Virus record (IMG/VR): IMGVR_UViG_3300002461_000132
Span: 1 to 64,000 of that record
Strand: one strand, 5' to 3'
Source of the DNA: a virus
Length of the DNA stretch: 64,000 nt
Shown here: piece by piece, positions 1 to 64,000 of the stretch
Layout: every line of letters starts with the position of its first letter
Position numbering within the stretch: position 1 is the first letter of the stretch
Translations under genes and position numbers: made by a program
The notes under the pieces: model-generated
The model's input: only the letters and a program-made list of their open reading frames with translations
What the model was told of the DNA's origin: nothing
Database searches by the model: none

Positions 1-2
1 TG

Positions 3-941
3 TACTGGCAAGCGAACAACGCGACGCTGACGCAGAAACTCGAGGACGCGACCGGGCGACTGCGCGGCGCGGCCGCGACGATCGCAGCCGGCACCGGGGG
101 CATTCGGTTGCAGAACGTCACCGCGACGGCGACGGCAACGATCCGGCTGATCGTGTACGTGCGAAAGACGAGCGCCGGCGGATCGAACGTCAACGTGATC
201 TTGCGCAACAGCTTCGGCGTCGTGAAGCAGACCGTAGCGATCGGCGCGCTTCAATCCACGTGGAAGCGATACACGATCGATTTCAACGCGTGGGACGGAT
301 CGACGGCGACGTGTCAGTTTTCTTTCGAGGTCACCGGCGCGCAAGGCTTCGCGATCTCGCACGTGCTGTTCGCATACCAGGGCACCGCGGCCGCCGATAC
401 GCCGGCGGTGTGGCACCGCGATGCGGCCGGCGCGATGTCCGCGCACACGACGCATCAACTCGCGGTCAGCATGCCCGTGCAGTTCAACACCGAAGGCGAG
501 ATGATCGTCGAGGGGGTCGGCACGGTCGCGGTACCTGTCGCCGGCGGGGCGCTCGTCTCGAGCAACAACGGCGCGACGAACGCGAACCGGCGCGACCTGT
601 TTGTATCGACGACGTTGCCCTCGCTGAATCACTGGGATTTGACGCCGGCGAACAACACGAGCTCGGGCACCGCCGTCGCGTCGTACTTGGATCCGTGGCA
701 GGTCCGCGGCCGGTGGCGTCGGGCGATGCTCCTCGACAACGCGGCGAACCCGTTCGCCGGCGTCATCTCCGACGACTTCGGCGGGGGTGGCGGGGCGAGC
801 TACGGGCGAACCGCCGTGTGGACACCGAGCGCCGTTGTCAACGGAAAGGCCGAGCTCGGGATCGCGGCCGCGATCGCGGTGCCATGGTGCGGGTATCTCC
901 GTCGGGTAAAGCTGCAAGCCTGCGAGGAAAAGCTCGCCTAG
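3..941 (+). CDS. Tail fibre / host-recognition protein, C-terminal part (5' end outside window)
   Basis: The frame is open from base 3 (YWQANNATLTQKLED...) and joins listed ORF 108..941. The sequence is beta-rich (Gly/Thr/Ala) with a jelly-roll carbohydrate-binding-like segment (IRLIVYVRK...WKRYTIDF...CQFSFEV). GC3 is high. Confidence 0.5.
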   Translation, partial: YWQANNATLTQKLEDATGRLRGAAATIAAGTGGIRLQNVTATATATIRLIVYVRKTSAGGSNVNVILRNSFGVVKQTVAIGALQSTWKRYTIDFNAWDGSTATCQFSFEVTGAQGFAISHVLFAYQGTAAADTPAVWHRDAAGAMSAHTTHQLAVSMPVQFNTEGEMIVEGVGTVAVPVAGGALVSSNNGATNANRRDLFVSTTLPSLNHWDLTPANNTSSGTAVASYLDPWQVRGRWRRAMLLDNAANPFAGVISDDFGGGGGASYGRTAVWTPSAVVNGKAELGIAAAIAVPWCGYLRRVKLQACEEKLA

Positions 942-1018
942 CACGAGAATTTCGTGCGGCGCGAGACCTCGCGTATCCTCGGCATGCTGTGACCGACGAA
1001 CCGCGACCGAAGCGCCGC

Positions 1019-1573
1019 ATGCAGACGCAGACCGAACGCGACTTGAACGCGCTCGAGCGGCTGCGTGCGGATCGCCGGCGAGCTCGCGAGGAGCGTGATC
1101 GGAAGTCGCAAGGCGTTCCGATCCTTCGAACCGAGGATCCCGACACCGGCATGACGCCGCGGATCGAACACGATCCGGATCTGCACGCGCTCTACACGAA
1201 GATCGAGCACACGCGCGACGCGCATGCGATCGACGTGCAGCGTCAGGCCGATGCGATTCTGGCCGTCGCCGGCGAGCGGCCGCCCGAAGATCGTTTCGCG
1301 CAACTCGAGAAGACGGCGAAGCGCGTGAAGTTTCTGATCTCGGTGATCGCGGTGCCCGCGATCAGCGCGATGATCCTCGTCGGCAAGTACCTGATGACGA
1401 AGTCGGCCGCCGACGAGCGCGCGCTGATCTTGCGTGAACAGCAAGACGAGCTCGTGAAGAAGCATGAAGCAAAGATCCTCGAGCTCGGCGAGGCGGTGCG
1501 CCGACTCGAGCGTGAGCGTGAACGCCGTCGAGACAACGAGCCGGATCCCCCGGCGAAGAAAGATAACCCGTGA
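1019..1573 (+). CDS. Membrane-anchored coiled-coil protein (possible lysis accessory protein)
   Basis: Only the 3' part of listed ORF 260..1573 looks coding, starting at ATG 1019 (MQTQTERD...). It has one TM helix (VKFLISVIAVPAISAMILVGKYL) followed by a Glu/Arg/Lys coiled-coil tail. A GTGA overlap links it to the next gene. Confidence 0.5.
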   Translation: MQTQTERDLNALERLRADRRRAREERDRKSQGVPILRTEDPDTGMTPRIEHDPDLHALYTKIEHTRDAHAIDVQRQADAILAVAGERPPEDRFAQLEKTAKRVKFLISVIAVPAISAMILVGKYLMTKSAADERALILREQQDELVKKHEAKILELGEAVRRLERERERRRDNEPDPPAKKDNP

Positions 1574-2445
1574 AGAATCTGATCCTCGTACTGACCATCA
1601 TCGCAGCCGGCCTTGGGGGCGCTGTCCTCGTCGAACACGGGGCGATCGCCTACGGCCAATCCCTCGGATCGAGTGACGTCGCGCCGGCGGAAGCGGACGG
1701 CGAAGACGTCGATCCCGTGGCCGAGGTCGGCGAGATCATCGGCTTCGCCCGAAGTGGAAAGGGGCGCCTCGCGTTCGGCACCGCGATCATGCTCCTCGTG
1801 TGGATCCTCCGCACGCAGGTCGGCAAGCGTCACGCGTGGTTCAAGTCGATGACGGGTGGCTATGTGCTCGGCTTCGGTACGGCCGCGCTGTTCTACGTCG
1901 GCGGTGCGCTCCTCGGAGACGTACCGATCACGCTGAATCTCGTGTGCGATGCGATCGTCGCCGGCCTCACGGGCGCCGGCGGATGGGAGACGTTGCGCGA
2001 CATGATCGACAAGATGGGGAAGATCCCGCCGGCGGCGAAAGCCACGGCCGCATCGCTCGTCGTCGCGCTCGTCGGGGTGGTGCTCGTCGTCAACGTCGCC
2101 GGCTGCAAGCACGCCGGCCCGATCGTCGAGGAGGGCGCGCACGTGATCATCGACTGCGCGAAGCAGAACCAAGGCGACATCGGCGCGGTGATCTCCGGGT
2201 TGCGGCCGCTCCTCGACGGTGATCGCCCGGACTGGGGTCGCATGTACGACGACGCGAAGGCGGCCGGTGCATCGATCGGCGGATGCGCGCTCGCCGAGCT
2301 CGTGCAACGCTACCTCGCACCGGCCCCCGGTCGGATGGCACCGGCTCCCGAGCTCGGGCACGCCGCTCGTGACACGCTGGAACGCTTCCGCGCCGCTGTA
2401 GCGAACGGGGCGAGCTTCCGAACGGCAGACGGCACCGAGCTGTGA
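1570..2445 (+). CDS. Multi-pass membrane protein (holin-like candidate)
   Basis: 291 aa with about five hydrophobic helices (LILVLTIIAAGLGGAVLV, FGTAIMLLVWIL, VLGFGTAALFYVGGALLG, LVCDAIVAGLTGAGG, LVVALVGVVLVVNVAG). GTGA overlaps on both sides. Confidence 0.5.
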   Translation: MKNLILVLTIIAAGLGGAVLVEHGAIAYGQSLGSSDVAPAEADGEDVDPVAEVGEIIGFARSGKGRLAFGTAIMLLVWILRTQVGKRHAWFKSMTGGYVLGFGTAALFYVGGALLGDVPITLNLVCDAIVAGLTGAGGWETLRDMIDKMGKIPPAAKATAASLVVALVGVVLVVNVAGCKHAGPIVEEGAHVIIDCAKQNQGDIGAVISGLRPLLDGDRPDWGRMYDDAKAAGASIGGCALAELVQRYLAPAPGRMAPAPELGHAARDTLERFRAAVANGASFRTADGTEL

Positions 2446-3203
2446 ACGGCGTGCTAGGGCGCGTCCCATCGCGCAAGGATCCGCGGACGTTGCGCCTAGC
2501 CAACTACGGGACCAACGGCATGTTGCCCGCGTCGCCGCCGGCGCGGTCGTGGGGCACCGGGCTGACGTTTCCCCTGTACGCGAACGATCGGATCGGGGAC
2601 TGCGCGATCGCGAGCGCCGCACACCTCGGCATCGCGTGGCTTGCGGCGAAGCGGACCGACGGCGCGTTGATCGATCGGGCACCGCTCGACGAGGCGGCCG
2701 TCGTCAGCGCCTATCGCGCGGTGTCGGGCTACAACCCGATGGATCCGTCGACGGACGTCGGTTGTCAGATGATCGACGTGTTGCGCTACTGGCGAAAGCA
2801 CGGCATCGGCGACGACAAGATCACGGCGTTCGCGGCCGTCGATCCGGATCGCCGCGACCACATCGCCGCGTGCGTCAACCTGTTCGGGGGCTGCTACATC
2901 GGCGCGGACCTTCCAACCGCCTCGCAGGATGATCCGGTTTGGCGCGCACCGTCGATCGAGGATCGCGGCCGCCCCGAATGGCGCGCGGGATCGTGGGGTG
3001 GTCACGCGATGGCGATCGTCGGCTACGATCGCGCGTCGGTGCAACTCGTCACGTGGGGTCGCGTGCAGCGCGCTACATGGTCGTGGATCGATGCGTACGT
3101 GTCCGAAGCGTGGGCCGTCGTCGATCCCGTTTGGTCATTCGGCGAGCGCACGCCGGCCGGCTTCGACGTCGGGCGCCTCGCGTTCGACCTGTCGCGCCTC
3201 TAG
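2442..3203 (+). CDS. Papain-fold (C1-like) cysteine peptidase, candidate cell-wall endopeptidase
   Basis: Motifs occur in papain order: [14 protein letters not shown] (Cys), [12 protein letters not shown] (His), [13 protein letters not shown]. It is the last gene of the plus-strand block, after two membrane proteins. Confidence 0.55.
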
Positions 3204-3910
3204 TCGTCGTATCCGTCACCGCGATCGCGCGCCTTCGCGCGAGCTCGCACATCCATCTCGACGGCCGCGCGCGCGAGCTCGACGCGTTCGACGTCGGCCT
3301 CGCGAGCTTCGGCGGTGCGCTCGCCGTCGTTCGGATTCGGTACGTTCGCTTTCAACTTGTGCAGGCCGCGGACTTCGACTTGACGAATTCGCTCGCGCGT
3401 CAGGTTCATGATCTCGCCGACCTCCTCGAGCGTGATCCCTCCGCGATCGGCGACGTCGAGCGCGCACGTGTGCTTGAGCTCCCACGGCTCGAGCTCCGGG
3501 AAATTGATCTTGATCGATCCCGTCTCGGGGTTGACGTCGAGATACAGGTGATACGCACACGAGACCCACGGGCACGGCCGATCCTGACCGAGACACTCGC
3601 CGCGCGTTGTCGGGCGAACGTGCAACGCATGCTCGCCGTCGAGATCGATCGGTCGCGCCACGGTCGCGAAGCCGGCGATCTTCGTCAGCGCGGTGTTGCG
3701 ACGCGCCATGCGAACCGAGATCGTGCGCGATCGCGGCCGCGTGCGACGGCGACGCGTGCGACGTTTCACGGCGCGCGGTGCCTCGATCGTCGGCACGATC
3801 GAATCGGTCGCGGCCTCGACGAAAGACGCCGCGACGCCGTCGAGGATCTCGGCCACTTCATCCACCGCGAAGAGATCCGGATCGATGTCACTTCGGGGGC
3901 GCAGATGCAT
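3200..3910 (-). CDS. Sigma-70 region-4-like HTH DNA-binding protein (no region 2 recognised)
   Basis: [38 protein letters not shown] matches the sigma70 region 4 HTH pattern. A Cys/His cluster (CPWVSCAYH) precedes it. Start taken at ATG 3910; GTG 3865 is also possible. Last gene of the minus arm. Confidence 0.6.
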
Positions 3911-4205
3911 CCTTCTTCGGCGGGGGCGGCCGCGTCTCGCCTGCAGCCGAGACGTGGTTGCGGTAGCCCGCGACGGCCACGACGAACGTGACGCCGTCAC
4001 CGCCGGGGTTGTCCTCGAGTCGCGCGTTGACGCCGGCGTACGGCTTGTCGAGCGCGCGCAGCGTCTCGATCGCCATCTCCTTCGCCGACTCGAACAACTC
4101 GAGGTGCGCGGGGCTCTCGAGACCTCGCGCCGGATGCACGCCGGCGTCGGCCTCGAGCACCGCGATCACGTCGTCACGTTCACCATTCACATCGATCATG
4201 ATCAT
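3888..4205 (-). CDS. Hypothetical protein (105 aa)
   Basis: [22 protein letters not shown]... The ATG at 4205 forms an ATGA overlap with the methyltransferase stop. The upstream part of listed ORF 3888..4526 is Arg-rich shadow sequence. Confidence 0.6.
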
Positions 4206-4957
4206 TTTGTTGACGTTGACGCTACCACGGCGTCGATCGCAAGGGTGGTTGAGATCTCTTCCCACGATGCCGACACGACGCCGGTGCCGGGGTACATGTC
4301 CTCGACGGTATCGCCCGGGCGCATCCCGAGGACGCGAAACAGGAACGCGCAGAACGCGATCGGCTTGCGACCGGGCAACGTGCCGCCGTACTTCGCCGGC
4401 GTGGCCGATAGCCAATCCTGCACGCCTCCGCGTGCGGCGCGACCACCGACGACGATCAGGGGCTCCCACATGTTGTGCAGTCCGAACGTCGCCGGTGCGG
4501 GGTTGCCGGGCTTCACCCACGGGCACACGTGCGCCTCGGGTGGCATGATCGAAAGCATCATGCGAAGCGCGCGCTCGCTCGTCGAGACAGCGTATCCGTC
4601 GATCACGCCAGCCGCGCGATCGAGCTCGGCCGTTGCGATCATCGCCGCGTGGTCGACCTCGCCGGCGTAGGTCGACTCACCCTTGTACATCCACGCCTTG
4701 CCAGGGTAGGGCGGATCGTAGTAGCGCAAGCGCAGCGGCCGCCCGTCGAGACCGCTCTCGACGGCGCCATATCGACGACGAACGCGAAACGCGCGCTGTC
4801 GGCAACCCTGCGTGCAGAACCGCATCCCCGGTCGCCACGTCGCGATCGGTTGCTTGCACCACGAACAGACCGGGCCGGCGTCGTCACCGCCGGCGACACG
4901 CGGCGTATCCGCGGCCGCCGGCGACGCCGTCTCACCAGGGAGCGGCGACGCCGTCAT
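4202..4957 (-). CDS. DNA methyltransferase (N6-adenine/N4-cytosine type, beta-class motif order) with N-terminal zinc ribbon
   Basis: Motif IV (RYYDPPYPG) lies upstream of a motif I-like VEDMYPGTGVV. The N terminus carries CSWCKQP...CTQGCRQRAFR. Confidence 0.65.
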   Translation of the reverse strand: MTASPLPGETASPAAADTPRVAGGDDAGPVCSWCKQPIATWRPGMRFCTQGCRQRAFRVRRRYGAVESGLDGRPLRLRYYDPPYPGKAWMYKGESTYAGEVDHAAMIATAELDRAAGVIDGYAVSTSERALRMMLSIMPPEAHVCPWVKPGNPAPATFGLHNMWEPLIVVGGRAARGGVQDWLSATPAKYGGTLPGRKPIAFCAFLFRVLGMRPGDTVEDMYPGTGVVSASWEEISTTLAIDAVVASTSTK

Positions 4958-5112
4958 GGGGTCTCCGTCAACACGCTGTCGAAGGGCACGAAGTTCTCGA
5001 ACGCGAACAGGCGAAGCAGCAACTCGATCCGATCGATCGGCATGTCGTCGGCGAGCTCAATGTCGACACGCCGTTCGCGTTCGACGGACCCCGCGCGCTC
5101 GATTGCGACCAT
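4954..5112 (-). CDS. Small hypothetical protein (52 aa)
   Basis: MVAIERAGSVERERRVDIELADDMPIDRIELLLRLF... The ATG at 5112 lies 9 nt after the upstream stop, and an ATGA overlap links it to the downstream gene. The rest of listed ORF 4954..5343 is Arg-rich. Confidence 0.4.
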   Translation of the reverse strand: MVAIERAGSVERERRVDIELADDMPIDRIELLLRLFAFENFVPFDSVLTETP

Positions 5113-5120
5113 GGTGATCC

Positions 5121-5423
5121 TCACGTCGCGTATCTCGGAAGCACGCCGCGCACCTTGTCGCGCGATCCCAGCGTGCAGTTGCAGACGTTGCAGAGCGCAC
5201 GAAGTCGAACGCCGGCGTGGTACTCGCGCCAATAGAGCGCGACACGTCGCCACGCATTCATCTTGCGGAGGTTCCACGTCCGACCGTCGATGTGATCGAT
5301 CGTCAGGTCGCGCGCGTCGAACACGTTCTCGCAACACGCGCACTTGCCGTCGGGCGACAGCACGTGCACGAGCTCGAGGCGTCGACGCTTCGCGCGCTCG
5401 GTATCGACGGTCGATCGACTCAC
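5121..5423 (-). CDS. HNH endonuclease-like protein
   Basis: CACCENVF...LTIDHIDGRTWN...LCNVCNCTLG fits the HNH pattern. Start set at GTG 5423, which forms a GTGA overlap with the upstream stop. Confidence 0.55.
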   Translation of the reverse strand: MSRSTVDTERAKRRRLELVHVLSPDGKCACCENVFDARDLTIDHIDGRTWNLRKMNAWRRVALYWREYHAGVRLRALCNVCNCTLGSRDKVRGVLPRYAT

Positions 5424-6094
5424 TCGGCCGCCGGCGCTTCTTCCGGTGCTGCGACGGCCGTCAACCCGTGCTCGAGGTAGCCGGCCGCCCATCGCAGCAC
5501 CGCGCTCGCACCGCGGCGCGTCTGCGCTTCCTTGTACGGCAACCACTTCGCGTTGGGGTGCGGGATCGGAACGATCGCGTGATCGTCGTCGATCTTGCTA
5601 CCGACGAACGGCAGCGACGCCGGCAACCCGTACGCGAGCGCGAACGCATCGGCCACGCGTTGCCCGACGAGGACGGTGCGCAACGGGGCCGCGTCGTGCG
5701 TCGACGCGCGACGGCGCGCGAGATCCGCGGCGAGCGCGCGGCCGATGTGCTGCGCGGCCGTGATCATGTCCGACTTCAACCACGGTTCGTGGTACTCGCC
5801 GAACAACGCGATCCGTCGGAAGCGGCCGACGTACGCACCGATCGAACAGCCGACGAGCTCGAGCATCTTGTAGCCTGACGACGACTTCGACGAGCCGGGG
5901 AACAGGGGCGCGCGGCGCGCGCTCATGCTGACTTCGCAGACGAGCAACCCGCGCACCGGACCTTCGATCGCCTCTGGCAAGAGGTGCCGTTCACGACGCC
6001 AGTCGACGAGCTCGAGATCACTCACGTGGTCGACGCGCGTCGCGCCGATCGCCGGCCACGATCCATCCTCGGAGATCTGCGCGGCGAACGTCAC
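5420..6094 (-). CDS. Hypothetical protein with weak uracil-DNA-glycosylase-superfamily resemblance
   Basis: 224 aa, GC3-rich. APLFPGSSKSS and IVPIPHPNAKW loosely recall UDG motifs A and B. The functional call is weak; the CDS itself is well supported by GTGA coupling at both ends. Confidence 0.45.
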   Translation of the reverse strand: MTFAAQISEDGSWPAIGATRVDHVSDLELVDWRRERHLLPEAIEGPVRGLLVCEVSMSARRAPLFPGSSKSSSGYKMLELVGCSIGAYVGRFRRIALFGEYHEPWLKSDMITAAQHIGRALAADLARRRASTHDAAPLRTVLVGQRVADAFALAYGLPASLPFVGSKIDDDHAIVPIPHPNAKWLPYKEAQTRRGASAVLRWAAGYLEHGLTAVAAPEEAPAAE

Positions 6095-6480
6095 GCCGGT
6101 TTCGATCCTTCGACGAGCTCGTGATGCACGAGGAAGATCGCGATCGCGGTGCCGGTGCGCGGATGCCCGACGACAGTCGCGAGCTCGAGGCGCCGGATCA
6201 TGTCGTCCTTCGGGGGCGACTCGACCGGCACCGCGACGTTTTCCGCGACGGCGATCACGTGTTGGTCGTAGCCTTCGACGCGCGGATCGTGCTGCACGCA
6301 GACGCGCGCGAACGTGCCGCCCTTGTCGGCCTTAGTGTTCCGAAGCTGCACGATCTTCGACGTCTCTTGTACGACGTAGCAGCCGACGATCTTTCCGCCC
6401 ATCGGAAACACGACGGTGCCGGTGAACGCGTCGTGCTCGATGTCCGCGATCGGAACGTCGAACGTGGTCACGACAGTCAT
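6091..6480 (-). CDS. Hypothetical protein (129 aa)
   Basis: MTVVTTFDVPIADIEHDAFTGTVVFPMGGK... ATG at 6480. The upstream part of listed ORF 6091..6951 is Arg-rich shadow sequence. Confidence 0.6.
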   Translation of the reverse strand: MTVVTTFDVPIADIEHDAFTGTVVFPMGGKIVGCYVVQETSKIVQLRNTKADKGGTFARVCVQHDPRVEGYDQHVIAVAENVAVPVESPPKDDMIRRLELATVVGHPRTGTAIAIFLVHHELVEGSKPA

Positions 6481-6500
6481 TTTTCCGTCGGGGGCCGGCT

Positions 6501-7478
6501 TCACGTTTGGGGCCACGGGTGGCGCTCCTTTCCGCCGTTCGTCTTGTCCGACTCGGCACCGAAGATCTCGTCGAGCACGTCGTGCATGATGCCCCGCTCG
6601 GGGATGGTAGAGCTCGGCTCGAGGCCGCACGCGCGCGCGCCGATCCACAACGGACCGGGATCGGTGCGTCGCTTCGGATCGACCTGGCAGTGGCCGAGCG
6701 CGCACACGTCGCGCGTCAGACCGTAGCGCCGCACGAGCGCGCTCGCGATCCGCAACGCGCCGAGCTTCTGCGCGTCGGTGTACTTGTGCAGCGCGCGACC
6801 GGGGGCCGTCACGTGCACCTCGTTGCGAGGCGAGCACGCCGGCCGCGCGTCGGGGTTGTCCCACCGGAACGGCCACGACGCCCACACCTTGCCGCCCCCG
6901 TCGACGTAGTCGGGGCCGAGCTTCTTCGCGCGGGCATCCGGTTCGATCCAACGAAGCTCACCGAGGTTGATCACCTCGACGCCGAACGCGAACGCGTTCG
7001 CACCGTAGCCGCGGATCTTGCCGCGTTGCGCGATCGTCAGCGGGACCCACGGTTGCGACTTCATCGCCGGGCGCATGAACAGCAACGTGCTGTCGGATCC
7101 CATGTGCCACGATCCGTGTTTCGCGCTGACCGACTGCGCGATCAGACCATCGCGATCCAACCACGCGTGGCACGATGCAGCGCGGCCGCCGGGCTTCGCG
7201 ATCCGCTCGGCGAGCGACTTCGCCGGCGTGTCGCGCGTGTCGGTCCAGTGCCAACCGATCGCGTCAATGTCGCCGTCGAGGGTCGACAGCGGCGATCGTT
7301 TGTTGGTCAGGATCACGTCGATGCCGTCGCCGTGCATGATGCCCTCGTCGTCGATCTCGATCGGCGCGGGGCCCTCGTGCGCGCGGTGCAGCATCTCGAT
7401 CGCAAGCCGCGTCGTCTCCGCGATCTGCGCGTTGAGCTCGGCGATCTTCTGTTCCGTTGCGGGGTCTCGGGTGGTCAT
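6501..7478 (-). CDS. N-acetylmuramoyl-L-alanine amidase (amidase_2 / PGRP fold)
   Basis: Motifs AIGWHWTDT, CHAWLDRDG, GSWHMG, FGVEVINLG and LGHCQVDPKRRTDPGP in the usual order. The ~60-aa N-terminal region is helical. Confidence 0.7.
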   Translation of the reverse strand: MTTRDPATEQKIAELNAQIAETTRLAIEMLHRAHEGPAPIEIDDEGIMHGDGIDVILTNKRSPLSTLDGDIDAIGWHWTDTRDTPAKSLAERIAKPGGRAASCHAWLDRDGLIAQSVSAKHGSWHMGSDSTLLFMRPAMKSQPWVPLTIAQRGKIRGYGANAFAFGVEVINLGELRWIEPDARAKKLGPDYVDGGGKVWASWPFRWDNPDARPACSPRNEVHVTAPGRALHKYTDAQKLGALRIASALVRRYGLTRDVCALGHCQVDPKRRTDPGPLWIGARACGLEPSSTIPERGIMHDVLDEIFGAESDKTNGGKERHPWPQT

Positions 7479-7487
7479 GGCTGATCC

Positions 7488-8045
7488 CTAGAACGTGTCG
7501 GGTTGGAAGGGAAGCGCGAACGATGCATCGCCGCACACGATCCGGATCTCGGGGAACGTGAACCGCGGGGCCGGCGCGCGGCCGAACCGCTCGCCGAGCT
7601 CGCGCGTCAGATCCGACTTGGTCGCCTTCTCGGCCTCGGGGCGACAGAGCGTGACGTGCGGGACGAACCCGAACGAATCGTCGACGCGCACCCGCCGGTT
7701 CTCGAGCTCGATCATCAACCCGGCACGCAGCGCGAACAGGTCGCGCGAGTTGACGAGCGTGATCAGGGTCGGCGCGTTCTTGCGCCAGAACCAACCGACG
7801 CCGGTGATCTGCGCGGCGATCGGGCCCTTGGTCGCGTTCGCGAGCTCGAGGGCTGCGCTGTAGATCTTCTCGACGCGCGCTTGATCGTTGTCACGGCCGA
7901 GGTGCACGAGCGTGACGTGCGCGTCCTCGGGGAACCATTCGCGCATCGGATGATCTCCGACGACTTCACGCGGCACGAACAACCCGATCCACAGACCGCG
8001 GCCGGCCTTCGCACCTTCGACGAGCTCGTTGTACTTGTCACCCAT
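7488..8045 (-). CDS. 2H phosphoesterase (LigT / cyclic phosphodiesterase family)
   Basis: Two HxT motifs about 90 aa apart (AHVTLVHLG and PHVTLCRP). ATG at 8045 (MGDKYNEL...). Confidence 0.65.
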   Translation of the reverse strand: MGDKYNELVEGAKAGRGLWIGLFVPREVVGDHPMREWFPEDAHVTLVHLGRDNDQARVEKIYSAALELANATKGPIAAQITGVGWFWRKNAPTLITLVNSRDLFALRAGLMIELENRRVRVDDSFGFVPHVTLCRPEAEKATKSDLTRELGERFGRAPAPRFTFPEIRIVCGDASFALPFQPDTF

Positions 8046-8055
8046 TCGATCGCTC

Positions 8056-8325
8056 CTACTTGATCGTCGGCGCAGCGCCGATCTCGCATCCGATGCACAC
8101 GTCTGATCCAGGATGCAGCCGGAAGTGACACACCGGACATCGGCGCTCGATCGGCTCGGACTGGAACCACGCGGCCGCGAGCACGAGAACGCTCGGCCGA
8201 ACCACGCGTGCGCGCGGGATCCGCGCTGATCGATCAACGAGAGATGTCACCGCCTCGATCACCTTGACGAAGATCGATCGAACGATCACGACGGAAGCGA
8301 TCCAGATGAAGATATCTCGCGGCAC
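8056..8325 (-). CDS. Small membrane protein with C-terminal zinc ribbon
   Basis: GTG start. Hydrophobic segments IFIWIASVVIVRSIF and PSVLVLAAAWF, then CPVCHF...CIGCE. A promoter-like element lies immediately upstream. Confidence 0.45.
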   Translation of the reverse strand: MPRDIFIWIASVVIVRSIFVKVIEAVTSLVDRSARIPRARVVRPSVLVLAAAWFQSEPIERRCPVCHFRLHPGSDVCIGCEIGAAPTIK

Positions 8326-8372
8326 GCTTCAACCCTTCTACACGGCGCCGTCAACAGAAGTCAACAGCTAGA
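8326..8372 (-). promoter_or_regulatory. Second-class promoter (TTGACT-18-TAGAAGGG)
   Basis: Minus strand: TTGACT (8364-8359), 18 nt, TAGAAG (8340-8335), 9 nt, GTG 8325. TGTTGAC doublet with a 10-bp period. Confidence 0.4.
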
Positions 8373-10881
8373 ATGCGTCTGACGCTGTCGAGTCACCGCT
8401 CGACGGATCGAGGAGATCGCGGCGAGCTTCGAAGTCGATGTCATCGCGCAACTGGATGGCCGGCCACGGGTACGTGCCGAACCCGGCATACTCGAACGCG
8501 TCGCGGCACTTCTCGAGAGACGGAAACTCCCACACCTGCACGCGGTTGTGTCGTCGGCCTTGTGCGTCGAAGATCTCGACGCGCGTCTGATAGCTGTTGG
8601 TGCCCGGGGCTACCTTCTTCAAGAACCGGCCGAGCGCCGTTTCCGTCGAGCGCCGCGCACCGACGCGTTGCGTGTACCTGAAGTAATCCTCGACGAGCGC
8701 GGACTTGAAGATCGGCGACGTCCAAGACAGGTGATCCGGCATGAGGATCCCATCCTCAAGTTTCTTGAACCACCACTCTTCCATCGAGTCGAGCGACAGC
8801 ATCCGTTGCTCGCGCAACGCGTCGGTGTGCGGCACGTCGCGCACGTCGAAGTCAGTCAGGTCGAGGTGCTCGAGGTAGTAGAGGAGCGACGACAGGCCGG
8901 CGCGATCGTTGTCGAACATCGCGGCGCGCACCGCGCCGAAGTACGCGCGGTCTTGCCGCTTCTTCGACGAGACGTCGAGCACGAGAAACCGACGCTCGTA
9001 GTTGCCGACGGGGATCACCCACTGCTCGTTACTCGCCATGATCAGATGGATGTAGTTCGGGGCGAGCTCGGCGTCGACGCCCTTGTTTTCGATCATGATC
9101 GTCGGCTCGGTGATCATCGACTTGAGTGTTGACGCGTGTTGACGATCGCCGGCGAAGAAAGCTTCATCGGCGAACACGACGACGGCATCACGCAACGCGC
9201 TGTTGAAGTTGCCGACGAGGTGATGCCCCGACGACACCGCAAGGAAGTGCCGGCCGAACAGCGCACCGAAGATGTTCGCGAACGTGCCTTTGCCCGTGCC
9301 GCGATCACCGCGCATCACGATCGCAACCTCGCCTTGCCTGTCGGGGTACTGCACGGTTCTCGCCATCCAACCGACGAGGTAGCGGTACGCGTTCTCGTCG
9401 TCGTTGCACAAGACTTCTTTGCAGTACGTCAAGAACGGTTCGTGCGTGGTGCCGGCGACAGGTTCGACGTCGAAGCCTTGCCACAAGTTGTAAGCCCCGT
9501 CGACGTCGCGTTGCGGTGCGAACACGATGCGATCGAATTGCTTCCGGTCTGGATGTTCGAACCACCATTTGCCGAGCGGGGTCATGATCGGCGTGTTCGT
9601 TTCCTCGTCGGTGCCGATCTGGATCTGGCGATTCGCGAACCAGTTTTTGAAGTCGGGAACGCTTTGGATCACGAGGTGCTTCCGACGCAACGTCGCGTCG
9701 TCTTGCTCTTGGATGATCCGGCACTTGCCGCCGATCGTTTCGATCACGGCGTACTTCTCGTTGAGCTCGAGAAGCTTCGGATGGATCGCGAATTCCTTCG
9801 CGCGATCGATCTGTCGCCACGCGTAGCGCTCGGCATCGGGCCGGCCGATCACCGTCGTCGAGATCCGATAGTCGGGATCGGTGATCACCGCGTACATCAC
9901 CTCGTCGGGCACCTTCGCGCGCGCGAGATCACAACACACGTTGAACAGCCATTCGGACCGGCGCGATCCGCGTGCCTCGCCCCCGACTTCCTTGGGATCG
10001 TCGGGGTCGCGACCCTGCACGATCTTCACGAGCGTGCGCTTCGGGATGCGGGGCCCCCACGGCATCGTGGCCTCGAGCTCGTCGGGCGAGTAGCGCCGGA
10101 TCGTTCCGTCGGCCTTGCGGGGCACCGCGGTGTTTCGCACGCGCGATCCGCTTCGTGTCGTCGACAACCCCGCGCCGGCGACTTGCACCGGGGCCGCCGG
10201 CGTGAACATCGACAGGTCGTACACGGCGTCGGTGAACGCCACGACGCCCGACATCGCGACGGTGCGGCCGCGCTCCTTCTTTTTCTCCGGGGGCCAGTTG
10301 ACCGTACCGGGCAACCGAAGGATGCGATCCGCGTTGTGGCAGTTGTCACCGCCGAGCACGCGCCACAACGTGATGTTGTAGCGCTCGACGATTTCGCATG
10401 ACGCCCACTTCTGATCCTTCGTCGTGCCGGTGATCAACACGGGCTCGCGCAGTTTCCAAATCGCTTGGAACCCGCCACCGGAATCGATGATCACCGACGG
10501 CGGGGGAATCGGTGCCGGCGGATTCTCGATCAGCTTGAGGATGCGCACGCGATCGCGCGCGATGTGATCGGCACGTGCGGCGAGATCCGTGACGTGCGAG
10601 TCGACTTCGCGCGGATCGATGTCGACGTGCAACCACGGGCACGATGCAACTTCGGTCTTGTCGGCCTTCTCGTCGAGCGCGCCGGTCGGCTCGTTGAGCA
10701 TGTAGTAGACGTTGCGGTTGTGGAATTGCCGCAAGAACCTGTCGACGCCGATCTCGTCGTCGGGCCCGAACGTCGCGGTGTCGATGCCCTTCTGATCGAC
10801 GGCGATCGACGTCAGCACCCACGGACCGTGAGGCTTCAAGCGGCGTAGGAATTCGATCGCGGTATCGGGATCGTGCTGCAC
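8368..10881 (-). CDS. DNA primase / SF3 (D5-P4 type) replicative helicase
   Basis: Walker A (MRGDRGTGKGTF) and Walker B (VVVFADEAFF) sit in the C-terminal half. The N-terminal half has primase-like NVYYMLNEP and WLHVDIDP. Confidence 0.75.
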   Translation of the reverse strand: MQHDPDTAIEFLRRLKPHGPWVLTSIAVDQKGIDTATFGPDDEIGVDRFLRQFHNRNVYYMLNEPTGALDEKADKTEVASCPWLHVDIDPREVDSHVTDLAARADHIARDRVRILKLIENPPAPIPPPSVIIDSGGGFQAIWKLREPVLITGTTKDQKWASCEIVERYNITLWRVLGGDNCHNADRILRLPGTVNWPPEKKKERGRTVAMSGVVAFTDAVYDLSMFTPAAPVQVAGAGLSTTRSGSRVRNTAVPRKADGTIRRYSPDELEATMPWGPRIPKRTLVKIVQGRDPDDPKEVGGEARGSRRSEWLFNVCCDLARAKVPDEVMYAVITDPDYRISTTVIGRPDAERYAWRQIDRAKEFAIHPKLLELNEKYAVIETIGGKCRIIQEQDDATLRRKHLVIQSVPDFKNWFANRQIQIGTDEETNTPIMTPLGKWWFEHPDRKQFDRIVFAPQRDVDGAYNLWQGFDVEPVAGTTHEPFLTYCKEVLCNDDENAYRYLVGWMARTVQYPDRQGEVAIVMRGDRGTGKGTFANIFGALFGRHFLAVSSGHHLVGNFNSALRDAVVVFADEAFFAGDRQHASTLKSMITEPTIMIENKGVDAELAPNYIHLIMASNEQWVIPVGNYERRFLVLDVSSKKRQDRAYFGAVRAAMFDNDRAGLSSLLYYLEHLDLTDFDVRDVPHTDALREQRMLSLDSMEEWWFKKLEDGILMPDHLSWTSPIFKSALVEDYFRYTQRVGARRSTETALGRFLKKVAPGTNSYQTRVEIFDAQGRRHNRVQVWEFPSLEKCRDAFEYAGFGTYPWPAIQLRDDIDFEARRDLLDPSSGDSTASDAF

Positions 10882-10896
10882 GGGACAGGGGCCGCC

Positions 10897-11310
10897 TTAC
10901 GTCAGAGGACGATTGTCAACAGAGGTCAACGGTTGTACGACGCGCACGAGCTCGGGGTCAACGAGGCGCGGTGACCAGATCTTCGAAGCTACTACCTCGA
11001 GCACACTACGCGGTTCGTTACCGACGAAGATCGCGGCCGTCTCACCGGGAAACAGCATCCATTGCTGATCGACGAGGAGGAGCAACCACGCGCGTTGATC
11101 CGATCGCCACCGACGCGTCAACCACACGCGTTGCTCGGGCGAGAAGTGGGGCAAGCGTAGCGGTGTGCTGTCGCGCATCGGCCACGCGGCCGCGTACTTG
11201 AGCTCGATCCAACCGCCGGTGCAGTTGACGTCGGGGGTGCCCGGGTGCACCGGATTCTCGACGGAGATCGGATCAAGCGGACGCAGCGCGCGGATGACGC
11301 GCTGACGCAT
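10897..11310 (-). CDS. PD-(D/E)xK nuclease (VRR-NUC-like)
   Basis: HPGTPDVNCTGGWIELKY gives the G-x-PD...E-x-K core. ATG at 11310. Confidence 0.5.
   Translation of the reverse strand: MRQRVIRALRPLDPISVENPVHPGTPDVNCTGGWIELKYAAAWPMRDSTPLRLPHFSPEQRVWLTRRWRSDQRAWLLLLVDQQWMLFPGETAAIFVGNEPRSVLEVVASKIWSPRLVDPELVRVVQPLTSVDNRPLT
10913..10932 (-). promoter_or_regulatory. TGTTGAC-type doublet box upstream of the primase-helicase gene (no convincing -10)
   Basis: Minus strand CCGTTGACCTCTGTTGACAAT with a 10-bp period. The spacing to any TAnnnT hexamer is non-canonical. Confidence 0.3.
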
Positions 11311-11324
11311 GCGCGACTCGGCCT

Positions 11325-11558
11325 TCACCGACGACGCCCGGGCTTGCCGACGAATCGACCGATCGCCTTGTAGAGCTTGCGTGCCTCGCCGCGCGAGATC
11401 CACGCGATGCCACGCATGCCGCTCGGTTGCGCGATGCGCAGCATCATCCGATCGTCGCGCCACTTCGTCTTGTGAGGTTCGACGCGCACGACGCCGGCCA
11501 TGTCGACGACGGTGCCGTGATCGACGGTGATCTTCTTCTTCGTGGTTCGCTTCTTCAC
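11325..11558 (-). CDS. Hypothetical basic protein (77 aa)
   Basis: The GTG at 11558 forms a GTGA overlap with the upstream stop. Sequence VKKRTTKKKITVDHGTVVDMAGVVRVEPHK... Confidence 0.45.
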   Translation of the reverse strand: MKKRTTKKKITVDHGTVVDMAGVVRVEPHKTKWRDDRMMLRIAQPSGMRGIAWISRGEARKLYKAIGRFVGKPGRRR

Positions 11559-11788
11559 GCCGCTTGCTCCTCGAGCGCCGCTTCGCAGTATCCGTGCGCG
11601 CTCTCGTACAGGTTGATCTTCAACGCTCGCCAGTAGCCTAGTACCCCGCGCCGGCGCTTCTGACGCCAACCGCCGGTGACGGGATGCGGATCGTTGTGCA
11701 TGAGCTTGATCACCGACTTGAACGTTTCGCCCGTGCGAAATTCTTCGTAGGTGCCGCCGCACACGCAGTCGCGCGGGGTCCTAGCCAC
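11555..11788 (-). CDS. Hypothetical protein (77 aa)
   Basis: MARTPRDCVCGGTYEEFRTGETFKSVIKLMHNDPHPVTGGW... Balanced composition and high GC3. Confidence 0.55.
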   Translation of the reverse strand: MARTPRDCVCGGTYEEFRTGETFKSVIKLMHNDPHPVTGGWRQKRRRGVLGYWRALKINLYESAHGYCEAALEEQAA

Positions 11789-12221
11789 CGACGACCGTCA
11801 GCCCCGTGACCGGGATGAAGGCTTGCGTGATCAACGCGCGGAGGTTCGCGCTCGGATCCGTGGCGAGCTCGCGACGCTCGAGATCGAGTTGCCCGAGCTC
11901 GAGGAGATCGATCGTCGGCAAGTGCAGGTCGCGCGCGAGATCCTTTTCGATCTTCATCCCAGGCGACAGCACACCGCCGACGAGCACGATCCCATCGCAT
12001 CGGCGCAGCATCGCAATGTCGTCGCGGATGCCGCGCTCGCGATGCTTGCCCTCGTCGAGCACCTCGACGTAGGGCAACCACGGCAACGCGAACGCGACGG
12101 ACGGCACGCACTCGACGAGCATCGTCAACCACAGCTTTGCGATCGCGATGTTGTTGGTGCGCGTCGGCTCTTTGCTTCCGACGGGATGCGCGATGTAGAT
12201 GATCGGGGTGTTCTTGCTCAT
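11781..12221 (-). CDS. Nucleoside 2-deoxyribosyltransferase-like protein (DUF4406/DUF1937 type)
   Basis: N-terminal PIIYIAHPVGS and later CDGIVLVGG resemble the Rossmann-like deoxyribosyltransferase fold families. ATGA overlap with the polymerase stop. Confidence 0.4.
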   Translation of the reverse strand: MSKNTPIIYIAHPVGSKEPTRTNNIAIAKLWLTMLVECVPSVAFALPWLPYVEVLDEGKHRERGIRDDIAMLRRCDGIVLVGGVLSPGMKIEKDLARDLHLPTIDLLELGQLDLERRELATDPSANLRALITQAFIPVTGLTVVGG

Positions 12222-14146
12222 GCTGCTTTCTCCTCGTACTTCTCGAGCTCGCCGTAGTTGGGTCCGTACTCGATGTCGACGCGCGACGGCACGCGCAGCG
12301 GCAACGCATCCTTCATGATCTGCACGGCTTCCTTCGCGCGTTGCATCGACGCCATGCTGAAATCGAATTCGTCGTGCACGGTCAGTCGCGGATCGTAACC
12401 CTCGCGATCGAGCGCGACCAACGCCATCTTCGTCTGAATCGCCGCGCTCCCTTGGATCAGCCGGTTCAGCGCCTTGTAGGTCCAATCGAAGTTGCCGAAC
12501 GCGTCGCGGGGGAAGCGCACGCGACGGCCGTCGATCAGGAACAGGTAGCCGCGTTGCTTCGCGGTGTCGCTACACTCACGTGCTAGCGCACGCACGAACG
12601 GCACTTTCTGATCGAGCGTGTCGAGGAGCGCTTGCGCCTCGGGCCCCGCGGCGAGGTACGGCTCGCCGTTGCGGTTGTGCTTGATCTCCGTCGGCAACTT
12701 CATTTTCGTTGCGAAGGTGCCGCTCGCCATCCCGTAGCAGATCGCGAGAAACGTTTCCTTCGCATCGCCACGCTTCAAGCCCGAGAGCTTCGCGAACATC
12801 GTGTGCGAATCCATGTTCGGATCGGTGCGGTAGAGATCGCCGAATTCCTTCGCGCCGCGCAGCCCGCGCACCTCGGCGTAGTGCACCGTCGTGCGGGGCT
12901 CTTGTTGCGAGTAGTCCCCCTTGATCCACATCTCGCCTTCCTCGGGGATGTAGATCTTTCGCCACTCCTTCCCGGTCTCGGGATCGCGGTTCGGCTGCGC
13001 TTGCACGTTCGGATGACGCGCGGCCGATCGCCCGTAGCGCGCTCCCTCGTCGTCGTCCTCGTCGTCGTCGGCGGCCGTGCGCATCTGCTTGAACGATGGA
13101 TGCAAGCGATCGCCGATCAGGTGATCGCGCACGCCGGCGACGTACGTCGTTTCGATCTTGTCGAATTTTCGCCAGCGCGTGATCGCGTCGACGACAGCGT
13201 TGCCCGAGAATTGGCCGAGTAGCTCTTTCGTGATCGACAGGTTACCGGGCTTGTTGGCGGCCGCTTGCTTCACCGTCGGCGGGTTGCGCGGGACGTGGAT
13301 GCCCTGCGTCTTGAGCGCCGCGGCGAGGGCATCCTTCATCATCGGCGACGGCACGTCGACGCCGGTCAGATGCTTGATCTTCGCGCGCATCTCGGCCGTG
13401 ACCGAGAGACACCACCGCGACATTCGCTCGAGGTGCTCGAGGTCGATGCGAACCCCTCGACGCGTCATGCGAAGCAGCGCGAGTTGCACGTATGACTCGT
13501 TGTCGTACGCGCGCTCGAGCTTCTGCTCGATGATCTTCTTCTCTTGAACGCGAAGCACCTTCGGCAGATCGCGCACGTCGCCTTCGGCATAGCGGCCGGC
13601 CGCGCCGGCGTGGAGCTTCCACAACTCTTTCTTCGGATGGAACCCCCACTCGATCGCGTGCGCCTCGAGCTCCTTCTCGTACTTGCCCTCGAACCCGTGT
13701 CGCTTCAACGTCGCGTCTAGGCTGTAGTCCATTTGCAATTCGTCGAGGAGACACTCGGCGTTCTGGACGTCGCGGTGCCACTTCGCGCGCTTGAATTCGA
13801 TCCCATCGTTCCACAGGTAGTCATGATCGTACTGACCACCGGACGTGATGATCGTGCCTTCGAAGTCGCGACACTGATCGCGGAAGTACGACACGACGTG
13901 CGCGCGATCGAGGTTGCCGCCTCCGGCGTGCGCGAACGGCAAGTAGTGTGCGGGGCCGTCCTCGATCGCGAACGCGATGCCGACCATGTGGCCGCCTCGA
14001 CGGCAACCGTTGCCGAGCTTCGACAGCGTGTCGTCACGGCACTCGATATCCACCGCCACGCGTTGCGCGTCTCGCCACGATGGCAAGCTGTTGACCGCGG
14101 GCGCTTGCCACGTGATCTTGGGGGCGAACATCGGAAGCTGTTGCAT
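12218..14146 (-). CDS. Family A DNA polymerase with 3'-5' exonuclease domain
   Basis: Exo I (VAVDIECRD), motif A (KGDYSQQEPR), motif B (RGDAKETFLAICYGM), motif C (LTVHDEFDF). Start taken at ATG 14146; GTG 14188 is also possible. Confidence 0.85.
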   Translation of the reverse strand: MQQLPMFAPKITWQAPAVNSLPSWRDAQRVAVDIECRDDTLSKLGNGCRRGGHMVGIAFAIEDGPAHYLPFAHAGGGNLDRAHVVSYFRDQCRDFEGTIITSGGQYDHDYLWNDGIEFKRAKWHRDVQNAECLLDELQMDYSLDATLKRHGFEGKYEKELEAHAIEWGFHPKKELWKLHAGAAGRYAEGDVRDLPKVLRVQEKKIIEQKLERAYDNESYVQLALLRMTRRGVRIDLEHLERMSRWCLSVTAEMRAKIKHLTGVDVPSPMMKDALAAALKTQGIHVPRNPPTVKQAAANKPGNLSITKELLGQFSGNAVVDAITRWRKFDKIETTYVAGVRDHLIGDRLHPSFKQMRTAADDDEDDDEGARYGRSAARHPNVQAQPNRDPETGKEWRKIYIPEEGEMWIKGDYSQQEPRTTVHYAEVRGLRGAKEFGDLYRTDPNMDSHTMFAKLSGLKRGDAKETFLAICYGMASGTFATKMKLPTEIKHNRNGEPYLAAGPEAQALLDTLDQKVPFVRALARECSDTAKQRGYLFLIDGRRVRFPRDAFGNFDWTYKALNRLIQGSAAIQTKMALVALDREGYDPRLTVHDEFDFSMASMQRAKEAVQIMKDALPLRVPSRVDIEYGPNYGELEKYEEKAA

Positions 14147-14153
14147 CTTGTTG

Positions 14154-14354
14154 CTACGTGGCTTTGGGAGCGGTGATCGTGATGGCACCGCCTCGGATGC
14201 CGTTCGTCGCTTTCTTGTTGGTGGCGACGTAGTCGATCGCCGCGGCGATGTGCTGCACGCCGTGGTCGGAAAGGTTCTCGAGCTTGAGCTCGATCACGTG
14301 TCCGTCTTGCCCGCGCAGCTTGATCACGCACTTCGACTTCGGGCCCCCGGTCAC
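14154..14354 (-). CDS. Small hypothetical protein (66 aa)
   Basis: The GTG at 14354 forms a GTGA overlap with the upstream stop. Sequence VTGGPKSKCVIKLRGQDGHVIELKLENLSDHG... Confidence 0.45.
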   Translation of the reverse strand: MTGGPKSKCVIKLRGQDGHVIELKLENLSDHGVQHIAAAIDYVATNKKATNGIRGGAITITAPKAT

Positions 14355-14704
14355 GGCATCACCTCCCAATCGCTCGCGAGATGATCGTCGAGGGTCAGCG
14401 TCATGATCTGCCCGTTCGCGAGGCAGACGAAGATCGATTTGCCCTCCTCGGCGTGGACCTTCTGACCGTTCGGCAACGTCGTCGACGGGAACAGCACGCG
14501 CGGATAGATCCACCAATGCCGCGCGAGGATCGCGAGACCTTCATCCTTTGCGGCGAGCGGCCCCATCGCGATCCACGTGCGCCGGCGGATCGGTCGACCC
14601 GAGCGCAACGCCGTCAGGAAATCGACGGCCACCGTCGGGGGAGGAACCGCCGTCGGATCTTCGGGGGCAGGTAGGCGGGGCACTTCGACGTCGACGGTCA
14701 TCAT
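14351..14704 (-). CDS. Hypothetical protein, DUF2829-like
   Basis: The DFLTALRSGRPIRRRTW...WWIY pattern recalls DUF2829. ATGA overlap at 14701-14704. Confidence 0.45.
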   Translation of the reverse strand: MMTVDVEVPRLPAPEDPTAVPPPTVAVDFLTALRSGRPIRRRTWIAMGPLAAKDEGLAILARHWWIYPRVLFPSTTLPNGQKVHAEEGKSIFVCLANGQIMTLTLDDHLASDWEVMP

Positions 14705-15285
14705 GATTTCATGTTCCAGGGGATCGGGTTTTGAGTCGAGGGTATCGCAGCTTTGCCCCGCGCGAGCGGATGCTTCGGGTAGCCACCTTGCGTCAACCCG
14801 AGGTGCGACGGGCGCACGCCGGCGTTGTGCAACGCGTCGCGAATCACGAGGCCGCGATCGTCGAGCTCGCCGTGCGTGCCCCATGCGGTGATGGTGATCG
14901 TCGCCTTCTCGGCCTCCTCGATGATCGTGGCGGTGTTGAATGCATCGGCGCCGCGCGCCTCGGGCTTCGCGTTGTACAGATCGATCGGGTACGGCGATCG
15001 CATCGCGAACAGGTTCACCACCTTCAAGATGATCCGAGCGTTGCCGTTGAGGTCGCGACCCCAGCGCCGCGCGTAGTTCACGCACCGCGACACCGTCGGA
15101 TCGTTCTTGAACGCGTCGGCCGTCGACGGATTCAACATGATGAACAGCACGACGATCTCGAGCGCGACGAGATCCTCCGAGCTCGGGATGCCCGGCTCGA
15201 CGAGTCGCGTCAGTAGGTAGCGATAGCGCTCGTCGTCGGAGAACAGCGCTTCATCGCCGTTGAGATCCGCGCGCTGCGTGATCAT
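14701..15285 (-). CDS. DUF1643-family protein
   Basis: YRYLLTR...FIMLNPSTADAFKNDPTVSRC...VVNLFAMRS matches the DUF1643 signature as remembered. Confidence 0.55.
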   Translation of the reverse strand: MITQRADLNGDEALFSDDERYRYLLTRLVEPGIPSSEDLVALEIVVLFIMLNPSTADAFKNDPTVSRCVNYARRWGRDLNGNARIILKVVNLFAMRSPYPIDLYNAKPEARGADAFNTATIIEEAEKATITITAWGTHGELDDRGLVIRDALHNAGVRPSHLGLTQGGYPKHPLARGKAAIPSTQNPIPWNMKS

Positions 15286-16517
15286 CGCGCCACCGTCAGG
15301 TCACTCGATGCACGCGTGACGGCCGTGTAGAGATGTTGCCAGCCCTCGACGCCGAACGTGTCCGACTCGTCGAACACGTAGACGCTCGGCCACTCCGACC
15401 CCTGCGACTTGTGCACGGTGATCGCGTATCCGAACGCGAATTCATGGTTGGCGCGACGCATGTGCGGGGCGAGCTTGTCTTCGGTGCCGCGGAAGTGGTG
15501 CAGCCACGCGGTGACCTGCGCGCGCGTGCCGTCCTCGTCCTCGACTTCGATCATCGTTACACCCTGTTGCTCGACGGAGAGGGCGCGCTTGCACGTGAAC
15601 ATCTGACCGTTGAGAAACCCGAGCTCGTGCTCGTTGCGCAAGCACATCAGGCGATCGCCTTCCTTCGGCTCGTCGACGACACCAAAGCCCCGTTCAGATC
15701 GCACCTTGCGATTCGTCGCGTGACGCGTCAGGTTGCGGCCGCACAAGATCTGATCCGCGGCGAGCGCGAAGTCGACGCGCGCCGGATCTTTCTTGCTGAT
15801 CACGCGGCACCCTTCGCCGAGCTCGCCGAACGCGATCGGCTGACGCCGGCGGATCATCGTCGCCAGTCGGAGGATCGGGCTATCGGCCGCCTGTCGGTGG
15901 ATCTCCTCGAGCAACACGTTAGGCTTGCGCCGCGTGAAGAATCCACCGCCCATCACCGGGGGCAACTGCGCGGGATCGCCGAGCACGAGCACGGGCTTTC
16001 CGAACGCAAGCAAGTCGCGCCCTACGCGCTCGTCGACCATCGAGACTTCGTCGACGACGATCAGCGACGCATACTTCGCGTCACCGTCGAGGTTCAACCG
16101 GAAGCGCGGACCCTTGCGGCCGCTTTCCTCCTCGGTGCGCTTGAGCTCGTCGGCGAGCAGCGCCGCGCGTGCTGCGTCGAACGGCTTCGTGGTGCGCACC
16201 TTCTCGAGCTCCTTCCGAAGCTTCTCGGGCGACGGAGGATCGCCGGCCGACTGATAGATCAGCTTGTGGATCGTCGTCGCACCGACGCACCCTTTTTGCG
16301 CGAGCACGTGCGCGGCCTTGCCGGTGAACGCGCAAAACGCCACCTTGCCGTCGATGCCCTCGGCAAACTCTCGCGCGATCGTCGTCTTGCCGGTGCCGGC
16401 GTAGCCGAACACGCAGAAGACTTGATCCGGATCGTCGAGGAGCGATCGGCCTTGAACGGATGCGTACCACGCAGCGACGCGCGCGATCGCGTTGTCTTGA
16501 TCGGTGGACAGTTTCAT
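15282..16517 (-). CDS. SF1 DNA helicase (RecD/Dda-like)
   Basis: Walker A (FGYAGTGKTT), Walker B (LIVVDEVSMVD) and C-terminal YAITVHKSQGSEW. Confidence 0.8.
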   Translation of the reverse strand: MKLSTDQDNAIARVAAWYASVQGRSLLDDPDQVFCVFGYAGTGKTTIAREFAEGIDGKVAFCAFTGKAAHVLAQKGCVGATTIHKLIYQSAGDPPSPEKLRKELEKVRTTKPFDAARAALLADELKRTEEESGRKGPRFRLNLDGDAKYASLIVVDEVSMVDERVGRDLLAFGKPVLVLGDPAQLPPVMGGGFFTRRKPNVLLEEIHRQAADSPILRLATMIRRRQPIAFGELGEGCRVISKKDPARVDFALAADQILCGRNLTRHATNRKVRSERGFGVVDEPKEGDRLMCLRNEHELGFLNGQMFTCKRALSVEQQGVTMIEVEDEDGTRAQVTAWLHHFRGTEDKLAPHMRRANHEFAFGYAITVHKSQGSEWPSVYVFDESDTFGVEGWQHLYTAVTRASSDLTVAR

Positions 16518-16521
16518 AGCG

Positions 16522-16589
16522 CGTGCCCGAATGGAGTCGAACCATTCCGCCGGCTGTCCCTTCCGACGCCGTCACCCGACGGCGTGCAC
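16522..16589 (-). other. tRNA-like remnant (T-arm plus acceptor-like 3' strand), not a canonical tRNA
   Basis: Minus strand AATGG-TTCGACT-CCATT is a perfect T-arm with a TTCGAnY loop, followed by CGGGCAC-G. The possible 5' acceptor GTGCACG pairs at 6 of 7 positions. The D-loop (5 nt) and anticodon loop (AGGGACA) are non-canonical. Confidence 0.2.
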
Positions 16590-16636
16590 AGATCGATCGC
16601 GTCGCACCTCGAGGCGCGACGCGGGATCAGAAGCAT

Positions 16637-16670
16637 GCGCGGCCGCGCAGTGGGACAGAAGCGGCCGCGA
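16637..16670 (-). terminator. Possible GC-rich hairpin downstream of the 16678..17718 gene
   Basis: Two GCGGCCGC blocks (16639-16646 and 16661-16668) can pair across a 14-nt loop. The T-tract is weak, so this is low confidence. Confidence 0.25.
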
Positions 16671-16677
16671 GCTCGGG

Positions 16678-17718
16678 CTAGAACGCCGCGTCGCCTTGCG
16701 CCGGTGCGCCACCCTGACCGGGGGTCTCTTGCTCCGACTCGGTCGAGCGGTAGTTGCCCTCGACGGCGCCGCTCTCGTGCGCCTCGCACAACATCTTCGC
16801 GGCGATGTAGCGCGGATCGTTCTTGCTGATCAGCGAGCGATCCATGCCGCTCTTGTCGCCATCGGCGGCGAACAGCGGATCGATCGTGAAGATGTACCAC
16901 GACTGCGTGCCGCGCTCCTCGAGCTTGGTGCCGAGGCGGATGCGGTGCGAGAACATCGGCACGGTCGTCTTCTTCACCTTGCCGCTCGGCTTGCCGTCGG
17001 GCCCCGGGATCGGGACCTTCGCCATGTAGTAGCCGACGTTGGTCGACCACGCGCGGTAGCTTTTGATCTTCGTCGACGCGAACGGGATCATGATCGGTCC
17101 GACGATGTTCTGACCACCCTCGTGCACCGGCTCGAGCTTCTTCGTCGCCGGGTTGATCGTCCAACCCTGGAACACGATCCCGGCGATCTCGAACGTCTCG
17201 ACGAGCTCGGTGTCAGGCAACGGCTTGTTGTCCTTGTCGAGCATTGGAAACCCCTTCGCATCGACGTGACGAACGGGCAACTTGCCGACGACGCGGCCGC
17301 CGTTGTTCGCCTTCGCTTGCGCGACTACGGGCGCGTTCAACTTGTGACGGCCGCGGAACCCACCGCCGGTGCCGTCGGGGTTGCGCGGGATCCACTCGGT
17401 GAATCCGTGATCGGTGATCGCCGGCACCACGTCGACGAAGTCGTAGACCTGTCCCGTGACGCTGTTGACGATCTGACCGGCTTGCGCTTCCTTCTTCTTC
17501 ACGAGCGGCGAGTTGAACTGAAGCACGACGAGCATCGGGATCTTGCGATCGTCGGCCGTCTGATTCTCGAACCCGCGGCCCTCGTCATCCGCGTACTCGT
17601 CGGCCGCGAGATCCATCGGGGCGTCCTCGCCGAGCACGAGCGCCGTTTCGTTCGCGGCCTTGACAAGCTCCTCGGAGAGCTTCGGATCCGACTTCGACTT
17701 GCTATCTGCTTTTGCCAT
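16678..17718 (-). CDS. Putative ssDNA-binding / recombination-associated protein
   Basis: 346 aa between two helicase genes. The acidic C-terminal tail ends in Phe (ESEQETPGQGGAPAQGDAAF), as in T7 gp2.5-type SSBs. The call rests on position and the tail only. Confidence 0.4.
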   Translation of the reverse strand: MAKADSKSKSDPKLSEELVKAANETALVLGEDAPMDLAADEYADDEGRGFENQTADDRKIPMLVVLQFNSPLVKKKEAQAGQIVNSVTGQVYDFVDVVPAITDHGFTEWIPRNPDGTGGGFRGRHKLNAPVVAQAKANNGGRVVGKLPVRHVDAKGFPMLDKDNKPLPDTELVETFEIAGIVFQGWTINPATKKLEPVHEGGQNIVGPIMIPFASTKIKSYRAWSTNVGYYMAKVPIPGPDGKPSGKVKKTTVPMFSHRIRLGTKLEERGTQSWYIFTIDPLFAADGDKSGMDRSLISKNDPRYIAAKMLCEAHESGAVEGNYRSTESEQETPGQGGAPAQGDAAF

Positions 17719-17803
17719 CTGTCTTCTGCTTTCGTTGTTCGTTGGTTACGGCGTGCAACGGGTTGTCCGCTGACGCGAGAGACACTCTACGCGATCGCTG
17801 TGA

Positions 17804-18421
17804 CTACTTCGAGGTCGACTTGATCTTCGCGGCACGCTGATCGAACACGCGGATCAGATCCCGCGGCACGTCGCGGCCGCTGTCGAGGAGCTCGCGCACG
17901 AGCTTCGCCAGCGTCGACGCGTGCACATCCTTCTCGGCGAGCACGGGCAACCCGCGGCCGAGGAGCTCGGCCGCAAGCTCGTCGGCGCGATCATCCTGTC
18001 CGCGGTCGAGCTCGATCGAGACCTTGTTCTTGACGAGCGCTCCGTGTCCGTGATCGATCAGCCACTTGATCGCGCCGGCGCGCAACTCGGGGGCATCGTC
18101 GCGCGACGGCAGCGACGCGCGGATCTTCGACTCGACGGTGACCTTCCAACCGGCGCGCGTCACGCACTCGCGCAACTTCATCTGATCCATCTGTTCCGGG
18201 ATCTGGCGCTCGTAGATGTCCGCACGCGCAGCCTTCGCAACGATGACGTCGGCCTCGAGCCGCTCGAGCAAGTCATCGGCGCGCGCGCCTTCCGACACCA
18301 ATCGATCGAGCTCGTCGAACGCGCGATCGACAGCCGAGGCCGTCGGGTTGGCGTCGGCACCGTAGTCGTCGGCACCGCTCGCAGGAACATCACCGCTCAC
18401 ATCATTCTGATCTTGGGACAT
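17804..18421 (-). CDS. Hypothetical acidic protein (205 aa)
   Basis: Clean ORF with an ATG start, high GC3 and an acidic N terminus. No motif recognised. Confidence 0.6.
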   Translation of the reverse strand: MSQDQNDVSGDVPASGADDYGADANPTASAVDRAFDELDRLVSEGARADDLLERLEADVIVAKAARADIYERQIPEQMDQMKLRECVTRAGWKVTVESKIRASLPSRDDAPELRAGAIKWLIDHGHGALVKNKVSIELDRGQDDRADELAAELLGRGLPVLAEKDVHASTLAKLVRELLDSGRDVPRDLIRVFDQRAAKIKSTSK

Positions 18422-18462
18422 GTTGACGACTGGTACCAGATGTCAACAGATCGCGTCAAGTG
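18422..18462 (-). promoter_or_regulatory. Possible promoter upstream of 17804..18421
   Basis: Minus strand: TTGACG (18459-18454), 18 nt, TACCAG (18435-18430), 8 nt, ATG 18421. A TGTTGACA box also lies at 18448-18441. Confidence 0.3.
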
Positions 18463-18483
18463 CGATCGTGCGAGATCACCACG

Positions 18484-20196
18484 CTACGTCAACCACGCGC
18501 GGTAGGCATCGCCCACAACTTCGTCGCTGATCCGCTTCTTCTCGACGAGCGCACGCACGATGCGTTCGTCGACGGTGCGCAGCGCAACGAGATCGAAGTA
18601 GGTCACGTTGCAGCGTTGCCCGATGCGGTGATTTCGATCCTCCGACTGCAAACGGTTCACGAGGTTGAAGTCATTCGAGTAGTAGACCGTCGTCGTAGCC
18701 TCGACGAGCGTGACGCCCATCCCGATCGCCGCGGCATTCGCGACGAAGAAACGCGCGCGGTCCGTACCGCGGAAGTCGTCGATCGCTTTCGCCCGGTCGC
18801 CACGCGAGGTCACCGCGCCGTCGTAGCGCACGCACGCGGGGCCGAGCTTCTGTACCAGGCGATCGATGTCGCGACGGAAGCGCGCCCACACGATCGCCTT
18901 GCCTGGTACGTCTTCGAGGAGCTCGAGGGTGTGCAGCAAGCGCGGATCGTTGCCGTCGCCGGGAATCGCGATCGGCTCGGCGTCGGGATCGTTCGGGTTG
19001 GGAAGGTAGCCGCACGCGATCTGTTGTAGCCGGAGGATGCGCACCATCGCGATCGCCGCGGTGATCAACTCGCCGTCGACCTCGAGCATGTACGTTCGCT
19101 TGAGCGTGTCGTATGCCCGTCGTTGTTCCGGGGCGAGCTCGAACGGGATCCGTTGGTACAACTTCTCGGGCAGGTTCAACCCCGCATCCTCTTTCGTGAG
19201 GCGCGAGCTATGGGGCTCGATCATCGCGCGGAGCTTGTCGATGTCCTTGTAGCCGACGACGATTTCACGCGTGATGCCTCGCGATGCTTTCTTCGCGTGC
19301 TCGTGCACCGCGGCCGCGCGCCGCTCGTCGCGATCGCCGGCGAGCTCGGGCACTGCGTTGCTGTCGTCCTCGCCGGCGCTGTAGTCGCCGAGCGCCTCCT
19401 CGAACGCGGCGGCCGCCGACATCTGCGCGGCCTTGTCCGTCAGCGTCATCATCTGTTGTGACGCCGGCGCGTCGTCGGTCGCCGGCGCGACGCGGCCTTG
19501 CGTCGGATCCTCGGGTGCGGCGATCACGATCTTCCGCTTGATCGCGAACAGGTTTTCGAACGCGGTGAACGATCCGATCCCGAGCTTTCGCCAGTAGAGC
19601 GGATCGAGGAGGAGCATTTGCCCGTAGAGGTCGAGCGGCGAGTTTGCGACGGGGGTGCCGTTCAAGATCCGAACGTACGCGGCCGCGTTCGCGATCCGCT
19701 GACAGACCTTCGACCGTTCCGCCGTCGGGTTTTTCACGCGCGCGGCCTCGTCGGTGATCTTCGTGAACCGCTTGCGCCTCGCCGCGAACGCGCGCGCGGC
19801 CGCGATGCCGGCGTCCGTCTTGAGACCGTCGTACGTGATCGACAGGCACGCGAGCATCGTGTCGGGCGCCGCGAGCAACTTGTCGAACGCCGCGCGTTGC
19901 TCCTTCGACTTCGACGCCGACGAATGCCAGTCGAGGCCGATCCACGGCACGTCACAATGGCGAGGGAGCTCGTCGCTAATCCAATTGCGGTGCACGCCGT
20001 CGGGCGCGACCACGATCACCCCCGACGTTCGGTCGTGCTTCCACAACCGGCTGACCGATCGGATCGTCGGCCGCGTCTTGCCTACGCCCATCTGCCAGAA
20101 GATCGCGAAGCCTCGACGCTCCCACGTGGCTTCGAGGAGCTCGGCTTGATGCACGAAGTCGTCGACGATCGTCGGCTCGGATCCCGTGGCGAGCAT
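18484..20196 (-). CDS. SNF2-family helicase
   Basis: QMGVGKTR (motif I), KITDEAARVKNP (motif II), LNGTPVANSPLDLY (motif III), QSEDRNHRIGQ (motif VI). Confidence 0.8.
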   Translation of the reverse strand: MLATGSEPTIVDDFVHQAELLEATWERRGFAIFWQMGVGKTRPTIRSVSRLWKHDRTSGVIVVAPDGVHRNWISDELPRHCDVPWIGLDWHSSASKSKEQRAAFDKLLAAPDTMLACLSITYDGLKTDAGIAAARAFAARRKRFTKITDEAARVKNPTAERSKVCQRIANAAAYVRILNGTPVANSPLDLYGQMLLLDPLYWRKLGIGSFTAFENLFAIKRKIVIAAPEDPTQGRVAPATDDAPASQQMMTLTDKAAQMSAAAAFEEALGDYSAGEDDSNAVPELAGDRDERRAAAVHEHAKKASRGITREIVVGYKDIDKLRAMIEPHSSRLTKEDAGLNLPEKLYQRIPFELAPEQRRAYDTLKRTYMLEVDGELITAAIAMVRILRLQQIACGYLPNPNDPDAEPIAIPGDGNDPRLLHTLELLEDVPGKAIVWARFRRDIDRLVQKLGPACVRYDGAVTSRGDRAKAIDDFRGTDRARFFVANAAAIGMGVTLVEATTTVYYSNDFNLVNRLQSEDRNHRIGQRCNVTYFDLVALRTVDERIVRALVEKKRISDEVVGDAYRAWLT

Positions 20197-20199
20197 CGA

Positions 20200-20514
20200 T
20201 CAGATCGACTCGTGCGGGTAGACTGTCGATCGCCGCACGTCGTCGAACGTGCGGCCGCACGTGCACGGCACGAGCACCTTCGGCAGTGACGCGGCGATGT
20301 TGTAGTAGTCGACGGCCGCGCGCTCGAGGTCAGCGCGCGCGAACGCGAGGTCAGACGGATCTCCGGTGCCAGCTGTACGCGCCGCGGCCGTGTGTCCGTA
20401 CTCGGATGCGAGCATCTCGAGACGTTCGCGAACGCCGTCGAGATGCGGTTGCGCGATCGGCGTGACAACGCTACGCACGAGATTCGGATCGGTGCCGTCG
20501 CAGCGCCGGATCAC
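20200..20514 (-). CDS. Hypothetical protein (104 aa)
   Basis: The GTG at 20514 forms a GTGA overlap with the upstream stop. Sequence VIRRCDGTDPNLVRSVVTPIAQPHLDG... Confidence 0.45.
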   Translation of the reverse strand: MIRRCDGTDPNLVRSVVTPIAQPHLDGVRERLEMLASEYGHTAAARTAGTGDPSDLAFARADLERAAVDYYNIAASLPKVLVPCTCGRTFDDVRRSTVYPHESI

Positions 20515-20831
20515 TTCGGGTCGCCTTCGCGCATCATCTCCTCGACGATGTGCCGCGATCGCGGATCGTCGAGGCCGTTGCGGATCCACGACCGACGCCA
20601 CGCGAACCACGCGGCGACGACGATCGCGATCATCATCGCGGCCGACAGCGCGAGGAGCATCGCGACCCCCGGCCAAAACCGAGGGAGCAACGGCTCGTTG
20701 TAGATCGCGGCCCCGACGATGTTGACGATCGTCATGCACGTGAACGTGATCGCGAACGTGCGCAACATGCCGAGGATCATCCGGCCGGCACGCGCGCGGA
20801 AGTACCGACGGAACAGCGGATCGCCGATCAT
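20511..20831 (-). CDS. Small membrane protein (about 3 TM helices)
   Basis: Hydrophobic segments MILGMLRTFAITFTCMTIVNIVGAAI and WPGVAMLLALSAAMMIAIVVAAWFAW. ATGA overlap with the upstream gene. Confidence 0.55.
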   Translation of the reverse strand: MIGDPLFRRYFRARAGRMILGMLRTFAITFTCMTIVNIVGAAIYNEPLLPRFWPGVAMLLALSAAMMIAIVVAAWFAWRRSWIRNGLDDPRSRHIVEEMMREGDPK

Positions 20832-21688
20832 GCTCCGATGTCTCCGACGAGCTCATAGCGGTGCAACACCGACTTCTCGAGCTCGGCTTGCCCCGCGAGG
20901 AATTCGCGCGCGGCCTTCTGTTGTCGCCGGCGCTTGTTGCGATCGTGCGACCACAGGATCGTGAAGTAGCTCGCGTGCGTCGGAGCCGGGCCGACCACCG
21001 GCGAATCGTCGGCGCGCGTGGTGAGCTCGAGGCGCCGCTTCTCGAGGCGCGCGCGCTCCTTCGTCGGCCGCTCGAGTCGCTTGTCGATGATCTTGATCAT
21101 GTGATCGGGATGGCACATGTACGCGATGCGCCGCATCGGAAACACGGTGATCGACTTCTCGCCGGCGATCGCCATGGGGCCCCGGTATCCCTTCTCGTGC
21201 TCGGCTTTCGTCGGGATCAACGAGCGGAGGTGATCGAGGTTGAACCCGTTCCAGAACACCGAGTCGATCTTCTTCGCCAGCCACAACCCGAACAGCGCGT
21301 AGTAGCAATCTTGCACGCGCAACCCGGAACCCTCGCCGGGAGGGTTGTTGAACGCAGAGCCGATGCCTTCTTGCCGCACGAGCTCGGCCTCCCAATCCTC
21401 GAGCTTCAACACGTCGCGACCGGGCGAACCGTCGAAGAACGCGCGCGGCCGGTGCGCGGCCGTCCACTGCTCTTGCCAGTAGGCCGAGCTCGAGGCGTCG
21501 AGATCGATCGGACACTTGTCCGGTTCGCGCGCGGCCGGTCGCAGCACGCATGCCGCGAACCGGCGGCCGACTTCCGGCGTCCCCCAATCGTCGGTGGCGG
21601 CGCTCGTCAGCGCACCGCGCGCCGATGTCGCCGGGCGCACGTCCGCGGCCGTCTGCGCGAACGCAGCCGGGGTTTCGTCCTTTGCCAC
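20828..21688 (-). CDS. Phage Dam-family DNA methyltransferase homologue with NPPG in place of NPPY/F
   Basis: DDWGTPEVGRRF...PIDLDASSS...FFDGS...SAFNNPPGEG follows the phage Dam family layout (W-x-TP, FDLDP-type, NPPY-type). The aromatic residue of the catalytic tetrapeptide is Gly. Confidence 0.5.
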   Translation of the reverse strand: MAKDETPAAFAQTAADVRPATSARGALTSAATDDWGTPEVGRRFAACVLRPAAREPDKCPIDLDASSSAYWQEQWTAAHRPRAFFDGSPGRDVLKLEDWEAELVRQEGIGSAFNNPPGEGSGLRVQDCYYALFGLWLAKKIDSVFWNGFNLDHLRSLIPTKAEHEKGYRGPMAIAGEKSITVFPMRRIAYMCHPDHMIKIIDKRLERPTKERARLEKRRLELTTRADDSPVVGPAPTHASYFTILWSHDRNKRRRQQKAAREFLAGQAELEKSVLHRYELVGDIGA

Positions 21689-21692
21689 GGAC

Positions 21693-21911
21693 CTACGCCG
21701 CTTTCTTCTTCGGGCCGGCCGCGGCCGCCTCGAGCTCGATCTCGCGGTTGCCGACGCTGCGCAGCCACGCGGCCGCGCTCGCGAACCCCTTCGAGTGCGC
21801 GTGATCTTCCCACTTCGCGAGCTCGGGATCCGTCGTGCGGATCTGGTAGCGCCGCTCGAGCGGCGACTTCTTCGAGCTCGGGTGACCCTTACGCTTCTTC
21901 GTTCCTGCCAT
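21693..21911 (-). CDS. Ribbon-helix-helix (CopG/MobC-like) DNA-binding protein
   Basis: RRYQIRTTDPELAKWEDHAHSKGFASAAAWLRSV fits a beta-strand, helix, helix pattern. Basic N terminus. ATG at 21911 directly after a promoter-like element. Confidence 0.5.
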   Translation of the reverse strand: MAGTKKRKGHPSSKKSPLERRYQIRTTDPELAKWEDHAHSKGFASAAAWLRSVGNREIELEAAAAGPKKKAA

Positions 21912-21962
21912 GATGGTCCCTTCTACTATCTCGCGTTGCGAGTTGTCAACAGTTGTCATACC
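21912..21962 (-). promoter_or_regulatory. Second-class promoter (TTGACA-18-TAGAAGGG)
   Basis: Minus strand: TTGACA (21949-21944), 18 nt, TAGAAG (21925-21920), 8 nt, ATG 21911. A degenerate second box (ATGACA) lies 10 bp upstream. Confidence 0.4.
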
Positions 21963-22285
21963 CCGAGGTGCTCGAGGCCGAGACGCAATTGCGTGACGAC
22001 GGAAAAGATCGCGGTCTGGATCGTCGACGGTGCGCGCATCGCGATCGCGTTGAAGTTGCGAATGCACTCGAGCACGCGCTCGCGCATGTCGACGGCCGCG
22101 CACGCGCTCGCCCACTCCGTCGACGAGAACGTCACCGCTCCGAGAAACTTCGCGTCGGTGTCCTCGCCGTCACCGACGCGCGCGAACACCTGCGTGCGCA
22201 CCGAACCATTCTCGAGCACCGCGATCCGCTTGATCGCGAGCGCACCGATCACGAATTCGCCGATCTGATCCGCGGTGCGCATCAC
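21956..22285 (-). CDS. Hypothetical protein (109 aa)
   Basis: The GTG at 22285 forms a GTGA overlap with the upstream stop. Balanced composition. Confidence 0.55.
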   Translation of the reverse strand: MMRTADQIGEFVIGALAIKRIAVLENGSVRTQVFARVGDGEDTDAKFLGAVTFSSTEWASACAAVDMRERVLECIRNFNAIAMRAPSTIQTAIFSVVTQLRLGLEHLGV

Positions 22286-22941
22286 GCAGCCTTCACGATC
22301 TCGAGCGCGATTTTCCGATCGGCGCTGCGCTCGATCGCGTCGACGCGGCCGTGCATCTCGCCGGCCGTCTTGTCGTCGACCCCGAGCACAACGATCATCT
22401 CGACGGCGCCGGTGCGCGCCAACGTGTCGACGATCTCGAGCGCTTGCGTCTTACTGTCGGGGAGCGACACGAGCACGTCACCGACTTCGACGCCGGCGGC
22501 CTTCAACGTGAGGGCACCGATCTCGTACATCGAAACGATCGCGCAGATCTCGCCGGCCTTCTGCCGTTCGCCGACGTCTTGGATCAGACGCCACGTCTGA
22601 TCGTCGCGCTCGCGCGCCGCTTGATCCGGGATCGTCCGGATCAACTGCTTCTCGCGCCCCGGTCGCGGTTCGCTCGGCGGCCGCACGGTGGACGCGAGGA
22701 GCTCGGCCGCGAGCTTCGTATCCCCTTGCGCGCGGTCGTATTCGTCCGACAGCAACGCGGCATCGTTCAACAGCGTGAGGAAGCACGAGCGTGCATCCTT
22801 GGAGCTTCCGAGCGTAGCGATCAGCATGCGAAATTGCTCGTCGCTGATCGGCGTGGTCACCGTGTCGGCGGCCGCCTTGTCGAGAGCTTCGCGAACGATG
22901 TGCGCCATGCGGCGAGCTTGAGCGGGGGAGTGTTCAGCCAT
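22282..22941 (-). CDS. RecA-core-fragment-like protein lacking Walker A and Walker B
   Basis: GEICAIVSMYEIGALTLKAAGVEVGDVLVSLPDSKTQALEIVDTLARTGAVEMIVVLGV aligns by eye to E. coli RecA [60 protein letters not shown]. No P-loop is present. The ATG at 22941 follows promoter cassette A. Confidence 0.5.
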   Translation of the reverse strand: MAEHSPAQARRMAHIVREALDKAAADTVTTPISDEQFRMLIATLGSSKDARSCFLTLLNDAALLSDEYDRAQGDTKLAAELLASTVRPPSEPRPGREKQLIRTIPDQAARERDDQTWRLIQDVGERQKAGEICAIVSMYEIGALTLKAAGVEVGDVLVSLPDSKTQALEIVDTLARTGAVEMIVVLGVDDKTAGEMHGRVDAIERSADRKIALEIVKAA

Positions 22942-22984
22942 GAGAGACAGGTTAAGGCTTTCGTCAACAGTTGTCAACAGGATG
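22942..22984 (-). promoter_or_regulatory. Promoter cassette A (leaderless geometry)
   Basis: Minus strand: TTGACA (22977-22972), 17 nt, TAACCT (22954-22949), 7 nt, ATG 22941. Contains the TGTTGAC doublet. Confidence 0.6.
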
Positions 22985-23380
22985 ACACACGTTGCACCAC
23001 GGTCCCAACATGGGGCATCGGCAAGCCTTCGGGTGCTCGATCCCGACGTCGAACGCGGGGCCGGCGAACGGCCACGACTTGCCGTACGACGCACCGTACC
23101 GGCGCGACCGGGCCGATCGAGCTCGTAGATCCTGCGACGGCGTGACCTCGAGCGCACCGGCATCGGACAACCGTCGCCAGTAGTCGGGGCACTCGGCCGG
23201 CCGCGTCACCGAGGAGCGCGCGAGTCGGTGCGCGACCTTGTTGATCCGGTAGCCGACTGTCGTCACCGACAACTCGAACAGCCGGGCAAGCGCCGCCTTC
23301 TTCACGCCGGCCGAGAACAGAAGCCAGATCATCGCGTCGCGCTGTTCACGTTCCTTCGCCGACAGCTTCATCGTCGTCAT
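22964..23380 (-). CDS. HTH DNA-binding protein
   Basis: N-terminal GVKKAALARLFELSVTTVGYRINKV helix-turn-helix. The ORF ends in a TGA inside the TGTTGA box of cassette A. The start is uncertain (ATG 23380, 23371 or 23332). Confidence 0.5.
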   Translation of the reverse strand: MTTMKLSAKEREQRDAMIWLLFSAGVKKAALARLFELSVTTVGYRINKVAHRLARSSVTRPAECPDYWRRLSDAGALEVTPSQDLRARSARSRRYGASYGKSWPFAGPAFDVGIEHPKACRCPMLGPWCNVCHPVDNC

Positions 23381-23789
23381 CCTCCTCGGTGCCCGACTTC
23401 GACAGGCACGCTTTGCAATCGTGCAATCGATCGTTCGTGAAGTCGATGCCCGAGTCGCAGACGGCCGCGGCCTTCTGCGCGGCCTCGAGATCGCCGGCGA
23501 GCACCGCCTTGAACACGTCGCGGATCGCGCCGTTGAGGAGCGCTTCCGTCGGGATGCCCTCGCACACGTTCCACGTCACCGCCATGCGGTGCGCGATGTC
23601 GACCTTCAAGTTGCCGTCACCTCCCTCGCCTCGCCACGTCATGCCGCCGAGCGATGCGAGCTCGAGGCGCGTGGCTTGGTTGACGGCGTGGTGCCGGTGC
23701 AGCTTCACGCCCTTGCGATCGGCCTCACCGACGAGCGCCTCGTGCGGCTGCTTCGGTTTCTTCTTCGGCTTCGCGGCCGCCTTGGTCAC
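23346..23789 (-). CDS. Hypothetical protein (147 aa), basic N terminus and acidic C terminus
   Basis: The GTG at 23789 forms a GTGA overlap. Sequence VTKAAAKPKKKPKQ...CKACLSKSGTEEDDDDE. Confidence 0.5.
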   Translation of the reverse strand: MTKAAAKPKKKPKQPHEALVGEADRKGVKLHRHHAVNQATRLELASLGGMTWRGEGGDGNLKVDIAHRMAVTWNVCEGIPTEALLNGAIRDVFKAVLAGDLEAAQKAAAVCDSGIDFTNDRLHDCKACLSKSGTEEDDDDEAVGEGT

Positions 23790-24232
23790 GGATGAAACTC
23801 GCGCAACACGTAGTCGTCGGGCTGCACCGTCATCGACCACTCTGATCGATCACCGAGACGTGCCGCAAGCGCGTCGGCCATCACGTTCGCATCGCGCTCG
23901 TTGGCGATGCCCTCCGCGATCAACACGTCATCTTTGCCCGGTGCCTCGCCACCAAACTCGTGCCGCTTCACGATCATGAACGTGCCGACCGGAACGCCCG
24001 TCGGTGGCACCGCGTCGCACGGTCCGTTGTCGAACGGATCGATCGACACGTCGCCGATGTCGACAGTGAACGATCGAACCTTGCCGCCGGGGGTCGCCAC
24101 GTTCAACTCGAACGTGTCACCGCGGATGTGCCCCATCACGTAGCGGTGCGCCGCGTCGACGGCCGAATCCTCCTCGAGCTCGACGACGTCGCGCGCGTAC
24201 TGCGCGTCGTACTCCCATACGCGAAACTTCAC
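23786..24232 (-). CDS. Hypothetical protein (148 aa)
   Basis: The GTG at 24232 forms a GTGA overlap. Sequence VKFRVWEYDAQYARDVVELEEDSAVDAAHRYV... Confidence 0.5.
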   Translation of the reverse strand: MKFRVWEYDAQYARDVVELEEDSAVDAAHRYVMGHIRGDTFELNVATPGGKVRSFTVDIGDVSIDPFDNGPCDAVPPTGVPVGTFMIVKRHEFGGEAPGKDDVLIAEGIANERDANVMADALAARLGDRSEWSMTVQPDDYVLREFHP

Positions 24233-24834
24233 GACGGCACCGTCAGGTTCGCCATGTCGTGCAGCGCGAGTTGCAACTTCGTCAGCGCGTCGCGCACCGG
24301 CGATCGCCGATCGAGGTTGAGGGCCCCGCTCGGCTCCTTGAACATGAACGCGAGCGCTCGCGAGAGCTCGGCCGTCGCGGTGTGCAGGTCCCCGATCCGA
24401 CAACCGGCCGCGTGTTGCGCATCGTCGCGGCCGTTGCACGCGTCGATACCGCGGGCGGCCGCCGCAACCTGCGACGCGCTGTCGAGCGCGCGCAACAGGA
24501 TCGTGTGTAGCCGATCGAGGGTGCCGAGCTTCTCGAGCTCGAGCTCGCTGTCGAAGATGATCGCTGGCCTCGTCTCGCGTTGATGCGACTCGAGAAAGGC
24601 TTTGATCTTCGCGCCGGCGTCGGGATCCGTCGGTGCGCGGCCGACGGGAATCGCGAACGGATCGGGCGCCTCGAGATCCTCGCCGAGCACGATGGGGCTC
24701 GACTGGTAGATGTGCTCGATGCCCTGGCAGTTGTCGCCAACGATCAGCGCACCGCCCTCGGTCTTGTCACACGCGCACGGATCCCCATGCTCGACGCGAC
24801 CCCAGCGATGAAAAAACGATTGCTTTCCGGTCAT
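24229..24834 (-). CDS. Hypothetical protein (201 aa)
   Basis: The ATG at 24834 forms an ATGA overlap. Sequence MTGKQSFFHRWGRVEHGDPCACDKTEGG... Confidence 0.55.
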   Translation of the reverse strand: MTGKQSFFHRWGRVEHGDPCACDKTEGGALIVGDNCQGIEHIYQSSPIVLGEDLEAPDPFAIPVGRAPTDPDAGAKIKAFLESHQRETRPAIIFDSELELEKLGTLDRLHTILLRALDSASQVAAAARGIDACNGRDDAQHAAGCRIGDLHTATAELSRALAFMFKEPSGALNLDRRSPVRDALTKLQLALHDMANLTVPS

Positions 24835-25127
24835 GGTCCCCTCGCGATCCAGTAGTCGATTTCGCGCACGCCACACCGGCACACGCCGGTCGAGATCGTT
24901 GCGCCGCTATACGTCGCGTATTCGAAGTCGTGCACGCTGTCGGCGAGCACGCACGGGTTGTGGTCGATCGTCAGCGTTGGAGGGAACGCGCCGAACCACG
25001 GGCACACGTCCGAATGCCCGAGCTTGCCGACGCTGTGATCCTCGGGGCATTCGCACTCGCCGCGAGCTCGAGACGCCTCGCCCCGGAGCTTGTCGAGGCG
25101 CGCGCGCACGATGTTCATGAACGTCAT
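24831..25127 (-). CDS. Cys-rich hypothetical protein (98 aa)
   Basis: The ATG at 25127 forms an ATGA overlap. Sequence MTFMNIVRARLDKLRGEASRARGECECPEDH...CRCGV. Confidence 0.5.
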   Translation of the reverse strand: MTFMNIVRARLDKLRGEASRARGECECPEDHSVGKLGHSDVCPWFGAFPPTLTIDHNPCVLADSVHDFEYATYSGATISTGVCRCGVREIDYWIARGP

Positions 25128-25405
25128 GCGAGCTCGCCGGTGTGGCTGATCCGATTGCCGTGCTCGTCGGTGTACGTCAGCGTGGCGATGCATCGGCAGT
25201 TGATCGGCATCGTCGGTGGTGCCGTGAAGTAGGCGTCGACGTTGATCGTGATCGTCGACGGTGCCGCGTTGCTCGGTGCGAGCGCACCCATGCGCACGAC
25301 GGCGTCAGCTTTCGCGACGTCCTCCGCACGCAACATCTCCTCGGCTTCGGCGCGCGTGATCTGACGCCGGCGCGCGACATCTTCGATCTCTTCGATCTCG
25401 ATCAC
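25124..25405 (-). CDS. Hypothetical protein (93 aa)
   Basis: Start placed at GTG 25405 (GTGA overlap with the lipoprotein stop). GTG 25417 is the longest alternative. Confidence 0.5.
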   Translation of the reverse strand: MIEIEEIEDVARRRQITRAEAEEMLRAEDVAKADAVVRMGALAPSNAAPSTITINVDAYFTAPPTMPINCRCIATLTYTDEHGNRISHTGELA

Positions 25406-25734
25406 AGGGGCCAACACGCCGGCGCTTGCGCGTCACACGCCGTCGCCTCGAGCTCGGCCACGCACGCGGTGAACGCCTCCCAGTTGGGGAACACGAGCGA
25501 CTCGTCGATCGAACCGCACCGCTTGATCCCGCGATCGTCCGTCTCGCACGTAACGAGCAACGTGTCGGCGAGCGTGGCCTCGCACAACTCGACGCGGCCG
25601 CCGTCGCACGCAACCGAGCGTTCGCAGTACGACGACGCGTACACCGACAACGCGTCACCGTACGTCGCCGGCGGGGCGTCGACGCCGGTGCACGCAACGA
25701 GGAGCACCGCGATCATCATGAGGGTTATACGCAT
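25402..25734 (-). CDS. Cys-rich secreted lipoprotein
   Basis: MRITLMMIAVLLVAC gives a signal peptide plus lipobox. The mature part has about 10 Cys. The ATG at 25734 lies exactly 7 nt after a -10-like hexamer, with TTGACA 17 nt further upstream. ATG 25743 is the alternative. Confidence 0.55.
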   Translation of the reverse strand: MRITLMMIAVLLVACTGVDAPPATYGDALSVYASSYCERSVACDGGRVELCEATLADTLLVTCETDDRGIKRCGSIDESLVFPNWEAFTACVAELEATACDAQAPACWPL

Positions 25735-25772
25735 GGGATTCATCGTGCGGCCGTTGTCAGACGTTGTCAACA
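25735..25772 (-). promoter_or_regulatory. Degenerate cassette-type promoter for the lipoprotein gene
   Basis: Minus strand: TTGACA (25770-25765), 17 nt, CACGAT (25747-25742), 7 nt, ATG 25734. A second TGTCTGAC-type box lies 10 bp downstream. Confidence 0.4.
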
Positions 25773-25774
25773 GG

Positions 25775-26773
25775 TCAGTGCACGGTGTCGACGATGTCGG
25801 GGTAGCCGGCCGCGTGGTGTGCGCGGGCTTCTTCGATCGTGTCGTAGATCTCTTCATCGAACCAACCGAGCTCGAGGGCGAGCTCGCGCTCGGCTTTCAA
25901 CTCGTCGAACCCCTGACGCGTCAGCGCTGTCGACTTGATCTCGATCGAGCTCGTTGCGCCGGCGAGCCGAGCTTCATCCTGGTACCGCGTCAGCACGCGC
26001 GGACCGTTGCCGCGGCCGTTCGTGCGGCCGACGAGGCGACGCACCGTCACGCTGTCCGACGTGATCTTCGCGTTCGGGCGCACCGACTTGATCGCGGCGA
26101 TCGCCGGCAAGAACTTCGGCGACTCGGGGCCGATGCCGAGCAAGTGAATCCGCGCGCCGAACCACGGCAACCCCGTGCAGAGCTCGCGCAGATCCTCGAG
26201 CGACGTTGCATCCTTCTTCATCGGGACGCCGGCGATCAGATCGGTCGGACGCATGCCGAGGATCTCGACCTGTCGGGCCCATGCCGCGGACATCGCAAGC
26301 GCACCCTTCTGCACCGGCACGATGATCTGCGCGCGCAACCCGGCGAGCAAGTGCATCACGTGCGACCAACGCGCGAGGCGTTCGAACGTCGCAGCCTGAT
26401 CACCGACGAGGTCGGGCGCAACGAGGTACGCGCGTTGACCGAACGTGTGGGCCGCCCAAAAGTAGATCGCGAACCGCTCGATCCACGACGCATCCGTGAT
26501 CGGCTTCTTCACGACGAGGCGGCCGGCCGTCGGGTCGAACGCGACTTCGCCGAACGCGCCGGAGTCAACGAAGATGCGCATCATCGGGCCGGCCTCGCGC
26601 TCGCACGCGTCGAGCAAACCATCGCGGATCTCCGTGGCGGTGATCCCGAAGTGGCGAGCCGATCGGCAGAGCCCCATCACTTCGCCGGGGTGGTTCACGC
26701 CGGAAGCGAAATGCTCGCCTTCCTGCGAGAGCTCGAGCGGGTACGCGACGTCGGGGCGATACTTTCCTTGCAT
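25775..26773 (-). CDS. tRNA-guanine-transglycosylase-fold protein (DpdA-like DNA transglycosylase candidate)
   Basis: RIFVDSGAFGEV (compare TGT DSGGFQ), VAPDLVGD, IIVPVQKG, IAGVPMKK and IHLLGIGPESPKFL (compare TGT MGVGKPDD) are spaced as beta-strand ends of a TIM barrel. The ATG at 26773 follows cassette B. Confidence 0.45.
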   Translation of the reverse strand: MQGKYRPDVAYPLELSQEGEHFASGVNHPGEVMGLCRSARHFGITATEIRDGLLDACEREAGPMMRIFVDSGAFGEVAFDPTAGRLVVKKPITDASWIERFAIYFWAAHTFGQRAYLVAPDLVGDQAATFERLARWSHVMHLLAGLRAQIIVPVQKGALAMSAAWARQVEILGMRPTDLIAGVPMKKDATSLEDLRELCTGLPWFGARIHLLGIGPESPKFLPAIAAIKSVRPNAKITSDSVTVRRLVGRTNGRGNGPRVLTRYQDEARLAGATSSIEIKSTALTRQGFDELKAERELALELGWFDEEIYDTIEEARAHHAAGYPDIVDTVH

Positions 26774-26816
26774 GAGATACACTCTAAGCCTTCCGTCAAC
26801 AGTTGTCAACAGGTCC
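26774..26816 (-). promoter_or_regulatory. Promoter cassette B (leaderless geometry)
   Basis: Minus strand: TTGACA (26809-26804), 17 nt, TAGAGT (26786-26781), 7 nt, ATG 26773. Confidence 0.6.
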
Positions 26817-26823
26817 AAACGAA

Positions 26824-27129
26824 CTACGCCACGATCTTCGCGAGCGCGATCGACACGAGGCGTTGCGCGGCGAGCTCGAGCGCCGAGTCACGGAAGCCAC
26901 CGGCCGGAACGCCGGCGCGCGCGAAATCCGAGCGGAGGATCTCGATATGCGCATCGGTGCCGATGTCGCCGATGTAGCGGGGCATCGCGTAGAAGCGGAC
27001 ATCAGAACCCGAGCGCGACACGCGGTACACGTTGCCACGGATCGTCACGCGCGGACCGATCGCGCAAGTGACCTCGATCGCAAGCTGATGAATCTGCGCC
27101 GTCGTCGTTTCGTTGTTCGTCGTTTCCAT
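26824..27129 (-). CDS. Early ORFan (101 aa)
   Basis: METTNNETTTAQIHQLAIEV... The ATG lies 7 nt after the -10 of cassette C. No motif recognised. Confidence 0.6.
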   Translation of the reverse strand: METTNNETTTAQIHQLAIEVTCAIGPRVTIRGNVYRVSRSGSDVRFYAMPRYIGDIGTDAHIEILRSDFARAGVPAGGFRDSALELAAQRLVSIALAKIVA

Positions 27130-27172
27130 GAGAGACAGGTTAAGCCTTCCGTCAACAGTTGTCAACAGGTCC
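27130..27172 (-). promoter_or_regulatory. Promoter cassette C (leaderless geometry)
   Basis: Minus strand: TTGACA (27165-27160), 17 nt, TAACCT (27142-27137), 7 nt, ATG 27129. Confidence 0.6.
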
Positions 27173-27202
27173 AACGCGTCTACCGGAAATCGTCAACAGG
27201 TC

Positions 27203-27598
27203 CTAGCAGTTAGCCCCGTGGTTCGCACCGCGGCACATGCAATCGCATGCGGGGCCGGTCGCGTTGCGACAGATCGCCCCGCACTTGTGGCGCGACTTCT
27301 TCGTGCCCTCGGTGACCTTGTGCAGCTTGATCCACGTGTCGCAACCCGGGCACTTCGCGATCACCGACGCATCCTCGTTGTAGACGCGCGACGTTGCGAT
27401 CCCGGTCCCGTCAGCGTGCACGATCGCGATCCCCTGCAACGTCAGCCCCGACGCTCCCTCGAGCTTGTGCGTGCCCTTGCGGCCGCCGGCGCGACAGATC
27501 CGGCACCGGCCGATCCATCGGGCGGCCGCGGCGAGCTCGCGCACGAGGACGATCGGGCCGGTCGCCTTGAACGCCGGAAGCATGGTGATCGTCGTCAC
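27203..27598 (-). CDS. Cys-rich zinc-finger-like early protein (131 aa)
   Basis: The GTG start lies 2 nt after the upstream stop. Motifs CRICRAG, CPGCD and a C-terminal cluster HKCGAICRNATGPACDCMCRGANHGANC. Confidence 0.55.
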   Translation of the reverse strand: MTTITMLPAFKATGPIVLVRELAAAARWIGRCRICRAGGRKGTHKLEGASGLTLQGIAIVHADGTGIATSRVYNEDASVIAKCPGCDTWIKLHKVTEGTKKSRHKCGAICRNATGPACDCMCRGANHGANC

Positions 27599-27599
27599 G

Positions 27600-27821
27600 T
27601 TAGATCGCCACGGCGAGGCGTTGCTCGGGCATCGTGCGAAGGATCTGGCGGTGGTACAGCCGCTCGAGCTCGCCGATGATCACCGCGTCAGCGTCCAACC
27701 GGCGCAACTGCGCGAGCTCGGCATGCATCGCGGCGATCCCGCCACGCAACCACGCGGCATCCGCGATCGTGCCGGCGATCGTGGTCTTACGGAGATACTC
27801 GGGGTTGATTTGTTTCGCCAT
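27600..27821 (-). CDS. Early ORFan (73 aa)
   Basis: MAKQINPEYLRKTTIAGTIADAAWLRGG... The ATG lies 7 nt after the -10 of cassette D. Confidence 0.55.
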   Translation of the reverse strand: MAKQINPEYLRKTTIAGTIADAAWLRGGIAAMHAELAQLRRLDADAVIIGELERLYHRQILRTMPEQRLAVAI

Positions 27822-27864
27822 GAGAGACAGGTTAAGCCTTCCGTCAACAGTTGTCAACAGGTCC
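27822..27864 (-). promoter_or_regulatory. Promoter cassette D (leaderless geometry)
   Basis: Minus strand: TTGACA (27857-27852), 17 nt, TAACCT (27834-27829), 7 nt, ATG 27821. Confidence 0.6.
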
Positions 27865-27874
27865 AACGCGATGA

Positions 27875-28198
27875 CTACGCGGCCGGGATCGCGGCATAGA
27901 TCGCTTTCGCGAGCTTGCTCACGTTGTACGACATGCCGGGGTACCACGTGCCGGTCTGGCATGCGTACAACGCCTCGATCTTCGCGAGCTCGCCCTCGAG
28001 TTGCTTCACATCTTCGAACGCGCCTTGCGCGGCGAGATACTTCGCATACGCGGCCGTCGACTTGCGCGCATACGCGCGCTCGTTGGCCTTGTACTGCGCG
28101 ACGATCATCGCACGCAACGTAGTGATCTGACCGATCACCGTCGAGATCTCGCCGTCGAAGGAGGTGATCACCGCGTGCGTTTCGTTCGTCGTTTCCAT
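27875..28198 (-). CDS. Early ORFan (107 aa), helical
   Basis: METTNETHAVITSFDGEISTVIGQ... The ATG lies 7 nt after the -10 of cassette E. It shares its first codons with 26824..27129. Confidence 0.6.
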   Translation of the reverse strand: METTNETHAVITSFDGEISTVIGQITTLRAMIVAQYKANERAYARKSTAAYAKYLAAQGAFEDVKQLEGELAKIEALYACQTGTWYPGMSYNVSKLAKAIYAAIPAA

Positions 28199-28241
28199 GA
28201 GAGACAGGTTAAGCCTTCCGTCAACAGTTGTCAACAGGTCC
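28199..28241 (-). promoter_or_regulatory. Promoter cassette E (leaderless geometry), leftward member of the divergent pair
   Basis: Minus strand: TTGACA (28234-28229), 17 nt, TAACCT (28211-28206), 7 nt, ATG 28198. Confidence 0.6.
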
Positions 28242-28304
28242 TGTAAGTGCATGAACCTGTTGACGATTCGGAACGGAGTGATCTCGAGGCAACTTCCGAG
28301 CGTT

Positions 28305-28347
28305 GGACCTGTTGACAACTGTTGACGCAAGGCTTAACCTGTCTCTC
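28305..28347 (+). promoter_or_regulatory. Promoter cassette F (leaderless geometry), rightward member of the divergent pair
   Basis: TTGACA (28312-28317), 17 nt, TAACCT (28335-28340), 7 nt, ATG 28348. Confidence 0.6.
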
Positions 28348-28725
28348 ATGCAACCGACTACCAACGAGATGACGGAGACCCAATCTGACGCGATGGTCGG
28401 CCTCGACGCGCTCGAGGCCGGTAACCTCGAGCGCGCTCGTGCGCTCCTCGTCGGTGCCGGCGTGACGGTCGAGATCGGCAGCACCAAGCTCGCCGGCGTC
28501 ATCGTCAAGGTGACGCGTTGCGTGATCACGGTGACGTACGGCCACGGTGACAAGCCCCGCACGTTTCGCAAGATGCCGGGCGCTGTGGCGAGCTCGGAAC
28601 GCATGGGCCCCGCCGGCCCCAATCCGCTGTTGCGCGGACCGATCCGCGATTCCCTCGAGCTCGCCGCGATCGACTTCGGCAACGTGGATCTCGACTTCAC
28701 GATCACCGGCTACGCGTGCGGCTGA
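28348..28725 (+). CDS. Early ORFan (125 aa)
   Basis: MQPTTNEMTETQSDAMVGLDALEAG... The ATG lies 7 nt after the -10 of cassette F. Confidence 0.6.
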   Translation: MQPTTNEMTETQSDAMVGLDALEAGNLERARALLVGAGVTVEIGSTKLAGVIVKVTRCVITVTYGHGDKPRTFRKMPGAVASSERMGPAGPNPLLRGPIRDSLELAAIDFGNVDLDFTITGYACG

Positions 28726-28730
28726 TCGTC

Positions 28731-28773
28731 TGACCTGTTGACAACTGTTGACGAAAGGCTTAACGTAGATCCC
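28731..28773 (+). promoter_or_regulatory. Promoter cassette G (leaderless geometry)
   Basis: TTGACA (28738-28743), 17 nt, TAACGT (28761-28766), 7 nt, ATG 28774. Confidence 0.6.
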
Positions 28774-29226
28774 ATGACGAAACGCATTGTTCACGCCCCG
28801 ATGAATTGGCCGAGCACGGCCGTTGCGCGCGTCACGATCAATTGGTCGGAGATCTCCGGCGGTGACGGCCGCACGTTCGTCGGACTCGCGGGCATCGATC
28901 ATTGGCTGCGCGCGAAGCTCGATCAGGCAGCGCTCAAGAGCGAAGGAGCGTACGGGGATCGTGGTTGCGATCGTCCGTCGGGCTACCTCAAGACGGAGAT
29001 CGAAGTGGTGTGGTGTGACGGCGAGCGGTTCACGTTCCGCGTCGATCTCAACTACGGCGTGACCTGTCGCGCCGATGCCCTCGGTTCGGACATCGTGACG
29101 GCCGAGCTCGTGCAGCGCGCGGCCTACTCGCGAGAGAAGGCCGACACGTTCGGCGTCTACTCGCCGGAGCTCTGCGCGTTCGTGGAATCGCGACTCGGCA
29201 CCATTGCACGCGAGCTCGCCGCGTGA
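28774..29226 (+). CDS. Early ORFan (150 aa)
   Basis: MTKRIVHAPMNWPSTAVARVTINW... The ATG lies 7 nt after the -10 of cassette G. GTGA overlap with the AlkB-like gene. Confidence 0.6.
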   Translation: MTKRIVHAPMNWPSTAVARVTINWSEISGGDGRTFVGLAGIDHWLRAKLDQAALKSEGAYGDRGCDRPSGYLKTEIEVVWCDGERFTFRVDLNYGVTCRADALGSDIVTAELVQRAAYSREKADTFGVYSPELCAFVESRLGTIARELAA

Positions 29227-29783
29227 CGTTGCCCGGCTGCTTCGCGCTGCAACGTCAGTGGATCATCGGTCACGATGCGGTGCTCGAGATCCTCGAGCGT
29301 ACGCTTCCGTGGTCCGTCGAACGAATCCGCATGTTCGGGCGCACCGTGCCGGTACCGCGTGCGACGGCGCTGATCGGCGAAGCACCGTACACCTACTCGG
29401 GCATCCGGCACACACCGGCCCCGTGGGATCCCATGCTCGCCGCGATGCGTGATCGCCTCGAGCGCGAGCTCGGGATCCGCTTCAACTCGTGTCTCGCCAA
29501 CTTCTACCGGAACGGCCGCGACTCGGTCGCCTGGCATGCGGATGACGAACCCGAGCTCGGCGAGCGGCCGACGATCGCAAGCGTGTCACTCGGGGACGCT
29601 CGGGCATTCGTCGTGCGTCGTGCCGCGGTTCCTCGCAACGTCGTCGAGGTGCTCGAGCTCGGATACGGTGACCTCCTCGTGATGCGCGACGAGTCGCAAG
29701 CGGACTATCAGCATTGCGTGTTCAAGACCTCGCATCCGGTCGGGCCCCGCATCAACCTGACGTTCCGATCCGTGCGCGTCTAG
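29223..29783 (+). CDS. alkB: AlkB-like Fe(II)/2-oxoglutarate-dependent dioxygenase
   Basis: NFYRNGRDSVAWHADDEPELG (HxD iron ligands), DLLVM...YQHCV (distal His) and RINLTFRSV (2OG-binding Arg) occur in AlkB order. Confidence 0.7.
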   Translation: MTLPGCFALQRQWIIGHDAVLEILERTLPWSVERIRMFGRTVPVPRATALIGEAPYTYSGIRHTPAPWDPMLAAMRDRLERELGIRFNSCLANFYRNGRDSVAWHADDEPELGERPTIASVSLGDARAFVVRRAAVPRNVVEVLELGYGDLLVMRDESQADYQHCVFKTSHPVGPRINLTFRSVRV

Positions 29784-29826
29784 ACTTGTTGACAACTGTT
29801 GACCACATAGCTAAGGTGACCACCAC
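29783..29826 (+). promoter_or_regulatory. Promoter cassette H (near-leaderless)
   Basis: TTGACA (29789-29794), 17 nt, TAAGGT (29812-29817), 9 nt, ATG 29827. Confidence 0.5.
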
Positions 29827-30108
29827 ATGACGAGTCGCGCGCGACAGAAGGGCATCAACGATGCCAACATTTTCATTTTGCTGAACACGATCGAGGCGTG
29901 CCGGCATGCGTTGCTGATCCGGGCGAAAGCACCGAGCGCGGTTCTGATCGACGACTTGGGAAGCACGCGCGTTGCTGCGCTCGTGTTCCAGTGCAAAGAG
30001 CAACCCGGAACCGACGAGGCCGATGCCGAGCTCGAGCTCGCGCTCGCCGAATATGATCTCGAATGGCGACAGACCGTCACCGATCACTTGACCCAACAGG
30101 AGAGCTAG
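29827..30108 (+). CDS. Early ORFan (93 aa)
   Basis: MTSRARQKGINDANIFILLNTIEACRH... The ATG lies 9 nt after the -10 of cassette H. Confidence 0.55.
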   Translation: MTSRARQKGINDANIFILLNTIEACRHALLIRAKAPSAVLIDDLGSTRVAALVFQCKEQPGTDEADAELELALAEYDLEWRQTVTDHLTQQES

Positions 30109-30112
30109 AACC

Positions 30113-30547
30113 ATGGCAAAGCAAATCAGCGTCGGCACCCACAAGGCCGGCATCCACACCCATCTGACCGTGCGCTCCGGCGTGCCGGGCGCCGGCGCGT
30201 TGCTCGGCAAGCTCGTCGCCGACGACGAGGCGATCAAGCTCGGCGCGGACGCGCTCGACGCCGTGGTTGATGCACTCGTCGATCGCATCCTCGACGACGA
30301 TGGGTTGCGCGTCGGCTTCTTCACTGGCGAGGACGACCCCGACGCCGTGCACAAGCACAAACACGTGTGGTCGGAATTCGTCGAGACGACGCGCACCGCC
30401 GCGCGTACGCTCGCGCGCGAGAAGGTGATCGAGGCGTTCAACGCGCACGATCTCACCAACGGCCGTCGGTTGCAGTTGATCCCGGTGATCCGCGATTCGA
30501 TCACCAAGCCCTCGACGCTCGGCATCAACCTGGACGACGACAAGTGA
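30113..30547 (+). CDS. Hypothetical protein (144 aa)
   Basis: A GGAG Shine-Dalgarno precedes ATG 30113. The sequence is acidic and helical. Confidence 0.6.
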   Translation: MAKQISVGTHKAGIHTHLTVRSGVPGAGALLGKLVADDEAIKLGADALDAVVDALVDRILDDDGLRVGFFTGEDDPDAVHKHKHVWSEFVETTRTAARTLAREKVIEAFNAHDLTNGRRLQLIPVIRDSITKPSTLGINLDDDK

Positions 30548-30942
30548 GCGAAGGTCTGATCGGCCGCGACCTCGTGCGTACGATCGTGCCGGTGGCAACG
30601 GAGTCGGGGCAGAAGGGAAAGCCCGACATCGTGCATCCGCCGATCGAAGTGTTCGGGCGGTGCATGGCGATCACCGTCGAGACGCTGCGCAACGGTGATC
30701 CGCGGTTCATCGCGATGGTCACGATCGAGCGCACCGGCGAGCTCGAGATGTGGCCGATCGACGGCACCGTGCGCGTCGAGGTGCCACCACCTGCGAAGGC
30801 ACGAATCCCGTGGTCCGTGTTGCGTCACGCGTTTCTCGACGAGGCGATCAACCTCCTCGAGAAGCGCCGCGATGACAAGTTGCAGGGCAACAGCGATCTC
30901 GTGAAGCAAGCGATCGAGCACTTCATCGCGAGGCTGACGTGA
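30544..30942 (+). CDS. Hypothetical protein (132 aa)
   Basis: The GTG at 30544 forms a GTGA overlap. Sequence VSEGLIGRDLVRTIVPVATESGQKGKPD... Confidence 0.5.
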   Translation: MSEGLIGRDLVRTIVPVATESGQKGKPDIVHPPIEVFGRCMAITVETLRNGDPRFIAMVTIERTGELEMWPIDGTVRVEVPPPAKARIPWSVLRHAFLDEAINLLEKRRDDKLQGNSDLVKQAIEHFIARLT

Positions 30943-31193
30943 GTCGAACGGTTCGACGTGTCACGCGTGCGACCTGCGAAGGGTGCTTCGCAACGTGCGA
31001 TCGCGACTTCGACGAGGTCGTGTACAACCGGCCGATCGACGGCGGTTGGTCCGTGTTGATCGTCGAACCTGTTGGCCAGACCGGATCGGGGCCGAGTCTT
31101 GAGCGCGACTACTGCCCGACGTGCACGCTCGAGATCGCACAGGATCGCGCGGTCGCGATGACGCGGAAGCTGAACGAACCGAGCAAACCGTGA
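30939..31193 (+). CDS. Zinc-ribbon protein (84 aa)
   Basis: GTGA overlap start. Motifs CEGCFATC and CPTC. Confidence 0.5.
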   Translation: MSRTVRRVTRATCEGCFATCDRDFDEVVYNRPIDGGWSVLIVEPVGQTGSGPSLERDYCPTCTLEIAQDRAVAMTRKLNEPSKP

Positions 31194-31450
31194 TCACGTT
31201 CCTGTTCCATGTGCTGTGGTTCGTCGCCGAGCTCCTCGCGTTGCTCGTCGACGCGCGACGGCGTGAGTGTCCGACTGGCTACGCGCTCGAGGGCGTGACG
31301 CCGTCCGGCGTGTTCACCTGTCGGTTGCAGGTCGGGCCCGATGATGGTGAGCTCGAGCTCGTCGACACCGTGCGCGGCCGCGTCTACTGCCGTCCCTCGG
31401 AAATCGCGTGGTCTCCCACGCATCGCAACATCGGCTGTCGGAGGATCTGA
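31190..31450 (+). CDS. Small membrane protein (86 aa)
   Basis: GTGA overlap start. N-terminal TM segment VITFLFHVLWFVAELLALLV. Confidence 0.5.
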   Translation: MITFLFHVLWFVAELLALLVDARRRECPTGYALEGVTPSGVFTCRLQVGPDDGELELVDTVRGRVYCRPSEIAWSPTHRNIGCRRI

Positions 31451-31452
31451 TC

Positions 31453-31650
31453 ATGGGTGCACGTACGAAATCAGTGCTGCGCGGTGACGCGATCGTGCGC
31501 GATCACAAGCTCGGCGACCTCGTCGAGATCAAGGATCGCGGGATGTGGATCAAGGCGACCTACCGCGGCCGCCTCAACAACCGATGGCATGCGGTCGACG
31601 TCGACGGCGTGCGCGTCGAAACGACCAACGTGCGAAAGGCCGCCTCGTGA
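31453..31650 (+). CDS. Small hypothetical protein (65 aa)
   Basis: A GGAGG Shine-Dalgarno lies 8 nt before ATG 31453. Sequence MGARTKSVLRGDAIVRDHKLGDLVEIKDRG... Confidence 0.5.
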   Translation: MGARTKSVLRGDAIVRDHKLGDLVEIKDRGMWIKATYRGRLNNRWHAVDVDGVRVETTNVRKAAS

Positions 31651-33731
31651 AACCGTCAGAGATCCCGTGCTTCGAAGCGAAGTGCAAAGGTGCCGTTGGC
31701 CTCGACTGTTCCGGTCGCGAGCTCGAGGCCAGCAACGGCCGGCCGCACTATCACATGTCGCGCGTCGAGGCGTCGGTGTCCCTCGTGCACGTCGAGCCGC
31801 TCCGTCGCCCCGCTGACGAATGCGTCGATGTCACTGGCGAGCTCGGCTTCACCGCCGACGAGCGCGCGGCCGAGCTCGAGAACCCTCGCCCCGGTGTGAT
31901 CGTGCTTCCGCATCCGCCGAGCGGTGCGCGCGCACACAACGGTCACTCGTTGCGGATCGATCTCGTGCCGCCGATCAACTTGACGATCCTCGACAAGACG
32001 TATGGCCGGATCCTCACGCAGATCGAAACGGATCGGCTGATCGCGTGCGAGCTATGGCAAGCGGCCCCCGAGCATCAGCGCACCGAGCTCGTCGGAATGT
32101 TCGGGCCGACAGTCGGCGTGCGGTGCGTGGATCCGAAGCGGCCGCGAAGTCTCGCGCGTCACACCGTCGGGCACGAGATCGCGGTGCGTCAGGTCGGCGG
32201 ATGGCACTCGGAACCGATCGCGCGCGCGATGCAACGTCGCCTGTACCGCGTCAACAACCGCGCCGGTTCGCCGACGATGGTGTGGGACGCCACGACCAAC
32301 GATGCGTTGCCGGGCATCCGCCGGCACATGTTCGTTGCGTTGATCGACGGTGACCACAACTTCATCGCGATCGATCAGCGCTGCTATCTCGACACCGTCG
32401 GCAACCTCGTGTGCACGTACCTCGACGATCCACGCAAGCCGATCGGCGGCACGTTCGGCCGCGTCACCGAGTTGTGGCGCGCGAAGGAGGGAGCGCAACA
32501 ACTTGTCACGCACGATGATCATCCGTGCATCGCGATCGCGCGCGTCGAGATCGACGAGGGCGTGCGCGTGTGGTGCAGCGGCACGACGGCCACCGTCGAG
32601 ACCGACGAGGGTGTCACGTACATGGGCGTGCAGATCGACTATGACGTGCGCGTCGAAGATCAGCGCGTGCGCTACCCGCTCGCTGGCATTCCGACCGAGA
32701 GCTATCGCCTCATGCGTGGTGACCTCGCACGCACGGTCGTGTGTGGCGTGTCGATGCCGATGGGTCGCGCCGAACCGCGCAAGAGCGATCCGCTTGCGCT
32801 CGACGCAAACGGCCTCGTCATGGTCGCCACGTTCGAAGAGATCGCGCAAGGCCGCATGATGGGGCGCGCGGCGAGCGATCCGCGAAACGGATCTCGAGGT
32901 CGCGAGATCGATGTAGCGCTGACGACGGCGATCGAGTCGTGGCAGTGGCGAAGCTCCGGCACGCGATCGCTTCGACGCGTCGTGACCACGGCGTTTCAAG
33001 AACCGCCCCGACGTGATTGCACATGGGGCATCGACGCGACACGATCGATCATCCGCTTCGAAGGTGACTCGAGCGCACGAGCAAGCTCTGTCACCAATCC
33101 GAATTGGCGATCCGAACCGCTCGGTGCGCTCGAGTCGTGGCGTCGGGTCGACGGTGGCCGATGGGAAGTCGTGTTGTGGGTTGTTGACAGCGTCGAGATC
33201 CGTCGCGTGCGTCGCCTCGGCACCGTCGACGAGAACGGCGCGATCGACTACATCGCCGGGTTTCGCGTGCCTCCCAACACGCGCATGCATCCCGACGATC
33301 TCGAGGCCGATCGCATCGCGCGCGAGCTCGAGGCCGAGGCCGAGCAAGATGCGATCGAGGCGCAGATCGCGCAGTCGCAACAAGATTCGATCGAGGAGCA
33401 ATCCGCGTTCTACGGTGGAACGCAACCGCACGATCTCGACGGTGGTGTGTGTACGCGGTGCGCATGGAGCGCTGTACTCGGCATCCCTGACACGGGATGC
33501 GAGAACCTCGATCCCGAGGTCGGCACCGCCGGATGTGCCGCGTGCAACGGCCTCGGTCGGCGCTGGGACAATCAGCAATGCTCGGTGTGCAACGGCTACG
33601 GCTACATCCAAGGCCCCGAGGTCGACGAAGTCGAGGCCGCGATCCCGCCGACGGATGACACCGCCGACGAGGTGCGTGCGCGCGCCGGCATGGGAATCAC
33701 GACTGTCCGAGATCCGGACGGTGCCGAGTGA
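31647..33731 (+). CDS. Large ORFan (694 aa) with C-terminal DnaJ-type CxxCxGxG zinc-finger repeat
   Basis: The GTG at 31647 forms a GTGA overlap. GC3 is consistently high. The C terminus carries CAACNGLGRRWDNQQCSVCNGYGYI. No other motif recognised. Confidence 0.6.
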   Translation: MKPSEIPCFEAKCKGAVGLDCSGRELEASNGRPHYHMSRVEASVSLVHVEPLRRPADECVDVTGELGFTADERAAELENPRPGVIVLPHPPSGARAHNGHSLRIDLVPPINLTILDKTYGRILTQIETDRLIACELWQAAPEHQRTELVGMFGPTVGVRCVDPKRPRSLARHTVGHEIAVRQVGGWHSEPIARAMQRRLYRVNNRAGSPTMVWDATTNDALPGIRRHMFVALIDGDHNFIAIDQRCYLDTVGNLVCTYLDDPRKPIGGTFGRVTELWRAKEGAQQLVTHDDHPCIAIARVEIDEGVRVWCSGTTATVETDEGVTYMGVQIDYDVRVEDQRVRYPLAGIPTESYRLMRGDLARTVVCGVSMPMGRAEPRKSDPLALDANGLVMVATFEEIAQGRMMGRAASDPRNGSRGREIDVALTTAIESWQWRSSGTRSLRRVVTTAFQEPPRRDCTWGIDATRSIIRFEGDSSARASSVTNPNWRSEPLGALESWRRVDGGRWEVVLWVVDSVEIRRVRRLGTVDENGAIDYIAGFRVPPNTRMHPDDLEADRIARELEAEAEQDAIEAQIAQSQQDSIEEQSAFYGGTQPHDLDGGVCTRCAWSAVLGIPDTGCENLDPEVGTAGCAACNGLGRRWDNQQCSVCNGYGYIQGPEVDEVEAAIPPTDDTADEVRARAGMGITTVRDPDGAE

Positions 33732-34096
33732 CCGACGAGCTACGCCTCGAGCTCGAGGCCGGTGACGATGACGTCGTCGAACATCTCGACCGATCGATCC
33801 CGCCGGCAACACCGCCCCCTGACGTTCGCCCCTCCGGCCGAACGCGCAAGGCGGCCGCGTTGCTGGCGTGGATCGAGGCGAGCGAGAGCTCGGCCGCGGT
33901 GATGGTCGAAGCCGAGGACACCGACGCATTGATCGAGATCGGGGGCGAGGTCAGCTACACCGACGGGTGCACCGGCATTCACCTGTGGCGAGGCGGCCGC
34001 ATCCTCGCCGTGTGCTACCTGTGGACGCAGCATTGCGATCGACAGGCACCGGCACCGACGACGACGGCGGAAAATTCGATCGACGTTCCGTTCTGA
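33728..34096 (+). CDS. Hypothetical acidic protein (122 aa)
   Basis: GTGA overlap start. Sequence MTDELRLELEAGDDDVVEHLDRS... Confidence 0.5.
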   Translation: MTDELRLELEAGDDDVVEHLDRSIPPATPPPDVRPSGRTRKAAALLAWIEASESSAAVMVEAEDTDALIEIGGEVSYTDGCTGIHLWRGGRILAVCYLWTQHCDRQAPAPTTTAENSIDVPF

Positions 34097-34111
34097 CGTA
34101 GCGTCGAAGGC

Positions 34112-34408
34112 ATGTCGAAAATGTACGCCAAGGTTGCAGGGTCCCTCTACAGCACCGTCACGAACGCGTCGCAGCAGATCAGCGCCGCGATGTCGGGCAA
34201 GAATCTCTATTCGTTCGTCTCGAGCACCGCGTGTTGGATCGCGCAAGGCGCGAACCCGACGGCCGCGAAGTCGGCGGGGTCGATGTTCGTGCCGGCCGGG
34301 GTGCCGGTGCTTCTGATCGGCAGCGCCGGCGCGAAGCTCGCCGTGCTGCGCGATGCGGCTGACGGTGGGTGCTCGATCACGCCGGTCGGCTTCCGCGCCT
34401 CGCCGTAA
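34112..34408 (+). CDS. Hypothetical protein (98 aa), Ala/Ser/Gly-rich
   Basis: MSKMYAKVAGSLYSTVTNASQQISAAMSGK... Last ORF before the repeat-rich intergenic region. Confidence 0.5.
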   Translation: MSKMYAKVAGSLYSTVTNASQQISAAMSGKNLYSFVSSTACWIAQGANPTAAKSAGSMFVPAGVPVLLIGSAGAKLAVLRDAADGGCSITPVGFRASP

Positions 34409-34426
34409 GCTGTCGTCAACGTGCGA

Positions 34427-34444
34427 GCTCGCGCGGCCGCGAGC
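34427..34444 (+). terminator. Possible hairpin after the last pre-packaging gene
   Basis: GCTCGCG cggc CGCGAGC (7-bp stem) lies 19 nt after the stop at 34408. No U-tract. Confidence 0.25.
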
Positions 34445-34574
34445 ACCACAACCACATCGAACATTCAGGGTGCGAGACGCACGGCCGGGCGATGGTGCAT
34501 CGAGGTGCATCGCGTTGGGTGCGTGTCGTGATCGGCGAGATGCCCGAGGTCGGGCACCGTGATCACGGACGGGC

Positions 34575-34825
34575 ATCCGCTGTCTAGACTTACTAGACCT
34601 GTCTAGACCTCGATCCGAAGTCTAGTCAGCGGATTCCGCTTGCCCGACGCGCGGTTAGATCCGCTGTCTAGACTTGCATGACCTTTTGAGGGTTAACCGC
34701 CAACATTTCGCGAAGTGTGCTTCGAAATGTTGGTGAATAGATCGTGTATAGACGGTCTAGTAAGTCTAGCACTACGTGTAATCATTGAGGAATTCTGTCT
34801 AGACTTCGGCAGACTTACTAGACCT
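34575..34825. repeat. Cluster of GTCTAGAC-centred repeats in a lower-GC intergenic region (pac/cos, late-promoter or origin candidate)
   Basis: CTGTCTAGACTT occurs at 34580, 34664 and 34795; the first two copies extend to ATCCGCTGTCTAGACTT. AGACTTACTAGACC occurs at 34586 and 34811, with an inverted copy at 34754-34767. More GTCTAG(A/T)C cores lie at 34601 and 34620. Confidence 0.7.
34700..34733. other. Imperfect 14-bp-stem hairpin inside the repeat region
   Basis: CCAACATTTCG-CG-AAG tgtg CTT-CGAAATGTTGG: an 11-bp perfect stem plus 3 bp after a 2-nt bulge. Confidence 0.5.
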
Positions 34826-35182
34826 CGACGGAATTCGGTACCCGAGCGCACGGGCATTACACACGGTGTGCTGTCGCACGCATGTCGCATGAGTGATGTT
34901 AGTCACTAGCGTTGCTCGAGTACTCGACGACGCGGTTGACCTCCTAGCCACCTCCGAGGCGACCCCGCGAAATCCTGCGTGGCGCGATCTGCACGACGCG
35001 AGGCACCTCGAGCTCGGCCGCGTCGCGCCGGTACCTGCTACTCGACCCGGGGCCCTCGCCGCGAGCCGGGCAACCTCGCCGCGAGCTCGAGATCGCACCG
35101 CGGATCGTGAAGCTGTTGACGGTCGGGCGATCGGCATGACACCGTGATCTGAGATCGTGTGCCAACGTTCGGTTGATTTCTG

Positions 35183-35932
35183 ATGTTCGTCTCGGGTGAT
35201 CAAGTCGTCAGCGGTGCGTTGCGCGAACGCGAGATGCGACGTGACGTCGAAGGGGGCGAGGCGCCGGCCTCGCCGATCGTCGGATACGACGACGATGGTG
35301 TAGCGATCGAGGGCGAGCTCATCCCGTGGCGCGAACCGCGGCCGCCTGATGCGCCTCCTCCTCGTCGGTCGATCGGTGGTCACTCGATCGCGAAGCCGAA
35401 CCGCGAGCGGCGCGCGTACACCGAGCAACTCTACGTCGCGCAATATTCGTCGACGGAGATCAGCGAGATCATCACCGCGCGATTCGGTTGCTCGTCGCGC
35501 ACGGTCACGAAGGATCTGGCGATCATCAAAGCGCGCTACCTCGAGCGCGCGAGCGAACCACAGATTGTCGAGCAACGTCGCGAGCAAATGCTCGGCACGA
35601 TGCGGCTGATGCTGCACGAGTCACGCGCGGCCGGCGATCGACAGACCGCGCGCTTTCTCGTCGACAAGATGTGCAAGGTCGGCGGCCTCTACGCCCCGAT
35701 CAAGATCGAGTCGTCGCACACCTCGACGACGCTCGGCATCTCGATCGAAGTGGTCGCGAATGCCCTCGACGAAGAAGGCTTGAAGGCGCTCGAGCTCGTG
35801 CTCGCGCAAGTCGAGAAGGCCGGGATCAAGTTGCCGTCGTACGCGCAACAGGCGATTGCCCCCGGTGCTAAGGTGCTCGACGCTGAATCGACTGACGTCG
35901 ATGACGATGAAGGTGATGACGATGACGAATGA
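35183..35932 (+). CDS. Terminase small subunit candidate
   Basis: HTH-like STEISEIITARFGCSSRTVTKDLAIIKARY, a helical core and an acidic tail (DDDEGDDDDE). First gene after the repeat-rich region and upstream of terL. The start is uncertain. Confidence 0.5.
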   Translation: MFVSGDQVVSGALREREMRRDVEGGEAPASPIVGYDDDGVAIEGELIPWREPRPPDAPPPRRSIGGHSIAKPNRERRAYTEQLYVAQYSSTEISEIITARFGCSSRTVTKDLAIIKARYLERASEPQIVEQRREQMLGTMRLMLHESRAAGDRQTARFLVDKMCKVGGLYAPIKIESSHTSTTLGISIEVVANALDEEGLKALELVLAQVEKAGIKLPSYAQQAIAPGAKVLDAESTDVDDDEGDDDDE

Positions 35933-36182
35933 GATCCACGACGACGGATGCCGATGCACGACGTGCTGTCGTGATCGCTTCGACAAGGTCGACAAGTCTT
36001 TGCGTAGCGGCGAGCTCGTGTTGCCTCGACGGTCGACGGTGTGGGACGCCGAACCGGATCCGGTTGCCGATATCCTTCACGCGGTGAAGATCTTGAAACA
36101 GACGTTTAGTCCGAATCTCGGACAGTCCGAATCTCGGACAGACGTGCAACGAGCTCTCGCAGGAGTTGAAACGCCATGGTGA
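35922..36182 (+). CDS. Small Cys-containing protein (86 aa)
   Basis: ATG at 35922 (MTNEIHDDGCRCTTCCRDRF...), overlapping the terS end. Confidence 0.45.
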   Translation: MTNEIHDDGCRCTTCCRDRFDKVDKSLRSGELVLPRRSTVWDAEPDPVADILHAVKILKQTFSPNLGQSESRTDVQRALAGVETPW

Positions 36183-36328
36183 TCCGCGTGATCAAGCCCG
36201 GTGCATGGGAAGTCGTGACCACGACGATGCGAAGGATCAGCGCGAGCGCAGCCGCGAAGGAGCTTCGCCTATCGGGGCACGATGCGAAGGTGCGCAACGG
36301 CGAAGTCGTCGTCGAGGTTGCGAAGTGA
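36176..36328 (+). CDS. Small hypothetical protein (50 aa, below the ORF-track cutoff)
   Basis: Read by hand: MVIRVIKPGAWEVVTTTMRRISASAAAKELRLSGHDAKVRNGEVVVEVAK. An AGGAG Shine-Dalgarno lies 10 nt upstream. GC3 is high. Confidence 0.45.
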   Translation: MVIRVIKPGAWEVVTTTMRRISASAAAKELRLSGHDAKVRNGEVVVEVAK

Positions 36329-36513
36329 CGCATCACGAGAAGATGAAGCGCCGATCACTGATCGTGCGACGTCACGCAGCGCAGCAACGCGCGTTGTTCG
36401 CGCTCCCTCCTCGGGGCGAGCTCCATGGCGCGCAAGTCGACGCCGATCCTGATCCCCCGATGCCGGCCCTCGCCGAGCACGAGGGTGACGTGTTGGATCA
36501 CTTCAAGCTGTGA
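36325..36513 (+). CDS. Small hypothetical protein (62 aa)
   Basis: GTGA overlaps at both ends (36325 and 36510). Sequence VTHHEKMKRRSLIVRRHAAQQRALF... Confidence 0.4.
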   Translation: MTHHEKMKRRSLIVRRHAAQQRALFALPPRGELHGAQVDADPDPPMPALAEHEGDVLDHFKL

Positions 36514-38513
36514 CGGCGGCCGCGGCATCGGCCGCGAGCGATGCCGCGTTCTTGCCGCGGAAGTTGCTCGGCCTCGCGTTCGGCAACGTGCCGACGGCGT
36601 TCGACGCGATCGCGAAGGTGCGTGCATCGCGATCCATGATCGCGTTCGTCGAATTGTTCTGGCCCGTGATCGAGCCGATGCAGCCTTTCATCCGATCGTG
36701 GGTGCAAGAGACGCTCGGCAAGCACCTCGAGCTCGTCACCTCCGAGGACATCGACAAGCTCCTTTTCAACGTCCCCCCGGGTTTCAGCAAAAGCACGTTC
36801 GTGAACGTGTTCTTTCCCCCGTGGGAATGGGGCCCGAAGCAGCGACCTGATCTTCGCTACATCTCGTGGTCGTACGCGGCCGGTCTCACCGAGCGCGACA
36901 ACAACCTCTGTCGCAAGATCGTCGAGTCACCGCTCTATCAACGCCTGTGGGGGCAGTGCAACAAGTGCGTGAAGCGGCCCGATGGTGCGCCTCGTTGCCC
37001 TGCGTGCGAGGCCGAGCGCCGCTTCCGTCTCGACGGTGACTCGAATGCAAAGAAGTTCTACCGCAACGATTGGGGTGGCTTCCGCCTCGCATCGTCCGTC
37101 GGTGGTGGTGGTACCGGCTATCGCGCCGATCGCCTGATCTTCGACGATCCGCACTCGGTCGCCTCGGTCGAATCCGATGCCGAGCGGCAAGCCACGATCG
37201 ATTGGTTCGCCGGCACGTTGCCGTCGCGCGTGCGCAACACGACGGGTGGCAAGGGGGCGAAGCGCGTGAAGCTCCCCGATTGGGTCGCGCGTGCGCATGG
37301 CAAGGCGCTCGAGGGTGACGACGTGAAGCGCGCGCCCCCGGAGTACACGTGCAACACGTGCAGTGCGAAGGTGGCGAGCTCGAGCTCGAGGTGCGTCGTG
37401 CATCCCGATGCGCCGATCGACACGTTCGAAGTGCCGGCCGAAGTCTACGAGGGTCCTCGCCCCGTGAAGTCGGCGACGATCGGCATCATGCAACGCGTGC
37501 ACTTGCGTGACGTCAGCGGCGTGATCCTCGCAACCCCCGAGCTCGGCTACACGCACGTGCTCGTCGAGATGGAGCTTCTCGGCAACGATCATCCGGCGCG
37601 CATCGCGAACGACAACGGCAAGATCCCGTCGCCACCGTCGCGGTTCGGCTTCCAGGATCCGCGGATCGCGCGCGTGGCCGAGGTCAAGCGACACCTCGTC
37701 AGCGTGCCTTTGTCCGACGACCGGACAGACGCATTCGCGAACCTCGGCAACATCTTCGCGCGCGTCGCGCTCGACATGGCGACGCTCGCCGATCCGATCC
37801 GGTATCCGCGATCGGAGTACGAGCGGCTCAAGGCGCAGCTACTACTCAAGAGCGGCGCGAACGCCGTCGAGGCGCAATACCAGCAGTGGCCACAAGAGAT
37901 CGGCGGTGACTACTTCCCGCTCGAGATGGTGATGCCGCGTGCGGCCGAGAAGACGCGCCGGATCTTGAAGCGGGGCGATTGCCTCCCTTCGCTCTGTGGG
38001 TACATGACGCGCGGATGGGATCTCGCCGCGACCGACGACAACAAGGCGGCCGCGACCGTCGGTGTGCTCGGGTACATCGACACGGATCACCGCGTGATCA
38101 TCGTCGACGTCGTGAAGCTCCGAGGGGGCCCCGACGAAGTCGATCACCTGATCCTGCACACCACCGAGACGGATGGCCGCGACGTGCGTCAGGATCTACC
38201 GCGCGATCCCGGGCAAGCGGGAAAGTACCAGGTCAACGCGTTCACGCGGATGTTGATGGGGCACGAGGTCGACCACAGCCCCGAGGCCGGCAAGAAAACC
38301 CGACGTGCCTATCCGCTGTCGTCGCAGTGGAAGATCGGCAACGTGTGGTTGGTGGAAGGCGAGTGGAACACCGAGTTTCTTCGCATCATGTCGGAGTTTC
38401 CCGTCGGCACGTTCATGGATGAAGTTGACGCCTCGGTGCGGATGTTCGACAGTCAAGTGCGCGCCGAACCCGTTTCGAAACCTCGCGGGGGCAGATCGAT
38501 CAAAATCCGATGA
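36510..38513 (+). CDS. terL: Terminase large subunit
   Basis: Walker A-like NVPPGFSKST, Walker B ADRLIFDDPHS and a C-terminal nuclease-sized domain. It lies immediately before the portal gene. Confidence 0.8.
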   Translation: MTAAAASAASDAAFLPRKLLGLAFGNVPTAFDAIAKVRASRSMIAFVELFWPVIEPMQPFIRSWVQETLGKHLELVTSEDIDKLLFNVPPGFSKSTFVNVFFPPWEWGPKQRPDLRYISWSYAAGLTERDNNLCRKIVESPLYQRLWGQCNKCVKRPDGAPRCPACEAERRFRLDGDSNAKKFYRNDWGGFRLASSVGGGGTGYRADRLIFDDPHSVASVESDAERQATIDWFAGTLPSRVRNTTGGKGAKRVKLPDWVARAHGKALEGDDVKRAPPEYTCNTCSAKVASSSSRCVVHPDAPIDTFEVPAEVYEGPRPVKSATIGIMQRVHLRDVSGVILATPELGYTHVLVEMELLGNDHPARIANDNGKIPSPPSRFGFQDPRIARVAEVKRHLVSVPLSDDRTDAFANLGNIFARVALDMATLADPIRYPRSEYERLKAQLLLKSGANAVEAQYQQWPQEIGGDYFPLEMVMPRAAEKTRRILKRGDCLPSLCGYMTRGWDLAATDDNKAAATVGVLGYIDTDHRVIIVDVVKLRGGPDEVDHLILHTTETDGRDVRQDLPRDPGQAGKYQVNAFTRMLMGHEVDHSPEAGKKTRRAYPLSSQWKIGNVWLVEGEWNTEFLRIMSEFPVGTFMDEVDASVRMFDSQVRAEPVSKPRGGRSIKIR

Positions 38514-40279
38514 AGAAGCGAATCCCCCGATCGGTAGCCCGGAAGCTTGCAACGTCGATCAAGCATTCGATGCAGCGCGAGAAGAAAGCGGCCGCGTCGA
38601 CGCGCAAGCATTCGAACGCGCGCGAGCTCGCGCGTCAAGCGGTGCTCGCGAAGGCGATGGCTGGTGCCGCCGAAGTGCGGCCGACGACGCCGAGCATTCA
38701 ACCGACGGCGACGCTACCAGGTCCGACGAAACCACAAGGGTCCGACGCGATCGGCGGTGTCGGTGGCTACCTGATCAGCGGCGAGACGAATCACGAGTTG
38801 ATCGGTTCGAACCTGTGGCGCACGTATGCCGAGGTGCTCGGCGACACGATGATCGTCGCGGCCGCGGTGCGTTTCGCGTTGAACCTGATCGGTGGCGTCG
38901 AGTGGGAAGTGGTGCCGAACCACCGATGCAAGGATCAAGGTCTCGCGAAGAAGATGGCAGACCTCGTGCGCGAAGGTCTCGTCGAGGGTGACATGCCGTT
39001 GCCGTTCGCGATGATCGCGAAGAAGGCCGCGCTCTATCGGTGGTACGGCTTCTCGCTGCACAACTGGATTTGGCGTCGACGGTCCGACGGCACGCTCGTG
39101 TATGCCGACGTGCAGCACCGGCCGCAACACACGATCAAGCGATGGGACATTCGCGCCGAAGGATCGGCGTGGCAAGGCGTCGAGCAAGAGACCCGACAGG
39201 GCGGCCGCTACTACATGAAGCGATCGCGCTTGTGGTACTGCGCAGACCTGTCGATCACCGACTCGCCGCAAGGCGTCGGGTTGCTTCGCCACGTCGTCGA
39301 GGGAGCTCGCCGGCTGCAACGCTACGAGCAACTCGAGGGCTACGGCTACGATGCGAACCTGCGAGGGGTGCCGATCGGACGCGCCCCGCTCGAGGCACTC
39401 GCGCGATCGGCCCCGGTTGGGGTCGACGTCGACGCGCATGTTGATGCCGAGACGTACGAGCTCTCGCAGTTTCTCGCGAAGCACATCAAAACGGCCGATC
39501 AAGGATTCCTCCTCGACTCGGCGGTGTACACCGGACCCCAGTCACAAGGCGGTGCGATCAGCGGCGTTCCGAAGTGGGCGATTGACCTGTTGCAAGGTGA
39601 TGACATGGGGCTCGTCGAGATCTCCGCTGTCGTGCAGCGGTTGAATCGCGAGATCGCGCGCGTGATGAACGCTGAACATCTCCTCCTCGGTGAAACGTCC
39701 GTCGGTTCGAACGCGATGCACGAGGACAAGACCACGCAGCAAGGCGCGTTCTTGAACAGCACGACCGGCGAGCTCGCCGTGTTCGCACGCAATGATCTCG
39801 CGCGGCCGCTCGTCGCAGCGAACCACGGCGACATCGTGGCGGCCGAGGCTACGCCTTTCATCGTGCCGTCGCCGATCAGCACCGACGACATTCGCACCGC
39901 GACCGGCGCGGTGCTCGACATGGTGAACGCCGGCGCCTACGTGCCGCCCGACGACGAGGTCTATGCGGCGATCCGCAAGCGTGGTCGGCTTCCGCCTCCG
40001 CGCAAGATCCCGCCGGAGATCCGCGGCGCGCTCGAGGCGGTGCCGCCGGATCTCGAGGATCCGAACAACCCCGACAACGGGGGCGACGGTGATCCGGGCG
40101 ACGGCGATCCGAACGATGATGACGAGGATCCGGCCGATGCCCCGCGTGACGCCGGCGGTGACGACGCCGGCGACAGTGATCCGGATCAGAGCGCCGACGA
40201 GCTCCGGCCGACGACGCGGGGTGCACCTCCGAAGAAGCGCCGCGGCCGCCGGCGCGGTCGTGGCAGGATGGGAGCATGA
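38510..40279 (+). CDS. Portal protein
   Basis: 589 aa, ATGA-coupled to terL and placed before the Mu F-like gene. Low-complexity acidic-then-basic C-terminal tail. The call rests on size and position. Confidence 0.65.
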   Translation: MKKRIPRSVARKLATSIKHSMQREKKAAASTRKHSNARELARQAVLAKAMAGAAEVRPTTPSIQPTATLPGPTKPQGSDAIGGVGGYLISGETNHELIGSNLWRTYAEVLGDTMIVAAAVRFALNLIGGVEWEVVPNHRCKDQGLAKKMADLVREGLVEGDMPLPFAMIAKKAALYRWYGFSLHNWIWRRRSDGTLVYADVQHRPQHTIKRWDIRAEGSAWQGVEQETRQGGRYYMKRSRLWYCADLSITDSPQGVGLLRHVVEGARRLQRYEQLEGYGYDANLRGVPIGRAPLEALARSAPVGVDVDAHVDAETYELSQFLAKHIKTADQGFLLDSAVYTGPQSQGGAISGVPKWAIDLLQGDDMGLVEISAVVQRLNREIARVMNAEHLLLGETSVGSNAMHEDKTTQQGAFLNSTTGELAVFARNDLARPLVAANHGDIVAAEATPFIVPSPISTDDIRTATGAVLDMVNAGAYVPPDDEVYAAIRKRGRLPPPRKIPPEIRGALEAVPPDLEDPNNPDNGGDGDPGDGDPNDDDEDPADAPRDAGGDDAGDSDPDQSADELRPTTRGAPPKKRRGRRRGRGRMGA

Positions 40280-40902
40280 CGATCTACACCGTCACCATTT
40301 CCGCGCGCGTCACCGAGGTCTATGGCGGCCTCGTCGCGTGCGATGCGTACCTCGCCGATTCGATCGGGGCCGGCCCCGATGCGTACAACGCGTTGACCCC
40401 CGACGAGCGATCGAAGCGGCTGATCGCTGCAACGCGATGGATCGATCAGCGCGATCAGATCTGGAAGGGCACACCGACGACGCCGGCCGTCGACGGCACG
40501 GTGTTGAAGTGGCCGCGCACCGGCGTCACCTACGTGATGGGGTCGGAGACCGTCGAGGTTGATCCCGACACGGTGCCGGCCGATCTCGTCGAAGCGGTGT
40601 TCGAGCTCGCCGCGCTCGTCGCAGCCGATCAGACGGTGCTGACGGCGATCGATCAGTCGCAGAACATCCAGTCGCTGGCCGCCGGTTCAGCGTCGATCTC
40701 GTACTTCGGTGCGACGTCCGTCGTCGACGGCACCGCCACGAAGTTCCCGCTCGTGCTCGAGAACCTGCTAGCGAAGTACCGGCGCGACACCTCGAGCTCG
40801 GCGGCCGCGGCGCGCGGCGGCCGATGGTTCGGCAGCAACTGCGAGTCGCACTTCGACGATTGCGGCGACATCACGCGGATCAAGCGCACCGAACCGTTCT
40901 GA
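40276..40902 (+). CDS. Head-tail adaptor-like protein (gp6/DnaT_2-like pattern)
   Basis: The ACDAYLADS...RLIAATRWIDQRDQIWKG...LKWPRTG pattern recalls phage head-tail connector families. ATGA overlap with the portal gene. Confidence 0.4.
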   Translation: MTIYTVTISARVTEVYGGLVACDAYLADSIGAGPDAYNALTPDERSKRLIAATRWIDQRDQIWKGTPTTPAVDGTVLKWPRTGVTYVMGSETVEVDPDTVPADLVEAVFELAALVAADQTVLTAIDQSQNIQSLAAGSASISYFGATSVVDGTATKFPLVLENLLAKYRRDTSSSAAAARGGRWFGSNCESHFDDCGDITRIKRTEPF

Positions 40903-40919
40903 TCGTGTAGCGTCGGCGG

Positions 40920-41192
40920 ATGCAAGCACTCCAACGCCTCAAGATCTCCGGTAACAACGCGCTCGTGATCGCCCTCGACGGCAAGGTGATCGAGAACGTC
41001 AACGCGATCACCGTGCAGCCGCTCGGCGACGGTCTGTTTCGCGCGATCCTCTCCGTCAACGTCGAGGTCGAAGCCGACGTCAACCTCAAGAACACGGAGG
41101 TGGATCGCAAGGAGGACGAGCCGGAAGCCGATGACGACGACGCGAAGCCGGATGACGCCGACGACAAGCGCGACGCGTTGAAGTTCGGCTAG
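40920..41192 (+). CDS. Small acidic hypothetical protein (90 aa)
   Basis: MQALQRLKISGNNALVIALDGKVIENVN... followed by an Asp/Glu-rich tail. Confidence 0.5.
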   Translation: MQALQRLKISGNNALVIALDGKVIENVNAITVQPLGDGLFRAILSVNVEVEADVNLKNTEVDRKEDEPEADDDDAKPDDADDKRDALKFG

Positions 41193-41365
41193 ATCTCGAG
41201 CTCGAGTTGCGTCTCGCCGGCGACGAGCGACGCGGTGATCAACTCGCGCCGGCGATCCCAATCCGACCACGTGGTGCCGCAACCGCCGGCGCTGTAGCGC
41301 GCCACGCACCACGCTCGTTTGCCGACGACGATCACCTCGCCGTCGCACTTCGGGCAGTGGTTCAC
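41189..41365 (-). CDS. Zinc-ribbon protein (58 aa), antisense to the head module
   Basis: Hand-translated: (V)NHCPKCDGEVIVVGKRAWCVARYSAGGCGTTWSDWDRRRELITASLVAGETQLELEI. The GTG at 41365 forms a GTGA overlap with the upstream stop. GC3 is high. Below the ORF-track cutoff. Confidence 0.5.
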   Translation of the reverse strand: MNHCPKCDGEVIVVGKRAWCVARYSAGGCGTTWSDWDRRRELITASLVAGETQLELEI

Positions 41366-41628
41366 CGGCGGCCGCGACGCGCGACGAGGTTGCGCTTCCG
41401 CTTCCGGTTCGCCTTGCGATCCGCCTTGCGCTCCTCGGCTGTCCGGTTGTCGGACGCGTGGCGAGCTCGAGGCACCTCCTCGCGCGTCTGGTATCCGAAC
41501 GTCGGAGCTTGCCCCGACGTCTTTCGTCGACGAGCTACGGGCCGGCCGTCGACGACGTCGCCGACGGTTGCGCCCATCGAGATCACCGAGGCCGCGGTCA
41601 TGACATTCATCAGAGCTTGCTTTTGCAT
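41362..41628 (-). CDS. Small basic protein (about 88 aa), antisense to the head module
   Basis: MQKQALMNVMTAASVISMGATVGD...AEERKADRKANRKRKRNLVARRGRR. All plus-strand frames here look like Arg-rich shadow sequence. The start is uncertain (ATG 41628, 41610 or 41601). Confidence 0.4.
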   Translation of the reverse strand: MQKQALMNVMTAASVISMGATVGDVVDGRPVARRRKTSGQAPTFGYQTREEVPRARHASDNRTAEERKADRKANRKRKRNLVARRGRR

Positions 41629-41653
41629 GTGCGTGAGGGTCACGTTATCACGC

Positions 41654-42064
41654 ATGGGTAACAACCTGTTCGGCGCGAACATCTCGGGCAAGCTCCTCGC
41701 CGCTGTTGGTCCGAAGGTGCTCGCCGCGAAGCTTCGCCGACGTGCCGCGACCACGCGCGACCCCGTGCACCCATCGCTCGGGCTACAGCGTGCGGATCCC
41801 GTCGAGTACAGCGGACTCCGCGGATTCGTCGACAGCTTTGCGGCCTACCTCGTCGGCAAGTCGATCTCGAGCTCGGGCCCCGGCACCGACACCGTGATCC
41901 AGGCTGGCGATCGCCAGGTGTCGATCTTCGCCGACTCGATCCCGGCGGCCGCCGGCGATCCACAGGCGGCCGACGAGATCTTCATCGAAGCGAAGTGGAT
42001 CTCGGTGATCGCGATCCTCGAACGCGACCCCGATCGCGCGCTGTTCACGTTACAGTGTCGGTGA
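41654..42064 (+). CDS. Hypothetical head-module protein (136 aa)
   Basis: ATG at 41654 (MGNNLFGANISGKLLAAVGPK...). Only this 3' part of listed ORF 41207..42064 looks coding. Confidence 0.55.
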   Translation: MGNNLFGANISGKLLAAVGPKVLAAKLRRRAATTRDPVHPSLGLQRADPVEYSGLRGFVDSFAAYLVGKSISSSGPGTDTVIQAGDRQVSIFADSIPAAAGDPQAADEIFIEAKWISVIAILERDPDRALFTLQCR

Positions 42065-42405
42065 TGCCACCTGCAATCAGCACCAACGCGCACGATCCGA
42101 AGTGCCGCGACGAATACGACAACGCGTACAAGGCGCACACGGTGTTCGAGGGCTTCGGCCTCGACACGACGATGGTTGTGCCGTGTCCCTTCTGCGCGGC
42201 CCCGAAGTTCATGCGGTGGTCGCCGGTGCCGACGTCGCCGATCGCGATCGAGAAGGTGCTCGAGGCCGGTGCGATCTGCGAGAAGTGCGGCCGCGGCATG
42301 CGGGGCATCACCGACACGAGCGGCGGTGACGTGCGCGTCGAGATGGTGCAGACGTGCGGTGTCGACCCCGCGTCGTACTTGCCGCCGATGCGTCGCGTCG
42401 CGTAG
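42064..42405 (+). CDS. Zinc-ribbon protein (113 aa)
   Basis: The ATG at 42064 overlaps the preceding stop. Motifs CPFC...CEKCG. Confidence 0.5.
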   Translation: MPPAISTNAHDPKCRDEYDNAYKAHTVFEGFGLDTTMVVPCPFCAAPKFMRWSPVPTSPIAIEKVLEAGAICEKCGRGMRGITDTSGGDVRVEMVQTCGVDPASYLPPMRRVA

Positions 42406-42415
42406 GCTGCACGCT

Positions 42416-42658
42416 ATGGCGAAATTCGATGCAGCTCGGGCAAAATTCTCGGTCGAGTCCCTCGAGCCGGCGCAAGACAGCGTCGGCAAAGTGGTCGGCT
42501 ACTACCTCAAGCTCGGCAACGATGCCGGTGAAGTGTACGTCGGTGACGACTTCGTGCGCTCGCACTTCACGCAGGCACCGGCGGTGATCGCACCGACGGC
42601 CCCGTCCGACAAGCTCGGCGGCGAGGCGTTCGCGAAGGTCGACGCCCCGAAGAAGTAG
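42416..42658 (+). CDS. Hypothetical protein (80 aa)
   Basis: MAKFDAARAKFSVESLEPAQDSVGKVVGYYLKLG... Confidence 0.5.
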   Translation: MAKFDAARAKFSVESLEPAQDSVGKVVGYYLKLGNDAGEVYVGDDFVRSHFTQAPAVIAPTAPSDKLGGEAFAKVDAPKK

Positions 42659-42662
42659 CGCG

Positions 42663-44627
42663 ATGGATGAAGCGGCGATCGATGCACTCTCCGATCGCCT
42701 GACGCGCGAGCTCGGGGCCGGTTGGATCGAAGTCATCGAGTGGCTTCGATCGACCAACAGCCTCGCCGACATCGCTTCGCGCATGCGCGCCGGCGACATC
42801 GACGGCGTGATCACCGGCATCACGGCCGGAGCTCGTCGGTTCGCATCCGCCGTGAACGCCGCGCGAGACACCGCGGGGCAGGTCGCGGCCGACTGGCTAG
42901 ACGAACAGATCGAGGGCGATCTCGTCTCGTACGATGGCCAGAACGATCGCGCGCAACGGATGGCCGCGAACGCGCGATACAACCTGATCCGATCGGTCAC
43001 CACCGAGCAACGCGCGGTCGTACGACAGGTTGTGCAGCGCGGGATCGCCGAGGGTCAGAATCCTCTCGAGACGGCGCAAGAGATCCGCACCGGCATCGGG
43101 CTGACGCCGGCGCAAGAACAGATCATCGCGAACTATCGGCGCGAGCTCCGAGCGCAGGAGTACGACGCGGCCCTCGCGCGCCGGCTGTCGAGCGGGCAAT
43201 CGGATCGCACGGTGCGCGCGGCGCGCGACGCGGATCGCGGCATGACGAACGATCAGATCGATCGCGCCGTCGAGCGCTACCGCGAAAACTGGATCACGTA
43301 TCGCGCCGAGACGATCGCGCGCACCGAGTCACTTCGTGCCGTGCACCAAGGTGCCGACGAGATGATCGAGCAAGCGGTTGACGCCGGCACGCTGACGCGC
43401 GACGAGATCACGCGCACGTGGGTCACGGGCCCTCGCACCGGGCGCGACTCGCCGCGGCCGTGGCATGCCTCGATGGATGGTCAAGAACGGGGCATCGGCG
43501 AGCTATTCGTCGACGGCCGCGGCAACCGGTTGCGCTTTCCCGGTGATCCGAACGCGCCGGCCGAGACCACGATCAACTGCCGATGCGTCGTGTCGACACG
43601 CTACAACCCCGGAGCTCGGCGGACGCCGACGCCCGACGATCCCCGCGGACAGATCCCGGCGACGGCGGCGCAGGTCGACGAGAACGCACCGGCCCAATGG
43701 GTGCCGGCGCGATCGCTCGCGCAACGGGGCTACAACCAACCCGCCGGCATGGATGCGGCGCGCGATGCGACGGTGCGCCTCGACAACGCGCGACGGATCG
43801 TGGCGTCACCGCTCGGGCAACAAGAGCCGATCAACATCATGGTCGGCCCACAAGGCACGCTCGAGGTCAGCGGCGGCCGCCACCGATTGCAGGCGGCGAT
43901 CGATGCGGACATCGACGTGCTGACGCGTTTCTCCGTCGGCAACGAGTACGTCGACAACCCGTCACCGGGATCCGTCGAGCGCCGGCCGCGGCGACCGGAA
44001 CCGGCACCGCCGATCGTCGAGATCATGGTGCCGGTCGAAGCACCGACGCCGGCGACGGTGCCGATCGCGGCGACGATCGCACCGCCGATCGTCGAGGTGA
44101 CGGCCGACGAGACGGCGCTATCGGCTGTTCCGACGGCGCCCCCGAAGAATCCGCGGCGCGTCGAGGCCGCGAAGATTGCGGCCGCGCGGTCCGTCGAGGT
44201 GCGGCGCGAAATCTGGTCGACGGCGCGAAGCAACCTCCCTCCGCATCTGCAAGTGATCTGGGATCGCGAGGGCTACAAGTACATCCAGCAACAGCGCGCG
44301 CGGATCAAGGGGATCAAGGATCCCGTCAACGCGGGATCGAAGCTCTCCGAAGCATTCATCGAGACGTACGGATCCGGCGAGTCGACAGCGACGGGCAACG
44401 AGGGCGATCGGCATTCGCGCGCGTCGGAGATCGCGGCCGAGCATGCCGAGGAGTGGGCCAACGATCAGGAAAGCGAATACTACGCGCGGATGAAACGCGA
44501 GATGGAAGACGCCGGCGAGATCACCGACGGCGACGTCACCGATACGACGGCGAGCTCGGATCCGTGGGACGCCCCGCCGGAGCCGACGCCGGTCGAAGAA
44601 GCACCGAGCGATGACGTTCCTTTCTGA
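42663..44627 (+). CDS. Mu F / SPP1 gp7-like head morphogenesis protein with C-terminal ParB/Srx-like extension
   Basis: PWHASMDGQERG...PAETTINCRCVV is the Mu F-type signature. Downstream, LEVSGGRHRLQAAIDADIDVL resembles the ParB-like nuclease/Srx GxxR box. A Pro-rich linker and an acidic tail follow. Confidence 0.7.
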   Translation: MDEAAIDALSDRLTRELGAGWIEVIEWLRSTNSLADIASRMRAGDIDGVITGITAGARRFASAVNAARDTAGQVAADWLDEQIEGDLVSYDGQNDRAQRMAANARYNLIRSVTTEQRAVVRQVVQRGIAEGQNPLETAQEIRTGIGLTPAQEQIIANYRRELRAQEYDAALARRLSSGQSDRTVRAARDADRGMTNDQIDRAVERYRENWITYRAETIARTESLRAVHQGADEMIEQAVDAGTLTRDEITRTWVTGPRTGRDSPRPWHASMDGQERGIGELFVDGRGNRLRFPGDPNAPAETTINCRCVVSTRYNPGARRTPTPDDPRGQIPATAAQVDENAPAQWVPARSLAQRGYNQPAGMDAARDATVRLDNARRIVASPLGQQEPINIMVGPQGTLEVSGGRHRLQAAIDADIDVLTRFSVGNEYVDNPSPGSVERRPRRPEPAPPIVEIMVPVEAPTPATVPIAATIAPPIVEVTADETALSAVPTAPPKNPRRVEAAKIAAARSVEVRREIWSTARSNLPPHLQVIWDREGYKYIQQQRARIKGIKDPVNAGSKLSEAFIETYGSGESTATGNEGDRHSRASEIAAEHAEEWANDQESEYYARMKREMEDAGEITDGDVTDTTASSDPWDAPPEPTPVEEAPSDDVPF

Positions 44628-44928
44628 TAGAGTGGAACCCGTGCAGGTCACCGAGAAAGCACACGCGGCGATCTTGCTGCGCGTCGCGCGCGTGACGCTC
44701 GGCGAAGCACGTGCAGCGTGGCGCGCGTGGGAGACGGTGAACGACTTGCGCCGGCTACGCGTGGCGCTACGAACGGCCGTGCTCGCCGCGCGATCCGCTC
44801 GTCGTGCGGCGGAAAAGTCTCGTGATGCGATCGTCACGCGTCGGCTGTTGGACGATGCCGCGAAGCTCGACGCGACGGCCGCGGAGCTCCAGTCTCTGAT
44901 CGCGACGGCGGTCACCGGCGAAGATTGA
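44611..44928 (+). CDS. Hypothetical helical protein (105 aa)
   Basis: Ala/Arg/Leu-rich helical sequence. GTG 44632 is an alternative start after the upstream stop. Confidence 0.4.
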   Translation: MTFLSDRVEPVQVTEKAHAAILLRVARVTLGEARAAWRAWETVNDLRRLRVALRTAVLAARSARRAAEKSRDAIVTRRLLDDAAKLDATAAELQSLIATAVTGED

Positions 44929-45176
44929 ACGATCACGAGCTCGCGCTGATCAAGCACATCGCGGCGCGGGGCAACCGCTACGTGTGGTTCGCGTACGTGC
45001 CGCGACGGTTGCGGATCCCGGAGTGGTGGCGTTGGACGTGGATCCTCGCCGGCACGCTCGGTGCCGACTTCGTCGCGTACCGTGTGTCGCGCGATGGAAT
45101 GCTCGCCGCGTGGCCGGCGAACCACGCGCACTACGCCGCGGAAAGTGGCAACTCGGCCGCGACTCGGGCACCCTGA
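44925..45176 (+). CDS. Hypothetical protein (83 aa), Trp-rich with a hydrophobic segment
   Basis: TTG start overlapping the preceding stop. Sequence NDHELALIKHIAARGNRYVWFAYVPRRLRIPEWWRWTWILAGTLG... Confidence 0.4.
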   Translation: MNDHELALIKHIAARGNRYVWFAYVPRRLRIPEWWRWTWILAGTLGADFVAYRVSRDGMLAAWPANHAHYAAESGNSAATRAP

Positions 45177-45181
45177 TCGGC

Positions 45182-46966
45182 ATGTCTCTCGCGCGTTTCG
45201 AGAAGGTCGGCAACTTTCACAAGGTGATGGGCGGCATCGCCTACGGGTGGGCGCTCGCGTCGACGTTCAAGGGGGCGCCGTACTTCGACACGGGCGACGG
45301 CACGTTCACCGATCACATCCCCGAGGAGACGGTGCCCGAGGTCGCGAAGCTGTTCATGGAGCAATCGCGCGTCGGCCTCGACATGCACCAAGGCGATCAG
45401 GTCGCCGACGTCGTGTTCGCGTACCCGATGATCGGCGACGTCGCGAAGGGGCTCGGCTTCGCCGACGGTGACACCACCGGCCTCGCGATCGGGTGGATGC
45501 CATACGACAAAACGTACCTCGAGAAGATCGCGGACGGCGAGCGGATCGGTTTCTCGATCGGCGGGATCGTGCAGGTCTATGACATCGTCGACGAGCTCGG
45601 CAACGTGCTCGAGACGATCGACTACAACGGCAAGAGCGCCGGCGGTGGTCGAAAGTTTTCGTTCAAGCGCGATCCGTTCTACGCCGGCGGCCTCGAGCTC
45701 GCGAAGTCGAGCGGCCTCAAGCGTCGTGTGTTCCGCACGTGGAAGCTCGGCGAGATCTCGACGGTCGATCGTCCGATGCAAGAGCCGGCGTTGATCGGCG
45801 TCGTGAAGTCGAAGGGTGGCGTGCAGTACCGCAAGACGCGCACGATCGCGCGCGCGGTGTCGAAGATCGCCGTGCTGTCGTCGAACGTCGACGGGCATCA
45901 GCACGTGGTCGACACGACGGCGTGCGATGCGTCGGGGCTCGGTCGCACGACGTGGGAGACGGCCGAAGGTTCGGACTACGGTCACGATCACGCGTGGGTG
46001 CGCGACCCGATCTCTGGCGAGATCACGATCGCGCAGAACGAAGGGCACACGCATACCGTCGAGGCGACGGCAAATCCGGCGATCACCGGCACGACGCAGG
46101 TGATCGTCACCGGCAAGGGGGATGCACAGAATTTGCCCCCGGGCACGGCAATCGATAGCGTCAAGACTGCAACCGAGGAGCATGCGCAGATGGATCCCAA
46201 GGACACCGAGATCGCGAACCTGAAGAAGCGGCTTTCTATCCTCGACGGATGGAAGACCATGACGGATGCGCATCGCCTCTTCACGACGAAGATGGGCCCC
46301 GAAGATCGTGACGCGTTCGTCGAGCTCGCGCCGACCAAGCGCGACGAGATGATCAAGTCGGCGCACGAGTCCGACCCCGTGGTCTACACCTCGGAGCGCA
46401 CGAAGAAGGTCTATCGCGCGTCGAACCAGGAGATGGCCGATCTCGCGAAGGATGCCGACGAGCAGCACCTCGAGACGTCGAAGGCGAAGAAGGAGCGCGA
46501 CGAGGCGACCTATTCGAAGCTCGCGACGTCGACGCTCGGCAACCTCGCGTTCAAGCGCGAGGCCGGCAAGTACGACGACGCGCAGACGCTGATCAAGGCG
46601 GTCTACACCGTCGTGACCGACGTCGCGCAGCGCGACCGGATCATGTCCGCGCTCAAGGGCGCCGATGCGATCGCGGCCGACGGTGCGAACGTCGAGGGTG
46701 TCGAGACGGACGGCGCGCAGACGGCCGACCCCGACGACGAGACGACCACCACCGAACCCGGTGATCCGGTCGCGCCGAAGCAGCACGCGAGCAAGAACCT
46801 CGCGCGCGAGGCGCTGACGAAGAAGGTCACGGCGTTCGCGACGGCGAACAAGGTGCACAAGGCCGTCGCGATGACGCGGCTGTTGAAGGACGACGACGAC
46901 GCGCGCGTCCTCTACAACAAGGCCCAAGCGCACGACGCGAAGTACAAGAAGGCCGCGCGCGTCTAA
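45182..46966 (+). CDS. Prohead protease (XkdF-like) fused to a scaffold-like domain
   Basis: ATG at 45182. The N-terminal region (FTDHIPEETVPEVAKLFMEQSRVGLDMHQGDQVADVVFAYPM) recalls XkdF-type proteases. The C-terminal half is Lys/Glu/Asp/Ala-rich and helical. It sits between the Mu F-like and decoration/capsid genes. Confidence 0.55.
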   Translation: MSLARFEKVGNFHKVMGGIAYGWALASTFKGAPYFDTGDGTFTDHIPEETVPEVAKLFMEQSRVGLDMHQGDQVADVVFAYPMIGDVAKGLGFADGDTTGLAIGWMPYDKTYLEKIADGERIGFSIGGIVQVYDIVDELGNVLETIDYNGKSAGGGRKFSFKRDPFYAGGLELAKSSGLKRRVFRTWKLGEISTVDRPMQEPALIGVVKSKGGVQYRKTRTIARAVSKIAVLSSNVDGHQHVVDTTACDASGLGRTTWETAEGSDYGHDHAWVRDPISGEITIAQNEGHTHTVEATANPAITGTTQVIVTGKGDAQNLPPGTAIDSVKTATEEHAQMDPKDTEIANLKKRLSILDGWKTMTDAHRLFTTKMGPEDRDAFVELAPTKRDEMIKSAHESDPVVYTSERTKKVYRASNQEMADLAKDADEQHLETSKAKKERDEATYSKLATSTLGNLAFKREAGKYDDAQTLIKAVYTVVTDVAQRDRIMSALKGADAIAADGANVEGVETDGAQTADPDDETTTTEPGDPVAPKQHASKNLAREALTKKVTAFATANKVHKAVAMTRLLKDDDDARVLYNKAQAHDAKYKKAARV

Positions 46967-47027
46967 CGCGCGCAGCTTGCCGACGACGATCCACTAGAAC
47001 CACGACGACGATACCGACGAGGAAATC

Positions 47028-48020
47028 ATGGCCCCCAACGCACAGAACGGTCCGCTCTCGCTCCCCGCTGCTTCCGCGGCCTTCGCCTCGACGCTGTATC
47101 TCGCGGCCGTGCTCGGCGTCAACGGCGTCGATCTGCCGACCGTCGGCGGCCCGATCCTCGGCCTCAACACCACGAAGGCGGCGAGCGGCAAGGCGGTGCA
47201 GATCGAGCACCGCCCCGGCGTTCGTCAGTTCTTCGTCGGTGGCGGTGTCACCGCGCGCGGCGATAAGCTGAAGGTCACCGCGGCCGGCAAGTTCGTCACC
47301 GCGTCGGCGCAAGACGTTCTCGACGGCAAGGCCGTCGCGCTTTGCATCGACGGCACGGCCGCGGATGGTCGCGTCGGATCGCTCGTGCTGATCGGTGGCA
47401 ACGCCGTCACCACGCTCGGTGCGTCGGAGTCGCCGAGCGGTGTCGCCGGCAACTACGACACGTCCGCGCTCACCGACGAGACGTTGCTGACGCTCGGCAC
47501 CGCGAACCGCACCGGCGCGCTCGCGAACGGTTCGGTGGTCGGTCAGAAGAAGAAGATCCGCGTGATCGCCGCGTCGGGTGGCTTCACCTACGCGCTGACG
47601 CCGGCGACGATGAAGGCCGGCGAGCCGACGGCGTTCACGTTCACCGCCAAGGATCAGTACGTCGAGCTCACGTGGACGGCCACGGGTTGGTTCGTCACCG
47701 ATATCAAGACGGCCGGCACCGGCACGACGGCCGCGGCCGGCACGATCAACCCGCTGATCGCGTACCAGAACCTCACGGTGGGATCGGCCGGCGCGGAGGA
47801 TCGCATCCTCCCGAACGGCTACATCGCCGGTCACCAGATCACGATCGTCGTCGGCACGATCGGATCCGGCACCACGACGATCTCCGGCCTCTTCTACGAC
47901 GAGGACGGATCGGCCGACGGCACGGATCTGACCTACAACGCGGCCGCCGATCAGGCGACGCTCGTGTGGGACGGTGCGCGGTGGCTTGCCACCACGCTCG
48001 TGTCCGTGACGATCACCTAA
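47028..48020 (+). CDS. Head decoration protein candidate (DUF2190-like N-terminal domain)
   Basis: AASGKAVQIEHRPGVRQFFVGGGVTARGDKLKVTAAGKFV...GKAVALCIDGTAADGRVGSLVL fits the decoration/cement protein pattern. Lies directly upstream of the capsid gene, as lambda D does relative to E. Confidence 0.45.
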   Translation: MAPNAQNGPLSLPAASAAFASTLYLAAVLGVNGVDLPTVGGPILGLNTTKAASGKAVQIEHRPGVRQFFVGGGVTARGDKLKVTAAGKFVTASAQDVLDGKAVALCIDGTAADGRVGSLVLIGGNAVTTLGASESPSGVAGNYDTSALTDETLLTLGTANRTGALANGSVVGQKKKIRVIAASGGFTYALTPATMKAGEPTAFTFTAKDQYVELTWTATGWFVTDIKTAGTGTTAAAGTINPLIAYQNLTVGSAGAEDRILPNGYIAGHQITIVVGTIGSGTTTISGLFYDEDGSADGTDLTYNAAADQATLVWDGARWLATTLVSVTIT

Positions 48021-48039
48021 GCGACCCTGTTCTAAATTT

Positions 48040-48058
48040 TGACCTCTGCGAGAGGTCA
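48040..48058 (+). other. Intergenic hairpin between the decoration and capsid genes
   Basis: TGACCTC tgcga GAGGTCA (7-bp stem), preceded by AAATTTT. No U-tract follows it. Confidence 0.4.
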
Positions 48059-48100
48059 GTTGATCCTCCTCGACGAACGCATCACCACGGAGCTCTGAAG

Positions 48101-49147
48101 ATGGCACGCAGCAAGGATAGCTACATCGATCTGTTGAAGTCGGGATCGCCCGACGCGGCGGACGTCTACACGGTGCCCGAGCTCACGGAGGTCAGCGTCG
48201 GGTACATGCTCGAGAACGCCGACGACTTCGTGCACACGACGTTCGGCCCCGTCGAGGTGTCGAAGCAGACCGGCAAGTATCGCCGCTACAAGCCCGGCGC
48301 GTTCTTCCGCAACAAGATGGAAAAGCGCACCGACGGCGCCGAGTCGGCCGGCGGTGGCTACGAAACCGAGATGCTCGACTTCTCGACGGATGTGTGGGCG
48401 TGGCACACGGACGTCGGTCCGCAGATGCGCGCGAACGCGGCCGGCACCGTCGACGTCGAGATGGCCGCGACGGAGCTTTGCTCCAACGCCGCGCTGATCA
48501 ACGCCGAAGTCGAGTGGACGGCCACCTACTTCAAGACTGGCATTTGGAGCACCGAGTTGACGTTCGACGCGTCGCCGGCCCCGGGTCAGTTCTTGTCGTG
48601 GATGGATGACGACTCGGATCCGATCGCGGATCAGCGCGCGGCGCTCAAGGCGCAGCGTAAGCGCGCGGTCGGCAAGCGCGCGAACGTGATCGTGTACTCG
48701 GAAGACGTGTGGGAGCGCTTGCTCGTGCACCCGCTCCTCCGCGTGCTGTGGGGCGGCGGACAGACCCCGGGCGGCCCGGTGCTCGGCGACCCCGCGATGT
48801 TCAAGTCGCAGCTCGCGAAGCTTCTCGAGGTGCAGGAGATCAAGGTCGCCAAGGCGCTGTACACCACGTCGAACGACGGTGATCCCACCGAGACGTTCGA
48901 CGTGATCGTGCCGACCGGCGTCGGGATGTTCTATCGCCCCGCACGCCCGTCGGTGATGACGCCGGCGGCCGGCTACACGTTCAACTGGACGGGGTACGCC
49001 GGGGCCGGTTCGCAGGGTCAGGTGATCACGCGCGAGACGATTCCGCTGACCAAGGGCGCGACGCGCTACGAGATCGAGCGCGCCTACGGCTTCGAGCTCG
49101 TCAGCGCCGATTGCGGTGCATGGCTGGAAGGCGTGCTCGACACCTGA
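48101..49147 (+). CDS. Major capsid protein (lambda E-like size and position)
   Basis: ATG at 48101 (MARSKDSYIDLLKSG...), 348 aa. It follows the protease/scaffold and decoration genes. Only this part of listed ORF 47342..49147 looks coding. Confidence 0.65.
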   Translation: MARSKDSYIDLLKSGSPDAADVYTVPELTEVSVGYMLENADDFVHTTFGPVEVSKQTGKYRRYKPGAFFRNKMEKRTDGAESAGGGYETEMLDFSTDVWAWHTDVGPQMRANAAGTVDVEMAATELCSNAALINAEVEWTATYFKTGIWSTELTFDASPAPGQFLSWMDDDSDPIADQRAALKAQRKRAVGKRANVIVYSEDVWERLLVHPLLRVLWGGGQTPGGPVLGDPAMFKSQLAKLLEVQEIKVAKALYTTSNDGDPTETFDVIVPTGVGMFYRPARPSVMTPAAGYTFNWTGYAGAGSQGQVITRETIPLTKGATRYEIERAYGFELVSADCGAWLEGVLDT

Positions 49148-49159
49148 TAGCGTGGGTCT

Positions 49160-49807
49160 ATGACCCAAACGTCCGCACAAGATTCGTACGACCCGTCGGC
49201 CGGTGCTCACGCACTGGTCGATTTGCGTTTTCAGGGCACCGCGTACAAGGCCGGCGATCCGTTTCCGACGGACATCGGTGACGCGAAGCTGCGCATGATG
49301 CACAACGCGCATCGCATCGGCTTCGGTCAGCCCTCGAAAAAGCTCGTGCAGAAGGCGCACGCGCGACGCGTTGCCGAGGCGCACCTTTTGACCGGGGCCG
49401 GCGTGAACGACGACAGCGGCGATCGTGGGCCCGATGACGAGCTCGAGGAGGGGCACGAGGGCAACCCGCTCGTGATCAAGGGCAAGGGCGCCGCGGCCGC
49501 CGTCGCGGCTGCAGCCAAGACGCCGGCGCGCACGTACGATCCGAAGCTCGATCCGGATCTCGAATTGAACCAGGGCGGACCGACGATCGAGGAATGGGCG
49601 GCCGTTGGCTACGAGCTCGCGAAGTATCCCCCGGGCGGATGGTCGGCTGTCGAAAGCCCGGGGCTCAACGCGTTTCGCAACACGGGCAAGGTCCCGGCGA
49701 AGCTCGTCAAGCTCGCACGCGAGGCGCTCGACGAGAAGGCGAAGGAAGAGTCGAAGAAGAAGGGAGCGGCCGCCGACGGAGATCCGCCGGCGTCTCACCA
49801 GGAATGA
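49160..49807 (+). CDS. Hypothetical head/neck protein (215 aa)
   Basis: Clean ORF after the capsid gene, with an acidic middle and a Lys-rich C terminus. Confidence 0.55.
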   Translation: MTQTSAQDSYDPSAGAHALVDLRFQGTAYKAGDPFPTDIGDAKLRMMHNAHRIGFGQPSKKLVQKAHARRVAEAHLLTGAGVNDDSGDRGPDDELEEGHEGNPLVIKGKGAAAAVAAAAKTPARTYDPKLDPDLELNQGGPTIEEWAAVGYELAKYPPGGWSAVESPGLNAFRNTGKVPAKLVKLAREALDEKAKEESKKKGAAADGDPPASHQE

Positions 49808-50268
49808 GCGACGCCGGGATCCGATCGATCATCGAGGAGGTGCGCGCGAACGTGCAGCGCCAACGCGACGCGCTTGCGCTCGAGATCGTGGCCGAGCTCC
49901 AGCGCAAGCCCCCTCAGGGCACGCCGGTCAAAACCGGCTACGCGCGCGCGATGTGGATCCCGGTGCTCGGGCAACCCGCGCTGACGCCGGAGCGCGCGCG
50001 CGTCACCGGCACCGCGGCCGAGCGCAACGCGACGATGCGCAACATGGCGGTCAGCGCGCGAGCTCGGCAGCAAGCGGCGATCGCTTCGCTCCTCGCCGAC
50101 GGTCCGGGGCAACCCGAGGTGTCGGCGCACGTGTACAACCCGGCGGTGTACGTGAACAGGTTGAACGAGCGCGGCGGGCAATCGCCCCCGGGGTGGGTCG
50201 AAGCATCCGTCGCGCGCGCGGTGATCGCCCGACAGGCCGCGGTGCGCGCGGTTCAAGAGGTTCTATGA
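49804..50268 (+). CDS. Head-tail joining protein (HK97 gp10-like pattern)
   Basis: ATGA overlap start. GTPVKTGYARAMW resembles the gp10-type motif. Confidence 0.45.
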   Translation: MSDAGIRSIIEEVRANVQRQRDALALEIVAELQRKPPQGTPVKTGYARAMWIPVLGQPALTPERARVTGTAAERNATMRNMAVSARARQQAAIASLLADGPGQPEVSAHVYNPAVYVNRLNERGGQSPPGWVEASVARAVIARQAAVRAVQEVL

Positions 50269-50741
50269 CGGACGATGGCGCAGCCGACGCAGTGCAAGCG
50301 AAGTGGTTGGCCGACTGGCAAGCGGCCGTCACGGCGCACATGGCCGGCACGGATCACGCGGCCGTCGTCGTCGATACGACGTTCGAGCTCGAGAAGTACA
50401 ACGCCCCGACGCCCCCGGTGCCCTACGCCTACGTCGTGATGGATTCGGGGCAGGCCGAGCGGATGACGATGGGGCGGCCGGCGAAGTTCCGAACCACGGG
50501 CACGATCTACGTCAAGTTGCATTGGCCGCTCGCCGCGGCGAACGGGTACGCCGACGGTGTCGGGTGGCTGCGCAAGCTCGCGATGGCTGTCCGCGACACG
50601 CTGTCGGTGCAGCAATTCGCCGAGGGGCCCAACGAGGACGGCGTGATCTGCCGAGTCGCGCAGTTGACCGAGTCGGCGACCGAGGGCGCTTACGCGATTT
50701 TGGCGGTCCTCGTGCCGTTTGAATACACTGAGACGCGGTAA
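50265..50741 (+). CDS. Tail terminator / tail completion protein candidate
   Basis: ATGA overlap start. 158 aa immediately upstream of the tail tube gene. Confidence 0.4.
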   Translation: MTDDGAADAVQAKWLADWQAAVTAHMAGTDHAAVVVDTTFELEKYNAPTPPVPYAYVVMDSGQAERMTMGRPAKFRTTGTIYVKLHWPLAAANGYADGVGWLRKLAMAVRDTLSVQQFAEGPNEDGVICRVAQLTESATEGAYAILAVLVPFEYTETR

Positions 50742-50762
50742 CAACCGGACGGAGATCCCCCG

Positions 50763-52247
50763 ATGCGTACTCTTAGCGAAGCAACTGTTTTCTCGTCGGT
50801 GATCGAGACGTCGTTCCTGACGGCCGGCACGACGCTGTGGCGTCAGCATCAGCCGAACACGATCGACAAGTTCGGCGCGCAGTTCAAAAAGATCGCGCGT
50901 GATCCGATCGGCGGCGGTCGGCAGTTGCAGAAGGGCGACATCGTCGATCTCGAGGTGCCGACCGAGTGGACGGCGGACCTGACGAAAGACCTCGTCGACC
51001 ACTTCGGCGAAGGCATCATGATGGCCGCGACGAAGCACAACGGGGGCACGGCCACGTCGCAGTTTCGCCCGACGGCCGTCACCGCGACCGGCTACACGGT
51101 GCCGGCGGCCGGCAACATTCAGCAGTACGCGTTGATCTTCGCGCGTGGCTTCCTGATCGCCGGCAACAACGGGTTGAAGCAACTCGCCGCGGCCTCGACG
51201 GTGACCGAGATCAAGGCGTCGGGTCTCGCCGCGGAGACGGTCTCTGGCTACCTCGCCACCGTCGAGGTGTGCGGTCACCGCGCGTCGGTGGCGGCCGATA
51301 TCCAGGTCGACGCCAACGGCGATCTGATCTCGACGGTCGCCAACTGGACGACGATGGGGCTCGTGGTTGGCCAATGGATTTGGCTTGGTGGCACCGTCGG
51401 CTCTGCGTTCACGCCGACCAACGCCGCATACCGTGGATGGGCGCAGGTCAAGACGATCGCCGCGGCGAAGCTCTCGCTACAGCGCCGATCGTGGACCGTC
51501 GGCGCGGCTGACCTCGCGGTCGGCAAGACGTATGACATCTACTTCGGCCGTTGGATCCGCAACACGAACGCGCAGTCGGCCGACTACCTCGAGCGGTCGT
51601 ACACGTTCGAGACGACGTACGCGACGCTCACCGCCGGCGGTGCGGCCGAGTACGAGTACGCGCAGGGCAACTATCTCGCGCAGGTCGCGATCAACCTTCC
51701 GCCGACGGATAAGGCCACGGTCGATCTGACGTTCGTCGGTGGGTCGACGGTCGATCCGTCGGTGACGCGACTGACCGGCGCGTCGACGGCCGATGCACCG
51801 CTCGCGCAAGCGATGTTCAACACGTCGACGAACATCGGCCGCGTGCGGTTCAACAACACCGACGAGACCGGGTTGTCGACGGACATCAAGACGCTGAAGC
51901 TCACGCTTTCGAACAACGTCGCGCGCGAAGTCGTGCTCGGCACGCTCGGTGCGCGCTTCATGAACGTCGGCACGTTCACCGCGATGATCGAGGGCGAGAT
52001 GTTGTTCACGTCCGACACCGTCGTGACGGCCGTGCGCGACAACCGCACGTGCATGTTCGAATGCGGCGTGCGCAACGGAGATGGTGGGATCCTGTTCGAC
52101 GTGCCGTCGATGACGCTCGACTCGGTCGATCGCAAGTTCGTCGCGAACATGTCGGTCACCGTGCAGGGCAAGGCCACGGGCTTCCAGGATCCGACGTACG
52201 GTTACACGTGCGGCATGACGATCTTTCCGTACCTGCCGTCGGTGTGA
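50763..52247 (+). CDS. Major tail tube protein candidate (large, 494 aa)
   Basis: Beta-rich Thr/Gly/Ala/Val sequence located between the neck genes and the G/GT chaperone pair. Confidence 0.5.
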   Translation: MRTLSEATVFSSVIETSFLTAGTTLWRQHQPNTIDKFGAQFKKIARDPIGGGRQLQKGDIVDLEVPTEWTADLTKDLVDHFGEGIMMAATKHNGGTATSQFRPTAVTATGYTVPAAGNIQQYALIFARGFLIAGNNGLKQLAAASTVTEIKASGLAAETVSGYLATVEVCGHRASVAADIQVDANGDLISTVANWTTMGLVVGQWIWLGGTVGSAFTPTNAAYRGWAQVKTIAAAKLSLQRRSWTVGAADLAVGKTYDIYFGRWIRNTNAQSADYLERSYTFETTYATLTAGGAAEYEYAQGNYLAQVAINLPPTDKATVDLTFVGGSTVDPSVTRLTGASTADAPLAQAMFNTSTNIGRVRFNNTDETGLSTDIKTLKLTLSNNVAREVVLGTLGARFMNVGTFTAMIEGEMLFTSDTVVTAVRDNRTCMFECGVRNGDGGILFDVPSMTLDSVDRKFVANMSVTVQGKATGFQDPTYGYTCGMTIFPYLPSV

Positions 52248-52385
52248 TCGTCTTCGTAGTCGTCGAGGATCCGCGTGCTCGTGCGATCGCCGGCGCGTTG
52301 GCGCGGTTACGAGAGGCGCAAGCCGAGCTCGAGTCGATCGTGTTGCCGTTGTACACAAGGCGCCTCAAGCGTTACCCTGCCCCGT

Positions 52386-52838
52386 ATGCCCTTCAACGGT
52401 TACCGCTCGCAGGATATCGATCCGACCCCGCTTCCGCTCGTGCTCGCCGATTTGCGCTCGCCGGGAGGCAAGCCTTCGCCGTGCGTGCACGTCGTCAGCA
52501 CCGCCAACAACACCGGGTGGATCGAGTCGCTACTCGATGACGCCGACGACGACGGCCCCGCGAAGGTCGGCGACGGCGAGGTCAAGTACGACCCGAAGCG
52601 TGAAGCGGCCGTCGAGAAGCGGTTGCGCGAACGCCTCGCACGCCACGTCGTGAAGAAGCTCGAGAACGTCTATCACGACGACGGGCGCATCGCGGACGGT
52701 CCCACCGACATCATGGAATTCATGACGTCGATCCCGAAGTTCATCGTGCTTCGGATCCTCGCGTGGGTGTCGAACCCGATCAACTTCCAAGCCGACTACG
52801 TCGAGCCGACGAACCCGGAGACGCTCGCAAAAAAATAA
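52386..52838 (+). CDS. Tail assembly chaperone (G-like)
   Basis: ATG at 52386. Acidic 150-aa protein ending in GCA AAA AAA TAA. Canonical position before the tape measure gene. Confidence 0.65.
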   Translation: MPFNGYRSQDIDPTPLPLVLADLRSPGGKPSPCVHVVSTANNTGWIESLLDDADDDGPAKVGDGEVKYDPKREAAVEKRLRERLARHVVKKLENVYHDDGRIADGPTDIMEFMTSIPKFIVLRILAWVSNPINFQADYVEPTNPETLAKK

Positions 52839-53197
52839 TCGCCCGGCTCGATTGGGAAGATCGCTACGCCAAACAGAAGTGGTCGATCGACGCCGGTAAA
52901 GCGAAGCGCGCGGAATTCGGCGACGACGCGCGTCCCATGACGCCGGTCGAGCGCGAGCTCGAGGCGGGAAAGAAGATCCATCGGCTCGACGCCGGCGGGT
53001 ACCTGTTCCGCAACGCCTACGTGCAACTGTCGACGACGAGGCAACTCGGCTACGGCGTCATCGGGCCGATTCCTTGGGATCGCATCGTCGATTGGGGCAT
53101 GCTCAAGGGGTTGTCGCTTCGTGCGATCGATCGCCTCGTCGACGTCGTGTCGCGGATCGATAACGACTACGTCACCAAGGTCAACACGAGAAAGTAG
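52386..53197 (+). CDS. Tail assembly chaperone fusion (GT-like) made by -1 frameshift at 52829-52835
   Basis: The -1 frame is open from the slippery A AAA AAA site through 53197 (…KKIIARLDWEDRYAKQKW…) and has no independent start signal. Confidence 0.6.
52829..52835 (+). promoter_or_regulatory. Programmed -1 ribosomal frameshift slippery heptamer A_AAA_AAA
   Basis: Zero-frame codons are GCA AAA AAA TAA. Slipping back one base gives AAA AAA ATA ATC GCC, which continues in listed ORF 52763..53197. Confidence 0.65.
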
Positions 53198-53205
53198 AGC
53201 CGCAC

Positions 53206-56200
53206 ATGTCCTTGGTCATCGCCGTCGAGATCGATCCGAGCAAGGCCGGCCCCGAGATCAAAAAGCTGGAAGCGGATCTCGGTTCGCTCAAGAACAGCGC
53301 GAAGTCTGTCGGCGACGCGTTGACGATGGATGACAAGGGCCGGTTGCGCGACGCGGGCAACCGCTTCGTGACGACGGCCGCGAACGCCGGCGAGGCCACG
53401 ACGAGTGTGAAGGGGCTGTCGGAAACGCTCTCCGAGCTCGGTCGACAGACGTCAGCAAGTCAGGCGATCACCGAGATCAATCACGCGCTCGAGCGACAGA
53501 TCGCGATGCTCGATCGCATCCGCGCGCCCGAGCTCCAATTCGCGCAGGGGCTCGAGGCGCTCGACTCGCTGTTGTCGAAGGGCAAGATCTCGACGGAGGA
53601 GTACGCACGCGAGGTCGCGAACCTGAACCGCGCGATCGAACGGGCAAACCCGTCGCTGACGGAATTCGATCGCAAGAAAGCGAACACGGCGCAGGCGACG
53701 AACACGATCTCGCTTCCGTCACCGAGCGGTGGCGGGGGTGGTAACGCGCTCGGCGAGGTGACGACGTCCGTGCAGACGCTGCAAGGCGCGTCGAAAAACC
53801 TGGTGCAGACGATCACCGGCGACATCGGAGGAGCGCTCTCGGGGCTCATGTCGGGCGGTGCGGCGGCCGCCGGCGCGATCGCCGCGCTCGCGATCACGAT
53901 CATCTCGCTCGCCGACAACTACAACCACCTGTACAACTCGGTGTTGAAGTTCACCGACGCATCGCACGATGCGGCGGACATCATCAGCGATCAGCTTTCG
54001 CTGTCGCGCGAGCTCGATTCTTCGCTCGGTGACACGCTGGAATTCTACGACGCGATCCGCGACGGCACCGACGATCTCAACTTGTCGTACGCCGAACAGA
54101 TCAAGCTGACGAAGGAGATCGGGCAAGCGGTCGTGTTGTCAGGCAAGGGGCTCGGCGAGTCGGGCGGGTTGATGGCCACGCTGTCATACGCGTTTGCATC
54201 CGGCACGATCAACGGGCGCGAGCTCAAAGGCGTGATGAAGTCGATGCCCGACATCGCCGCGCTGTTGACGGAGCAACTCGGCAAGTCGCGCAAAGAGTTG
54301 ATCGTGATGGCCGACAAGGGGCAGGTCACCGGCGAGATGCTGCGCAAGGCGTTCGACGGTGCGGCCGAATCGCTCGACGAGAAGTTCGCGAACCGCGCGA
54401 TCTCGTTGTCGACGACGTGGACACAGTTCAAGGACACGTTGACGGTTTCGATCGGCGCGATCGCGAAGGGATCGGGGCTGACGGATATCCTGTCGACGGC
54501 GATCAAGGGGCTTGGTCAGATCGTCCGGGGCATCACGCTGATCTTCGAAGCGTTCGGCGAGGCGCTCGACGTCATCAACGAGAAGCTCGGATCGACGAGC
54601 GAAGCGACGGGCAAGAGCTACAGCTTTTTCGACACGTTCGCGGGGCTCGACAAGATCAAGGATCTGTCGGCGATGATGGAACAGCAGACGGCCGAGCTCA
54701 ACAAGCAGAAGGCCGCGCTCGATGCGACGATCCCATCGTGGCAAGCGATCGCGAATTTCGAGAAGGCGAACAACGAGGTGATCCGACTGTCGAACGTGCT
54801 CGCGGCCGAGCATAACGAGATCCTCGAGCGCCGGAAGAAGCTCTCGGGTGACTTCTCGACGTCGCTACAAGATCAGGTCGTGAACCTGAAAGCGCTCGAG
54901 GCGATGTACCGCGAGGCCGCGGCGCAAGAGGCGGCCGGCTTCAAGCCCGGACACTTCACCGACGCGAAGGGCAACCAACGAAATCAGAACGCGGCATCGC
55001 TCTATGCGCAGTACCAAGACGCGCAACGAGCGTTGACCAAGACGCAAGATCCGGCGATGGGTGGCGTGCTCGACATTCGCAACACCGTCGAGGATGCGAC
55101 CACGGGCATCGAGTCGATCCGCGAGAAGTTGCGCGCGCAGACGATCACGCAGCGCGAAGCGAACGCGGAGATCCGGAAGTACCGCGAAGAGATCCGCAAC
55201 GCGTACGGCGACGGCGGCACCGACTACATCAAGCAGATGCTCGAGGAGATCAACGGTCCGATGCGCGATTTCCGCGGACAACTCGCGGCCGTCAACTACT
55301 TGCTCGCCGAGAAGGCGATCACCGCCGAGCAAGCGGCGCGATCGATCAAGAAGCTTGAGAACAGTTTCTCGGGTGGCTTTTCGAAGTTGCTCGAGGACGC
55401 GACCAACCCGTTGAAGGGTGGTGGCAAGCCGATGACGCAGAAGCAAGAGGGTGATCTCTATTGGGCGAACCTCGAGCGGCAAGCCGATCGCGCCGTCGCA
55501 GCCGAGAAGGCCGCGGCGAAGAAGATGCTTAGCGAGGTCGGCGCGTTCAACAAGGCACTCGCCGATCGTCAGAAGGATGCGAAGCAAGGCGAAGGCGACT
55601 TCGACACCGCGCGCGCGAAGGCGTACTCGGCGACGTTCGATCGGATCAAGCAACCGATCGCGGACTACCGACAGGCGATGTCGATCGTCAACGAGTTGCA
55701 GTCGAACAACGCGATCACCGCAGAAGAGTACGCGCGCGAAGTCGCAGGCATCGCGAGCGCGTACGAGGCCGCGACCGGCGTGATCGTCAACTCGTCGTCG
55801 ATGTGGGAGGACTTCCAGAACGGCGCAGTCAGCGCGGCGCGCGAGATCGAGGCGACGTTGATCCACACCGCTGACGCGACGCGCGGTGCGTTCGTCGCGA
55901 CGTTCAACGATCTGAACAACGTGTTGACGGATCTGATCGTCGATCAAAAAGCGGACTGGGGTGCATTCCTCGACGGGCTTGCCCGACGGTGGACGAACCT
56001 GGCGTTGCAGCAAGCCGAGGGCGCGATCCTTCGCGCGGCCGGTGCCGGCGAGACATTGACCGGCGGGGCGTCGGCGGCCGCGAACGCGAAGGCCGCGGCG
56101 AGCTCGGGGCTGCTCGGCACGGCCGCGTCGTCAGCGGCCGCGACGACGGCGCAGCTTGCGGCGAGCGCCGGGGCCGGTGCGCTTGCGTTGCAGACGTTCA

Positions 56201-56577
56201 CCGCATCGGTTGCGGCGGCCGCCGTGGCTGCGCAGACCGCGGCCGCGGCGAGCGCAGTGCAGGCCGGCGCGCAGAGCGCGAGCACCGCGGCCGCCGTCGG
56301 TAGCACCGTCGCCGACGTCGTCTCGAGCGCGCGCGTTGCTCCGACGGGGCCGCCGGCGTGGCGACCGGGCAACGTCGGGGCGACCGAGGGTGTCACTTCG
56401 GGATCGGCCTCGAGCGCGCGCAACGCACCGGGCGGATCGCCTGACATCAACTTCCGGGTGATCAACAACTTCGACGGCAAGAAAGCAACCCTCGACACGA
56501 TGGATAGTCGCGAGGGTCAGCGCTCGACGGTGAACAACGTGAACAGGTTCCAGCGCCGGCGCAAGCCATTCGGCTGA
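53206..56577 (+). CDS. Tape measure protein
   Basis: 1123 aa, helical and Ala/Gln/Leu/Glu-rich with an Ala-rich hydrophobic C-terminal region. It directly follows the G/GT pair. Confidence 0.8.
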   Translation: MSLVIAVEIDPSKAGPEIKKLEADLGSLKNSAKSVGDALTMDDKGRLRDAGNRFVTTAANAGEATTSVKGLSETLSELGRQTSASQAITEINHALERQIAMLDRIRAPELQFAQGLEALDSLLSKGKISTEEYAREVANLNRAIERANPSLTEFDRKKANTAQATNTISLPSPSGGGGGNALGEVTTSVQTLQGASKNLVQTITGDIGGALSGLMSGGAAAAGAIAALAITIISLADNYNHLYNSVLKFTDASHDAADIISDQLSLSRELDSSLGDTLEFYDAIRDGTDDLNLSYAEQIKLTKEIGQAVVLSGKGLGESGGLMATLSYAFASGTINGRELKGVMKSMPDIAALLTEQLGKSRKELIVMADKGQVTGEMLRKAFDGAAESLDEKFANRAISLSTTWTQFKDTLTVSIGAIAKGSGLTDILSTAIKGLGQIVRGITLIFEAFGEALDVINEKLGSTSEATGKSYSFFDTFAGLDKIKDLSAMMEQQTAELNKQKAALDATIPSWQAIANFEKANNEVIRLSNVLAAEHNEILERRKKLSGDFSTSLQDQVVNLKALEAMYREAAAQEAAGFKPGHFTDAKGNQRNQNAASLYAQYQDAQRALTKTQDPAMGGVLDIRNTVEDATTGIESIREKLRAQTITQREANAEIRKYREEIRNAYGDGGTDYIKQMLEEINGPMRDFRGQLAAVNYLLAEKAITAEQAARSIKKLENSFSGGFSKLLEDATNPLKGGGKPMTQKQEGDLYWANLERQADRAVAAEKAAAKKMLSEVGAFNKALADRQKDAKQGEGDFDTARAKAYSATFDRIKQPIADYRQAMSIVNELQSNNAITAEEYAREVAGIASAYEAATGVIVNSSSMWEDFQNGAVSAAREIEATLIHTADATRGAFVATFNDLNNVLTDLIVDQKADWGAFLDGLARRWTNLALQQAEGAILRAAGAGETLTGGASAAANAKAAASSGLLGTAASSAAATTAQLAASAGAGALALQTFTASVAAAAVAAQTAAAASAVQAGAQSASTAAAVGSTVADVVSSARVAPTGPPAWRPGNVGATEGVTSGSASSARNAPGGSPDINFRVINNFDGKKATLDTMDSREGQRSTVNNVNRFQRRRKPFG

Positions 56578-56599
56578 TCGGCGTGTCGCCGGCGGTGAC

Positions 56600-56642
56600 G
56601 ACGCGGCCGCGTCACGCCGGCAACCAGCGACGCGGCCGCGTC
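56600..56642. repeat. Two copies of the 14-bp palindrome GACGCGGCCGCGTC after the tape measure gene
   Basis: The copies lie at 56600-56613 and 56629-56642 in the 127-bp intergenic gap. Each can form a GC-only hairpin. Confidence 0.6.
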
Positions 56643-56704
56643 GCGCGTCGACGCGATACGCGGTACTTGCCCGAGGGCGCCGAACCGCTGTAGCCTCGAC
56701 AGCC

Positions 56705-57154
56705 ATGGGTCAATACGCGGTCAAGATGCAACGCACGGCCTCGACGACGGCGTCGGTGGGAAACATCACCGCGCCGGCCGCTTCGATGCGGCGCGTGCGG
56801 ATCTACGATGTGGTGCTCGGTTCCGAGGCCGCGGCCGCCGATAACCCGTTCTTGTGGTACCTGCAACGCTGCACGACGACGGGCACGCGTACGTCGTTCA
56901 CGCCGGTGTCACTCGATCCCGCGGATGCCGCGTGCATCTTCACCGCCGGCGAAAATCACACGGTCGAGCCGACGTACACCGCGAACGCGATCGTGTTGGA
57001 AGTCGCCATGAACCAACGCGCCACGGTGCGATGGGTCGCGGCCGATCGTGACTCCGAGCTCGTGATCCCGGCGACGGCGAACAACGGGATCGGCTACCTG
57101 ACGCCCGTCGCGCCGGCGCTGATCACGACGGCCACGACGCACGCGAGGGAGTAA
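56705..57154 (+). CDS. Hypothetical tail protein (149 aa)
   Basis: First ORF after the tape measure gene. Beta-rich. Confidence 0.5.
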   Translation: MGQYAVKMQRTASTTASVGNITAPAASMRRVRIYDVVLGSEAAAADNPFLWYLQRCTTTGTRTSFTPVSLDPADAACIFTAGENHTVEPTYTANAIVLEVAMNQRATVRWVAADRDSELVIPATANNGIGYLTPVAPALITTATTHARE

Positions 57155-57155
57155 C

Positions 57156-57458
57156 ATGGCGCAGGGTCGCCGCGAAGGCGGCACGCTGATCGCCCTCGAG
57201 CTCGGCGGCCGCGAGGTCAGCCGAGCAACGAGCACGTGCAAGCACTGCCAACGGATCGTGTTCCTGCACGACGCGTTCGGGATGCGGTTGCCGGCCGACG
57301 AGCAACCCCCGTTCTGTCTGCAATGCTTCGCGGTGATCTGCGATGCGTGCGGTGCGAAGGGATCGTGCACGCCGTTCGAGGCGAAGATCAGCAACTACGA
57401 ACGCGATGCCGAGCGCGCGGCGCGCGACGGTCGCATGCTCGAGGCGGTGCTTCGATGA
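57156..57458 (+). CDS. Zinc-finger protein (100 aa)
   Basis: Motifs CKHCQ...CLQCFAVICDACG. Confidence 0.5.
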   Translation: MAQGRREGGTLIALELGGREVSRATSTCKHCQRIVFLHDAFGMRLPADEQPPFCLQCFAVICDACGAKGSCTPFEAKISNYERDAERAARDGRMLEAVLR

Positions 57459-57856
57459 TCGGTGAACGCGAGGTACTCGATCTCATGATCGATTGGTGGG
57501 CCGAGGACGGCGAGCGCAAGCTTGATGTTCTCGCCGCGCGCGTCGGTGGTGCGTGGAAGGATCCCGATGCGAATTGCATCGTGCGCGCGCGCCTCGAGCA
57601 TTCGGACAAGTCGCCGACGACGCTCGTCGTCGAGCTCGAGAAGCGGATCAAGGATGACGTCACGACGAACGTGATCCGTTGGCGTCCGAATCCCGGACAA
57701 CGCGACGAAGATCTCGACGACGTGATCGAGCTCGGGTGTTCGAAGCGCGAGCGTGATCAGGCCGCGGTGATCGAGCGCGTGGCCGAGCTCGAGAAGCTCG
57801 AGATCGAAGCGGCCGAGCGTGCGAAGCGCGAGCTCGAGACGGGTGGCCGCCCATGA
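57455..57856 (+). CDS. Hypothetical protein (133 aa)
   Basis: ATGA overlap start. Acidic, with a helical C terminus. Confidence 0.5.
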   Translation: MIGEREVLDLMIDWWAEDGERKLDVLAARVGGAWKDPDANCIVRARLEHSDKSPTTLVVELEKRIKDDVTTNVIRWRPNPGQRDEDLDDVIELGCSKRERDQAAVIERVAELEKLEIEAAERAKRELETGGRP

Positions 57857-59847
57857 TGATCACCAACACGGTTCGATATTTTCCCGACGCGCGGTACACG
57901 GACCTTGCGACTAACACGACGTTGGGAACGGCCACGCGGTTCGACAGCACGAGCAAGACGCTGACGATCGCGGAGACGGGATCACGCACGTTCAAGTCGG
58001 TGCGCTTGCGCGCGTACTTTCAAGATCGCTTCACGGTGGCGACGACGATCACCGGCGTGCGCATGGGCGTGAAGCTCGGCGCGGCCGCAACCGTCGACGT
58101 CGATCGATCGTTCACGCTTGCCGACACCGGCGATCACGAGCGCTCGGTGTGGGAGTACGACGCGACGGCCTACTTCGTGGCCAACTTCGGAGGTGCCGCG
58201 ACGCAGACCTTTATCGCGTCGCTTGCGGTGTCGACGAACAACGCGTCGAACATCGGCGGCACGATTTGGTTCGAGTTGATCATCACGTACGAGTACGACA
58301 ACACGAGCGGCACGACGCGCACGTCATCGATCCCGGTGCTGATCCAATCGCATCACGTCGCGCTGACGAGCGGATCGATGGTCGAAGTCGGCACCACCGT
58401 CGGTGCCGTGAACGCGCCGGCGAATCAGATCCCAGCGTTCGATACGTATCTCGAGGAAGCCGGCAAGACGTACAAGGACATGGCGATCTGTTGGATGGCC
58501 GCGACCGGCGCGACGGCGAGCGATACGACGCCGTCGATCGAGATCGATTCGACCGGCGCGGTCGGCATGGGGCTGATCGGTCAAGCGTTGAACACCGAGC
58601 GCTTGGTGACAGGTGTGTACAACTACCCGTTCGGCACGCACTCGACGGCGAGCGCGCACGCGTTCAAGGCGCAAACGAACGTCGCGTCGACGCTGAACGG
58701 CTTCGGCGCGATCATGTGGGTCACGTACACGTACGACACGACGACGACGACGCGCGTCACCAACTATGGGATGCCGGCGGTCGTCGAGGTCGGTGACGTC
58801 GACGGTCGCGTGATGCGCACGCTGTCGCCGACGGATGACGTCAGCGCGGATGCGACGGTCCTCGAGTGTGTGCTCGACATTCAAGAGCCGGGCACGATCA
58901 CGCTGAAACAGGGTGGCGTGCTGTTCTCGGTGATGGGGCTGTCGGGCGGCACGATGCGTTATGCGTGCGGCGGGCAAGCGTATCGCTCGTATCTCGCCGG
59001 CACCGGCGTGACTTCGCTGATCGTGCATCGCGCGGATCACTCGACGGGGTGGACGCTCGCGCGCGGCGAGAATCGGCTATCGGTGAAGTATTACCAGTCG
59101 CTGATCACGCGCATTCAATCGAACGGGATCGGCTTCGTCGTGTACTCGAGCGACGTGCCGGCCGCCGGCCCCGACGTCGGCAACCGCGCGCTCGACTACT
59201 TGCAAGGCATCGCCGGCACGACGCCGGCGCTCCTCACGTTGCAAGCGACGGCCGCGCAGAACCCGGTCGACCTCGATGCGCCGTGGTCGATCTCCGCGCT
59301 CGTGCAACACGGCACCGTTCGATCCGTTTCGTCGACGGGTTTTCCCGGAGTGTTGATGTCGGAGGTGAAAGCGTCCGAGCTCGTGCAGGGGGCCGGATGG
59401 ATCACGCACAACCCGATCGGGCAAGGCGCGCTCGCCGAGCTCCAAACCTCGGACGTGTATTGGCCGTTCACGATGCGGTATCGACAGACCTCGTCGGAAG
59501 GTGCGACGCGCGGCCGACTCGATCCGACGACGACGCGAAAGCACTACATCCAGGGTCTCACCAACACGAGTCACTCGGGGTTGTCGACGATCGTCACGGT
59601 GCACTTCATCAAGTTCGTGGCGGCCGGCACGGTGCGCGTTGGTGGCGCTCCGGTCGCGAACGGCAAGACCGTGCAGGTGTGGACCGAGGACGCCAACGGA
59701 AAAGGCGAGCTCCTCGGATCCGCGGTGACGGCCGGAGGTGCCGGCGGATTCTCCCTCGACGTTCACCACAACACGCGTGCCGCGTACTTCGCGACGTACA
59801 ACAACGATGGCTTCGTCGGGCGATCGCAGCTTGCGACGCCGGCGTGA
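57853..59847 (+). CDS. Large tail/baseplate protein (664 aa), function unknown
   Basis: ATGA overlap start. Beta-rich Thr/Gly/Ala/Val sequence between the tape measure and distal tail genes. Confidence 0.55.
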   Translation: MMITNTVRYFPDARYTDLATNTTLGTATRFDSTSKTLTIAETGSRTFKSVRLRAYFQDRFTVATTITGVRMGVKLGAAATVDVDRSFTLADTGDHERSVWEYDATAYFVANFGGAATQTFIASLAVSTNNASNIGGTIWFELIITYEYDNTSGTTRTSSIPVLIQSHHVALTSGSMVEVGTTVGAVNAPANQIPAFDTYLEEAGKTYKDMAICWMAATGATASDTTPSIEIDSTGAVGMGLIGQALNTERLVTGVYNYPFGTHSTASAHAFKAQTNVASTLNGFGAIMWVTYTYDTTTTTRVTNYGMPAVVEVGDVDGRVMRTLSPTDDVSADATVLECVLDIQEPGTITLKQGGVLFSVMGLSGGTMRYACGGQAYRSYLAGTGVTSLIVHRADHSTGWTLARGENRLSVKYYQSLITRIQSNGIGFVVYSSDVPAAGPDVGNRALDYLQGIAGTTPALLTLQATAAQNPVDLDAPWSISALVQHGTVRSVSSTGFPGVLMSEVKASELVQGAGWITHNPIGQGALAELQTSDVYWPFTMRYRQTSSEGATRGRLDPTTTRKHYIQGLTNTSHSGLSTIVTVHFIKFVAAGTVRVGGAPVANGKTVQVWTEDANGKGELLGSAVTAGGAGGFSLDVHHNTRAAYFATYNNDGFVGRSQLATPA

Positions 59848-59856
59848 GGTGGTGAC

Positions 59857-61365
59857 ATGCCGTTTGACATCGACGCGTTTCCTCCTCCGCTGACGGCGTT
59901 CGACATCGACATCGGCGCACCGTCGGGAGTCGCGATGTTCGGCACGCAGCCGGCGCGAGGTCAGCGACCGAAGCGCAACGCGCGGCACGATCCGTTCCTG
60001 TTCCGGTCGCCGACGGTGATCGCCGCGGCCGCGGTGCCGGCGGGGGTCGCGACGTTCGGCACGCAGCCGGCACGTGGTCAGCGTCCGAAGCGCAACGCGC
60101 GGCGCGATCCGTTCCTGTTCCGGCCGGATCGGTTGCCGCTCGCGATCCCGCCATACGGCCCCGCGATCGCGTCAACGATCATGCTCGACGTCGAAGCCGG
60201 CGGATCGGTGACGTTCGAATTCGCGACGAACATCATCCCCGATCGCGGCGGCCTCGAGTACCGGCGCAGCGTGCGAGCTCGGCCGCGCTCGTCGTGGAAA
60301 TTCCCGGTGCTGCTCTCCGACGTGCAGTCGCGCGACATGCGATCGCGCATGCTGCGCGGTGCGGCCGCCGGCGATGCGTACGGCCTCGCGTTGCCGTACG
60401 AGGCCGCGTTTCTCCTCGACGACGCGAGCGGCGCGACGATCTACCTCGACACCACGATGTGCGATTGGGCGATCATCTCGCAACGCGTGATCGTCGTCGG
60501 CCACGACAACACCGCGGTCGAAGCCACGGTGCAATCGGTGACGCCGTCCTCGATCCTCCTCGACGTGGTGCCCGGGCTACTCGGCCGGGGCGGCTGTCGC
60601 GTGATGCCCGTCGTGCCGGTGTACCTGATCGAGATGCAGCCGCTCGGCCGCTACGCGCGCAACCTCGAGCGCTGGCAGATCGTAGCGGAGCCGGCGGGGC
60701 GGCCGGGCTTCGTGAACACGACGACGGTTGTCGGTGCGACGATCAACACGACGCCGGATCTAAACCCGCTGTTCGATCGCGGCATCGTCATGAATGACAC
60801 GAACGCCTCGAGCATGATCCCCGAGGCCGACGAGATCGATCTCGGATCGCTGATCGTCGTGCGCAGCACGCGCACGATCAGCGACGAGGGGCGATCGATC
60901 GTCTATCGATCCTCGCGTCGCGTCGAATGGCAGTGGTTCAAGAAGTTCATCAACGCGGTGCGCGGCCGTCAGAAGCGTTTCCGGTTGTCGACGGGGAGAC
61001 CCGATCTCAAGATCCTTTCCGTCGACGGTGGCGGGGCGAGCATCACCGTTGCGGCCCCGAGCACCGGCGCCGGCGGGGTGGGTGAGGCCGACTACGTCGG
61101 GCAGTGGTTCAACTCGCAAGCGCACACGCTGTTGTGCTTCAACATGGTGAACGGCACGCAGCAGTGGATCAACGTCAGCACCGCGGCCGATAGCGCGCCG
61201 GGGGTCCAACAGATCGATCTTGCGGTGCCGCTCGTCGGGGCGCTCGCCGAAGTCGACTTCGTTTCGTTCGCCGAGCTCGTGCGGTTCGACAGCGACGAGA
61301 TCACCGTGACGTGGAATCGCACCGTGTTCGCGGTCGAGGTACCCGCGCGCACGATTCAACAGTAG
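59857..61365 (+). CDS. Distal tail protein candidate (DUF2460-like core) with duplicated basic N-terminal motif
   Basis: IIPDRGGLEYRRSVRARPRSSWKFPVLL recalls the GTA g12 / lambda M-position family. The N terminus carries two copies of FGTQPARGQRPKRNAR(H/R)DPFLFR. Confidence 0.4.
   Translation: MPFDIDAFPPPLTAFDIDIGAPSGVAMFGTQPARGQRPKRNARHDPFLFRSPTVIAAAAVPAGVATFGTQPARGQRPKRNARRDPFLFRPDRLPLAIPPYGPAIASTIMLDVEAGGSVTFEFATNIIPDRGGLEYRRSVRARPRSSWKFPVLLSDVQSRDMRSRMLRGAAAGDAYGLALPYEAAFLLDDASGATIYLDTTMCDWAIISQRVIVVGHDNTAVEATVQSVTPSSILLDVVPGLLGRGGCRVMPVVPVYLIEMQPLGRYARNLERWQIVAEPAGRPGFVNTTTVVGATINTTPDLNPLFDRGIVMNDTNASSMIPEADEIDLGSLIVVRSTRTISDEGRSIVYRSSRRVEWQWFKKFINAVRGRQKRFRLSTGRPDLKILSVDGGGASITVAAPSTGAGGVGEADYVGQWFNSQAHTLLCFNMVNGTQQWINVSTAADSAPGVQQIDLAVPLVGALAEVDFVSFAELVRFDSDEITVTWNRTVFAVEVPARTIQQ
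59929..60123 (+). repeat. In-frame tandem duplication (two 78-nt copies, 117-nt period) inside the 59857..61365 gene
   Basis: Copy 1 (59929-60006) and copy 2 (60046-60123) differ at about 6 positions. They encode GVA(M/T)FGTQPARGQRPKRNAR(H/R)DPFLFR. Confidence 0.8.
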
Positions 61366-61374
61366 GATGGTCGC

Positions 61375-62241
61375 GTGACCTACGCGGCCGACGACGTCTC
61401 GATCCAAGACTCGGAGCAAACCGAGCTTTTCGAATTCACGTATCCCGGCGGGGTCACCCGCTACGCCGGCGGATCGGAGGATATCACCGTCGACGCGAAC
61501 GGCGACGCGGTTGCCGAGACGTACTACGCGACGGCGGCCGCGGCCGGGCGACTCGTCGTCGCGCAGGTCACCGAGCTCTCCGAGCTTTCGATCGAGCTCG
61601 CCGGTGACGACCCCGTGGTGCAACTCTACTCGACGGGCATCATCGCCGGATACGGCCCCCCGATCCGGGGGCTCGAGGTGCGCGTGTTCCGCTACGAGAA
61701 GGTGTCGGGTGAAACGATCCAGATGTGGCGGGGCTACGCCGGCGGCCTCGCGTTCAAGGGACCGAAGGCGAGCTATCGTATCTCGAGCGCCGTCGACGAC
61801 GCGTTGACGACGCAGATCCCCGACGTCGTGTTGCAGCGTCAGTGCAACGCGCACTTCACCGACAGCCGATGCGGCATCGTCGCGACGTCCGTGCAGACGG
61901 CCGCGACGATCTCTTCGATCAGCACCGACGGGTTGCAGATCATCGTCAGCGCGATCGGCGGTGCCTCGCCCTACCACGTCGGCGGCACCGTCGTGCATGT
62001 CGGGTCGACGGAGGTGCGAGGCATCCGCGATCAGAACGGCACGACGCTCGATCTCGCGTTGATCCCGTTTCGCAATGCGCAAGTTGGTGACGCGGTCCTC
62101 GTGCGCGCCGGTTGTGACTACAAGGCGAAGACGTGCCGCGACAAGTTCAACAACATTCCCAATTTCCGAGGACACCCGATAGCGCAGCTATCGAATCCGT
62201 TCGTGCTCGGAGTGACGAACAACGGTCGGAGGACTAGCTAG
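61375..62241 (+). CDS. Tail hub protein (DUF2163 plus BR0599-type C terminus; lambda L / GTA g13 position)
   Basis: NAHFTDSRCG and the C-terminal GDAVLVRAGCDYKAKTCRDKFNNIPNFRGHP match the remembered DUF2163/BR0599 signature (GCDk..tC..KF.N..NFrGfP). Confidence 0.6.
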   Translation: MTYAADDVSIQDSEQTELFEFTYPGGVTRYAGGSEDITVDANGDAVAETYYATAAAAGRLVVAQVTELSELSIELAGDDPVVQLYSTGIIAGYGPPIRGLEVRVFRYEKVSGETIQMWRGYAGGLAFKGPKASYRISSAVDDALTTQIPDVVLQRQCNAHFTDSRCGIVATSVQTAATISSISTDGLQIIVSAIGGASPYHVGGTVVHVGSTEVRGIRDQNGTTLDLALIPFRNAQVGDAVLVRAGCDYKAKTCRDKFNNIPNFRGHPIAQLSNPFVLGVTNNGRRTS

Positions 62242-62243
62242 CT

Positions 62244-64000
62244 ATGTGGCTTACACTCGCAATTTGGGGCGTCACCCTTGCCGCATCGTGGGCCTATAAC
62301 AAGTGGGGTCGCGAGGAGCCGAAGAAGCCGGAGAGTCGGTTGCTCGAGCTCGCCGGCAACTTGCCGCGCACCGACGAGGGCACGCCGATCCCGCTCGTGT
62401 TCGGACGCGTGCGCGTCAACCGCGCGCTCGTCGTGTGGTACTCGCCTCCGCAAAACGTGTGGGCCGACAACCCTCCGCGGTGGCGGTACGCGATCGACAT
62501 GCTGTTCGTCGTCGGCATCCCGATGAAGTTTGGAGCGCCGACGTTCGACGGCCTCGGCAACCGCACGCACTCGCGCGAGCCGAAGTTGTGGAACATGTAC
62601 ATCGGAGATCAAACCGAGGTGTGGACGACGACGGCGTGGGTGCCGGTGACGCACGAGCGCGAAGCTGTTGTTGTGGTCGATCAGGGCGGCCCCGGTGCCG
62701 GTGGTCAGATCGTTGGATCGCTGCACTGGTATAACGGTTCACCCGATCAGACCCTTAGTAACAACCTCGCTAACTTCTCAGTCGGACCGGACCCCGATAC
62801 CTATCTATTCCCGGCTGTCTCGGACATCACCGAGATCGCGAATAGCATGCAGTTTCACGAGGAGGACGGCACGTTGATCCCGGGGTACCGCGATCAAATG
62901 CTCGTCTCGCTGACGACGGCCGGCAACAACTACGGGGCCGGCATCGGAGGGTTGACCGAAGGATTCGAGATCCCGGAGTCAGGATCGATCCCGCCGTTCG
63001 GTTTCGAGGTGTCGACGTACGGCGCCGATCGCTACAGCGTCGCCGGGTTTAACGGCCTCGGTGACGACGCGGATCCGATCGAGGTCATTCACGAGATCTT
63101 GGAATCGGATTGGGGCAAGGTCGGCTACCCGTCGGCCGCGATCGACGCGGTGTCGTTTCAAGCGGCGAGCGACGTGCTGTGTGCCGAGGGCAACGGATAC
63201 TCGCGCGTCCACTACGACACCGAGGACGCGAAGCAAGTCATCCAAGGCATTCTAAAGCAGATGAATGCTGTGATGTACGAGGAGCCGAGCAACGGAAAGC
63301 TGACTCTAAAGCTCGTACGACCCGACTACAACCCGGCGACGATTCCGCAATTCGGCGACGGCGGTGCCGGCATCGTCGAGTGTGAGGACTACGCGATCGG
63401 CAACTACGGCGACACGTACAACGAAGTGCACGTGACCTACACGTCACGTGCCGTTGGCTACTTGCCCCGCATCGCTCGCGCGTACGACGCAGGCAACAGC
63501 GTGCAAGCTGTCGGCGGCCGCAAGCGCGTGCACACCGTCGACTATCCGGGGTGCTGCACCGAGGAGCTCGCGAGCGCGCTCGCCGGCCGCGATCTCGCCG
63601 CGATGTCGCGGCCGCTCGCGAAAGGGCGTTTCGTGTTCGATCGTCGGGCCGATGGCGTACGGCCGGGCGATGTCATTCGGATCACGAGCTTCGCGCAACA
63701 CCACATTGTCAACTTGGTGTTCCGCGTCATGAACATGGATCGAGGTGACCTATTCGATGGGCGCATCACTCTCGATCTGATTCAAGATCCGTTCGGGACG
63801 GCGACGGCCGGTGTTGATCCCGGCGACGTCGAACCGCTGTTCTTGTTCCCGGGTCCGCTGACGCATCGCGTGTTCGACGAGGCGCCGCGGTTGCTGATCC
63901 GTCAGGCGATCGCGGCCGGCAAGATCACCGGCAACGCGGACGATCAACGCGTGATGATGTGCGCGTCGCAAGAGGATTCGTTCTCGGAGATGGGGATCGT
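62244..64000 (+). CDS. Host-specificity / central tail fibre protein (lambda J-like), N-terminal part; 3' end outside window
   Basis: Absent from the ORF track because no stop occurs before the window end. ATG 62244 opens a frame that I read as open through 64000. N-terminal MWLTLAIWGVTLAASW, then GTPIPLVFGRVRV, typical of J-type N termini. Confidence 0.6.
   Translation, partial: MWLTLAIWGVTLAASWAYNKWGREEPKKPESRLLELAGNLPRTDEGTPIPLVFGRVRVNRALVVWYSPPQNVWADNPPRWRYAIDMLFVVGIPMKFGAPTFDGLGNRTHSREPKLWNMYIGDQTEVWTTTAWVPVTHEREAVVVVDQGGPGAGGQIVGSLHWYNGSPDQTLSNNLANFSVGPDPDTYLFPAVSDITEIANSMQFHEEDGTLIPGYRDQMLVSLTTAGNNYGAGIGGLTEGFEIPESGSIPPFGFEVSTYGADRYSVAGFNGLGDDADPIEVIHEILESDWGKVGYPSAAIDAVSFQAASDVLCAEGNGYSRVHYDTEDAKQVIQGILKQMNAVMYEEPSNGKLTLKLVRPDYNPATIPQFGDGGAGIVECEDYAIGNYGDTYNEVHVTYTSRAVGYLPRIARAYDAGNSVQAVGGRKRVHTVDYPGCCTEELASALAGRDLAAMSRPLAKGRFVFDRRADGVRPGDVIRITSFAQHHIVNLVFRVMNMDRGDLFDGRITLDLIQDPFGTATAGVDPGDVEPLFLFPGPLTHRVFDEAPRLLIRQAIAAGKITGNADDQRVMMCASQEDSFSEMGI

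Follow-up and report, generated by a model that had tools for sequence, protein, structure and literature searches.

Known regulators and inhibitors of RecA filaments act at the groove, at the C-terminus or at the growing end, or mimic the donor (N-terminal) motif. RecA residues 112-117, together with D139, form the acceptor site that takes up the N-terminal motif of the neighbouring monomer (PMC6511836, PMC2672939), and a K6-D139 salt bridge and an I26 pocket have been described (PMC2672939). This acceptor site is free at the 3' end of the filament, and a free RecA N-terminus is present at the 5', disassembling end (PMC6511836). The tails of UmuC and ImuB mimic the RecA N-terminal motif and use the acceptor surface (PMC6511836), and both BRC repeats and N-terminal peptides target the donor/acceptor interface (PMC2672939, PMC6511836).

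Among the described proteins closest to the one reported here, ImuA is a RecA homologue without the Walker A/B motifs and the C-terminal domain, proposed to take the RecA-NT-like motif of the ImuB tail on the same surface that our protein retains (PMC6511836). ImuA of M. xanthus reportedly binds RecA1 and inhibits its DNA binding and strand exchange (bioRxiv 10.1101/2020.12.14.422803), and ImuA of M. smegmatis is, according to a 2026 preprint, an ATP-dependent hexameric helicase-nuclease (10.64898/2026.08.14.744951). Sak4 is likewise a shortened RecA/Rad51-fold protein, phage-encoded and referred to as a 'mini-RecA/mini-Rad51' (PMC2896510).

The window analysed here is a stretch of 64,000 nucleotides (positions 1 to 64,000 of IMG/VR virus record IMGVR_UViG_3300002461_000132) from a phage whose source is a water-filter metagenome. 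It carries a gene for a 219-aa protein whose C-terminal part corresponds to half of the RecA core, joined to an orphan N-terminal region. The gene and its surroundings comprise the following features:

22282..22941, minus strand: coding sequence of the half-core protein, 219 aa, with the ATG at 22941 and the stop codon at 22282-22284 (open reading frame listing and translation)
22942..22985, minus strand: early-promoter cassette, with a tandem CTGTTGAC-AA-CTGTTGAC, followed by a -35 element, a spacer, a -10-like element and GTCTCTC abutting the ATG
22687..22941, minus strand: orphan N-terminal region, aa 1-85, with four predicted helices (6-25, 34-44, 48-70 and 75-85) and AF2 pLDDT of 50-70
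22624..22686, minus strand: basic, proline-rich linker, aa 86-106 (VRPPSEPRPGREKQLIRTIPD), predicted to be disordered, with a pI of 10.7, AF2 pLDDT of at most 50 and no secondary structure
22285..22623, minus strand: RecA half-core domain, aa 107-219 (Pfam RecA, PDB phmmer, hhalign, Foldseek and AF2)
21956..22282, minus strand: downstream 108-aa open reading frame, with its ATG at 22282-22280 (open reading frame list and public gene call)

The protein resembles RecA (PF00154/TIGR02012) in sequence and fold over residues ~68-144 and probably 166-193, and it keeps the acceptor surface for the N-terminal motif. However, it is devoid of the P-loop, the catalytic Glu, the Walker B Asp, L1/L2, the N-terminal oligomerisation motif and the C-terminal domain. 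ImuA differs in being cellular, LexA-regulated, encoded beside imuB and dnaE2, larger, and in keeping most of the core, whereas the phage protein has only half of the core, is encoded in a phage early operon and carries the extra orphan N-terminal domain. Membership of ImuA/ImuA' was considered and rejected, as NF058630 gives 20 bits (E 4e-4) against a cut-off of 65 and NF033429 (cut-off 150 bits) does not report the protein. Sak4, in contrast, is ~245 aa long, with Walker A and B motifs, a full ATPase core and single-strand annealing activity (PMC2896510). Assignment to the Sak4/RadB-like recombinases was also discarded, given the absence of Walker motifs, the ~100-aa size of the half-core family and the lack of a PHROGs match. 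With RecX, DinI, PsiB, the BRCA2 BRC repeats and designed RecA N-terminal peptides, the protein would share the proposed outcome, namely control of filament assembly via a protein-protein interface. Yet these are donor-motif mimics or groove binders, whereas the phage protein would be a RecA-derived mimic of the acceptor surface.

The open reading frame is a real gene, as judged by its GC3 periodicity (in-frame GC3 of 0.78-0.93 across its entire length and 0.85-0.93 in the RecA-like part) and by its dedicated copy of a repeated promoter cassette. The start is placed at 22941 because the spacing between cassette and ATG is conserved. The public gene call starts at M12 and gives 208 aa, which is probably 11 codons too short. 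Gene calls on contigs of several samples give an identical protein (from M12), and these contigs are 100% identical except for a single 99.6% variant without a SNP in this gene; thus, no dN/dS is computable for the gene itself. Internal initiation giving a free half-core was considered at a TTG at L100, where the Shine-Dalgarno-like context is poor, leaving this reading unsupported.

The promoter cassette consists of a -35 element TTGACA (22977-22972), a 17-nt spacer and the -10-like element TAACCT (22954-22949), resulting in the layout TTGACA-N17-TAACCT-N7-ATG. At least seven copies of the cassette are found in the phage, and the distance from TAACCT to the ATG is exactly 7 nt in every full copy. 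CTGTTGAC occurs 27 times (1.2 expected), while TTGACA-N16-18-TAWCCT occurs five times (0.01 expected). A generic sigma-70 scan reported no promoter at the gene and missed the cassette because TAACCT fits TATAAT at 3/6 positions only. An earlier note, made from the sequence of this DNA, had proposed a leaderless early promoter, and both the repetition of the cassette and the ATG lying 7 nt past the -10 element lend support to this proposal. The cassette appears to yield leaderless mRNAs, and this one strongly conserved element serves all early genes of the phage. Searching the promoter 19-mer against 185,579 genomes gave single chance-level matches only, and none were found in IMG/VR.

Residues ~107-219 are a true homologue of the RecA core, with a similarity far beyond chance. 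The Pfam profile PF00154 matches with E 2.4e-11 and 44.1 bits (gathering cut-off 27), the alignment placing aa 120-190 onto positions 70-141 of the 262 profile positions only. Using phmmer, RecA chains in PDB are matched with E 1.6e-10 to 4e-5, and hhalign against a 22-sequence RecA alignment gives a probability of 98.1% (E 1.3e-13). RecA accounts for all 50 top PDB matches in Foldseek. Among the BFVD viral structures, the matches were weak and fell on phage RecA-like recombinases. The score for the TIGR02012 equivalog is 40.4 bits, below its cut-off of 325.3. These profile and structure searches with the 219-aa product bear out the RecA-core homology claimed in the earlier note, as well as its estimate of two-thirds identity, since 18 of 27 residues match E. 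coli RecA across SLPDSKTQALEIVDTLARTGAVEMIVV and the RecA 117-143 block shows 67% identity. The half-core contains, in order, the helix after the former P-loop, beta2, beta3, alphaE, beta4 (the former Walker B strand), alphaG and beta5, and it corresponds to about residues 68-144 of E. coli RecA followed by ~166-193, L1 being deleted. AF2 predicts the domain with pLDDT of 90-98 and strands at 133-137, 156-159, 182-188 and 212-217. Homology probably extends as far as the C-terminus (RecA alphaG-beta5), skipping the deleted L1 loop region.

The elements required for RecA chemistry are gone from this domain. As the earlier note had stated, there is no P-loop, GK[ST] being found nowhere in the 219 aa, and the Walker B aspartate is missing, with IVVLG at aa 183 in place of IVVDS. 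At the position of the P-loop (GPESSGKT, Lys72), the aligned residues are R112-D-D-Q115-T116. Beyond the losses named in that first reading, the catalytic Glu96 is also gone (M138). Altogether, the changes from RecA are K72 to Q115, D94 to S137, E96 to M138, D100 to G142, Y103 to T145, D144 to L186 and S145 to G187. The gap between beta4 and beta5 is ~23 aa compared to ~42 in RecA, and the protein ends right after beta5, such that DNA-binding loops L1 (157-164) and L2 (195-209) are both missing and no sequence is left for a C-terminal RecA domain. The RecA-NT HMM did not match the protein, including its N-terminal domain. Residue changes, the L1 deletion and the missing L2 and C-terminal domain agree with the previous conclusion that this is neither an ATPase nor a recombinase. 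By its sequence, the protein would be unable to hydrolyse ATP, bind DNA in the RecA fashion or polymerise head-to-tail. With the edge of beta5 exposed and half of the core gone, dimerisation or another partner is implied.

The N-terminal part had been described as an unrelated helical domain of ~130 aa; it is indeed helical and unrelated, but its length is ~105 aa, as the RecA homology starts at ~aa 107-110. Searching 1.84 billion representative proteins gave no homologue of this region, all 344 of 344 matches covering aa ~109-200 only. The domain had no match in Pfam, PHROGs, NCBIfam or PDB, and no similarity to the neighbours of half-core genes in other phages. Residues 7-41 weakly resemble RecA alphaG-beta5-L2, but 1.6% of shuffles equal or better this similarity, and it was not accepted. 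The N-terminal domain is the unusual, lineage-specific part of the protein, and this half could carry the real activity.

An exhaustive search identified ~20 short complete proteins (92-126 aa) with the same RecA boundaries, and the protein belongs to a wider, previously undescribed and unnamed family of RecA-derived ~100-aa phage early proteins. The literature searched contained no mention of such a half-core family. Family members begin to match RecA at the helix that follows the P-loop, have lost L1 and stop after beta5, boundaries to which our protein conforms in a 17-member alignment, with AF2 in agreement. Its C-terminal tail also resembles the tails of three members (P0105, P0203 and P0154). 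It scores 80.6 bits on an HMM of the family (20 members, query left out) compared to 52.2 on a RecA HMM, both sets having been recruited from searches started with this same protein. Its 219 aa fall outside the stand-alone size of 92-126 aa, and the ~105-aa N-terminal extension is unique, making it a two-domain variant of the half-core family. A profile search with the family alignment was dominated by truncated RecA fragments and added only three members, and the aligned sequences vary too much to serve for scanning DNA by pattern. One candidate of 96 aa on a 2.25-Mb contig (P0295) was left out as a frameshifted host recA beside recX. A homologue search with the entire sequence gave nothing besides this same sequence and full-length RecAs, a scan of IMG/VR for relatives gave nothing, and GenBank phages queried with the protein and two family members gave full-length RecA or UvsX only.

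Conservation within the family is centred on the beta3-alphaE-beta4 block (RecA 112-139), which is the best conserved. Invariant or near-invariant columns correspond to RecA Q84, G108, N113 (as Asp), L115, S117, P119, E127, I128, L132 and G136, and at D139 most members have Asp, our protein having Glu (E181). Positions of the ATP site are not conserved across the family. Profile searches of PDB with the family returned RecA only (E 1e-27 to 1e-22), and this closeness suggests that RecA-specific surface features have been kept. The dN/dS between two family members is 0.48, indicating only moderate constraint. On four long, high-GC, phage-like contigs (L045, L049, L053 and L054), the half-core gene comes second or third behind a strand switch, a position near the start of an early operon, and one of the four has a second early gene in common with our phage. 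There is no uniform link between the family and phage recombination, since one family-bearing phage encodes its own RecT/exonuclease while no recombinase was found in the search across our window.

Within the window, the gene lies in the leftward early/replication arm with its own early-promoter cassette, just upstream of a replication module encoding an SNF2 helicase, an SF1 helicase, PolA and a primase-helicase. The ATG of the downstream 108-aa open reading frame overlaps the TGA of the half-core gene (TGATG), and the two are therefore probably co-transcribed and translationally coupled; the 108-aa product had no match in Pfam, PHROGs or PADLOC. No defence system was matched by PADLOC. The surrounding genes are early and replication genes of the phage, and no imuB/dnaE2 or Y-family or C-family polymerase was found among them. 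Using tblastn, no relative of the protein was detected in 43 loci of phages with a related SNF2 helicase (25-45% identity). The nearest RecAs are those of Myxococcota (Nannocystaceae, Kofleriaceae) and Burkholderiales, which is merely a host hint. Integration via recA homology was dismissed, as homologous recombination would need far more than the ~45% amino-acid identity seen here.

How the half-core may act can be considered in light of the RecA interface. The retained block had been assigned to the monomer-monomer interface, and it indeed comprises the acceptor site formed by RecA 112-117 and D139 (PMC6511836, PMC2672939). As the most likely reading, we tentatively propose that the half-core attaches to host RecA at its N-terminal oligomerisation motif and that filaments or SOS are perturbed in this way. 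The protein would be made at the start of infection, with the orphan helical N-terminal region and the flexible basic linker joined to a catalytically dead RecA half-core, and it could engage the RecA motif either on monomers in the free state or at a filament's 5' end. A half-core with an acceptor surface alone would leave the growing 3' end uncapped, while propagation of a filament from it would be impossible, as it has no donor motif, ATP site or DNA-binding loops. It may thus upset the assembly of RecA filaments, serving as a sink or a terminator, and the consequences downstream would concern SOS induction, recombination on phage DNA that depends on RecA, or host responses that require RecA. 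That the protein binds RecA, which way it shifts filament assembly and how the phage profits are all points that we infer. The cap or decoy role speculated upon in the earlier note stands on firmer ground now, since the block conserved family-wide is the acceptor surface and ImuA offers a precedent. Several points weigh against the proposal. The family-conserved residues also form the structural core of the half-fold, and their conservation may reflect folding, not RecA binding. The moderate constraint, the implied dimerisation or other partner, an N-terminal half that could carry the real activity and the lack of a uniform link to phage recombination count against it as well.

The structural argument is shared with a different and rather unlikely explanation, according to which the protein would be a positive recombination mediator like the Rad51 paralogues, holding the N-terminus of the 5'-terminal RecA and stabilising host filaments on phage DNA, thereby favouring recombination-dependent replication or repair. 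The free RecA N-terminus at the 5', disassembling end would suit such a mediator (PMC6511836), as would a gene located next to the replication module of a phage in whose window no recombinase was found. However, Sak4 and Rad55-57 keep their Walker motifs (PMC2896510), whereas the protein has no ATP site, DNA-binding loops or donor motif. The half-core gene in other phages is furthermore found among the first small early genes, outside the replication/recombination module, and the phage with its own RecT system argues against a mediator as well. The RecA fold could also be a mere scaffold directed at a target other than RecA, making the protein a SulA-like FtsZ/division inhibitor or a binder of the RecA-NT-like tails of UmuC/ImuB/DinB-class polymerases, a reading that we consider similarly improbable. 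SulA, a cellular SOS gene product binding FtsZ, is a small RecA-fold protein without a P-loop that covers a similar part of the fold, and division-blocking phage early proteins are common. Aligning the family to E. coli SulA (an approximate sequence) by hhalign gave the expected, same register, but with a probability of 2.2% the similarity is not significant; SulA membership was rejected, as PF03846 gave no Pfam match at E <= 10 and the PDB profile search found RecA only. ImuA is itself a small RecA-fold protein without ATPase motifs (PMC6511836), and weak ImuA' and ImuA matches (E 4e-4 to 0.03) point in the same direction. Yet these scores are far under the cut-offs (20 versus 65 bits and 14-17 versus 150 bits), neither imuB nor dnaE2 is nearby, and the family is much closer to RecA itself.

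Finally, the gene could be a non-functional relic, a recA fragment picked up through illegitimate recombination, joined in frame with an open reading frame of the phage and merely tolerated. The 219-aa architecture is unique to this phage, its N-terminal half is without homologue among the representative proteins searched, and a GC content of 65% makes long open reading frames easy to maintain. Such an origin is nevertheless highly improbable in view of the in-frame GC3 of 0.85-0.93 through the RecA-like part, the dedicated promoter cassette, the ~20 divergent proteins in other phages with common domain boundaries, a dN/dS below 1, the conserved early-operon position and the confident, compact domain given by AF2 (pLDDT 90-98).

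Returning to the proposed action on host RecA, it could be speculated, with slightly more reserve, that uncultured high-GC phages carry a dedicated RecA-derived weapon against RecA. Here, a ~100-aa mimic of the acceptor face would sequester the N-terminal motif of host RecA, and perhaps the homologous tails of SOS polymerases. Only minutes after infection, filaments would then stop growing, or SOS signalling or RecA-dependent defence would be shut down. The protein described here would be a two-domain version, its N-terminus adding a second activity or target.

If true, a natural RecA-derived mimic of the acceptor surface would represent a new way of filament control and a new class of measures by which phages counter the SOS/RecA axis. 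This axis governs prophage induction, bacteriocin/tailocin release, mutagenesis and several stress-triggered defences. With ~100 aa and a confidently predicted fold, the half-core may be a convenient tool or lead to block RecA-dependent resistance evolution, and the RecA interface has explicitly been proposed as a drug target (PMC6511836). Independent of function, Pfam 'RecA' labels in viromes include a distinct non-enzymatic family, and a phage is documented in which the early genes all rely on one strongly conserved cassette with apparently leaderless mRNAs.

The C-terminal part of the 219-aa protein encoded at 22282-22941 (minus strand) is homologous to the RecA core, as the earlier note had proposed from inspection by eye. 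Pfam RecA matched aa 120-190 (E 2.4e-11, 44 bits; cut-off 27), phmmer recovered all PDB RecAs (best E 1.6e-10), and hhalign against 22 RecAs aligned aa 110-190 with a probability of 98.1% (E 1.3e-13). Foldseek, a check that the note had suggested, returned only RecAs as the best 50 matches in the PDB, over ~115-125 aligned columns, while AF2 modelled aa 110-219 with pLDDT 84-93 when given the sequence alone and with 90-98 when an alignment of the half-core family described below was supplied. The identity of two-thirds to E. coli RecA was exact, with 18 of 27 residues shared in SLPDSKTQALEIVDTLARTGAVEMIVV, and homology probably continues to the C-terminus, covering alphaG-beta5.

The absence of a P-loop and of the Walker B aspartate likewise held on closer inspection, as GK[ST] was looked for across all 219 aa and not found, and further ATP-site residues are replaced.

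Residues of RecA (mature E. coli numbering, read from alignments) and their counterparts in the 219-aa protein
K72, P-loop lysine: Q115
D94, ATP site: S137
E96, catalytic Glu: M138
D100, adenine contact: G142
Y103, adenine contact: T145
D144-S145, Walker B: L186-G187

Between beta4 and the last strand there are only ~23 residues, compared to ~42 in RecA, which means that the L1 DNA-binding loop is deleted; since the protein terminates after beta5, it also lacks L2 and the C-terminal domain. In addition, the HMM of the RecA N-terminal motif found no match in the protein. With these features lost, the protein cannot have ATPase activity, bind DNA as RecA does or assemble head to tail into a polymer, which agrees with the inactivity argued previously, and judged by its sequence it is not a RecA, whether by function or equivalog threshold.

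As long ORFs occur in all six frames at the 65% GC of the window, the coding status needed checking. Third-position GC in the frame of the gene is 0.78-0.93 over the full ORF and 0.85-0.93 across the RecA-like part (120-nt windows), and the signal changes frame exactly at the adjoining genes. The window makes up most of the 67.2-kb contig k127_83643 (ERZ922818) from an activated-carbon metagenome, which is a tailed-phage genome, and this phage was also recovered, with 100% identity, in contigs of runs SRR28154522, SRR28154526 and SRR28154527. A 99.6% variant of the phage (ERZ922815 k127_24359), compared over positions 18872-23021, has 17 differing sites, 16 of them synonymous, all within the SNF2 helicase and a 286-aa gene; the RecA-like gene is unchanged. 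The latter is located in the early arm, with the SNF2 helicase gene ~2 kb downstream of it.

Genes of the phage
22941 (ATG) to 22282-22284 (stop), minus: RecA-like ORF, 219 aa
21956-22282, minus: 108-aa ORF, its ATG overlapping the stop of the RecA-like ORF (TGATG)
Structural genes, plus: terminase large subunit, Mu-type portal, Mu-F-like protein, tail tube, tape measure
Early/replication genes, minus: SNF2 helicase, Pam3 gp33/gp34-like, SF1 helicase, DUF1643, family-A polymerase, DUF5906 primase-helicase

The TGATG overlap suggests translational coupling to the 108-aa ORF, which had no match in Pfam, PHROGs or PADLOC. Accessory genes include a LigT/2'-5' RNA ligase-family gene (7488-8237, minus), a sigma-70 region 4 protein (3200-4000, minus), an Amidase_2 endolysin (6501-7478, minus) and, behind a cassette-like promoter, an AlkB-like 2OG-Fe(II) oxygenase (29223-29783, plus); an interaction of E. 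coli AlkB with RecA has been reported (PMC5062977).

A generic sigma-70 scan found no promoter at the RecA-like gene. The 8-mer CTGTTGAC is, however, present in 27 copies in the window versus 1.2 expected, TTGACA-N17-TAACCT in five versus 0.01 expected, and the sites align as copies of one ~45-nt cassette, GGACCTGTTGACAACTGTTGACGnAAGGCTTAACCTGTCTCTCATG.

Positions of the promoter cassette
22980, 26812, 27168, 27860, 28237, minus: cassette copies
28309, 28735, 29796, plus: cassette copies
8367, 10922, 18449, 21952, 25773, minus: degenerate copies

Many early genes, to either side of the divergent region near 28.3 kb, have the cassette upstream of them, and in every full copy an ATG follows exactly 7 nt past TAACCT. 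This fixed spacing places the start codon of the RecA-like gene at 22941; the public gene call starts at M12. The gene heads its own transcription unit, and since no space is left for a Shine-Dalgarno sequence, a leaderless mRNA is the simplest reading, while we infer its early class from position. In these terms, the repeated cassette supports the leaderless early promoter of the earlier note, and one sigma-70-like promoter appears to drive the early genes of the phage, giving leaderless mRNAs. The tandem CTGTTGAC repeat could serve as an operator too. The cassette-driven early genes starting at 27129 and 28198 (minus; cassettes 27168 and 28237) have near-identical N-termini (METTNNETTTAQ..., METTNETHAV...), suggesting that early genes were duplicated along with their promoters.

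A word-indexed search through 5.8 billion proteins retrieved, apart from the protein itself, nothing but full-length RecAs, whereas HMMER, run exhaustively on 1.84 billion representatives, yielded 344 matches, all on aa ~109-200 and none on the N-terminal half. The best 150 of these include complete proteins of 92-126 aa without a P-loop and mostly without the Walker B aspartate, and a profile search added three further members to this half-core family of ~20 proteins. Members start at the helix after the P-loop, a vestige of which (HKT or GTK) is visible in some, retain the motif ...AGxVCAxVD...AAGVxLxDLLVSQPDxxxQAxEIxDTLxRTGAxDLxV..., lack the L1 segment and end in a hydrophobic strand. On a 20-member family HMM built without it, the phage protein scores 80.6 bits versus 52.2 on the RecA HMM, and its C-terminal tail (EMHGRVDAIERSADRKIAL) resembles those of the members P0105, P0203 and P0154. 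Two members 62% identical have a dN/dS of 0.48. Four lie on long phage-like contigs (GC 64-71%), in each case second or third after a strand switch, amid small early genes. On one contig (L045), the half-core gene P0102 directly follows a gene whose homologue in the window (37%, E 4e-12) is ORF 27203-27598 (minus), coding for a cassette-driven 131-aa early protein with weak DUF6510/phrog_6842 similarity. This hints at a linked early-gene pair.

Homologue of ORF 27203-27598
L045 7542-7958 / L046 28-444: on an unrelated 62.6-kb phage-like contig

No members were found among 50,697 GenBank phage records, nor was a description of the family found in the literature searched. An apparent member on a 2.25-Mb contig was discarded as a frameshifted host recA. 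A 643-aa metagenomic protein (P0139) consists of two full-length RecA modules in tandem, whose P-loops are both degenerate (GPEESRMT and GPPGCGTT), and is a further type of RecA derivative that appears inactivated.

RecA homology begins at aa ~107-110, and thus the unrelated N-terminus claimed earlier exists, yet it spans ~105 rather than ~130 aa. For the whole protein, AF2 with the family alignment predicted four helices (6-25, 34-44, 48-70, 75-85; pLDDT 50-70) followed by a disordered, basic, proline-rich linker (86-106) and a confident alpha/beta domain with strands 133-137, 156-159, 182-188 and 212-217. As beta3-beta2-beta4-beta5 are adjacent strands in RecA, this domain would correspond to a contiguous half of the central sheet. 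No relative or family match of the N-terminal region was detected in Pfam, PHROGs, NCBIfam, the 1.84 billion representatives or the neighbours of half-core genes, so the two-domain form is specific to this phage lineage. Residues 7-41 (AQARRMAHIVREALDKAAADTVTTPISDEQFRMLI; 22819-22923, minus) align weakly to RecA alphaG-beta5-L2 (LQARLMSQALRK.LTGTVKKTNTLVIFINQLRMKI; 13/34 identical), a score equalled or beaten by only 1.6% of shuffled N-termini, and the region may be a decayed second RecA piece, although this evidence is non-significant. The most fitting description of the protein is that of a two-domain representative of RecA half-cores without a P-loop, a phage family not described before.

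The (near-)invariant family columns correspond to RecA Q84, G108, N113 (as Asp), L115, S117, P119, E127, I128, L132 and G136, and at the D139 position most members have Asp and the phage protein has Glu (E181), while ATP-site positions vary freely. During RecA polymerisation, an N-terminal helix/strand motif (Ile26; Lys6-Asp139 salt bridge) docks into the core of the neighbour (PMC2672939). Residues 112-117 belong to this acceptor surface, which is the sole free site at the filament 3' end and is bound by the tails of UmuC and ImuB that imitate the motif (PMC6511836). The retained piece thus includes the acceptor surface (residues 112-117, D139 region), supporting its proposed origin in the monomer-monomer interface. 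Since this surface is kept while the donor motif, ATP site and DNA loops are absent, the most economical hypothesis is binding of the host RecA N-terminal motif. Half-cores would bind the motif on free monomers or at the filament 5' end and, as a sink or terminator, disturb filament assembly, which might affect SOS induction, recombination on phage DNA and RecA-triggered host responses. ImuA offers a precedent, as this Walker-less RecA homologue reportedly inhibits both DNA binding and strand exchange by RecA1, to which it binds (bioRxiv 10.1101/2020.12.14.422803); a 2026 preprint credits mycobacterial ImuA with enzymatic activities (10.64898/2026.08.14.744951). However, the conserved residues double as fold-core residues, and we favour the sink or terminator only tentatively, at somewhat below even chances.

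The same acceptor surface would also suit a Rad51-paralogue-like positive mediator that stabilises filaments, but known mediators keep the Walker motifs lost here, making this role unlikely. Re-use of the scaffold against another target, as a SulA-like FtsZ inhibitor or polymerase-tail binder, seems similarly improbable; similarity to SulA is not significant and the score for ImuA is far under the cut-off. Membership tests rejected ImuA, SulA and Sak4 as identities of the protein. Least probable is a non-functional relic, which is contradicted by the codon periodicity, the dedicated promoter, the same domain boundaries in ~20 divergent proteins, dN/dS below 1 and the conserved gene position.

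An HMM of the oligomerisation helix at the RecA N-terminus matched the window only at NALDEEGLKALELVLAQVEK (E 0.011, 9.5 bits), aa 193-212 of a small-terminase-like ORF with an acidic tail (35183-35932, plus) that lies directly upstream of the large terminase. The match may have arisen by chance, or it may be a RecA-NT-like motif that could dock on RecA or the half-core; the partial loci available for other half-core-bearing phages showed no such motif.

RecA/Rad51 derivatives devoid of catalytic activity and modulators of the RecA filament are already known kinds of protein. If half-cores do bind the RecA N-terminal motif, a phage-borne, RecA-derived mimic of the acceptor surface would be a new variant of these.

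Follow-up and report, generated by a model that had tools for sequence, protein, structure and literature searches.

Organisation of the cassettes

The window analysed here, a stretch of 64,000 nucleotides, makes up most of the 67-kb genome of an uncultured tailed phage from an activated-carbon metagenome. A megablast search with the phage DNA gave zero matches among phage records. The early genes diverge from a point near 28.2–28.3 kb, and the divergent early region (22.9–29.8 kb) is flanked by copies of a short cassette with the layout CCTG-TTGACA-17 nt-TAnnnT-7 nt-ATG, which is 40 nt long and present in seven near-identical copies. A first-pass annotation had placed eight cassettes on the two strands, all of which were located exactly there, and a scan of the window added a ninth, degenerate copy which it had missed.

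22942–22981, minus strand: cassette 1, CCTG-TTGACA-17-TAACCT-GTCTCTC, TTGACA from 22977; abuts ATG 22941 of a RecA-like ORF (22282–22941, 219 aa)
25735–25774, minus strand: ninth cassette, degenerate, CCTG-TTGACA-17-CACGAT-7; ATG 25734 of a lipoprotein-like ORF (25402–25734, sequence MRITLMMIAVLLVAC...)
26774–26813, minus strand: cassette 2, TTGACA from 26809, −10 TAGAGT, discriminator GTATCTC; ATG 26773 of a 332-aa ORF (25775–26773)
27130–27169, minus strand: cassette 3, TTGACA from 27165; ATG 27129 of a 101-aa ORFan (26824–27129)
27822–27861, minus strand: cassette 4, TTGACA from 27857; ATG 27821 of a 73-aa ORF (27600–27821), followed by an abutting 131-aa ORF (27203–27598)
28199–28238, minus strand: cassette 5, TTGACA from 28234, putative first leftward promoter of the divergent region; ATG 28198 of a 107-aa ORFan (27875–28198)
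28308–28347, plus strand: cassette 6, TTGACA from 28312, putative first rightward promoter; ATG 28348 of a 125-aa ORF (28348–28725)
28734–28773, plus strand: cassette 7, TTGACA from 28738, −10 TAACGT, discriminator AGATCCC; ATG 28774 of a 150-aa ORF
29785–29826, plus strand: cassette 8, partial copy, TTGACA from 29789; ATG 29827 of a 93-aa ORF

In each of the eight copies TTGACA is followed by exactly 17 nt and a TAnnnT hexamer (TAACCT in five, TAGAGT, TAACGT and TAAGGT in one each), and the ATG follows this hexamer after 7 nt except in the copy at 29789, where the distance is 9 nt, just as had been noted before. The description of all eight as near-identical held for seven, which were recovered at full length by a profile HMM (E ≤ 5e-16), the copy at 29785–29826 being matched over its first ~21 nt only (E 7e-5). 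This cassette 8 shares CTTG-TTGACA-ACTGTTGAC and differs in the remainder, which includes the TAAGGT hexamer, a 9-nt discriminator (GACCACCAC) and in-frame stop codons. The 15-mer TTGACAACTGTTGAC has eight exact matches in the window; with up to three mismatches 14 matches were found as compared to 0.78 expected, a number reached in none of 100 shuffles. Cassette 7 starts 8 nt past the stop codon of the preceding gene, and its 150-aa ORF is overlapped by the next, AlkB-like ORF (29223–29783). The spacer of the ninth cassette resembles the version found in related phages (ACGTC...).

TTGACA is exact in the eight copies and also in the degenerate ninth, as it is in every one of the 29 cassettes assembled from the window and the related loci L010–L013, a conservation which could partly reflect a protein-binding repeat rather than a −35 role. 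Most of the TAnnnT hexamers agree with TATAAT at only three of six positions, and a simple E. coli-style promoter scan accepted just one of the eight copies, the one with TAGAGT. The discriminators, for example GTCTCTC, have no Shine-Dalgarno core and every start codon is ATG. Genes led by a Shine-Dalgarno sequence are indeed present in the same genome, as had been pointed out for 30113 (GGAGAG), 31453 (GGAGG) and 36176 (AGGAG). Terminator-like sites were not found at or between the cassettes of the window.

Coding character and start position

The cassette is non-coding by its in-frame score. In the frame of the ATG the log-odds of the preceding 45 nt range from −0.29 to −1.62 per codon, as compared to 0.52 ± 0.31 in reference coding windows with a 1st percentile of −0.34, and the GC3 of this block is 0.40–0.60 versus about 0.8–0.9 in genes. 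Behind the ATG the first six codons of the cassette-led genes are A-rich, with 37% A in codons 2–7 as compared to 24% in 128 other genes (Mann-Whitney p = 1.6e-8), and the 5′ AUG is unpaired in the minimum-energy folds of seven of the eight predicted mRNAs.

The discriminators of the 29 cassettes are 6 nt (14 cassettes), 7 nt (14) or 9 nt (1) long. Position −1 is always a pyrimidine, C in 27 cassettes and T in two, and in 13 of the 29 the four bases preceding the ATG are free of purines. The A of the ATG stands behind a pyrimidine at position 7 or 8 after the −10 in 28 of the 29. Among 240 pipeline-called genes of the clade, 36 have a TAnnnT whose end is exactly 6 or 7 nt from the start codon, as compared to about 0–4 at any other offset, and Shine-Dalgarno cores form a separate peak at 5–11 nt. 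A possible second, late class of start lacks both a −35 and a Shine-Dalgarno sequence:

34099–34114, plus strand: TAGCGT, 7 nt and ATG 34112

Similar sites precede the ATGs at 40920, 49160, 52386 and 56705.

Conservation in related phages

Metagenomic relatives sharing 49–60% identity with the window phage in the SNF2 protein and 51–71% in the MCP have cassettes of their own; per retrieved locus there are eight in L010, eight to nine in L011, three in L012, one in L013, twelve in L049 and three to five in L024. Their spacer and discriminator sequences differ from those of the window; TTGACA, the 17-nt spacing (18 nt in one case), TAnnnT, the 6–7 nt discriminator and the ATG are retained. Only GTTGACAAC, one C of the spacer and three −10 bases (T, A and the last T) are common to the four within-phage consensus sequences compared.

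The cassettes precede mostly unrelated ORFan genes on both strands. As only four homologous pairs occur among 28 cassette-led proteins, the shared cassette DNA does not stem from gene duplication. One pair of orthologs is formed by the 332-aa product starting at 26773 and that starting at 4851 of L012, which is cassette-led too; the two are 56% identical over 328 aa and the cassette ATG is the start in both. The one indel seen, of 230 nt, is not bounded by cassettes; the relatives are too diverged for mapping recombination junctions. The cassette architecture is absent from the nearest cultured relatives, whose hosts are Gram-negative bacteria, in which leaderless mRNAs are a minority.

The TGTTGAC half-site

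The −35 is overlapped by a 7-nt half-site, TGTTGAC, of which a second copy lies in the spacer 10 nt further downstream, so that the core of the window cassette is a direct repeat, TGTTGAC-AAC-TGTTGAC, without a hairpin. In the spacer of the relatives GTCAACA stands where the window has its reverse complement: the 7-mer is kept and its orientation changed, which yields a 7-3-7 palindrome, TGTTGACNNNGTCAACA. No T-tract was seen behind this palindrome in the relatives' sequences inspected. Half-sites also occur away from the cassettes, the double sites among them (8350, 10915 and 21945) being weaker:

8350–8366, minus strand: direct double half-site TGTTGAC-TTC-TGTTGAC, just past a primase-like gene; possibly a leadered promoter or an operator
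10915–10931, minus strand: diverged double half-site in direct orientation, CGTTGAC-CTC-TGTTGAC, preceding the primase-like gene (8368–10881), with no clear −10
18421–18448, strand not assigned: inverted repeat TGTTGAC-N14-GTCAACA, at the junction of the SNF2 and DUF7307 genes
21945–21961, minus strand: diverged double half-site ATGACAACTGTTGAC, followed by a small basic ORF (21693–21911) led by a Shine-Dalgarno sequence
27192–27199, minus strand: single half-site CTGTTGAC; the −35 of cassette 3 follows 27 nt downstream
28257–28264, plus strand: single half-site CTGTTGAC, in the intergenic region from which cassettes 5 and 6 diverge

In the relatives the homolog of the small basic ORF is preceded by the palindrome and a Shine-Dalgarno sequence, and the junction of the SNF2 and DUF7307 genes contains TGTAGAC-N3-GTCAACA. 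The occurrence of the TGTTGAC pair as a direct repeat in the window and as a palindrome in the relatives makes it a candidate regulator site. A cognate regulator was not identified among the phage proteins examined; a 138-aa ORF gave weak HTH hints only (E about 0.16), with no PDB match and an uninformative structure model. An integrase was not detected among the proteins scanned.

Comparison with known systems

A close parallel is the leaderless architecture of Deinococcus-Thermus, common in Actinobacteria too, in which a −10 TANNNT adjoins the ORF (PMC12340547). In D. radiodurans TANNNT 6–7 bp upstream of ORFs has been validated experimentally as the leaderless −10, and leaderless expression is strengthened when a −35 lies a further 17 bp upstream (PMC12340547). 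Deinococcus and the window share the TANNNT 6–7 bp from the start, the missing Shine-Dalgarno sequence and separate GGAG-led genes in the same genome. In Deinococcus, however, this is a trait of the host chromosome, with diverse promoters that usually have no consensus −35, whereas here a phage reuses a single 40-nt module, near-identical from copy to copy and perfect in its −35, 8–12 times.

Leaderless genes have also been documented in phages. The Thermus phage phiYS40, studied by Sevostyanova and colleagues in 2007, reportedly has middle and late promoters without −35 and many leaderless transcripts, which would parallel the possible late class of the window. Its leaderless promoters, in contrast to the cassettes, are described as having an extended −10 (TGnTA) and not as repeated identical −35/−10 units, and no relationship in sequence or gene content was found between the two phages. 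In PMC4842269 phiYS40 is cited for leaderless phage gene promoters. The Cluster O mycobacteriophages (Corndog and relatives) have 8–9 strongly predicted SigA-like promoters, three of which are predicted to start on the first codon, and a 7-3-7 palindrome of 17 bp, TGTTCGGNNNCCGAACA, that occurs over 30 times (PMC4351075). Unlike in the window only these three are predicted to be leaderless, the promoters are not described as copies of one module, and the palindromes lie mostly away from promoters; the window has direct repeats instead of palindromes. TGTTCGGNNNCCGAACA is absent from the window, the palindrome of the relatives has the same format and a different sequence, and Cluster O phages are unrelated to the window phage by megablast.

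The PeSL elements of T4-type phages, early promoters plus a stem-loop, have been proposed to be portable modules and recombination points (PMC2839356, PMC4122927). They resemble the cassettes in being short, conserved and repeated before many small, variable, mostly ORFan early genes, but they combine a terminator stem-loop with the promoter and yield leadered, Shine-Dalgarno-dependent mRNAs, whereas the cassettes of the window, which adjoin the ATG directly, contain neither a hairpin nor a terminator. According to the summary in PMC4351075, stoperators are asymmetric 13–14-bp sites scattered through transcribed regions. Like lambda-type operators, these sites of Cluster A mycobacteriophages are short, present in many copies, variable between related phages and overlapping early promoters; in the window, in contrast, the sites are at promoters, and neither a cognate repressor nor, in the proteins scanned, an integrase was found. 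The earlier view that such a system had not been described therefore has to be narrowed: leaderless phage genes are documented for phiYS40 and predicted for Cluster O, repeated promoter cassettes are known from T4, and what was not found described in the literature is a single promoter-plus-start module in 8–12 homogenised copies.

Proposed mechanism and alternatives

Transcription usually starts 7–8 nt after the −10 at a purine preceded by a pyrimidine, and together with the geometry of the cassette these rules place +1 at the A of the ATG, so that the mRNA would have neither a leader nor a Shine-Dalgarno sequence. Each cassette would act as a strong promoter for host RNA polymerase with its primary sigma factor, having a perfect −35, a 17-nt spacer and a minimal TAnnnT −10, and its pyrimidine-rich, C-ended discriminator of 6–7 nt would directly abut the ATG. 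The mRNAs would be translated by ribosomes recognising the 5′-terminal AUG, a mode of initiation which the A-rich, weakly structured first codons would fit. Since leaderless translation needs the AUG at the extreme 5′ end, every small early gene or short coupled pair would need its own promoter, which would account for one copy of the module in front of each unit and for the lack of space for terminators between units. TGTTGAC would most likely be bound by a regulator, of the phage or of the host, that switches the whole early set jointly, and duplication or gene conversion may maintain the near-identity of the copies within a genome. Standing before unrelated ORFans, the cassettes would act as portable expression modules. 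This combined reading, a host primary-sigma promoter with leaderless mRNA from the A of the ATG, a TGTTGAC regulator site and homogenised copies, is held to be rather likely. The start at the A proposed by the first-pass annotation agrees with codon statistics, the geometry in the relatives, the pyrimidine at −1 and the Deinococcus layout, all of which point to the start indirectly.

For the eighth copy a leader of zero nucleotides is less likely than had been assumed: its mRNA leader is probably 0–2 nt, with 2 nt favoured by the 9-nt discriminator. With a 7-nt discriminator, moreover, the canonical seventh position falls on the C preceding the A, so that a leader of 1 nt is possible. More generally the cassettes might be true promoters starting a few nucleotides up- or downstream, with very short leaders or intragenic starts and another route of initiation, as start-site choice ranges over positions 6–9 after the −10 and cassette 8, with its longer discriminator, has an A at position 8. 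This is improbable in view of the 28 of 29 cassettes placing a pyrimidine-preceded A at position 7 or 8 and of the purine-free stretches in 13 of them; moreover, leaders of 0–2 nt behaved as leaderless in cited studies (PMC12340547).

It is likewise unlikely that the cassette is mainly an element for protein binding or recombination, such as an operator, a stoperator array or a T4-like module boundary, with read-through transcription from a small number of true promoters and internal translation without Shine-Dalgarno sequences. TGTTGAC palindromes or direct repeats partly lying away from cassettes, copies homogenised within the genome and flanking variable ORFans, and units not separated by terminators would fit such an element, but it leaves unexplained the fixed distances of TAnnnT (17 nt; 6–7 nt) amid changing sequence, the invariant pyrimidine at −1 and the missing Shine-Dalgarno sequence. 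The roles are not exclusive, as the favoured promoter reading already includes a binding site.

Very unlikely is recognition by an RNA polymerase or a sigma-like factor encoded by the phage, in place of the host primary sigma. In favour of it, no family was detected for several large early or middle proteins, among them the 694-aa product of 31647–33731, and nine conserved promoters unlike sigma70 sites are known from YuA, a distant relative (PMC10914365). However, the perfect TTGACA, the canonical 17-nt spacing and TAnnnT are the signature of a host primary sigma factor, the cassettes would drive the first genes on either side of the divergent region, whose expression has to precede that of any phage protein, and the phage proteins showed neither an RNA polymerase nor a sigma domain.

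That the block is coding, with a start some 45 nt upstream at a TTG or CTG in frame and a shared N-terminal peptide LDLLTTVDGRLNLSL..., is scarcely credible: seven of the eight cassettes contain no in-frame stop, ORFs are at times extended into cassettes by gene callers (three L010 genes are called from GTG, TTG or ATG within the cassette) and no record was found of the 125-aa product beginning at ATG 28348, but codon log-odds and GC3 of the block fall under the 1st–5th percentile of coding windows, cassette 8 is interrupted by stop codons, unrelated proteins stand behind the same DNA on both strands, the relatives keep the −35 and −10 positions and not the peptide, and the homology of the orthologs stops at the cassette ATG.

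In this phage and at least six relatives many small early genes are probably preceded by the same short host-type promoter abutting the ATG, and their mRNAs are probably leaderless and free of a ribosome binding site. Judged from the sequences, a known mode of expression would be used in an unusually systematic way in this group of phages.

The phage and its relatives

The contig to which the window belongs (67,201 bp) was assembled from an activated-carbon metagenome (ENA ERZ922818, SRR2905791, PRJNA301005, WGS prefix LNFM01) and is a tailed-phage genome with a GC content of 62–68% along the entire window. Two arms diverge at about 28.2–28.3 kb. The leftward arm holds the replication genes (DUF5906 primase-like protein, family A DNA polymerase, SF1 helicase, Pam3 gp34-like protein, SNF2 helicase, and RecA-like protein), and the rightward arm encodes an AlkB-like oxygenase, terminase, Mu-like portal, and major capsid protein. 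Among cultured phages none is close: a megablast search of 12 kb against phages gave no match, and the top protein matches, to phages of Rhizobium, Roseobacter, Pseudomonas, Pseudanabaena, and Xanthomonas, are 30–43% identical. Relatives were recognised by their capsid and SNF2 proteins (49–71% identity) on metagenomic contigs of 58–67 kb. Their early regions were fetched, and more members were then found in IMG/VR; JGI samples with relatives include 3300072492, 3300033075, and 3300049793. A portal protein search of IMG/VR yielded no confirmed relatives, and a homolog search with the 694-aa protein returned only the protein itself.

As to the host, the one match of a major capsid protein profile in genomes was distant; its contig had been binned as Mycobacterium sp., and this does not settle the assignment. 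Cluster look-ups led to the metagenome accession LNFM01 only, the endolysin matched one uncultured phage, and the window contains no tRNAs. Known RNA families were likewise absent from the window.

The repeated cassettes

The first-pass annotation had described eight near-identical promoter cassettes around the divergence point, and its coordinates and hexamers proved correct for all copies when the sequence was re-checked. The cassettes, modules of the type CCTG-TTGACA-17 nt-TAnnnT-7 nt-ATG, are as follows.

Cassettes in the window
22941, 26773, 27129, 27821, 28198, minus strand: ATGs of cassettes 1–5
28348, 28774, plus strand: ATGs of cassettes 6 and 7
29827, plus strand: ATG of cassette 8 (copy 8, 29785–29826)
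25735–25774: ninth, degenerate copy, TTGACA-17-CACGAT-7-ATG, same geometry, preceding a lipoprotein-like ORF

The 15-mer TTGACAACTGTTGAC has eight exact occurrences in the window, and 14 are found with up to three mismatches, compared with 0.78 expected. A profile built from seven copies finds the same seven (E ≤ 5e-16). Its match to copy 8 is limited to the first ~21 nt; this copy retains TTGACA-17-TAAGGT, which is separated from the ATG by 9 nt. The cassette core is a direct repeat, TGTTGAC-AAC-TGTTGAC, with a period of 10 nt.

The ENA copy of the contig lacks 230 nt (28382–28611) that lie within the first cassette-led gene of the rightward arm. As this length is not a multiple of three, it represents a population or assembly variant disrupting the 125-aa ORF, which may account for there being no recorded product starting at that cassette ATG.

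The cassette block is not coding. Read in frame, the 45 nt upstream of the ATG have per-codon log-odds scores from −0.29 down to −1.62, compared with 0.52 ± 0.31 (1st percentile −0.34) for coding windows of the same phage, and GC3 is 0.40–0.60 within the block versus 0.76–0.89 beyond codon 16. In copy 8 the frame is interrupted by stop codons. Unrelated proteins on both strands are preceded by the same cassette DNA, and the 28 cassette-led proteins of five phages include only four homologous pairs. For the orthologs at 26773 of the window and 4851 of the related locus L012 (56% identical) the proteins of both phages begin at the cassette ATG. Another observation was that automated calls in the related locus L010 (3095–3630 and 4558–5034) begin at GTG, TTG, or ATG within the cassette (GTGTTGACGGGT, TTGACGGGTGTT, ATGTTGACGGGT), so standard callers mis-annotate such starts.

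Conservation in the clade

The evidence for the proposal that these cassettes are promoters of leaderless early genes is indirect but consistent, and comparison with the relatives supplies its strongest part. Every relative has a cassette family of its own before many small genes around a divergent point, with eight copies in L010, eight or nine in L011, three in L012, one in L013, twelve in L049, and three to five in L024. Spacer and discriminator (the nucleotides between the −10 hexamer and the ATG) are uniform within one phage and differ between phages. Common to the phages are GTTGACAAC, the 17-nt spacer, TAnnnT, 6 or 7 nt, and the ATG. In 29 cassettes the discriminator measures 6 nt in 14, 7 nt in 14, and 9 nt in one, and the ATG directly follows a C in 27 cassettes and a T in two. 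Across 240 pipeline-called clade genes, TAnnnT ends exactly 6–7 nt before the start codon in 36, other offsets being represented by 0–4 genes each; Shine-Dalgarno cores peak separately, 5–11 nt before the start. The densest array seen is that of L049 (IMG/VR 3300033075_000332, 4400–13000), where 12 cassettes of the form TTGACA-17-TAGACT-6/7-ATG occupy ~8.5 kb.

The architecture is absent from the cultured distant relatives Rhizobium phage RHph_Y60 and Roseobacter phage RDJL Phi 1 and from two more distant metagenomic SNF2 relatives (L022, L023). All IMG/VR matches to an exact cassette 19-mer were unrelated, coding, and of 48% GC, and a 28-nt degenerate cassette had no match in the JGI metagenome and GTDB genome collections.

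Predicted transcription from the start codon

In E. coli transcription starts 7-8 nt past the −10 hexamer, with a purine as the first transcribed base and a pyrimidine just before it. By this rule the predicted favoured start is the A of the ATG in 28 of the 29 cassettes; for copy 8 a 2-nt leader is more likely. Apart from copy 8, the cassette genes would be transcribed from the A of the ATG into mRNAs without leader. Leaderless translation requires a 5′-terminal AUG, which would account for the separate promoter of every small gene or coupled gene pair. No terminators are predicted between the cassette units, where there is no room for them. Codons 2–7 of the cassette-led genes are A-rich (37% versus 24%, p = 1.6e-8), and seven of the eight mRNA folds predicted leave the 5′ AUG unpaired. 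All these features fit the leaderless model. The downstream TTGACG was considered as the −35 of a second promoter and rejected, as the sequence offers no −10 at a workable distance.

The cassette layout is the same as one demonstrated experimentally in Deinococcus radiodurans, where TANNNT 6–7 bp upstream of about one third of the ORFs is the −10 of leaderless genes, expression is boosted by a −35 set 17 bp upstream, and a second gene class uses GGAG (PMC12340547).

A putative regulator site

In the relatives the −35 sits inside a 17-bp palindrome, TGTTGAC-AAC-GTCAACA. Early regions contain this palindrome at a few sites away from promoters as well, and late regions have almost none. The second half of the element in the window occupies the same spacer position as the exact reverse complement of its counterpart in the relatives, yielding a direct repeat. 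Conservation of the 7-mer in varying orientation resembles a protein-binding site overlapping the promoter. TGTTGAC is thus a putative regulator site for joint control of the whole early set, to which we give somewhat less than even chances.

Further half-sites and nearby reading frames in the window
9127–9143, plus strand: exact direct double half-site TGTTGAC-GCG-TGTTGAC, antisense within the primase-like gene
18421–18448: TGTTGAC-N14-GTCAACA, an inverted repeat of 28 bp that encloses a CTGGTACCAG palindrome and separates the SNF2 gene from the DUF7307 gene
8350, 10915, 21945: weaker double half-sites
27192, 28257: single half-sites
21693–21961: small basic 72-aa ORF (21693–21911) and its upstream site
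22964–23380: 138-aa ORF with a weak HTH signal, its stop codon inside the second TGTTGAC of cassette 1

At the SNF2/DUF7307 intergenic position all relatives have TGTAGAC-N3-GTCAACA. The 72-aa ORF is conserved in the relatives L010, L012, and L015. A TGTTGAC-type site and a Shine-Dalgarno sequence lie before it in every case, and a conserved 286-aa gene follows; the 72-aa product is a candidate autoregulated DNA-binding protein. The 138-aa ORF has no homolog in the fetched relatives. A Pfam search at relaxed thresholds, a PDB sequence search, and an AlphaFold model from a single sequence (pLDDT 41) yielded nothing of use on a half-site binder.

A possible late promoter class

In several genes of the late region a TAGCGT, TAGCCT, or TACCCT stands alone 6–8 nt before the ATG, with neither a Shine-Dalgarno sequence nor a −35.

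Late-region start codons and their hexamers
34112: ATG, hexamer at 34099
40920: ATG, hexamer at 40908
49160: ATG, hexamer at 49148
52386: ATG, hexamer at 52373
56705: ATG, hexamer at 56691

Two relatives (L020, L021) have hexamers like these, for the most part TAGCGT or TAGGCT, in front of comparably placed genes. A few apparent cases, for example at 42416, are actually upstream stop codons or Shine-Dalgarno sequences, which leaves the class suggestive, not established. The hexamers may form a second, factor-dependent class of leaderless promoters.

Known systems and implications

No new mechanism is involved, every ingredient being documented elsewhere. Leaderless phage genes are on record for Thermus phage phiYS40 (as cited in PMC4842269). 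Cluster O mycobacteriophages have 8–9 SigA-like promoters, of which three have their predicted start on the first codon, and a 7-3-7 palindrome similar in format to that of the relatives (PMC4351075). T4-type phages place repeated promoter/stem-loop cassettes before variable ORFan genes (PMC2839356, PMC4122927), and YuA, a distant relative, has nine conserved promoters which are not sigma70-like (PMC10914365). A description of 8–12 homogenised copies of one promoter-plus-leaderless-start module was not found in the literature, and the cassette motif strings are absent from its searchable part.

Taken together, the observations could be read as a genome-wide leaderless strategy of this clade with two promoter classes, a self-contained early module of promoter plus start codon that is uniform within each genome and a late class devoid of a −35 (TAGCGT or TAGGCT, 6–7 nt before the ATG) that would need a phage factor, with TGTTGAC orientation marking the specificity of a co-evolving regulator; as a whole this is rather doubtful. 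If true, the early module would be the leaderless counterpart of the T4 early promoter/stem-loop (PeSL) system, and unrelated ORFans could be taken up without the phage having to evolve a ribosome-binding site for them.

For annotation the finding means that some cassette-gene starts are misplaced by gene callers, and for host prediction the layout points toward a host proficient in leaderless translation. In synthetic biology the cassette would be a compact promoter for which no ribosome-binding site is needed. Should the transcription starts map to the ATGs, the phage would be a clear example from nature in which a single reusable module of 40 nt drives the entire early gene set via leaderless mRNAs, and such portable promoter-start modules could account for the fast turnover of ORFan early genes in phage evolution.

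Follow-up and report, generated by a model that had tools for sequence, protein, structure and literature searches.

The window, by which we mean the whole 64,000-nucleotide stretch of viral DNA analysed here, encodes on its minus strand (25775–26773) a TIM-barrel protein that is a putative divergent member of the tRNA-guanine transglycosylase (TGT)/DpdA superfamily. We tentatively propose that this protein is a stand-alone base-exchange enzyme belonging to a new and large subfamily, which would act on DNA, use a 7-deazaguanine-type base supplied by the host and contribute to restriction resistance, a reading that we hold at a little under even odds (about 0.45). Judged from profile comparisons, the nearest relative of the family is the phage DpdA of the 9g/Rosebush type, a remote one. 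A sequence-only reading of the window had remarked on the resemblance to TGT and DpdA, and this is borne out by the TIM barrel itself, by top structural and profile matches to TGT and phage DpdA, and by the conservation of the catalytic positions.

The open reading frame spans 25775–26818, and the 332-residue product is read from an ATG at 26773–26771 to a stop codon at 25777–25775. The start codon coincides with the equivalent start position in homologues and agrees with the open frame and the codon bias that this is a real gene, as first assumed on the basis of the letters. Immediately upstream on the minus strand, at 26774–26816, is a copy of a promoter-like cassette (TTGACA, 17 nt, TAGAGT, 7 nt, ATG). 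The repeated cassette CTGTTGACAACTGTTGACGGAAGGCTTA is present in seven copies in the window where the expected number is zero, and the ATG of the gene lies 14 nt after its copy. The gene does have a cassette of its own, as had been described, with the ATG directly following one of the seven copies; this arrangement implies a leaderless transcript that would begin from the ATG or close by, with a promoter role suggested by the consensus only.

The AlphaFold2 model of the protein (pLDDT 92.8) contains eight strand-helix units arranged as a TIM barrel. When this model is compared with the PDB using Foldseek, the best 38 matches are all to Z. mobilis TGT, at E-values of 4.5e-7 to 1e-4, with generic TIM barrels appearing from 3e-4 on. 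A single TGT species is represented among the PDB matches at E ≤ 1e-3, and these include no archaeal TGT, eukaryotic TGT or bacterial DpdA. The TM-score to TGT is low (about 0.42), and those to the DERA/KE70 barrels are 0.43–0.44. In the BFVD the top match is an 877-residue 'ART-PolyVal-like domain-containing protein', and third comes a 'queuine tRNA-ribosyltransferase' from an Arthrobacter phage. A model of the 9g-type DpdA, intended as a calibration, reached a pLDDT of 54.5 and was not used for this reason.

The five motifs singled out in the sequence-only reading are all in frame and rank among the most conserved positions of the large family, and the predicted active-site residues are situated at the C-terminal ends of successive strands β3 to β8 of the model. 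FVDSGAF (residues 68–74; 26552–26572, minus strand, as are all of the following) comes after β3, is invariant and aligns with D72 and F76 of 9g DpdA. VAPDLVGDQ (residues 118–126; 26396–26422), after β4, aligns with D114-G117-D118 of 9g DpdA and with LDVIGDQAAT of Rosebush gp2, and IIVPVQKG (residues 150–157; 26303–26326), after β5, places Gln155 where 9g DpdA has His141 and Salmonella DpdA has His181; a Gln is present at this point in bacterial TGT as well (Q203 of the Z. mobilis enzyme). IAGVPMKK (residues 180–187; 26213–26236) at β6 holds the invariant and family-specific K187, and in IHLLGIGPESP (residues 209–219; 26117–26149) at β7 it is H210 that aligns with the conserved His196 of phage DpdA. 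To these we add a sixth motif, absent from the original list, ITSDS (residues 237–241; 26051–26065) at β8, in which D240 aligns with D215 of 9g DpdA.

Among 49 homologues, twelve residues (D70, F74, D121, Q155, G157, P184, K187, H210, L212, G213, G215 and D240) show no variation, and in a diverse set of 107 each of them is conserved to at least 90%; such conservation is not due to chance. D240 is also invariant in 20 fusion proteins. The profile alignment pairs D70, F74, D121, H210 and D240 with the invariant D72, F76, D114, H196 and D215 of 9g DpdA, and leaves the invariant Lys187 and Glu76 without a counterpart in DpdA. The TGT/DpdA superfamily has three invariant active-site Asp residues, namely the general acid/base of the DSGxF motif, a base-recognition Asp and the nucleophile, and D72/F76 and D215 of 9g DpdA correspond to Asp95/Phe99 and Asp256 of Salmonella DpdA respectively (PMC10164549). 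All three are present here as D70, D121 and D240, assigned by alignment rather than by superposition, and we predict that D70 is the general acid/base, F74 the base-stacking Phe, D121 the base-recognition Asp and D240 the catalytic nucleophile. The His196 position is conserved in DpdA and missing from DpdA2 (PMC6884629).

Comparison of profiles using hhalign provides further insight into the relationship with phage DpdA. The family profile aligns with the 9g-type profile at E 3.3e-5 over 144 columns, with the Rosebush-type profile at E 7.5e-5, and with the two merged at E 1.2e-6 (90.7% probability, 148 columns). The observed scores of 42–43 are about 10 SD above those of column-shuffled controls (15–16 ± 2.5), and in a comparison of the DpdA profile with the 57 ORFs of the window this gene comes first, with 139 aligned columns as against 17 for the runner-up. 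The similarity is nevertheless remote, E 1e-6 compared with the 1e-27 at which the two validated DpdA types match one another.

Library searches give a different picture. No TGT-type match is found by hmmscan with Pfam, NCBIfam or PADLOC, Pfam TGT (PF01702) giving none at E ≤ 10 for the protein or at E ≤ 0.01 among 107 relatives; PHROGs yields one weak and unnamed match only, BLAST and HMMER find no match between the protein and DpdA1 sequences, and PDB sequence searches with the protein, two family profiles and three fusion proteins return nothing relevant. These failures do not refute the TGT/DpdA idea, because the validated phage DpdAs are likewise without Pfam hits and without the zinc motif, the 9g-type and Rosebush-type clusters used as a control having no Pfam match on record. 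Of the profile searches by which the sequence-only reading was to be checked, hmmscan with Pfam, NCBIfam and PADLOC formally gave the refuting outcome, no TGT-family hit, which is uninformative for the reason just given. The protein has three Cys residues and lacks the CxCxxC...H motif, a lack shared with the DpdA sequences of 9g, Rosebush and nt-1, so that this motif is no defining trait of the phage branches; a motif of the DSGAF type and the want of a zinc site, both pointed out earlier, are typical of validated phage DpdAs. An Imm75 identity was dismissed as chance, since the match is below threshold (18.6 bits, cut-off 25) and is seen in 1 of 107 relatives.

In the literature the name DpdA2 refers to the nt-1 type, and the Rosebush protein is placed with that of 9g. 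Against single sequences hhalign found no significant match to E. coli Tgt; to DpdA2 of Vibrio phage nt-1 (YP_008125322) it gave E 0.0056, over β7–β8 only and in a test that is weak without a DpdA2 profile; and for DpdA3 (Cellulophaga phiST type) it gave E 0.24 with phi19:2 gp042, a presumed homologue, by position, of phiST CGPG_00065. Comparisons of this kind are too weak to place the family among the Tgt, DpdA2 and DpdA3 clades, as the DpdA1 profile misses those sequences too. Inspected by eye only, phi19:2 gp042 displays collinear LDNG, PLD, CPQGE, HFLGAG and TDS motifs. There is no Pfam match to DpdA4 (DUF6610, PF20314), PADLOC models (assumed to include those for DpdA and Cap10) match none of 10 diverse family members at E ≤ 10, and the window contains no dpdB/dpdC or cap9 partner genes. 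Membership in a named DpdA subfamily is not sustained; the protein falls in a separate large clade, and from these alignments the family is best treated as a sister clade to DpdA1 rather than a member of it.

The likeness to phage DpdA1 (9g, CAjan and Rosebush) takes in DSGAF, D-x-x-G-D, the His196 equivalent and an [ST]-D-S nucleophile motif, all collinear, together with a length of about 320 residues, a gene in the phage replication or early region, and the lack of both zinc motif and Pfam TGT hit. However, the family adds the invariant Glu76 and Lys187 and an N-terminal FASGxN motif, its closer relatives share a loop rich in Gly and Arg (GRTNGRGxGPR) as well as a helical extension at the C-terminus, and it shows no linkage to preQ0 genes in any locus examined. 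With bacterial TGT (Z. mobilis and E. coli Tgt), the best solved structural match, the protein has in common the order of the strand-end motifs and the Gln after β5, but it is only 11–12% identical and lacks the N-terminal β-sheet lid and the C-terminal zinc subdomain. The bacterial Dpd system combines DpdA with the ParB-like DpdB and with DpdC, a DUF328/YaaA protein (PMC5699537, PMC12839542), and DUF6884 is related to YaaA (PMC11701544), which is reminiscent of the family members that are fused to a domain of the ParB superfamily and, in several cases, to DUF6884 (PMC5699537, PMC11701544). In contrast to that system, the family matches no PADLOC Dpd model, neither the zinc site nor DpdA's large Ins8 insertion is present in the protein, and the copy in the window stands alone in a genome without a DpdB- or DpdC-like gene.

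The family comprises more than 1000 clusters at 50% identity, drawn from metagenomes, prophage-like regions and polyvalent proteins. Isolates whose genomes contain relatives include Edaphobacter modestus, Silvibacterium bohemicum, Pseudoalteromonas sp. 0303 and Pseudomonas sp. GOM6. Among 141 relatives scanned there are fusions to DUF6884 (5), PAPS reductase (3) and C5 DNA methylase (2), and single fusions to ddrB-ParB and to a nucleoside deoxyribosyltransferase. The neighbours in related loci include genes for Mom, a DNA methylase and PAPS reductase, and a nucleoside 2-deoxyribosyltransferase gene adjoins the family gene in two loci (L029 and L030). All-against-all clustering of the ORFs of 45 loci found no conserved partner gene in more than five of them; two seemingly frequent neighbour clusters are, judged by their coordinates, shadow ORFs within the gene itself.

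The phage genome is circular and complete, at about 67 kb. Pfam scans of the 57 window ORFs find no folE, queD, queE or queC, nor does tblastn of the window using eight FolE/QueD/QueE/QueC sequences of phages 9g and Rosebush as queries, and as the ~3 kb of the circular contig beyond the window fall inside a tail-protein gene, the absence of preQ0 biosynthesis genes that was first noted for the window is valid for the complete genome. All 45 related loci (45/45) are free of these genes up to 10 kb from the family gene, a pattern that a different donor base fits at least as well as dependence on the host. The accompanying statement that DpdA usually travels with the pathway does not hold, as DpdA-only phages are common and constitute the largest group in Hutinet 2019 (PMC6884629). 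Two such phages have been tested, mycobacteriophage Orion having unmodified DNA and 7-11 having dADG, and 9g DpdA alone in E. coli introduces host preQ0 into plasmid DNA (PMC6884629). The phage described here is similar in carrying a transglycosylase-like gene without FolE/QueD/QueE/QueC, and for both it follows that modification status is unpredictable from sequence. The proteins of DpdA-only phages are recognisable by BLAST/PSI-BLAST, whereas none of 50,697 isolated-phage records was matched in megablast and tblastn searches with our protein and with two of its distant relatives. We found no transporter, tRNA or ParB-like (DpdB-type) genes in the genome; Salmonella DpdA requires the ATPase DpdB (PMC10164549).

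Expression of the gene, which lies in the replication arm, would come early and be driven by its own leaderless promoter. A plausible mechanism is that Asp240 would, by analogy with DpdA, attack C1' of the target deoxyguanosine in double-stranded phage DNA, with the leaving guanine protonated by Asp70. A free 7-deazaguanine-type base, bound through Asp121 and Gln155 and stacking against Phe74, would then resolve the resulting covalent enzyme-DNA intermediate. As the phage makes no base of this type the donor must be derived from the cell, most simply as preQ0 of the host queuosine pathway, and the modified DNA would be expected to resist restriction.

The strongest competitor, although in our view unlikely, keeps the superfamily and the covalent-Asp chemistry but changes the outcome, in that the inserted base would not be preQ0 but, for example, a different deazapurine or a purine analogue released from nucleotides, or in that the enzyme would simply be a DNA glycosylase for guanine or a modified base. 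The lack of preQ0 genes within 10 kb in all 45 loci is consistent with this, as are the replacement of the DpdA His by Gln155, the family-specific Lys187 and Glu76, the fusion to and adjacency of nucleoside 2-deoxyribosyltransferase, which is a free-base enzyme, and the substrate shifts already seen in DpdA3 and DpdA4 (PMC10516641). However, the guanine-recognition Asp and the Gln are the same as in TGT, the fusions to the DpdC-like DUF6884 suggest chemistry of the preQ0/ADG type, and no alternative donor pathway is conserved beside the gene. It is improbable that the enzyme is DpdA-like but silent in this phage for want of a donor base, as in Orion, which has DpdA only and DNA without 7-deazaguanine (PMC6884629); precursor and transporter genes are indeed absent here, but all catalytic positions are strongly conserved across the more than 1000 clusters, the gene has its own promoter cassette, and polyvalent proteins have acquired the domain on repeated occasions.

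Slightly less probable again is an unrelated TIM-barrel enzyme, for instance an aldolase-like one acting through Lys187, with a likeness to TGT/DpdA that is convergent or an artefact at the level of the fold. In its favour are TM-scores that are no better for TGT than for DERA/KE70, the silence of every HMM library on a TGT identity and the invariance of Lys187 after β6, to be set against hhalign scores that lie far above their shuffles, six collinear motifs with five DpdA-invariant residues aligned, and Foldseek E-values that are about a thousandfold better for TGT. RNA as the substrate (host tRNA position 34 or similar) has a slightly lower probability still: tRNA-guanine transglycosylases are the best solved structural matches, but the zinc subdomain of those enzymes is missing, the phage has no tRNA genes, profile comparison brings the protein closest to phage DpdA, which acts on DNA, and the fusion partners are DNA-modification domains. 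Least probable is action on a protein-linked deazaguanine, for example to counter type IV CBASS, in which the TGT-family Cap10 binds a cyclase with an N-terminal 7-deazaguanine, since the ability of TGT-family proteins to act on protein conjugates (bioRxiv 10.1101/2025.04.06.647259) and the anti-defence role typical of polyvalent-protein domains (PMC5512222) are countered by the lack of similarity to PADLOC Cap10 models (presumed present in the library) and of any support from gene context.

DpdA has been proposed as a signature protein of viral 7-deazaguanine DNA modification (PMC10516641). The present clade has been missed by Pfam, NCBIfam, PHROGs annotation, PADLOC and BLAST against isolated phages despite its more than 1000 clusters, and if it is active, surveys undercount the phages that exchange DNA bases. 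Its full separation from preQ0 genes offers a clean test between parasitism of the host queuosine precursor and a shift of the superfamily to another donor base. More speculatively, and with considerable doubt, the family could be an unrecognised and very large transglycosylase branch, carried by phages and mobile elements as a portable module, either a single gene or part of a polyvalent protein, that installs an undescribed DNA base, as the lack of linkage to deazapurine synthesis in any locus examined would allow, or modifies incoming DNA on injection with a base from the host pool. That fusions to a DpdC-like domain and to DNA methylases recur in the family further hints that anti-restriction proteins entering the cell by injection might bring base exchange with them.

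In the description of the polyvalent proteins of phages by Iyer et al. 2017, a term search met with no domain of the TIM-barrel, TGT, queuine or nucleic-acid transglycosylase kind (PMC5512222), and the TIM-barrel domain of the family has no Pfam model. Members of the family are often domains of giant proteins of this type: of 146 representative proteins newly listed, 35 have lengths of 480–2480 residues, and several have an InPase, ddrB-ParB, DNA methylase or PAPS reductase domain.

The target gene lies in the minus-strand ORF 25775–26818. Its preferred start is the ATG at 26773, giving a 332 aa protein, because homologues begin there and one of the repeated promoter-like cassettes lies 14 nt upstream of it. 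All five motifs quoted in the sequence-only reading (FVDSGAF, VAPDLVGD, IIVPVQKG, IAGVPMKK and IHLLGIGPESP) are in frame when the translation is read, as is a sixth, ITSDS, and the CxCxxC zinc motif is missing as claimed, the protein having three cysteines in all.

Profile-profile comparison by hhalign links this protein to DpdA. The profile of the target family (258 sequences) aligns with 9g-type DpdA at E 3.3e-5 over 144 columns, with Rosebush-type DpdA at E 7.5e-5, and with the two merged at 90.7% probability and E 1.2e-6 over 148 columns (residues 56–242). The observed score is 42–43, compared with 15–16 ± 2.5 (maximum 28) for column-shuffled DpdA alignments, and when the DpdA profile is set against 57 ORFs of the window the target gene comes first with 139 aligned columns, the runner-up having 17. 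In the hhalign alignment D70, F74, D121, G124-D125, Q155, H210 and D240 of the target pair with D72, F76, D114, G117-D118, H141, H196 and D215 of 9g DpdA respectively, all of which are invariant across the DpdA1 alignment. Of the corresponding residues in Salmonella DpdA, Asp95 is the general acid/base and Asp256 the nucleophile, their alanine mutants being dead; Asp130 and His181 recognise the edge of the base, on which Phe99 is stacked (PMC10164549).

The AlphaFold2 model, built from an alignment of 49 homologues (mean pLDDT 92.8, pTM 0.90), has eight strand-helix units and a helical C-terminal extension, with the aligned active-site residues at the C-terminal ends of beta3, 4, 5, 7 and 8. 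In Foldseek searches of the PDB the top 38 matches are all Z. mobilis tRNA-guanine transglycosylase (E 4.5e-7 to 1e-4) and unrelated TIM barrels come next, from E 3e-4, although TM-scores to TGT are only about 0.42 and DERA-type barrels score equally well. No archaeal TGT, eukaryotic TGT or bacterial DpdA is among the PDB matches with E ≤ 1e-3. Among viral models the best match, with 28% identity and E 9e-17, is a protein of 877 aa annotated 'ART-PolyVal-like domain-containing protein'; we take it to belong to the same family, and rank three is an Arthrobacter phage 'queuine tRNA-ribosyltransferase'.

Library searches are less informative. In hmmscan searches of Pfam, NCBIfam and PADLOC the target protein finds no match to TGT, DpdA or Cap10, an outcome that the sequence-only reading had named as refuting its assignment; taken literally this is what was found, but it is not decisive, as the control DpdAs are also without a Pfam domain. 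An Imm75 match is sub-threshold, PHROGs give one weak unnamed family and no match with an assigned function, and PDB sequences yield nothing relevant with the single protein or family profiles as query. The controls were two validated DNA transglycosylases, Enterobacteria phage 9g DpdA and Mycobacterium phage Rosebush gp2, the latter from a phage with dPreQ0 in place of 28% of G (PMC6884629). No Pfam domain falls on the protein clusters of either, and the zinc motif is absent from both and from nt-1 DpdA2, so that both absences are normal for phage DpdAs. Both controls carry DSGAF, not DSGGF, and share this and the lack of the zinc motif with the target protein, whereas His141 of 9g DpdA is replaced by Gln155.

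By comparison, the match between the two branches of DpdA1 reaches E 1e-27. By hhalign the family profile does not detect E. coli Tgt, nt-1 DpdA2 or phi19:2 DpdA3, each taken as a single sequence, and DUF6610 (DpdA4) matches neither the target protein nor its relatives. Because the relationship is remote and the named subfamilies are not matched, we place the target as a putative separate clade of the TGT/DpdA superfamily, nearest DpdA1 and outside every named subfamily.

An activated-carbon metagenome is the source of the circular contig (67,201 bp, repeat period about 67,023 bp) of which the window is a rotation. The approximately 3 kb missing from it falls within the gene for a 1906-aa tail protein, starting at 62244 and ending at 941, and the gene inventory is therefore complete. 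This gene (62244–64000 and 1–941) runs past the window's end and encodes Phage-tail_3 and Laminin_G_3 domains; ORF 108–941 is its C-terminus and not a separate gene. Pfam scans of the window ORFs find no FolE, QueD, QueE, QueC, QueF, amidotransferase or YhhQ domains, and eight 9g and Rosebush seed sequences give no tblastn match anywhere in the window, which bears out the reported lack of preQ0 biosynthesis genes and extends it to the whole circular genome. The accompanying statement that DpdA usually travels with such genes is too strong, as DpdA without a precursor pathway has already been described (PMC6884629).

We examined 45 loci at which a relative is encoded: 24 genomic, 5 assembly and 15 IMG/VR loci and the window's own, a few of them redundant. 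No preQ0 seed matches within 10 kb of the relative at any of them, and every family of neighbouring genes is confined to five loci at most; on these grounds the target gene behaves like a mobile module that is complete in itself. Genes for PAPS reductase, nucleoside deoxyribosyltransferase, DNA methylase and Mom are occasionally found nearby. A nucleoside 2-deoxyribosyltransferase gene adjoins the homologue in two related contigs (L029 and L030, 11070–11444), and PAPS-reductase-like, C5 DNA methylase and Mom-like genes lie within a few kb of the homologue in related phage contigs (L028, 3401–4660 and 19060–19863), which suggests that such contigs carry islands of DNA-modification genes.

It is well supported that the target is an enzyme of the TGT/DpdA superfamily, that its predicted double-displacement active site is intact and that its setting is one of DNA modification. 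By analogy, it would replace guanine of the phage DNA with a 7-deazaguanine from the host: 9g DpdA alone put host preQ0 into plasmids and the DpdA-only phage 7-11 carries dADG, although Orion DNA is unmodified (PMC6884629). Use of a different donor base, or action as a glycosylase, is seriously in play given the lack of linkage to preQ0 genes at any locus examined, the presence of Gln155, Lys187 and Glu76 as residues specific to the family, and the family's links to deoxyribosyltransferase. Action on tRNA is unlikely, because the zinc subdomain is missing from the protein and tRNA genes from the phage. Action on a protein conjugate, as by Cap10, has no support beyond that precedent.

The 256 close homologues of the target are all unnamed, and in an HMM search across all 1.84 billion representatives 1060 clusters reach E ≤ 1e-3, 904 of them E ≤ 1e-10. 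Among species-representative genomes, Myxococcota MAGs carry the closest copies (63%, 43%, 42% and 39% identity), and further copies occur in Acidobacteriota, Actinomycetota, Bacteroidia and Proteobacteria, isolate genomes included. Multidomain proteins of 480–2480 aa make up 35 of 146 newly listed family representatives, and the catalytic Asp residues remain invariant within the fusions. Pfam scans of 141 representatives give as partners DUF6884 (five), PAPS reductase and polyvalent-type InPase (three each), C5 DNA methylase (two), and ddrB-ParB, another methyltransferase, nucleoside 2-deoxyribosyltransferase and L5 gp82 (one each). InPase and DdrB-ParB are among the hallmark domains of phage polyvalent proteins (PMC5512222), and DUF6884 is distantly related to YaaA/DUF328 (PMC11701544); DUF328 is DpdC, which turns dPreQ0 in DNA into dADG, and DpdB is ParB-like (PMC5699537, PMC12839542). 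The new part appears to be the clade itself, which is missed by current annotation resources, gives no tblastn match in 50,697 records of isolated phages with the target protein or two distant relatives as query, is very abundant in metagenomes, and has been repeatedly recruited into polyvalent proteins beside DpdC-like and DNA-methylase domains. Literature searches turned up no matching report of further DpdA subfamilies, or of polyvalent proteins with deazaguanine enzymes.

The window contains seven copies of the cassette CTGTTGACAACTGTTGACGGAAGGCTTA, with none expected: five on the minus strand (22953–22980, 26785–26812, 27141–27168, 27833–27860 and 28210–28237) and two on the plus strand (28309–28336 and 28735–28762), six of the seven around a divergent early region at 26.8–28.8 kb. 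The copies, about 45 nt and near-identical, consist of TTGACA, 17 nt, TAnnnT, 7 nt and ATG, each directly terminated by the start codon. This layout agrees with the 'leaderless cassette' described ahead of the target gene, its promoter function being read from the consensus only. The copies look like strong leaderless promoters and are possibly also operator sites, as TTGACAACTGTTGAC contains a direct TTGAC repeat. A phage protein with sigma-70 region 4 (3200–4000, minus; PF04545, E 8e-10) could redirect host RNA polymerase. Behind two cassette copies, the early rightward operon includes an AlkB-like 2OG-Fe(II) oxygenase (29223–29783, plus; PF13532, E 1e-28), a candidate nucleic-acid repair or modification enzyme. 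The early leftward block of the target gene includes, behind another copy, a Cys-rich 131-aa ORF (27203–27598, minus) with several CxxC pairs and a weak DUF6510 match. Directly downstream of the target gene a small ORF (25402–25720, minus), with a lipoprotein-type signal at its start (MNPMRITLMMIAVLLVAC), may share a transcript with the transglycosylase-like gene and encode a membrane protein or one for superinfection exclusion.

The phage is a siphovirus, with a tape-measure protein, tail tube, Mu-like portal, MuF and terminase, the last (36510–38513) sharing 35% identity with its counterpart in Shewanella phage S0112. Its replication arm comprises a family A DNA polymerase (12218–14188; 47–48% identical to those of Pseudomonas siphoviruses ZC01, Ab18 and PaMx11), a DUF5906 primase-helicase-like protein, SF1 and SNF2 helicases and a RecA-like protein, with a DUF1643 protein (14701–15285, minus; E 1e-28) encoded between the SF1 helicase and DNA polymerase genes. 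Adjoining the endolysin amidase (6501–7478) is a LigT-like 2H phosphoesterase/2'-5' RNA ligase family protein (7488–8237, minus), which may repair RNA or act against cyclic nucleotides as a counter-defence.
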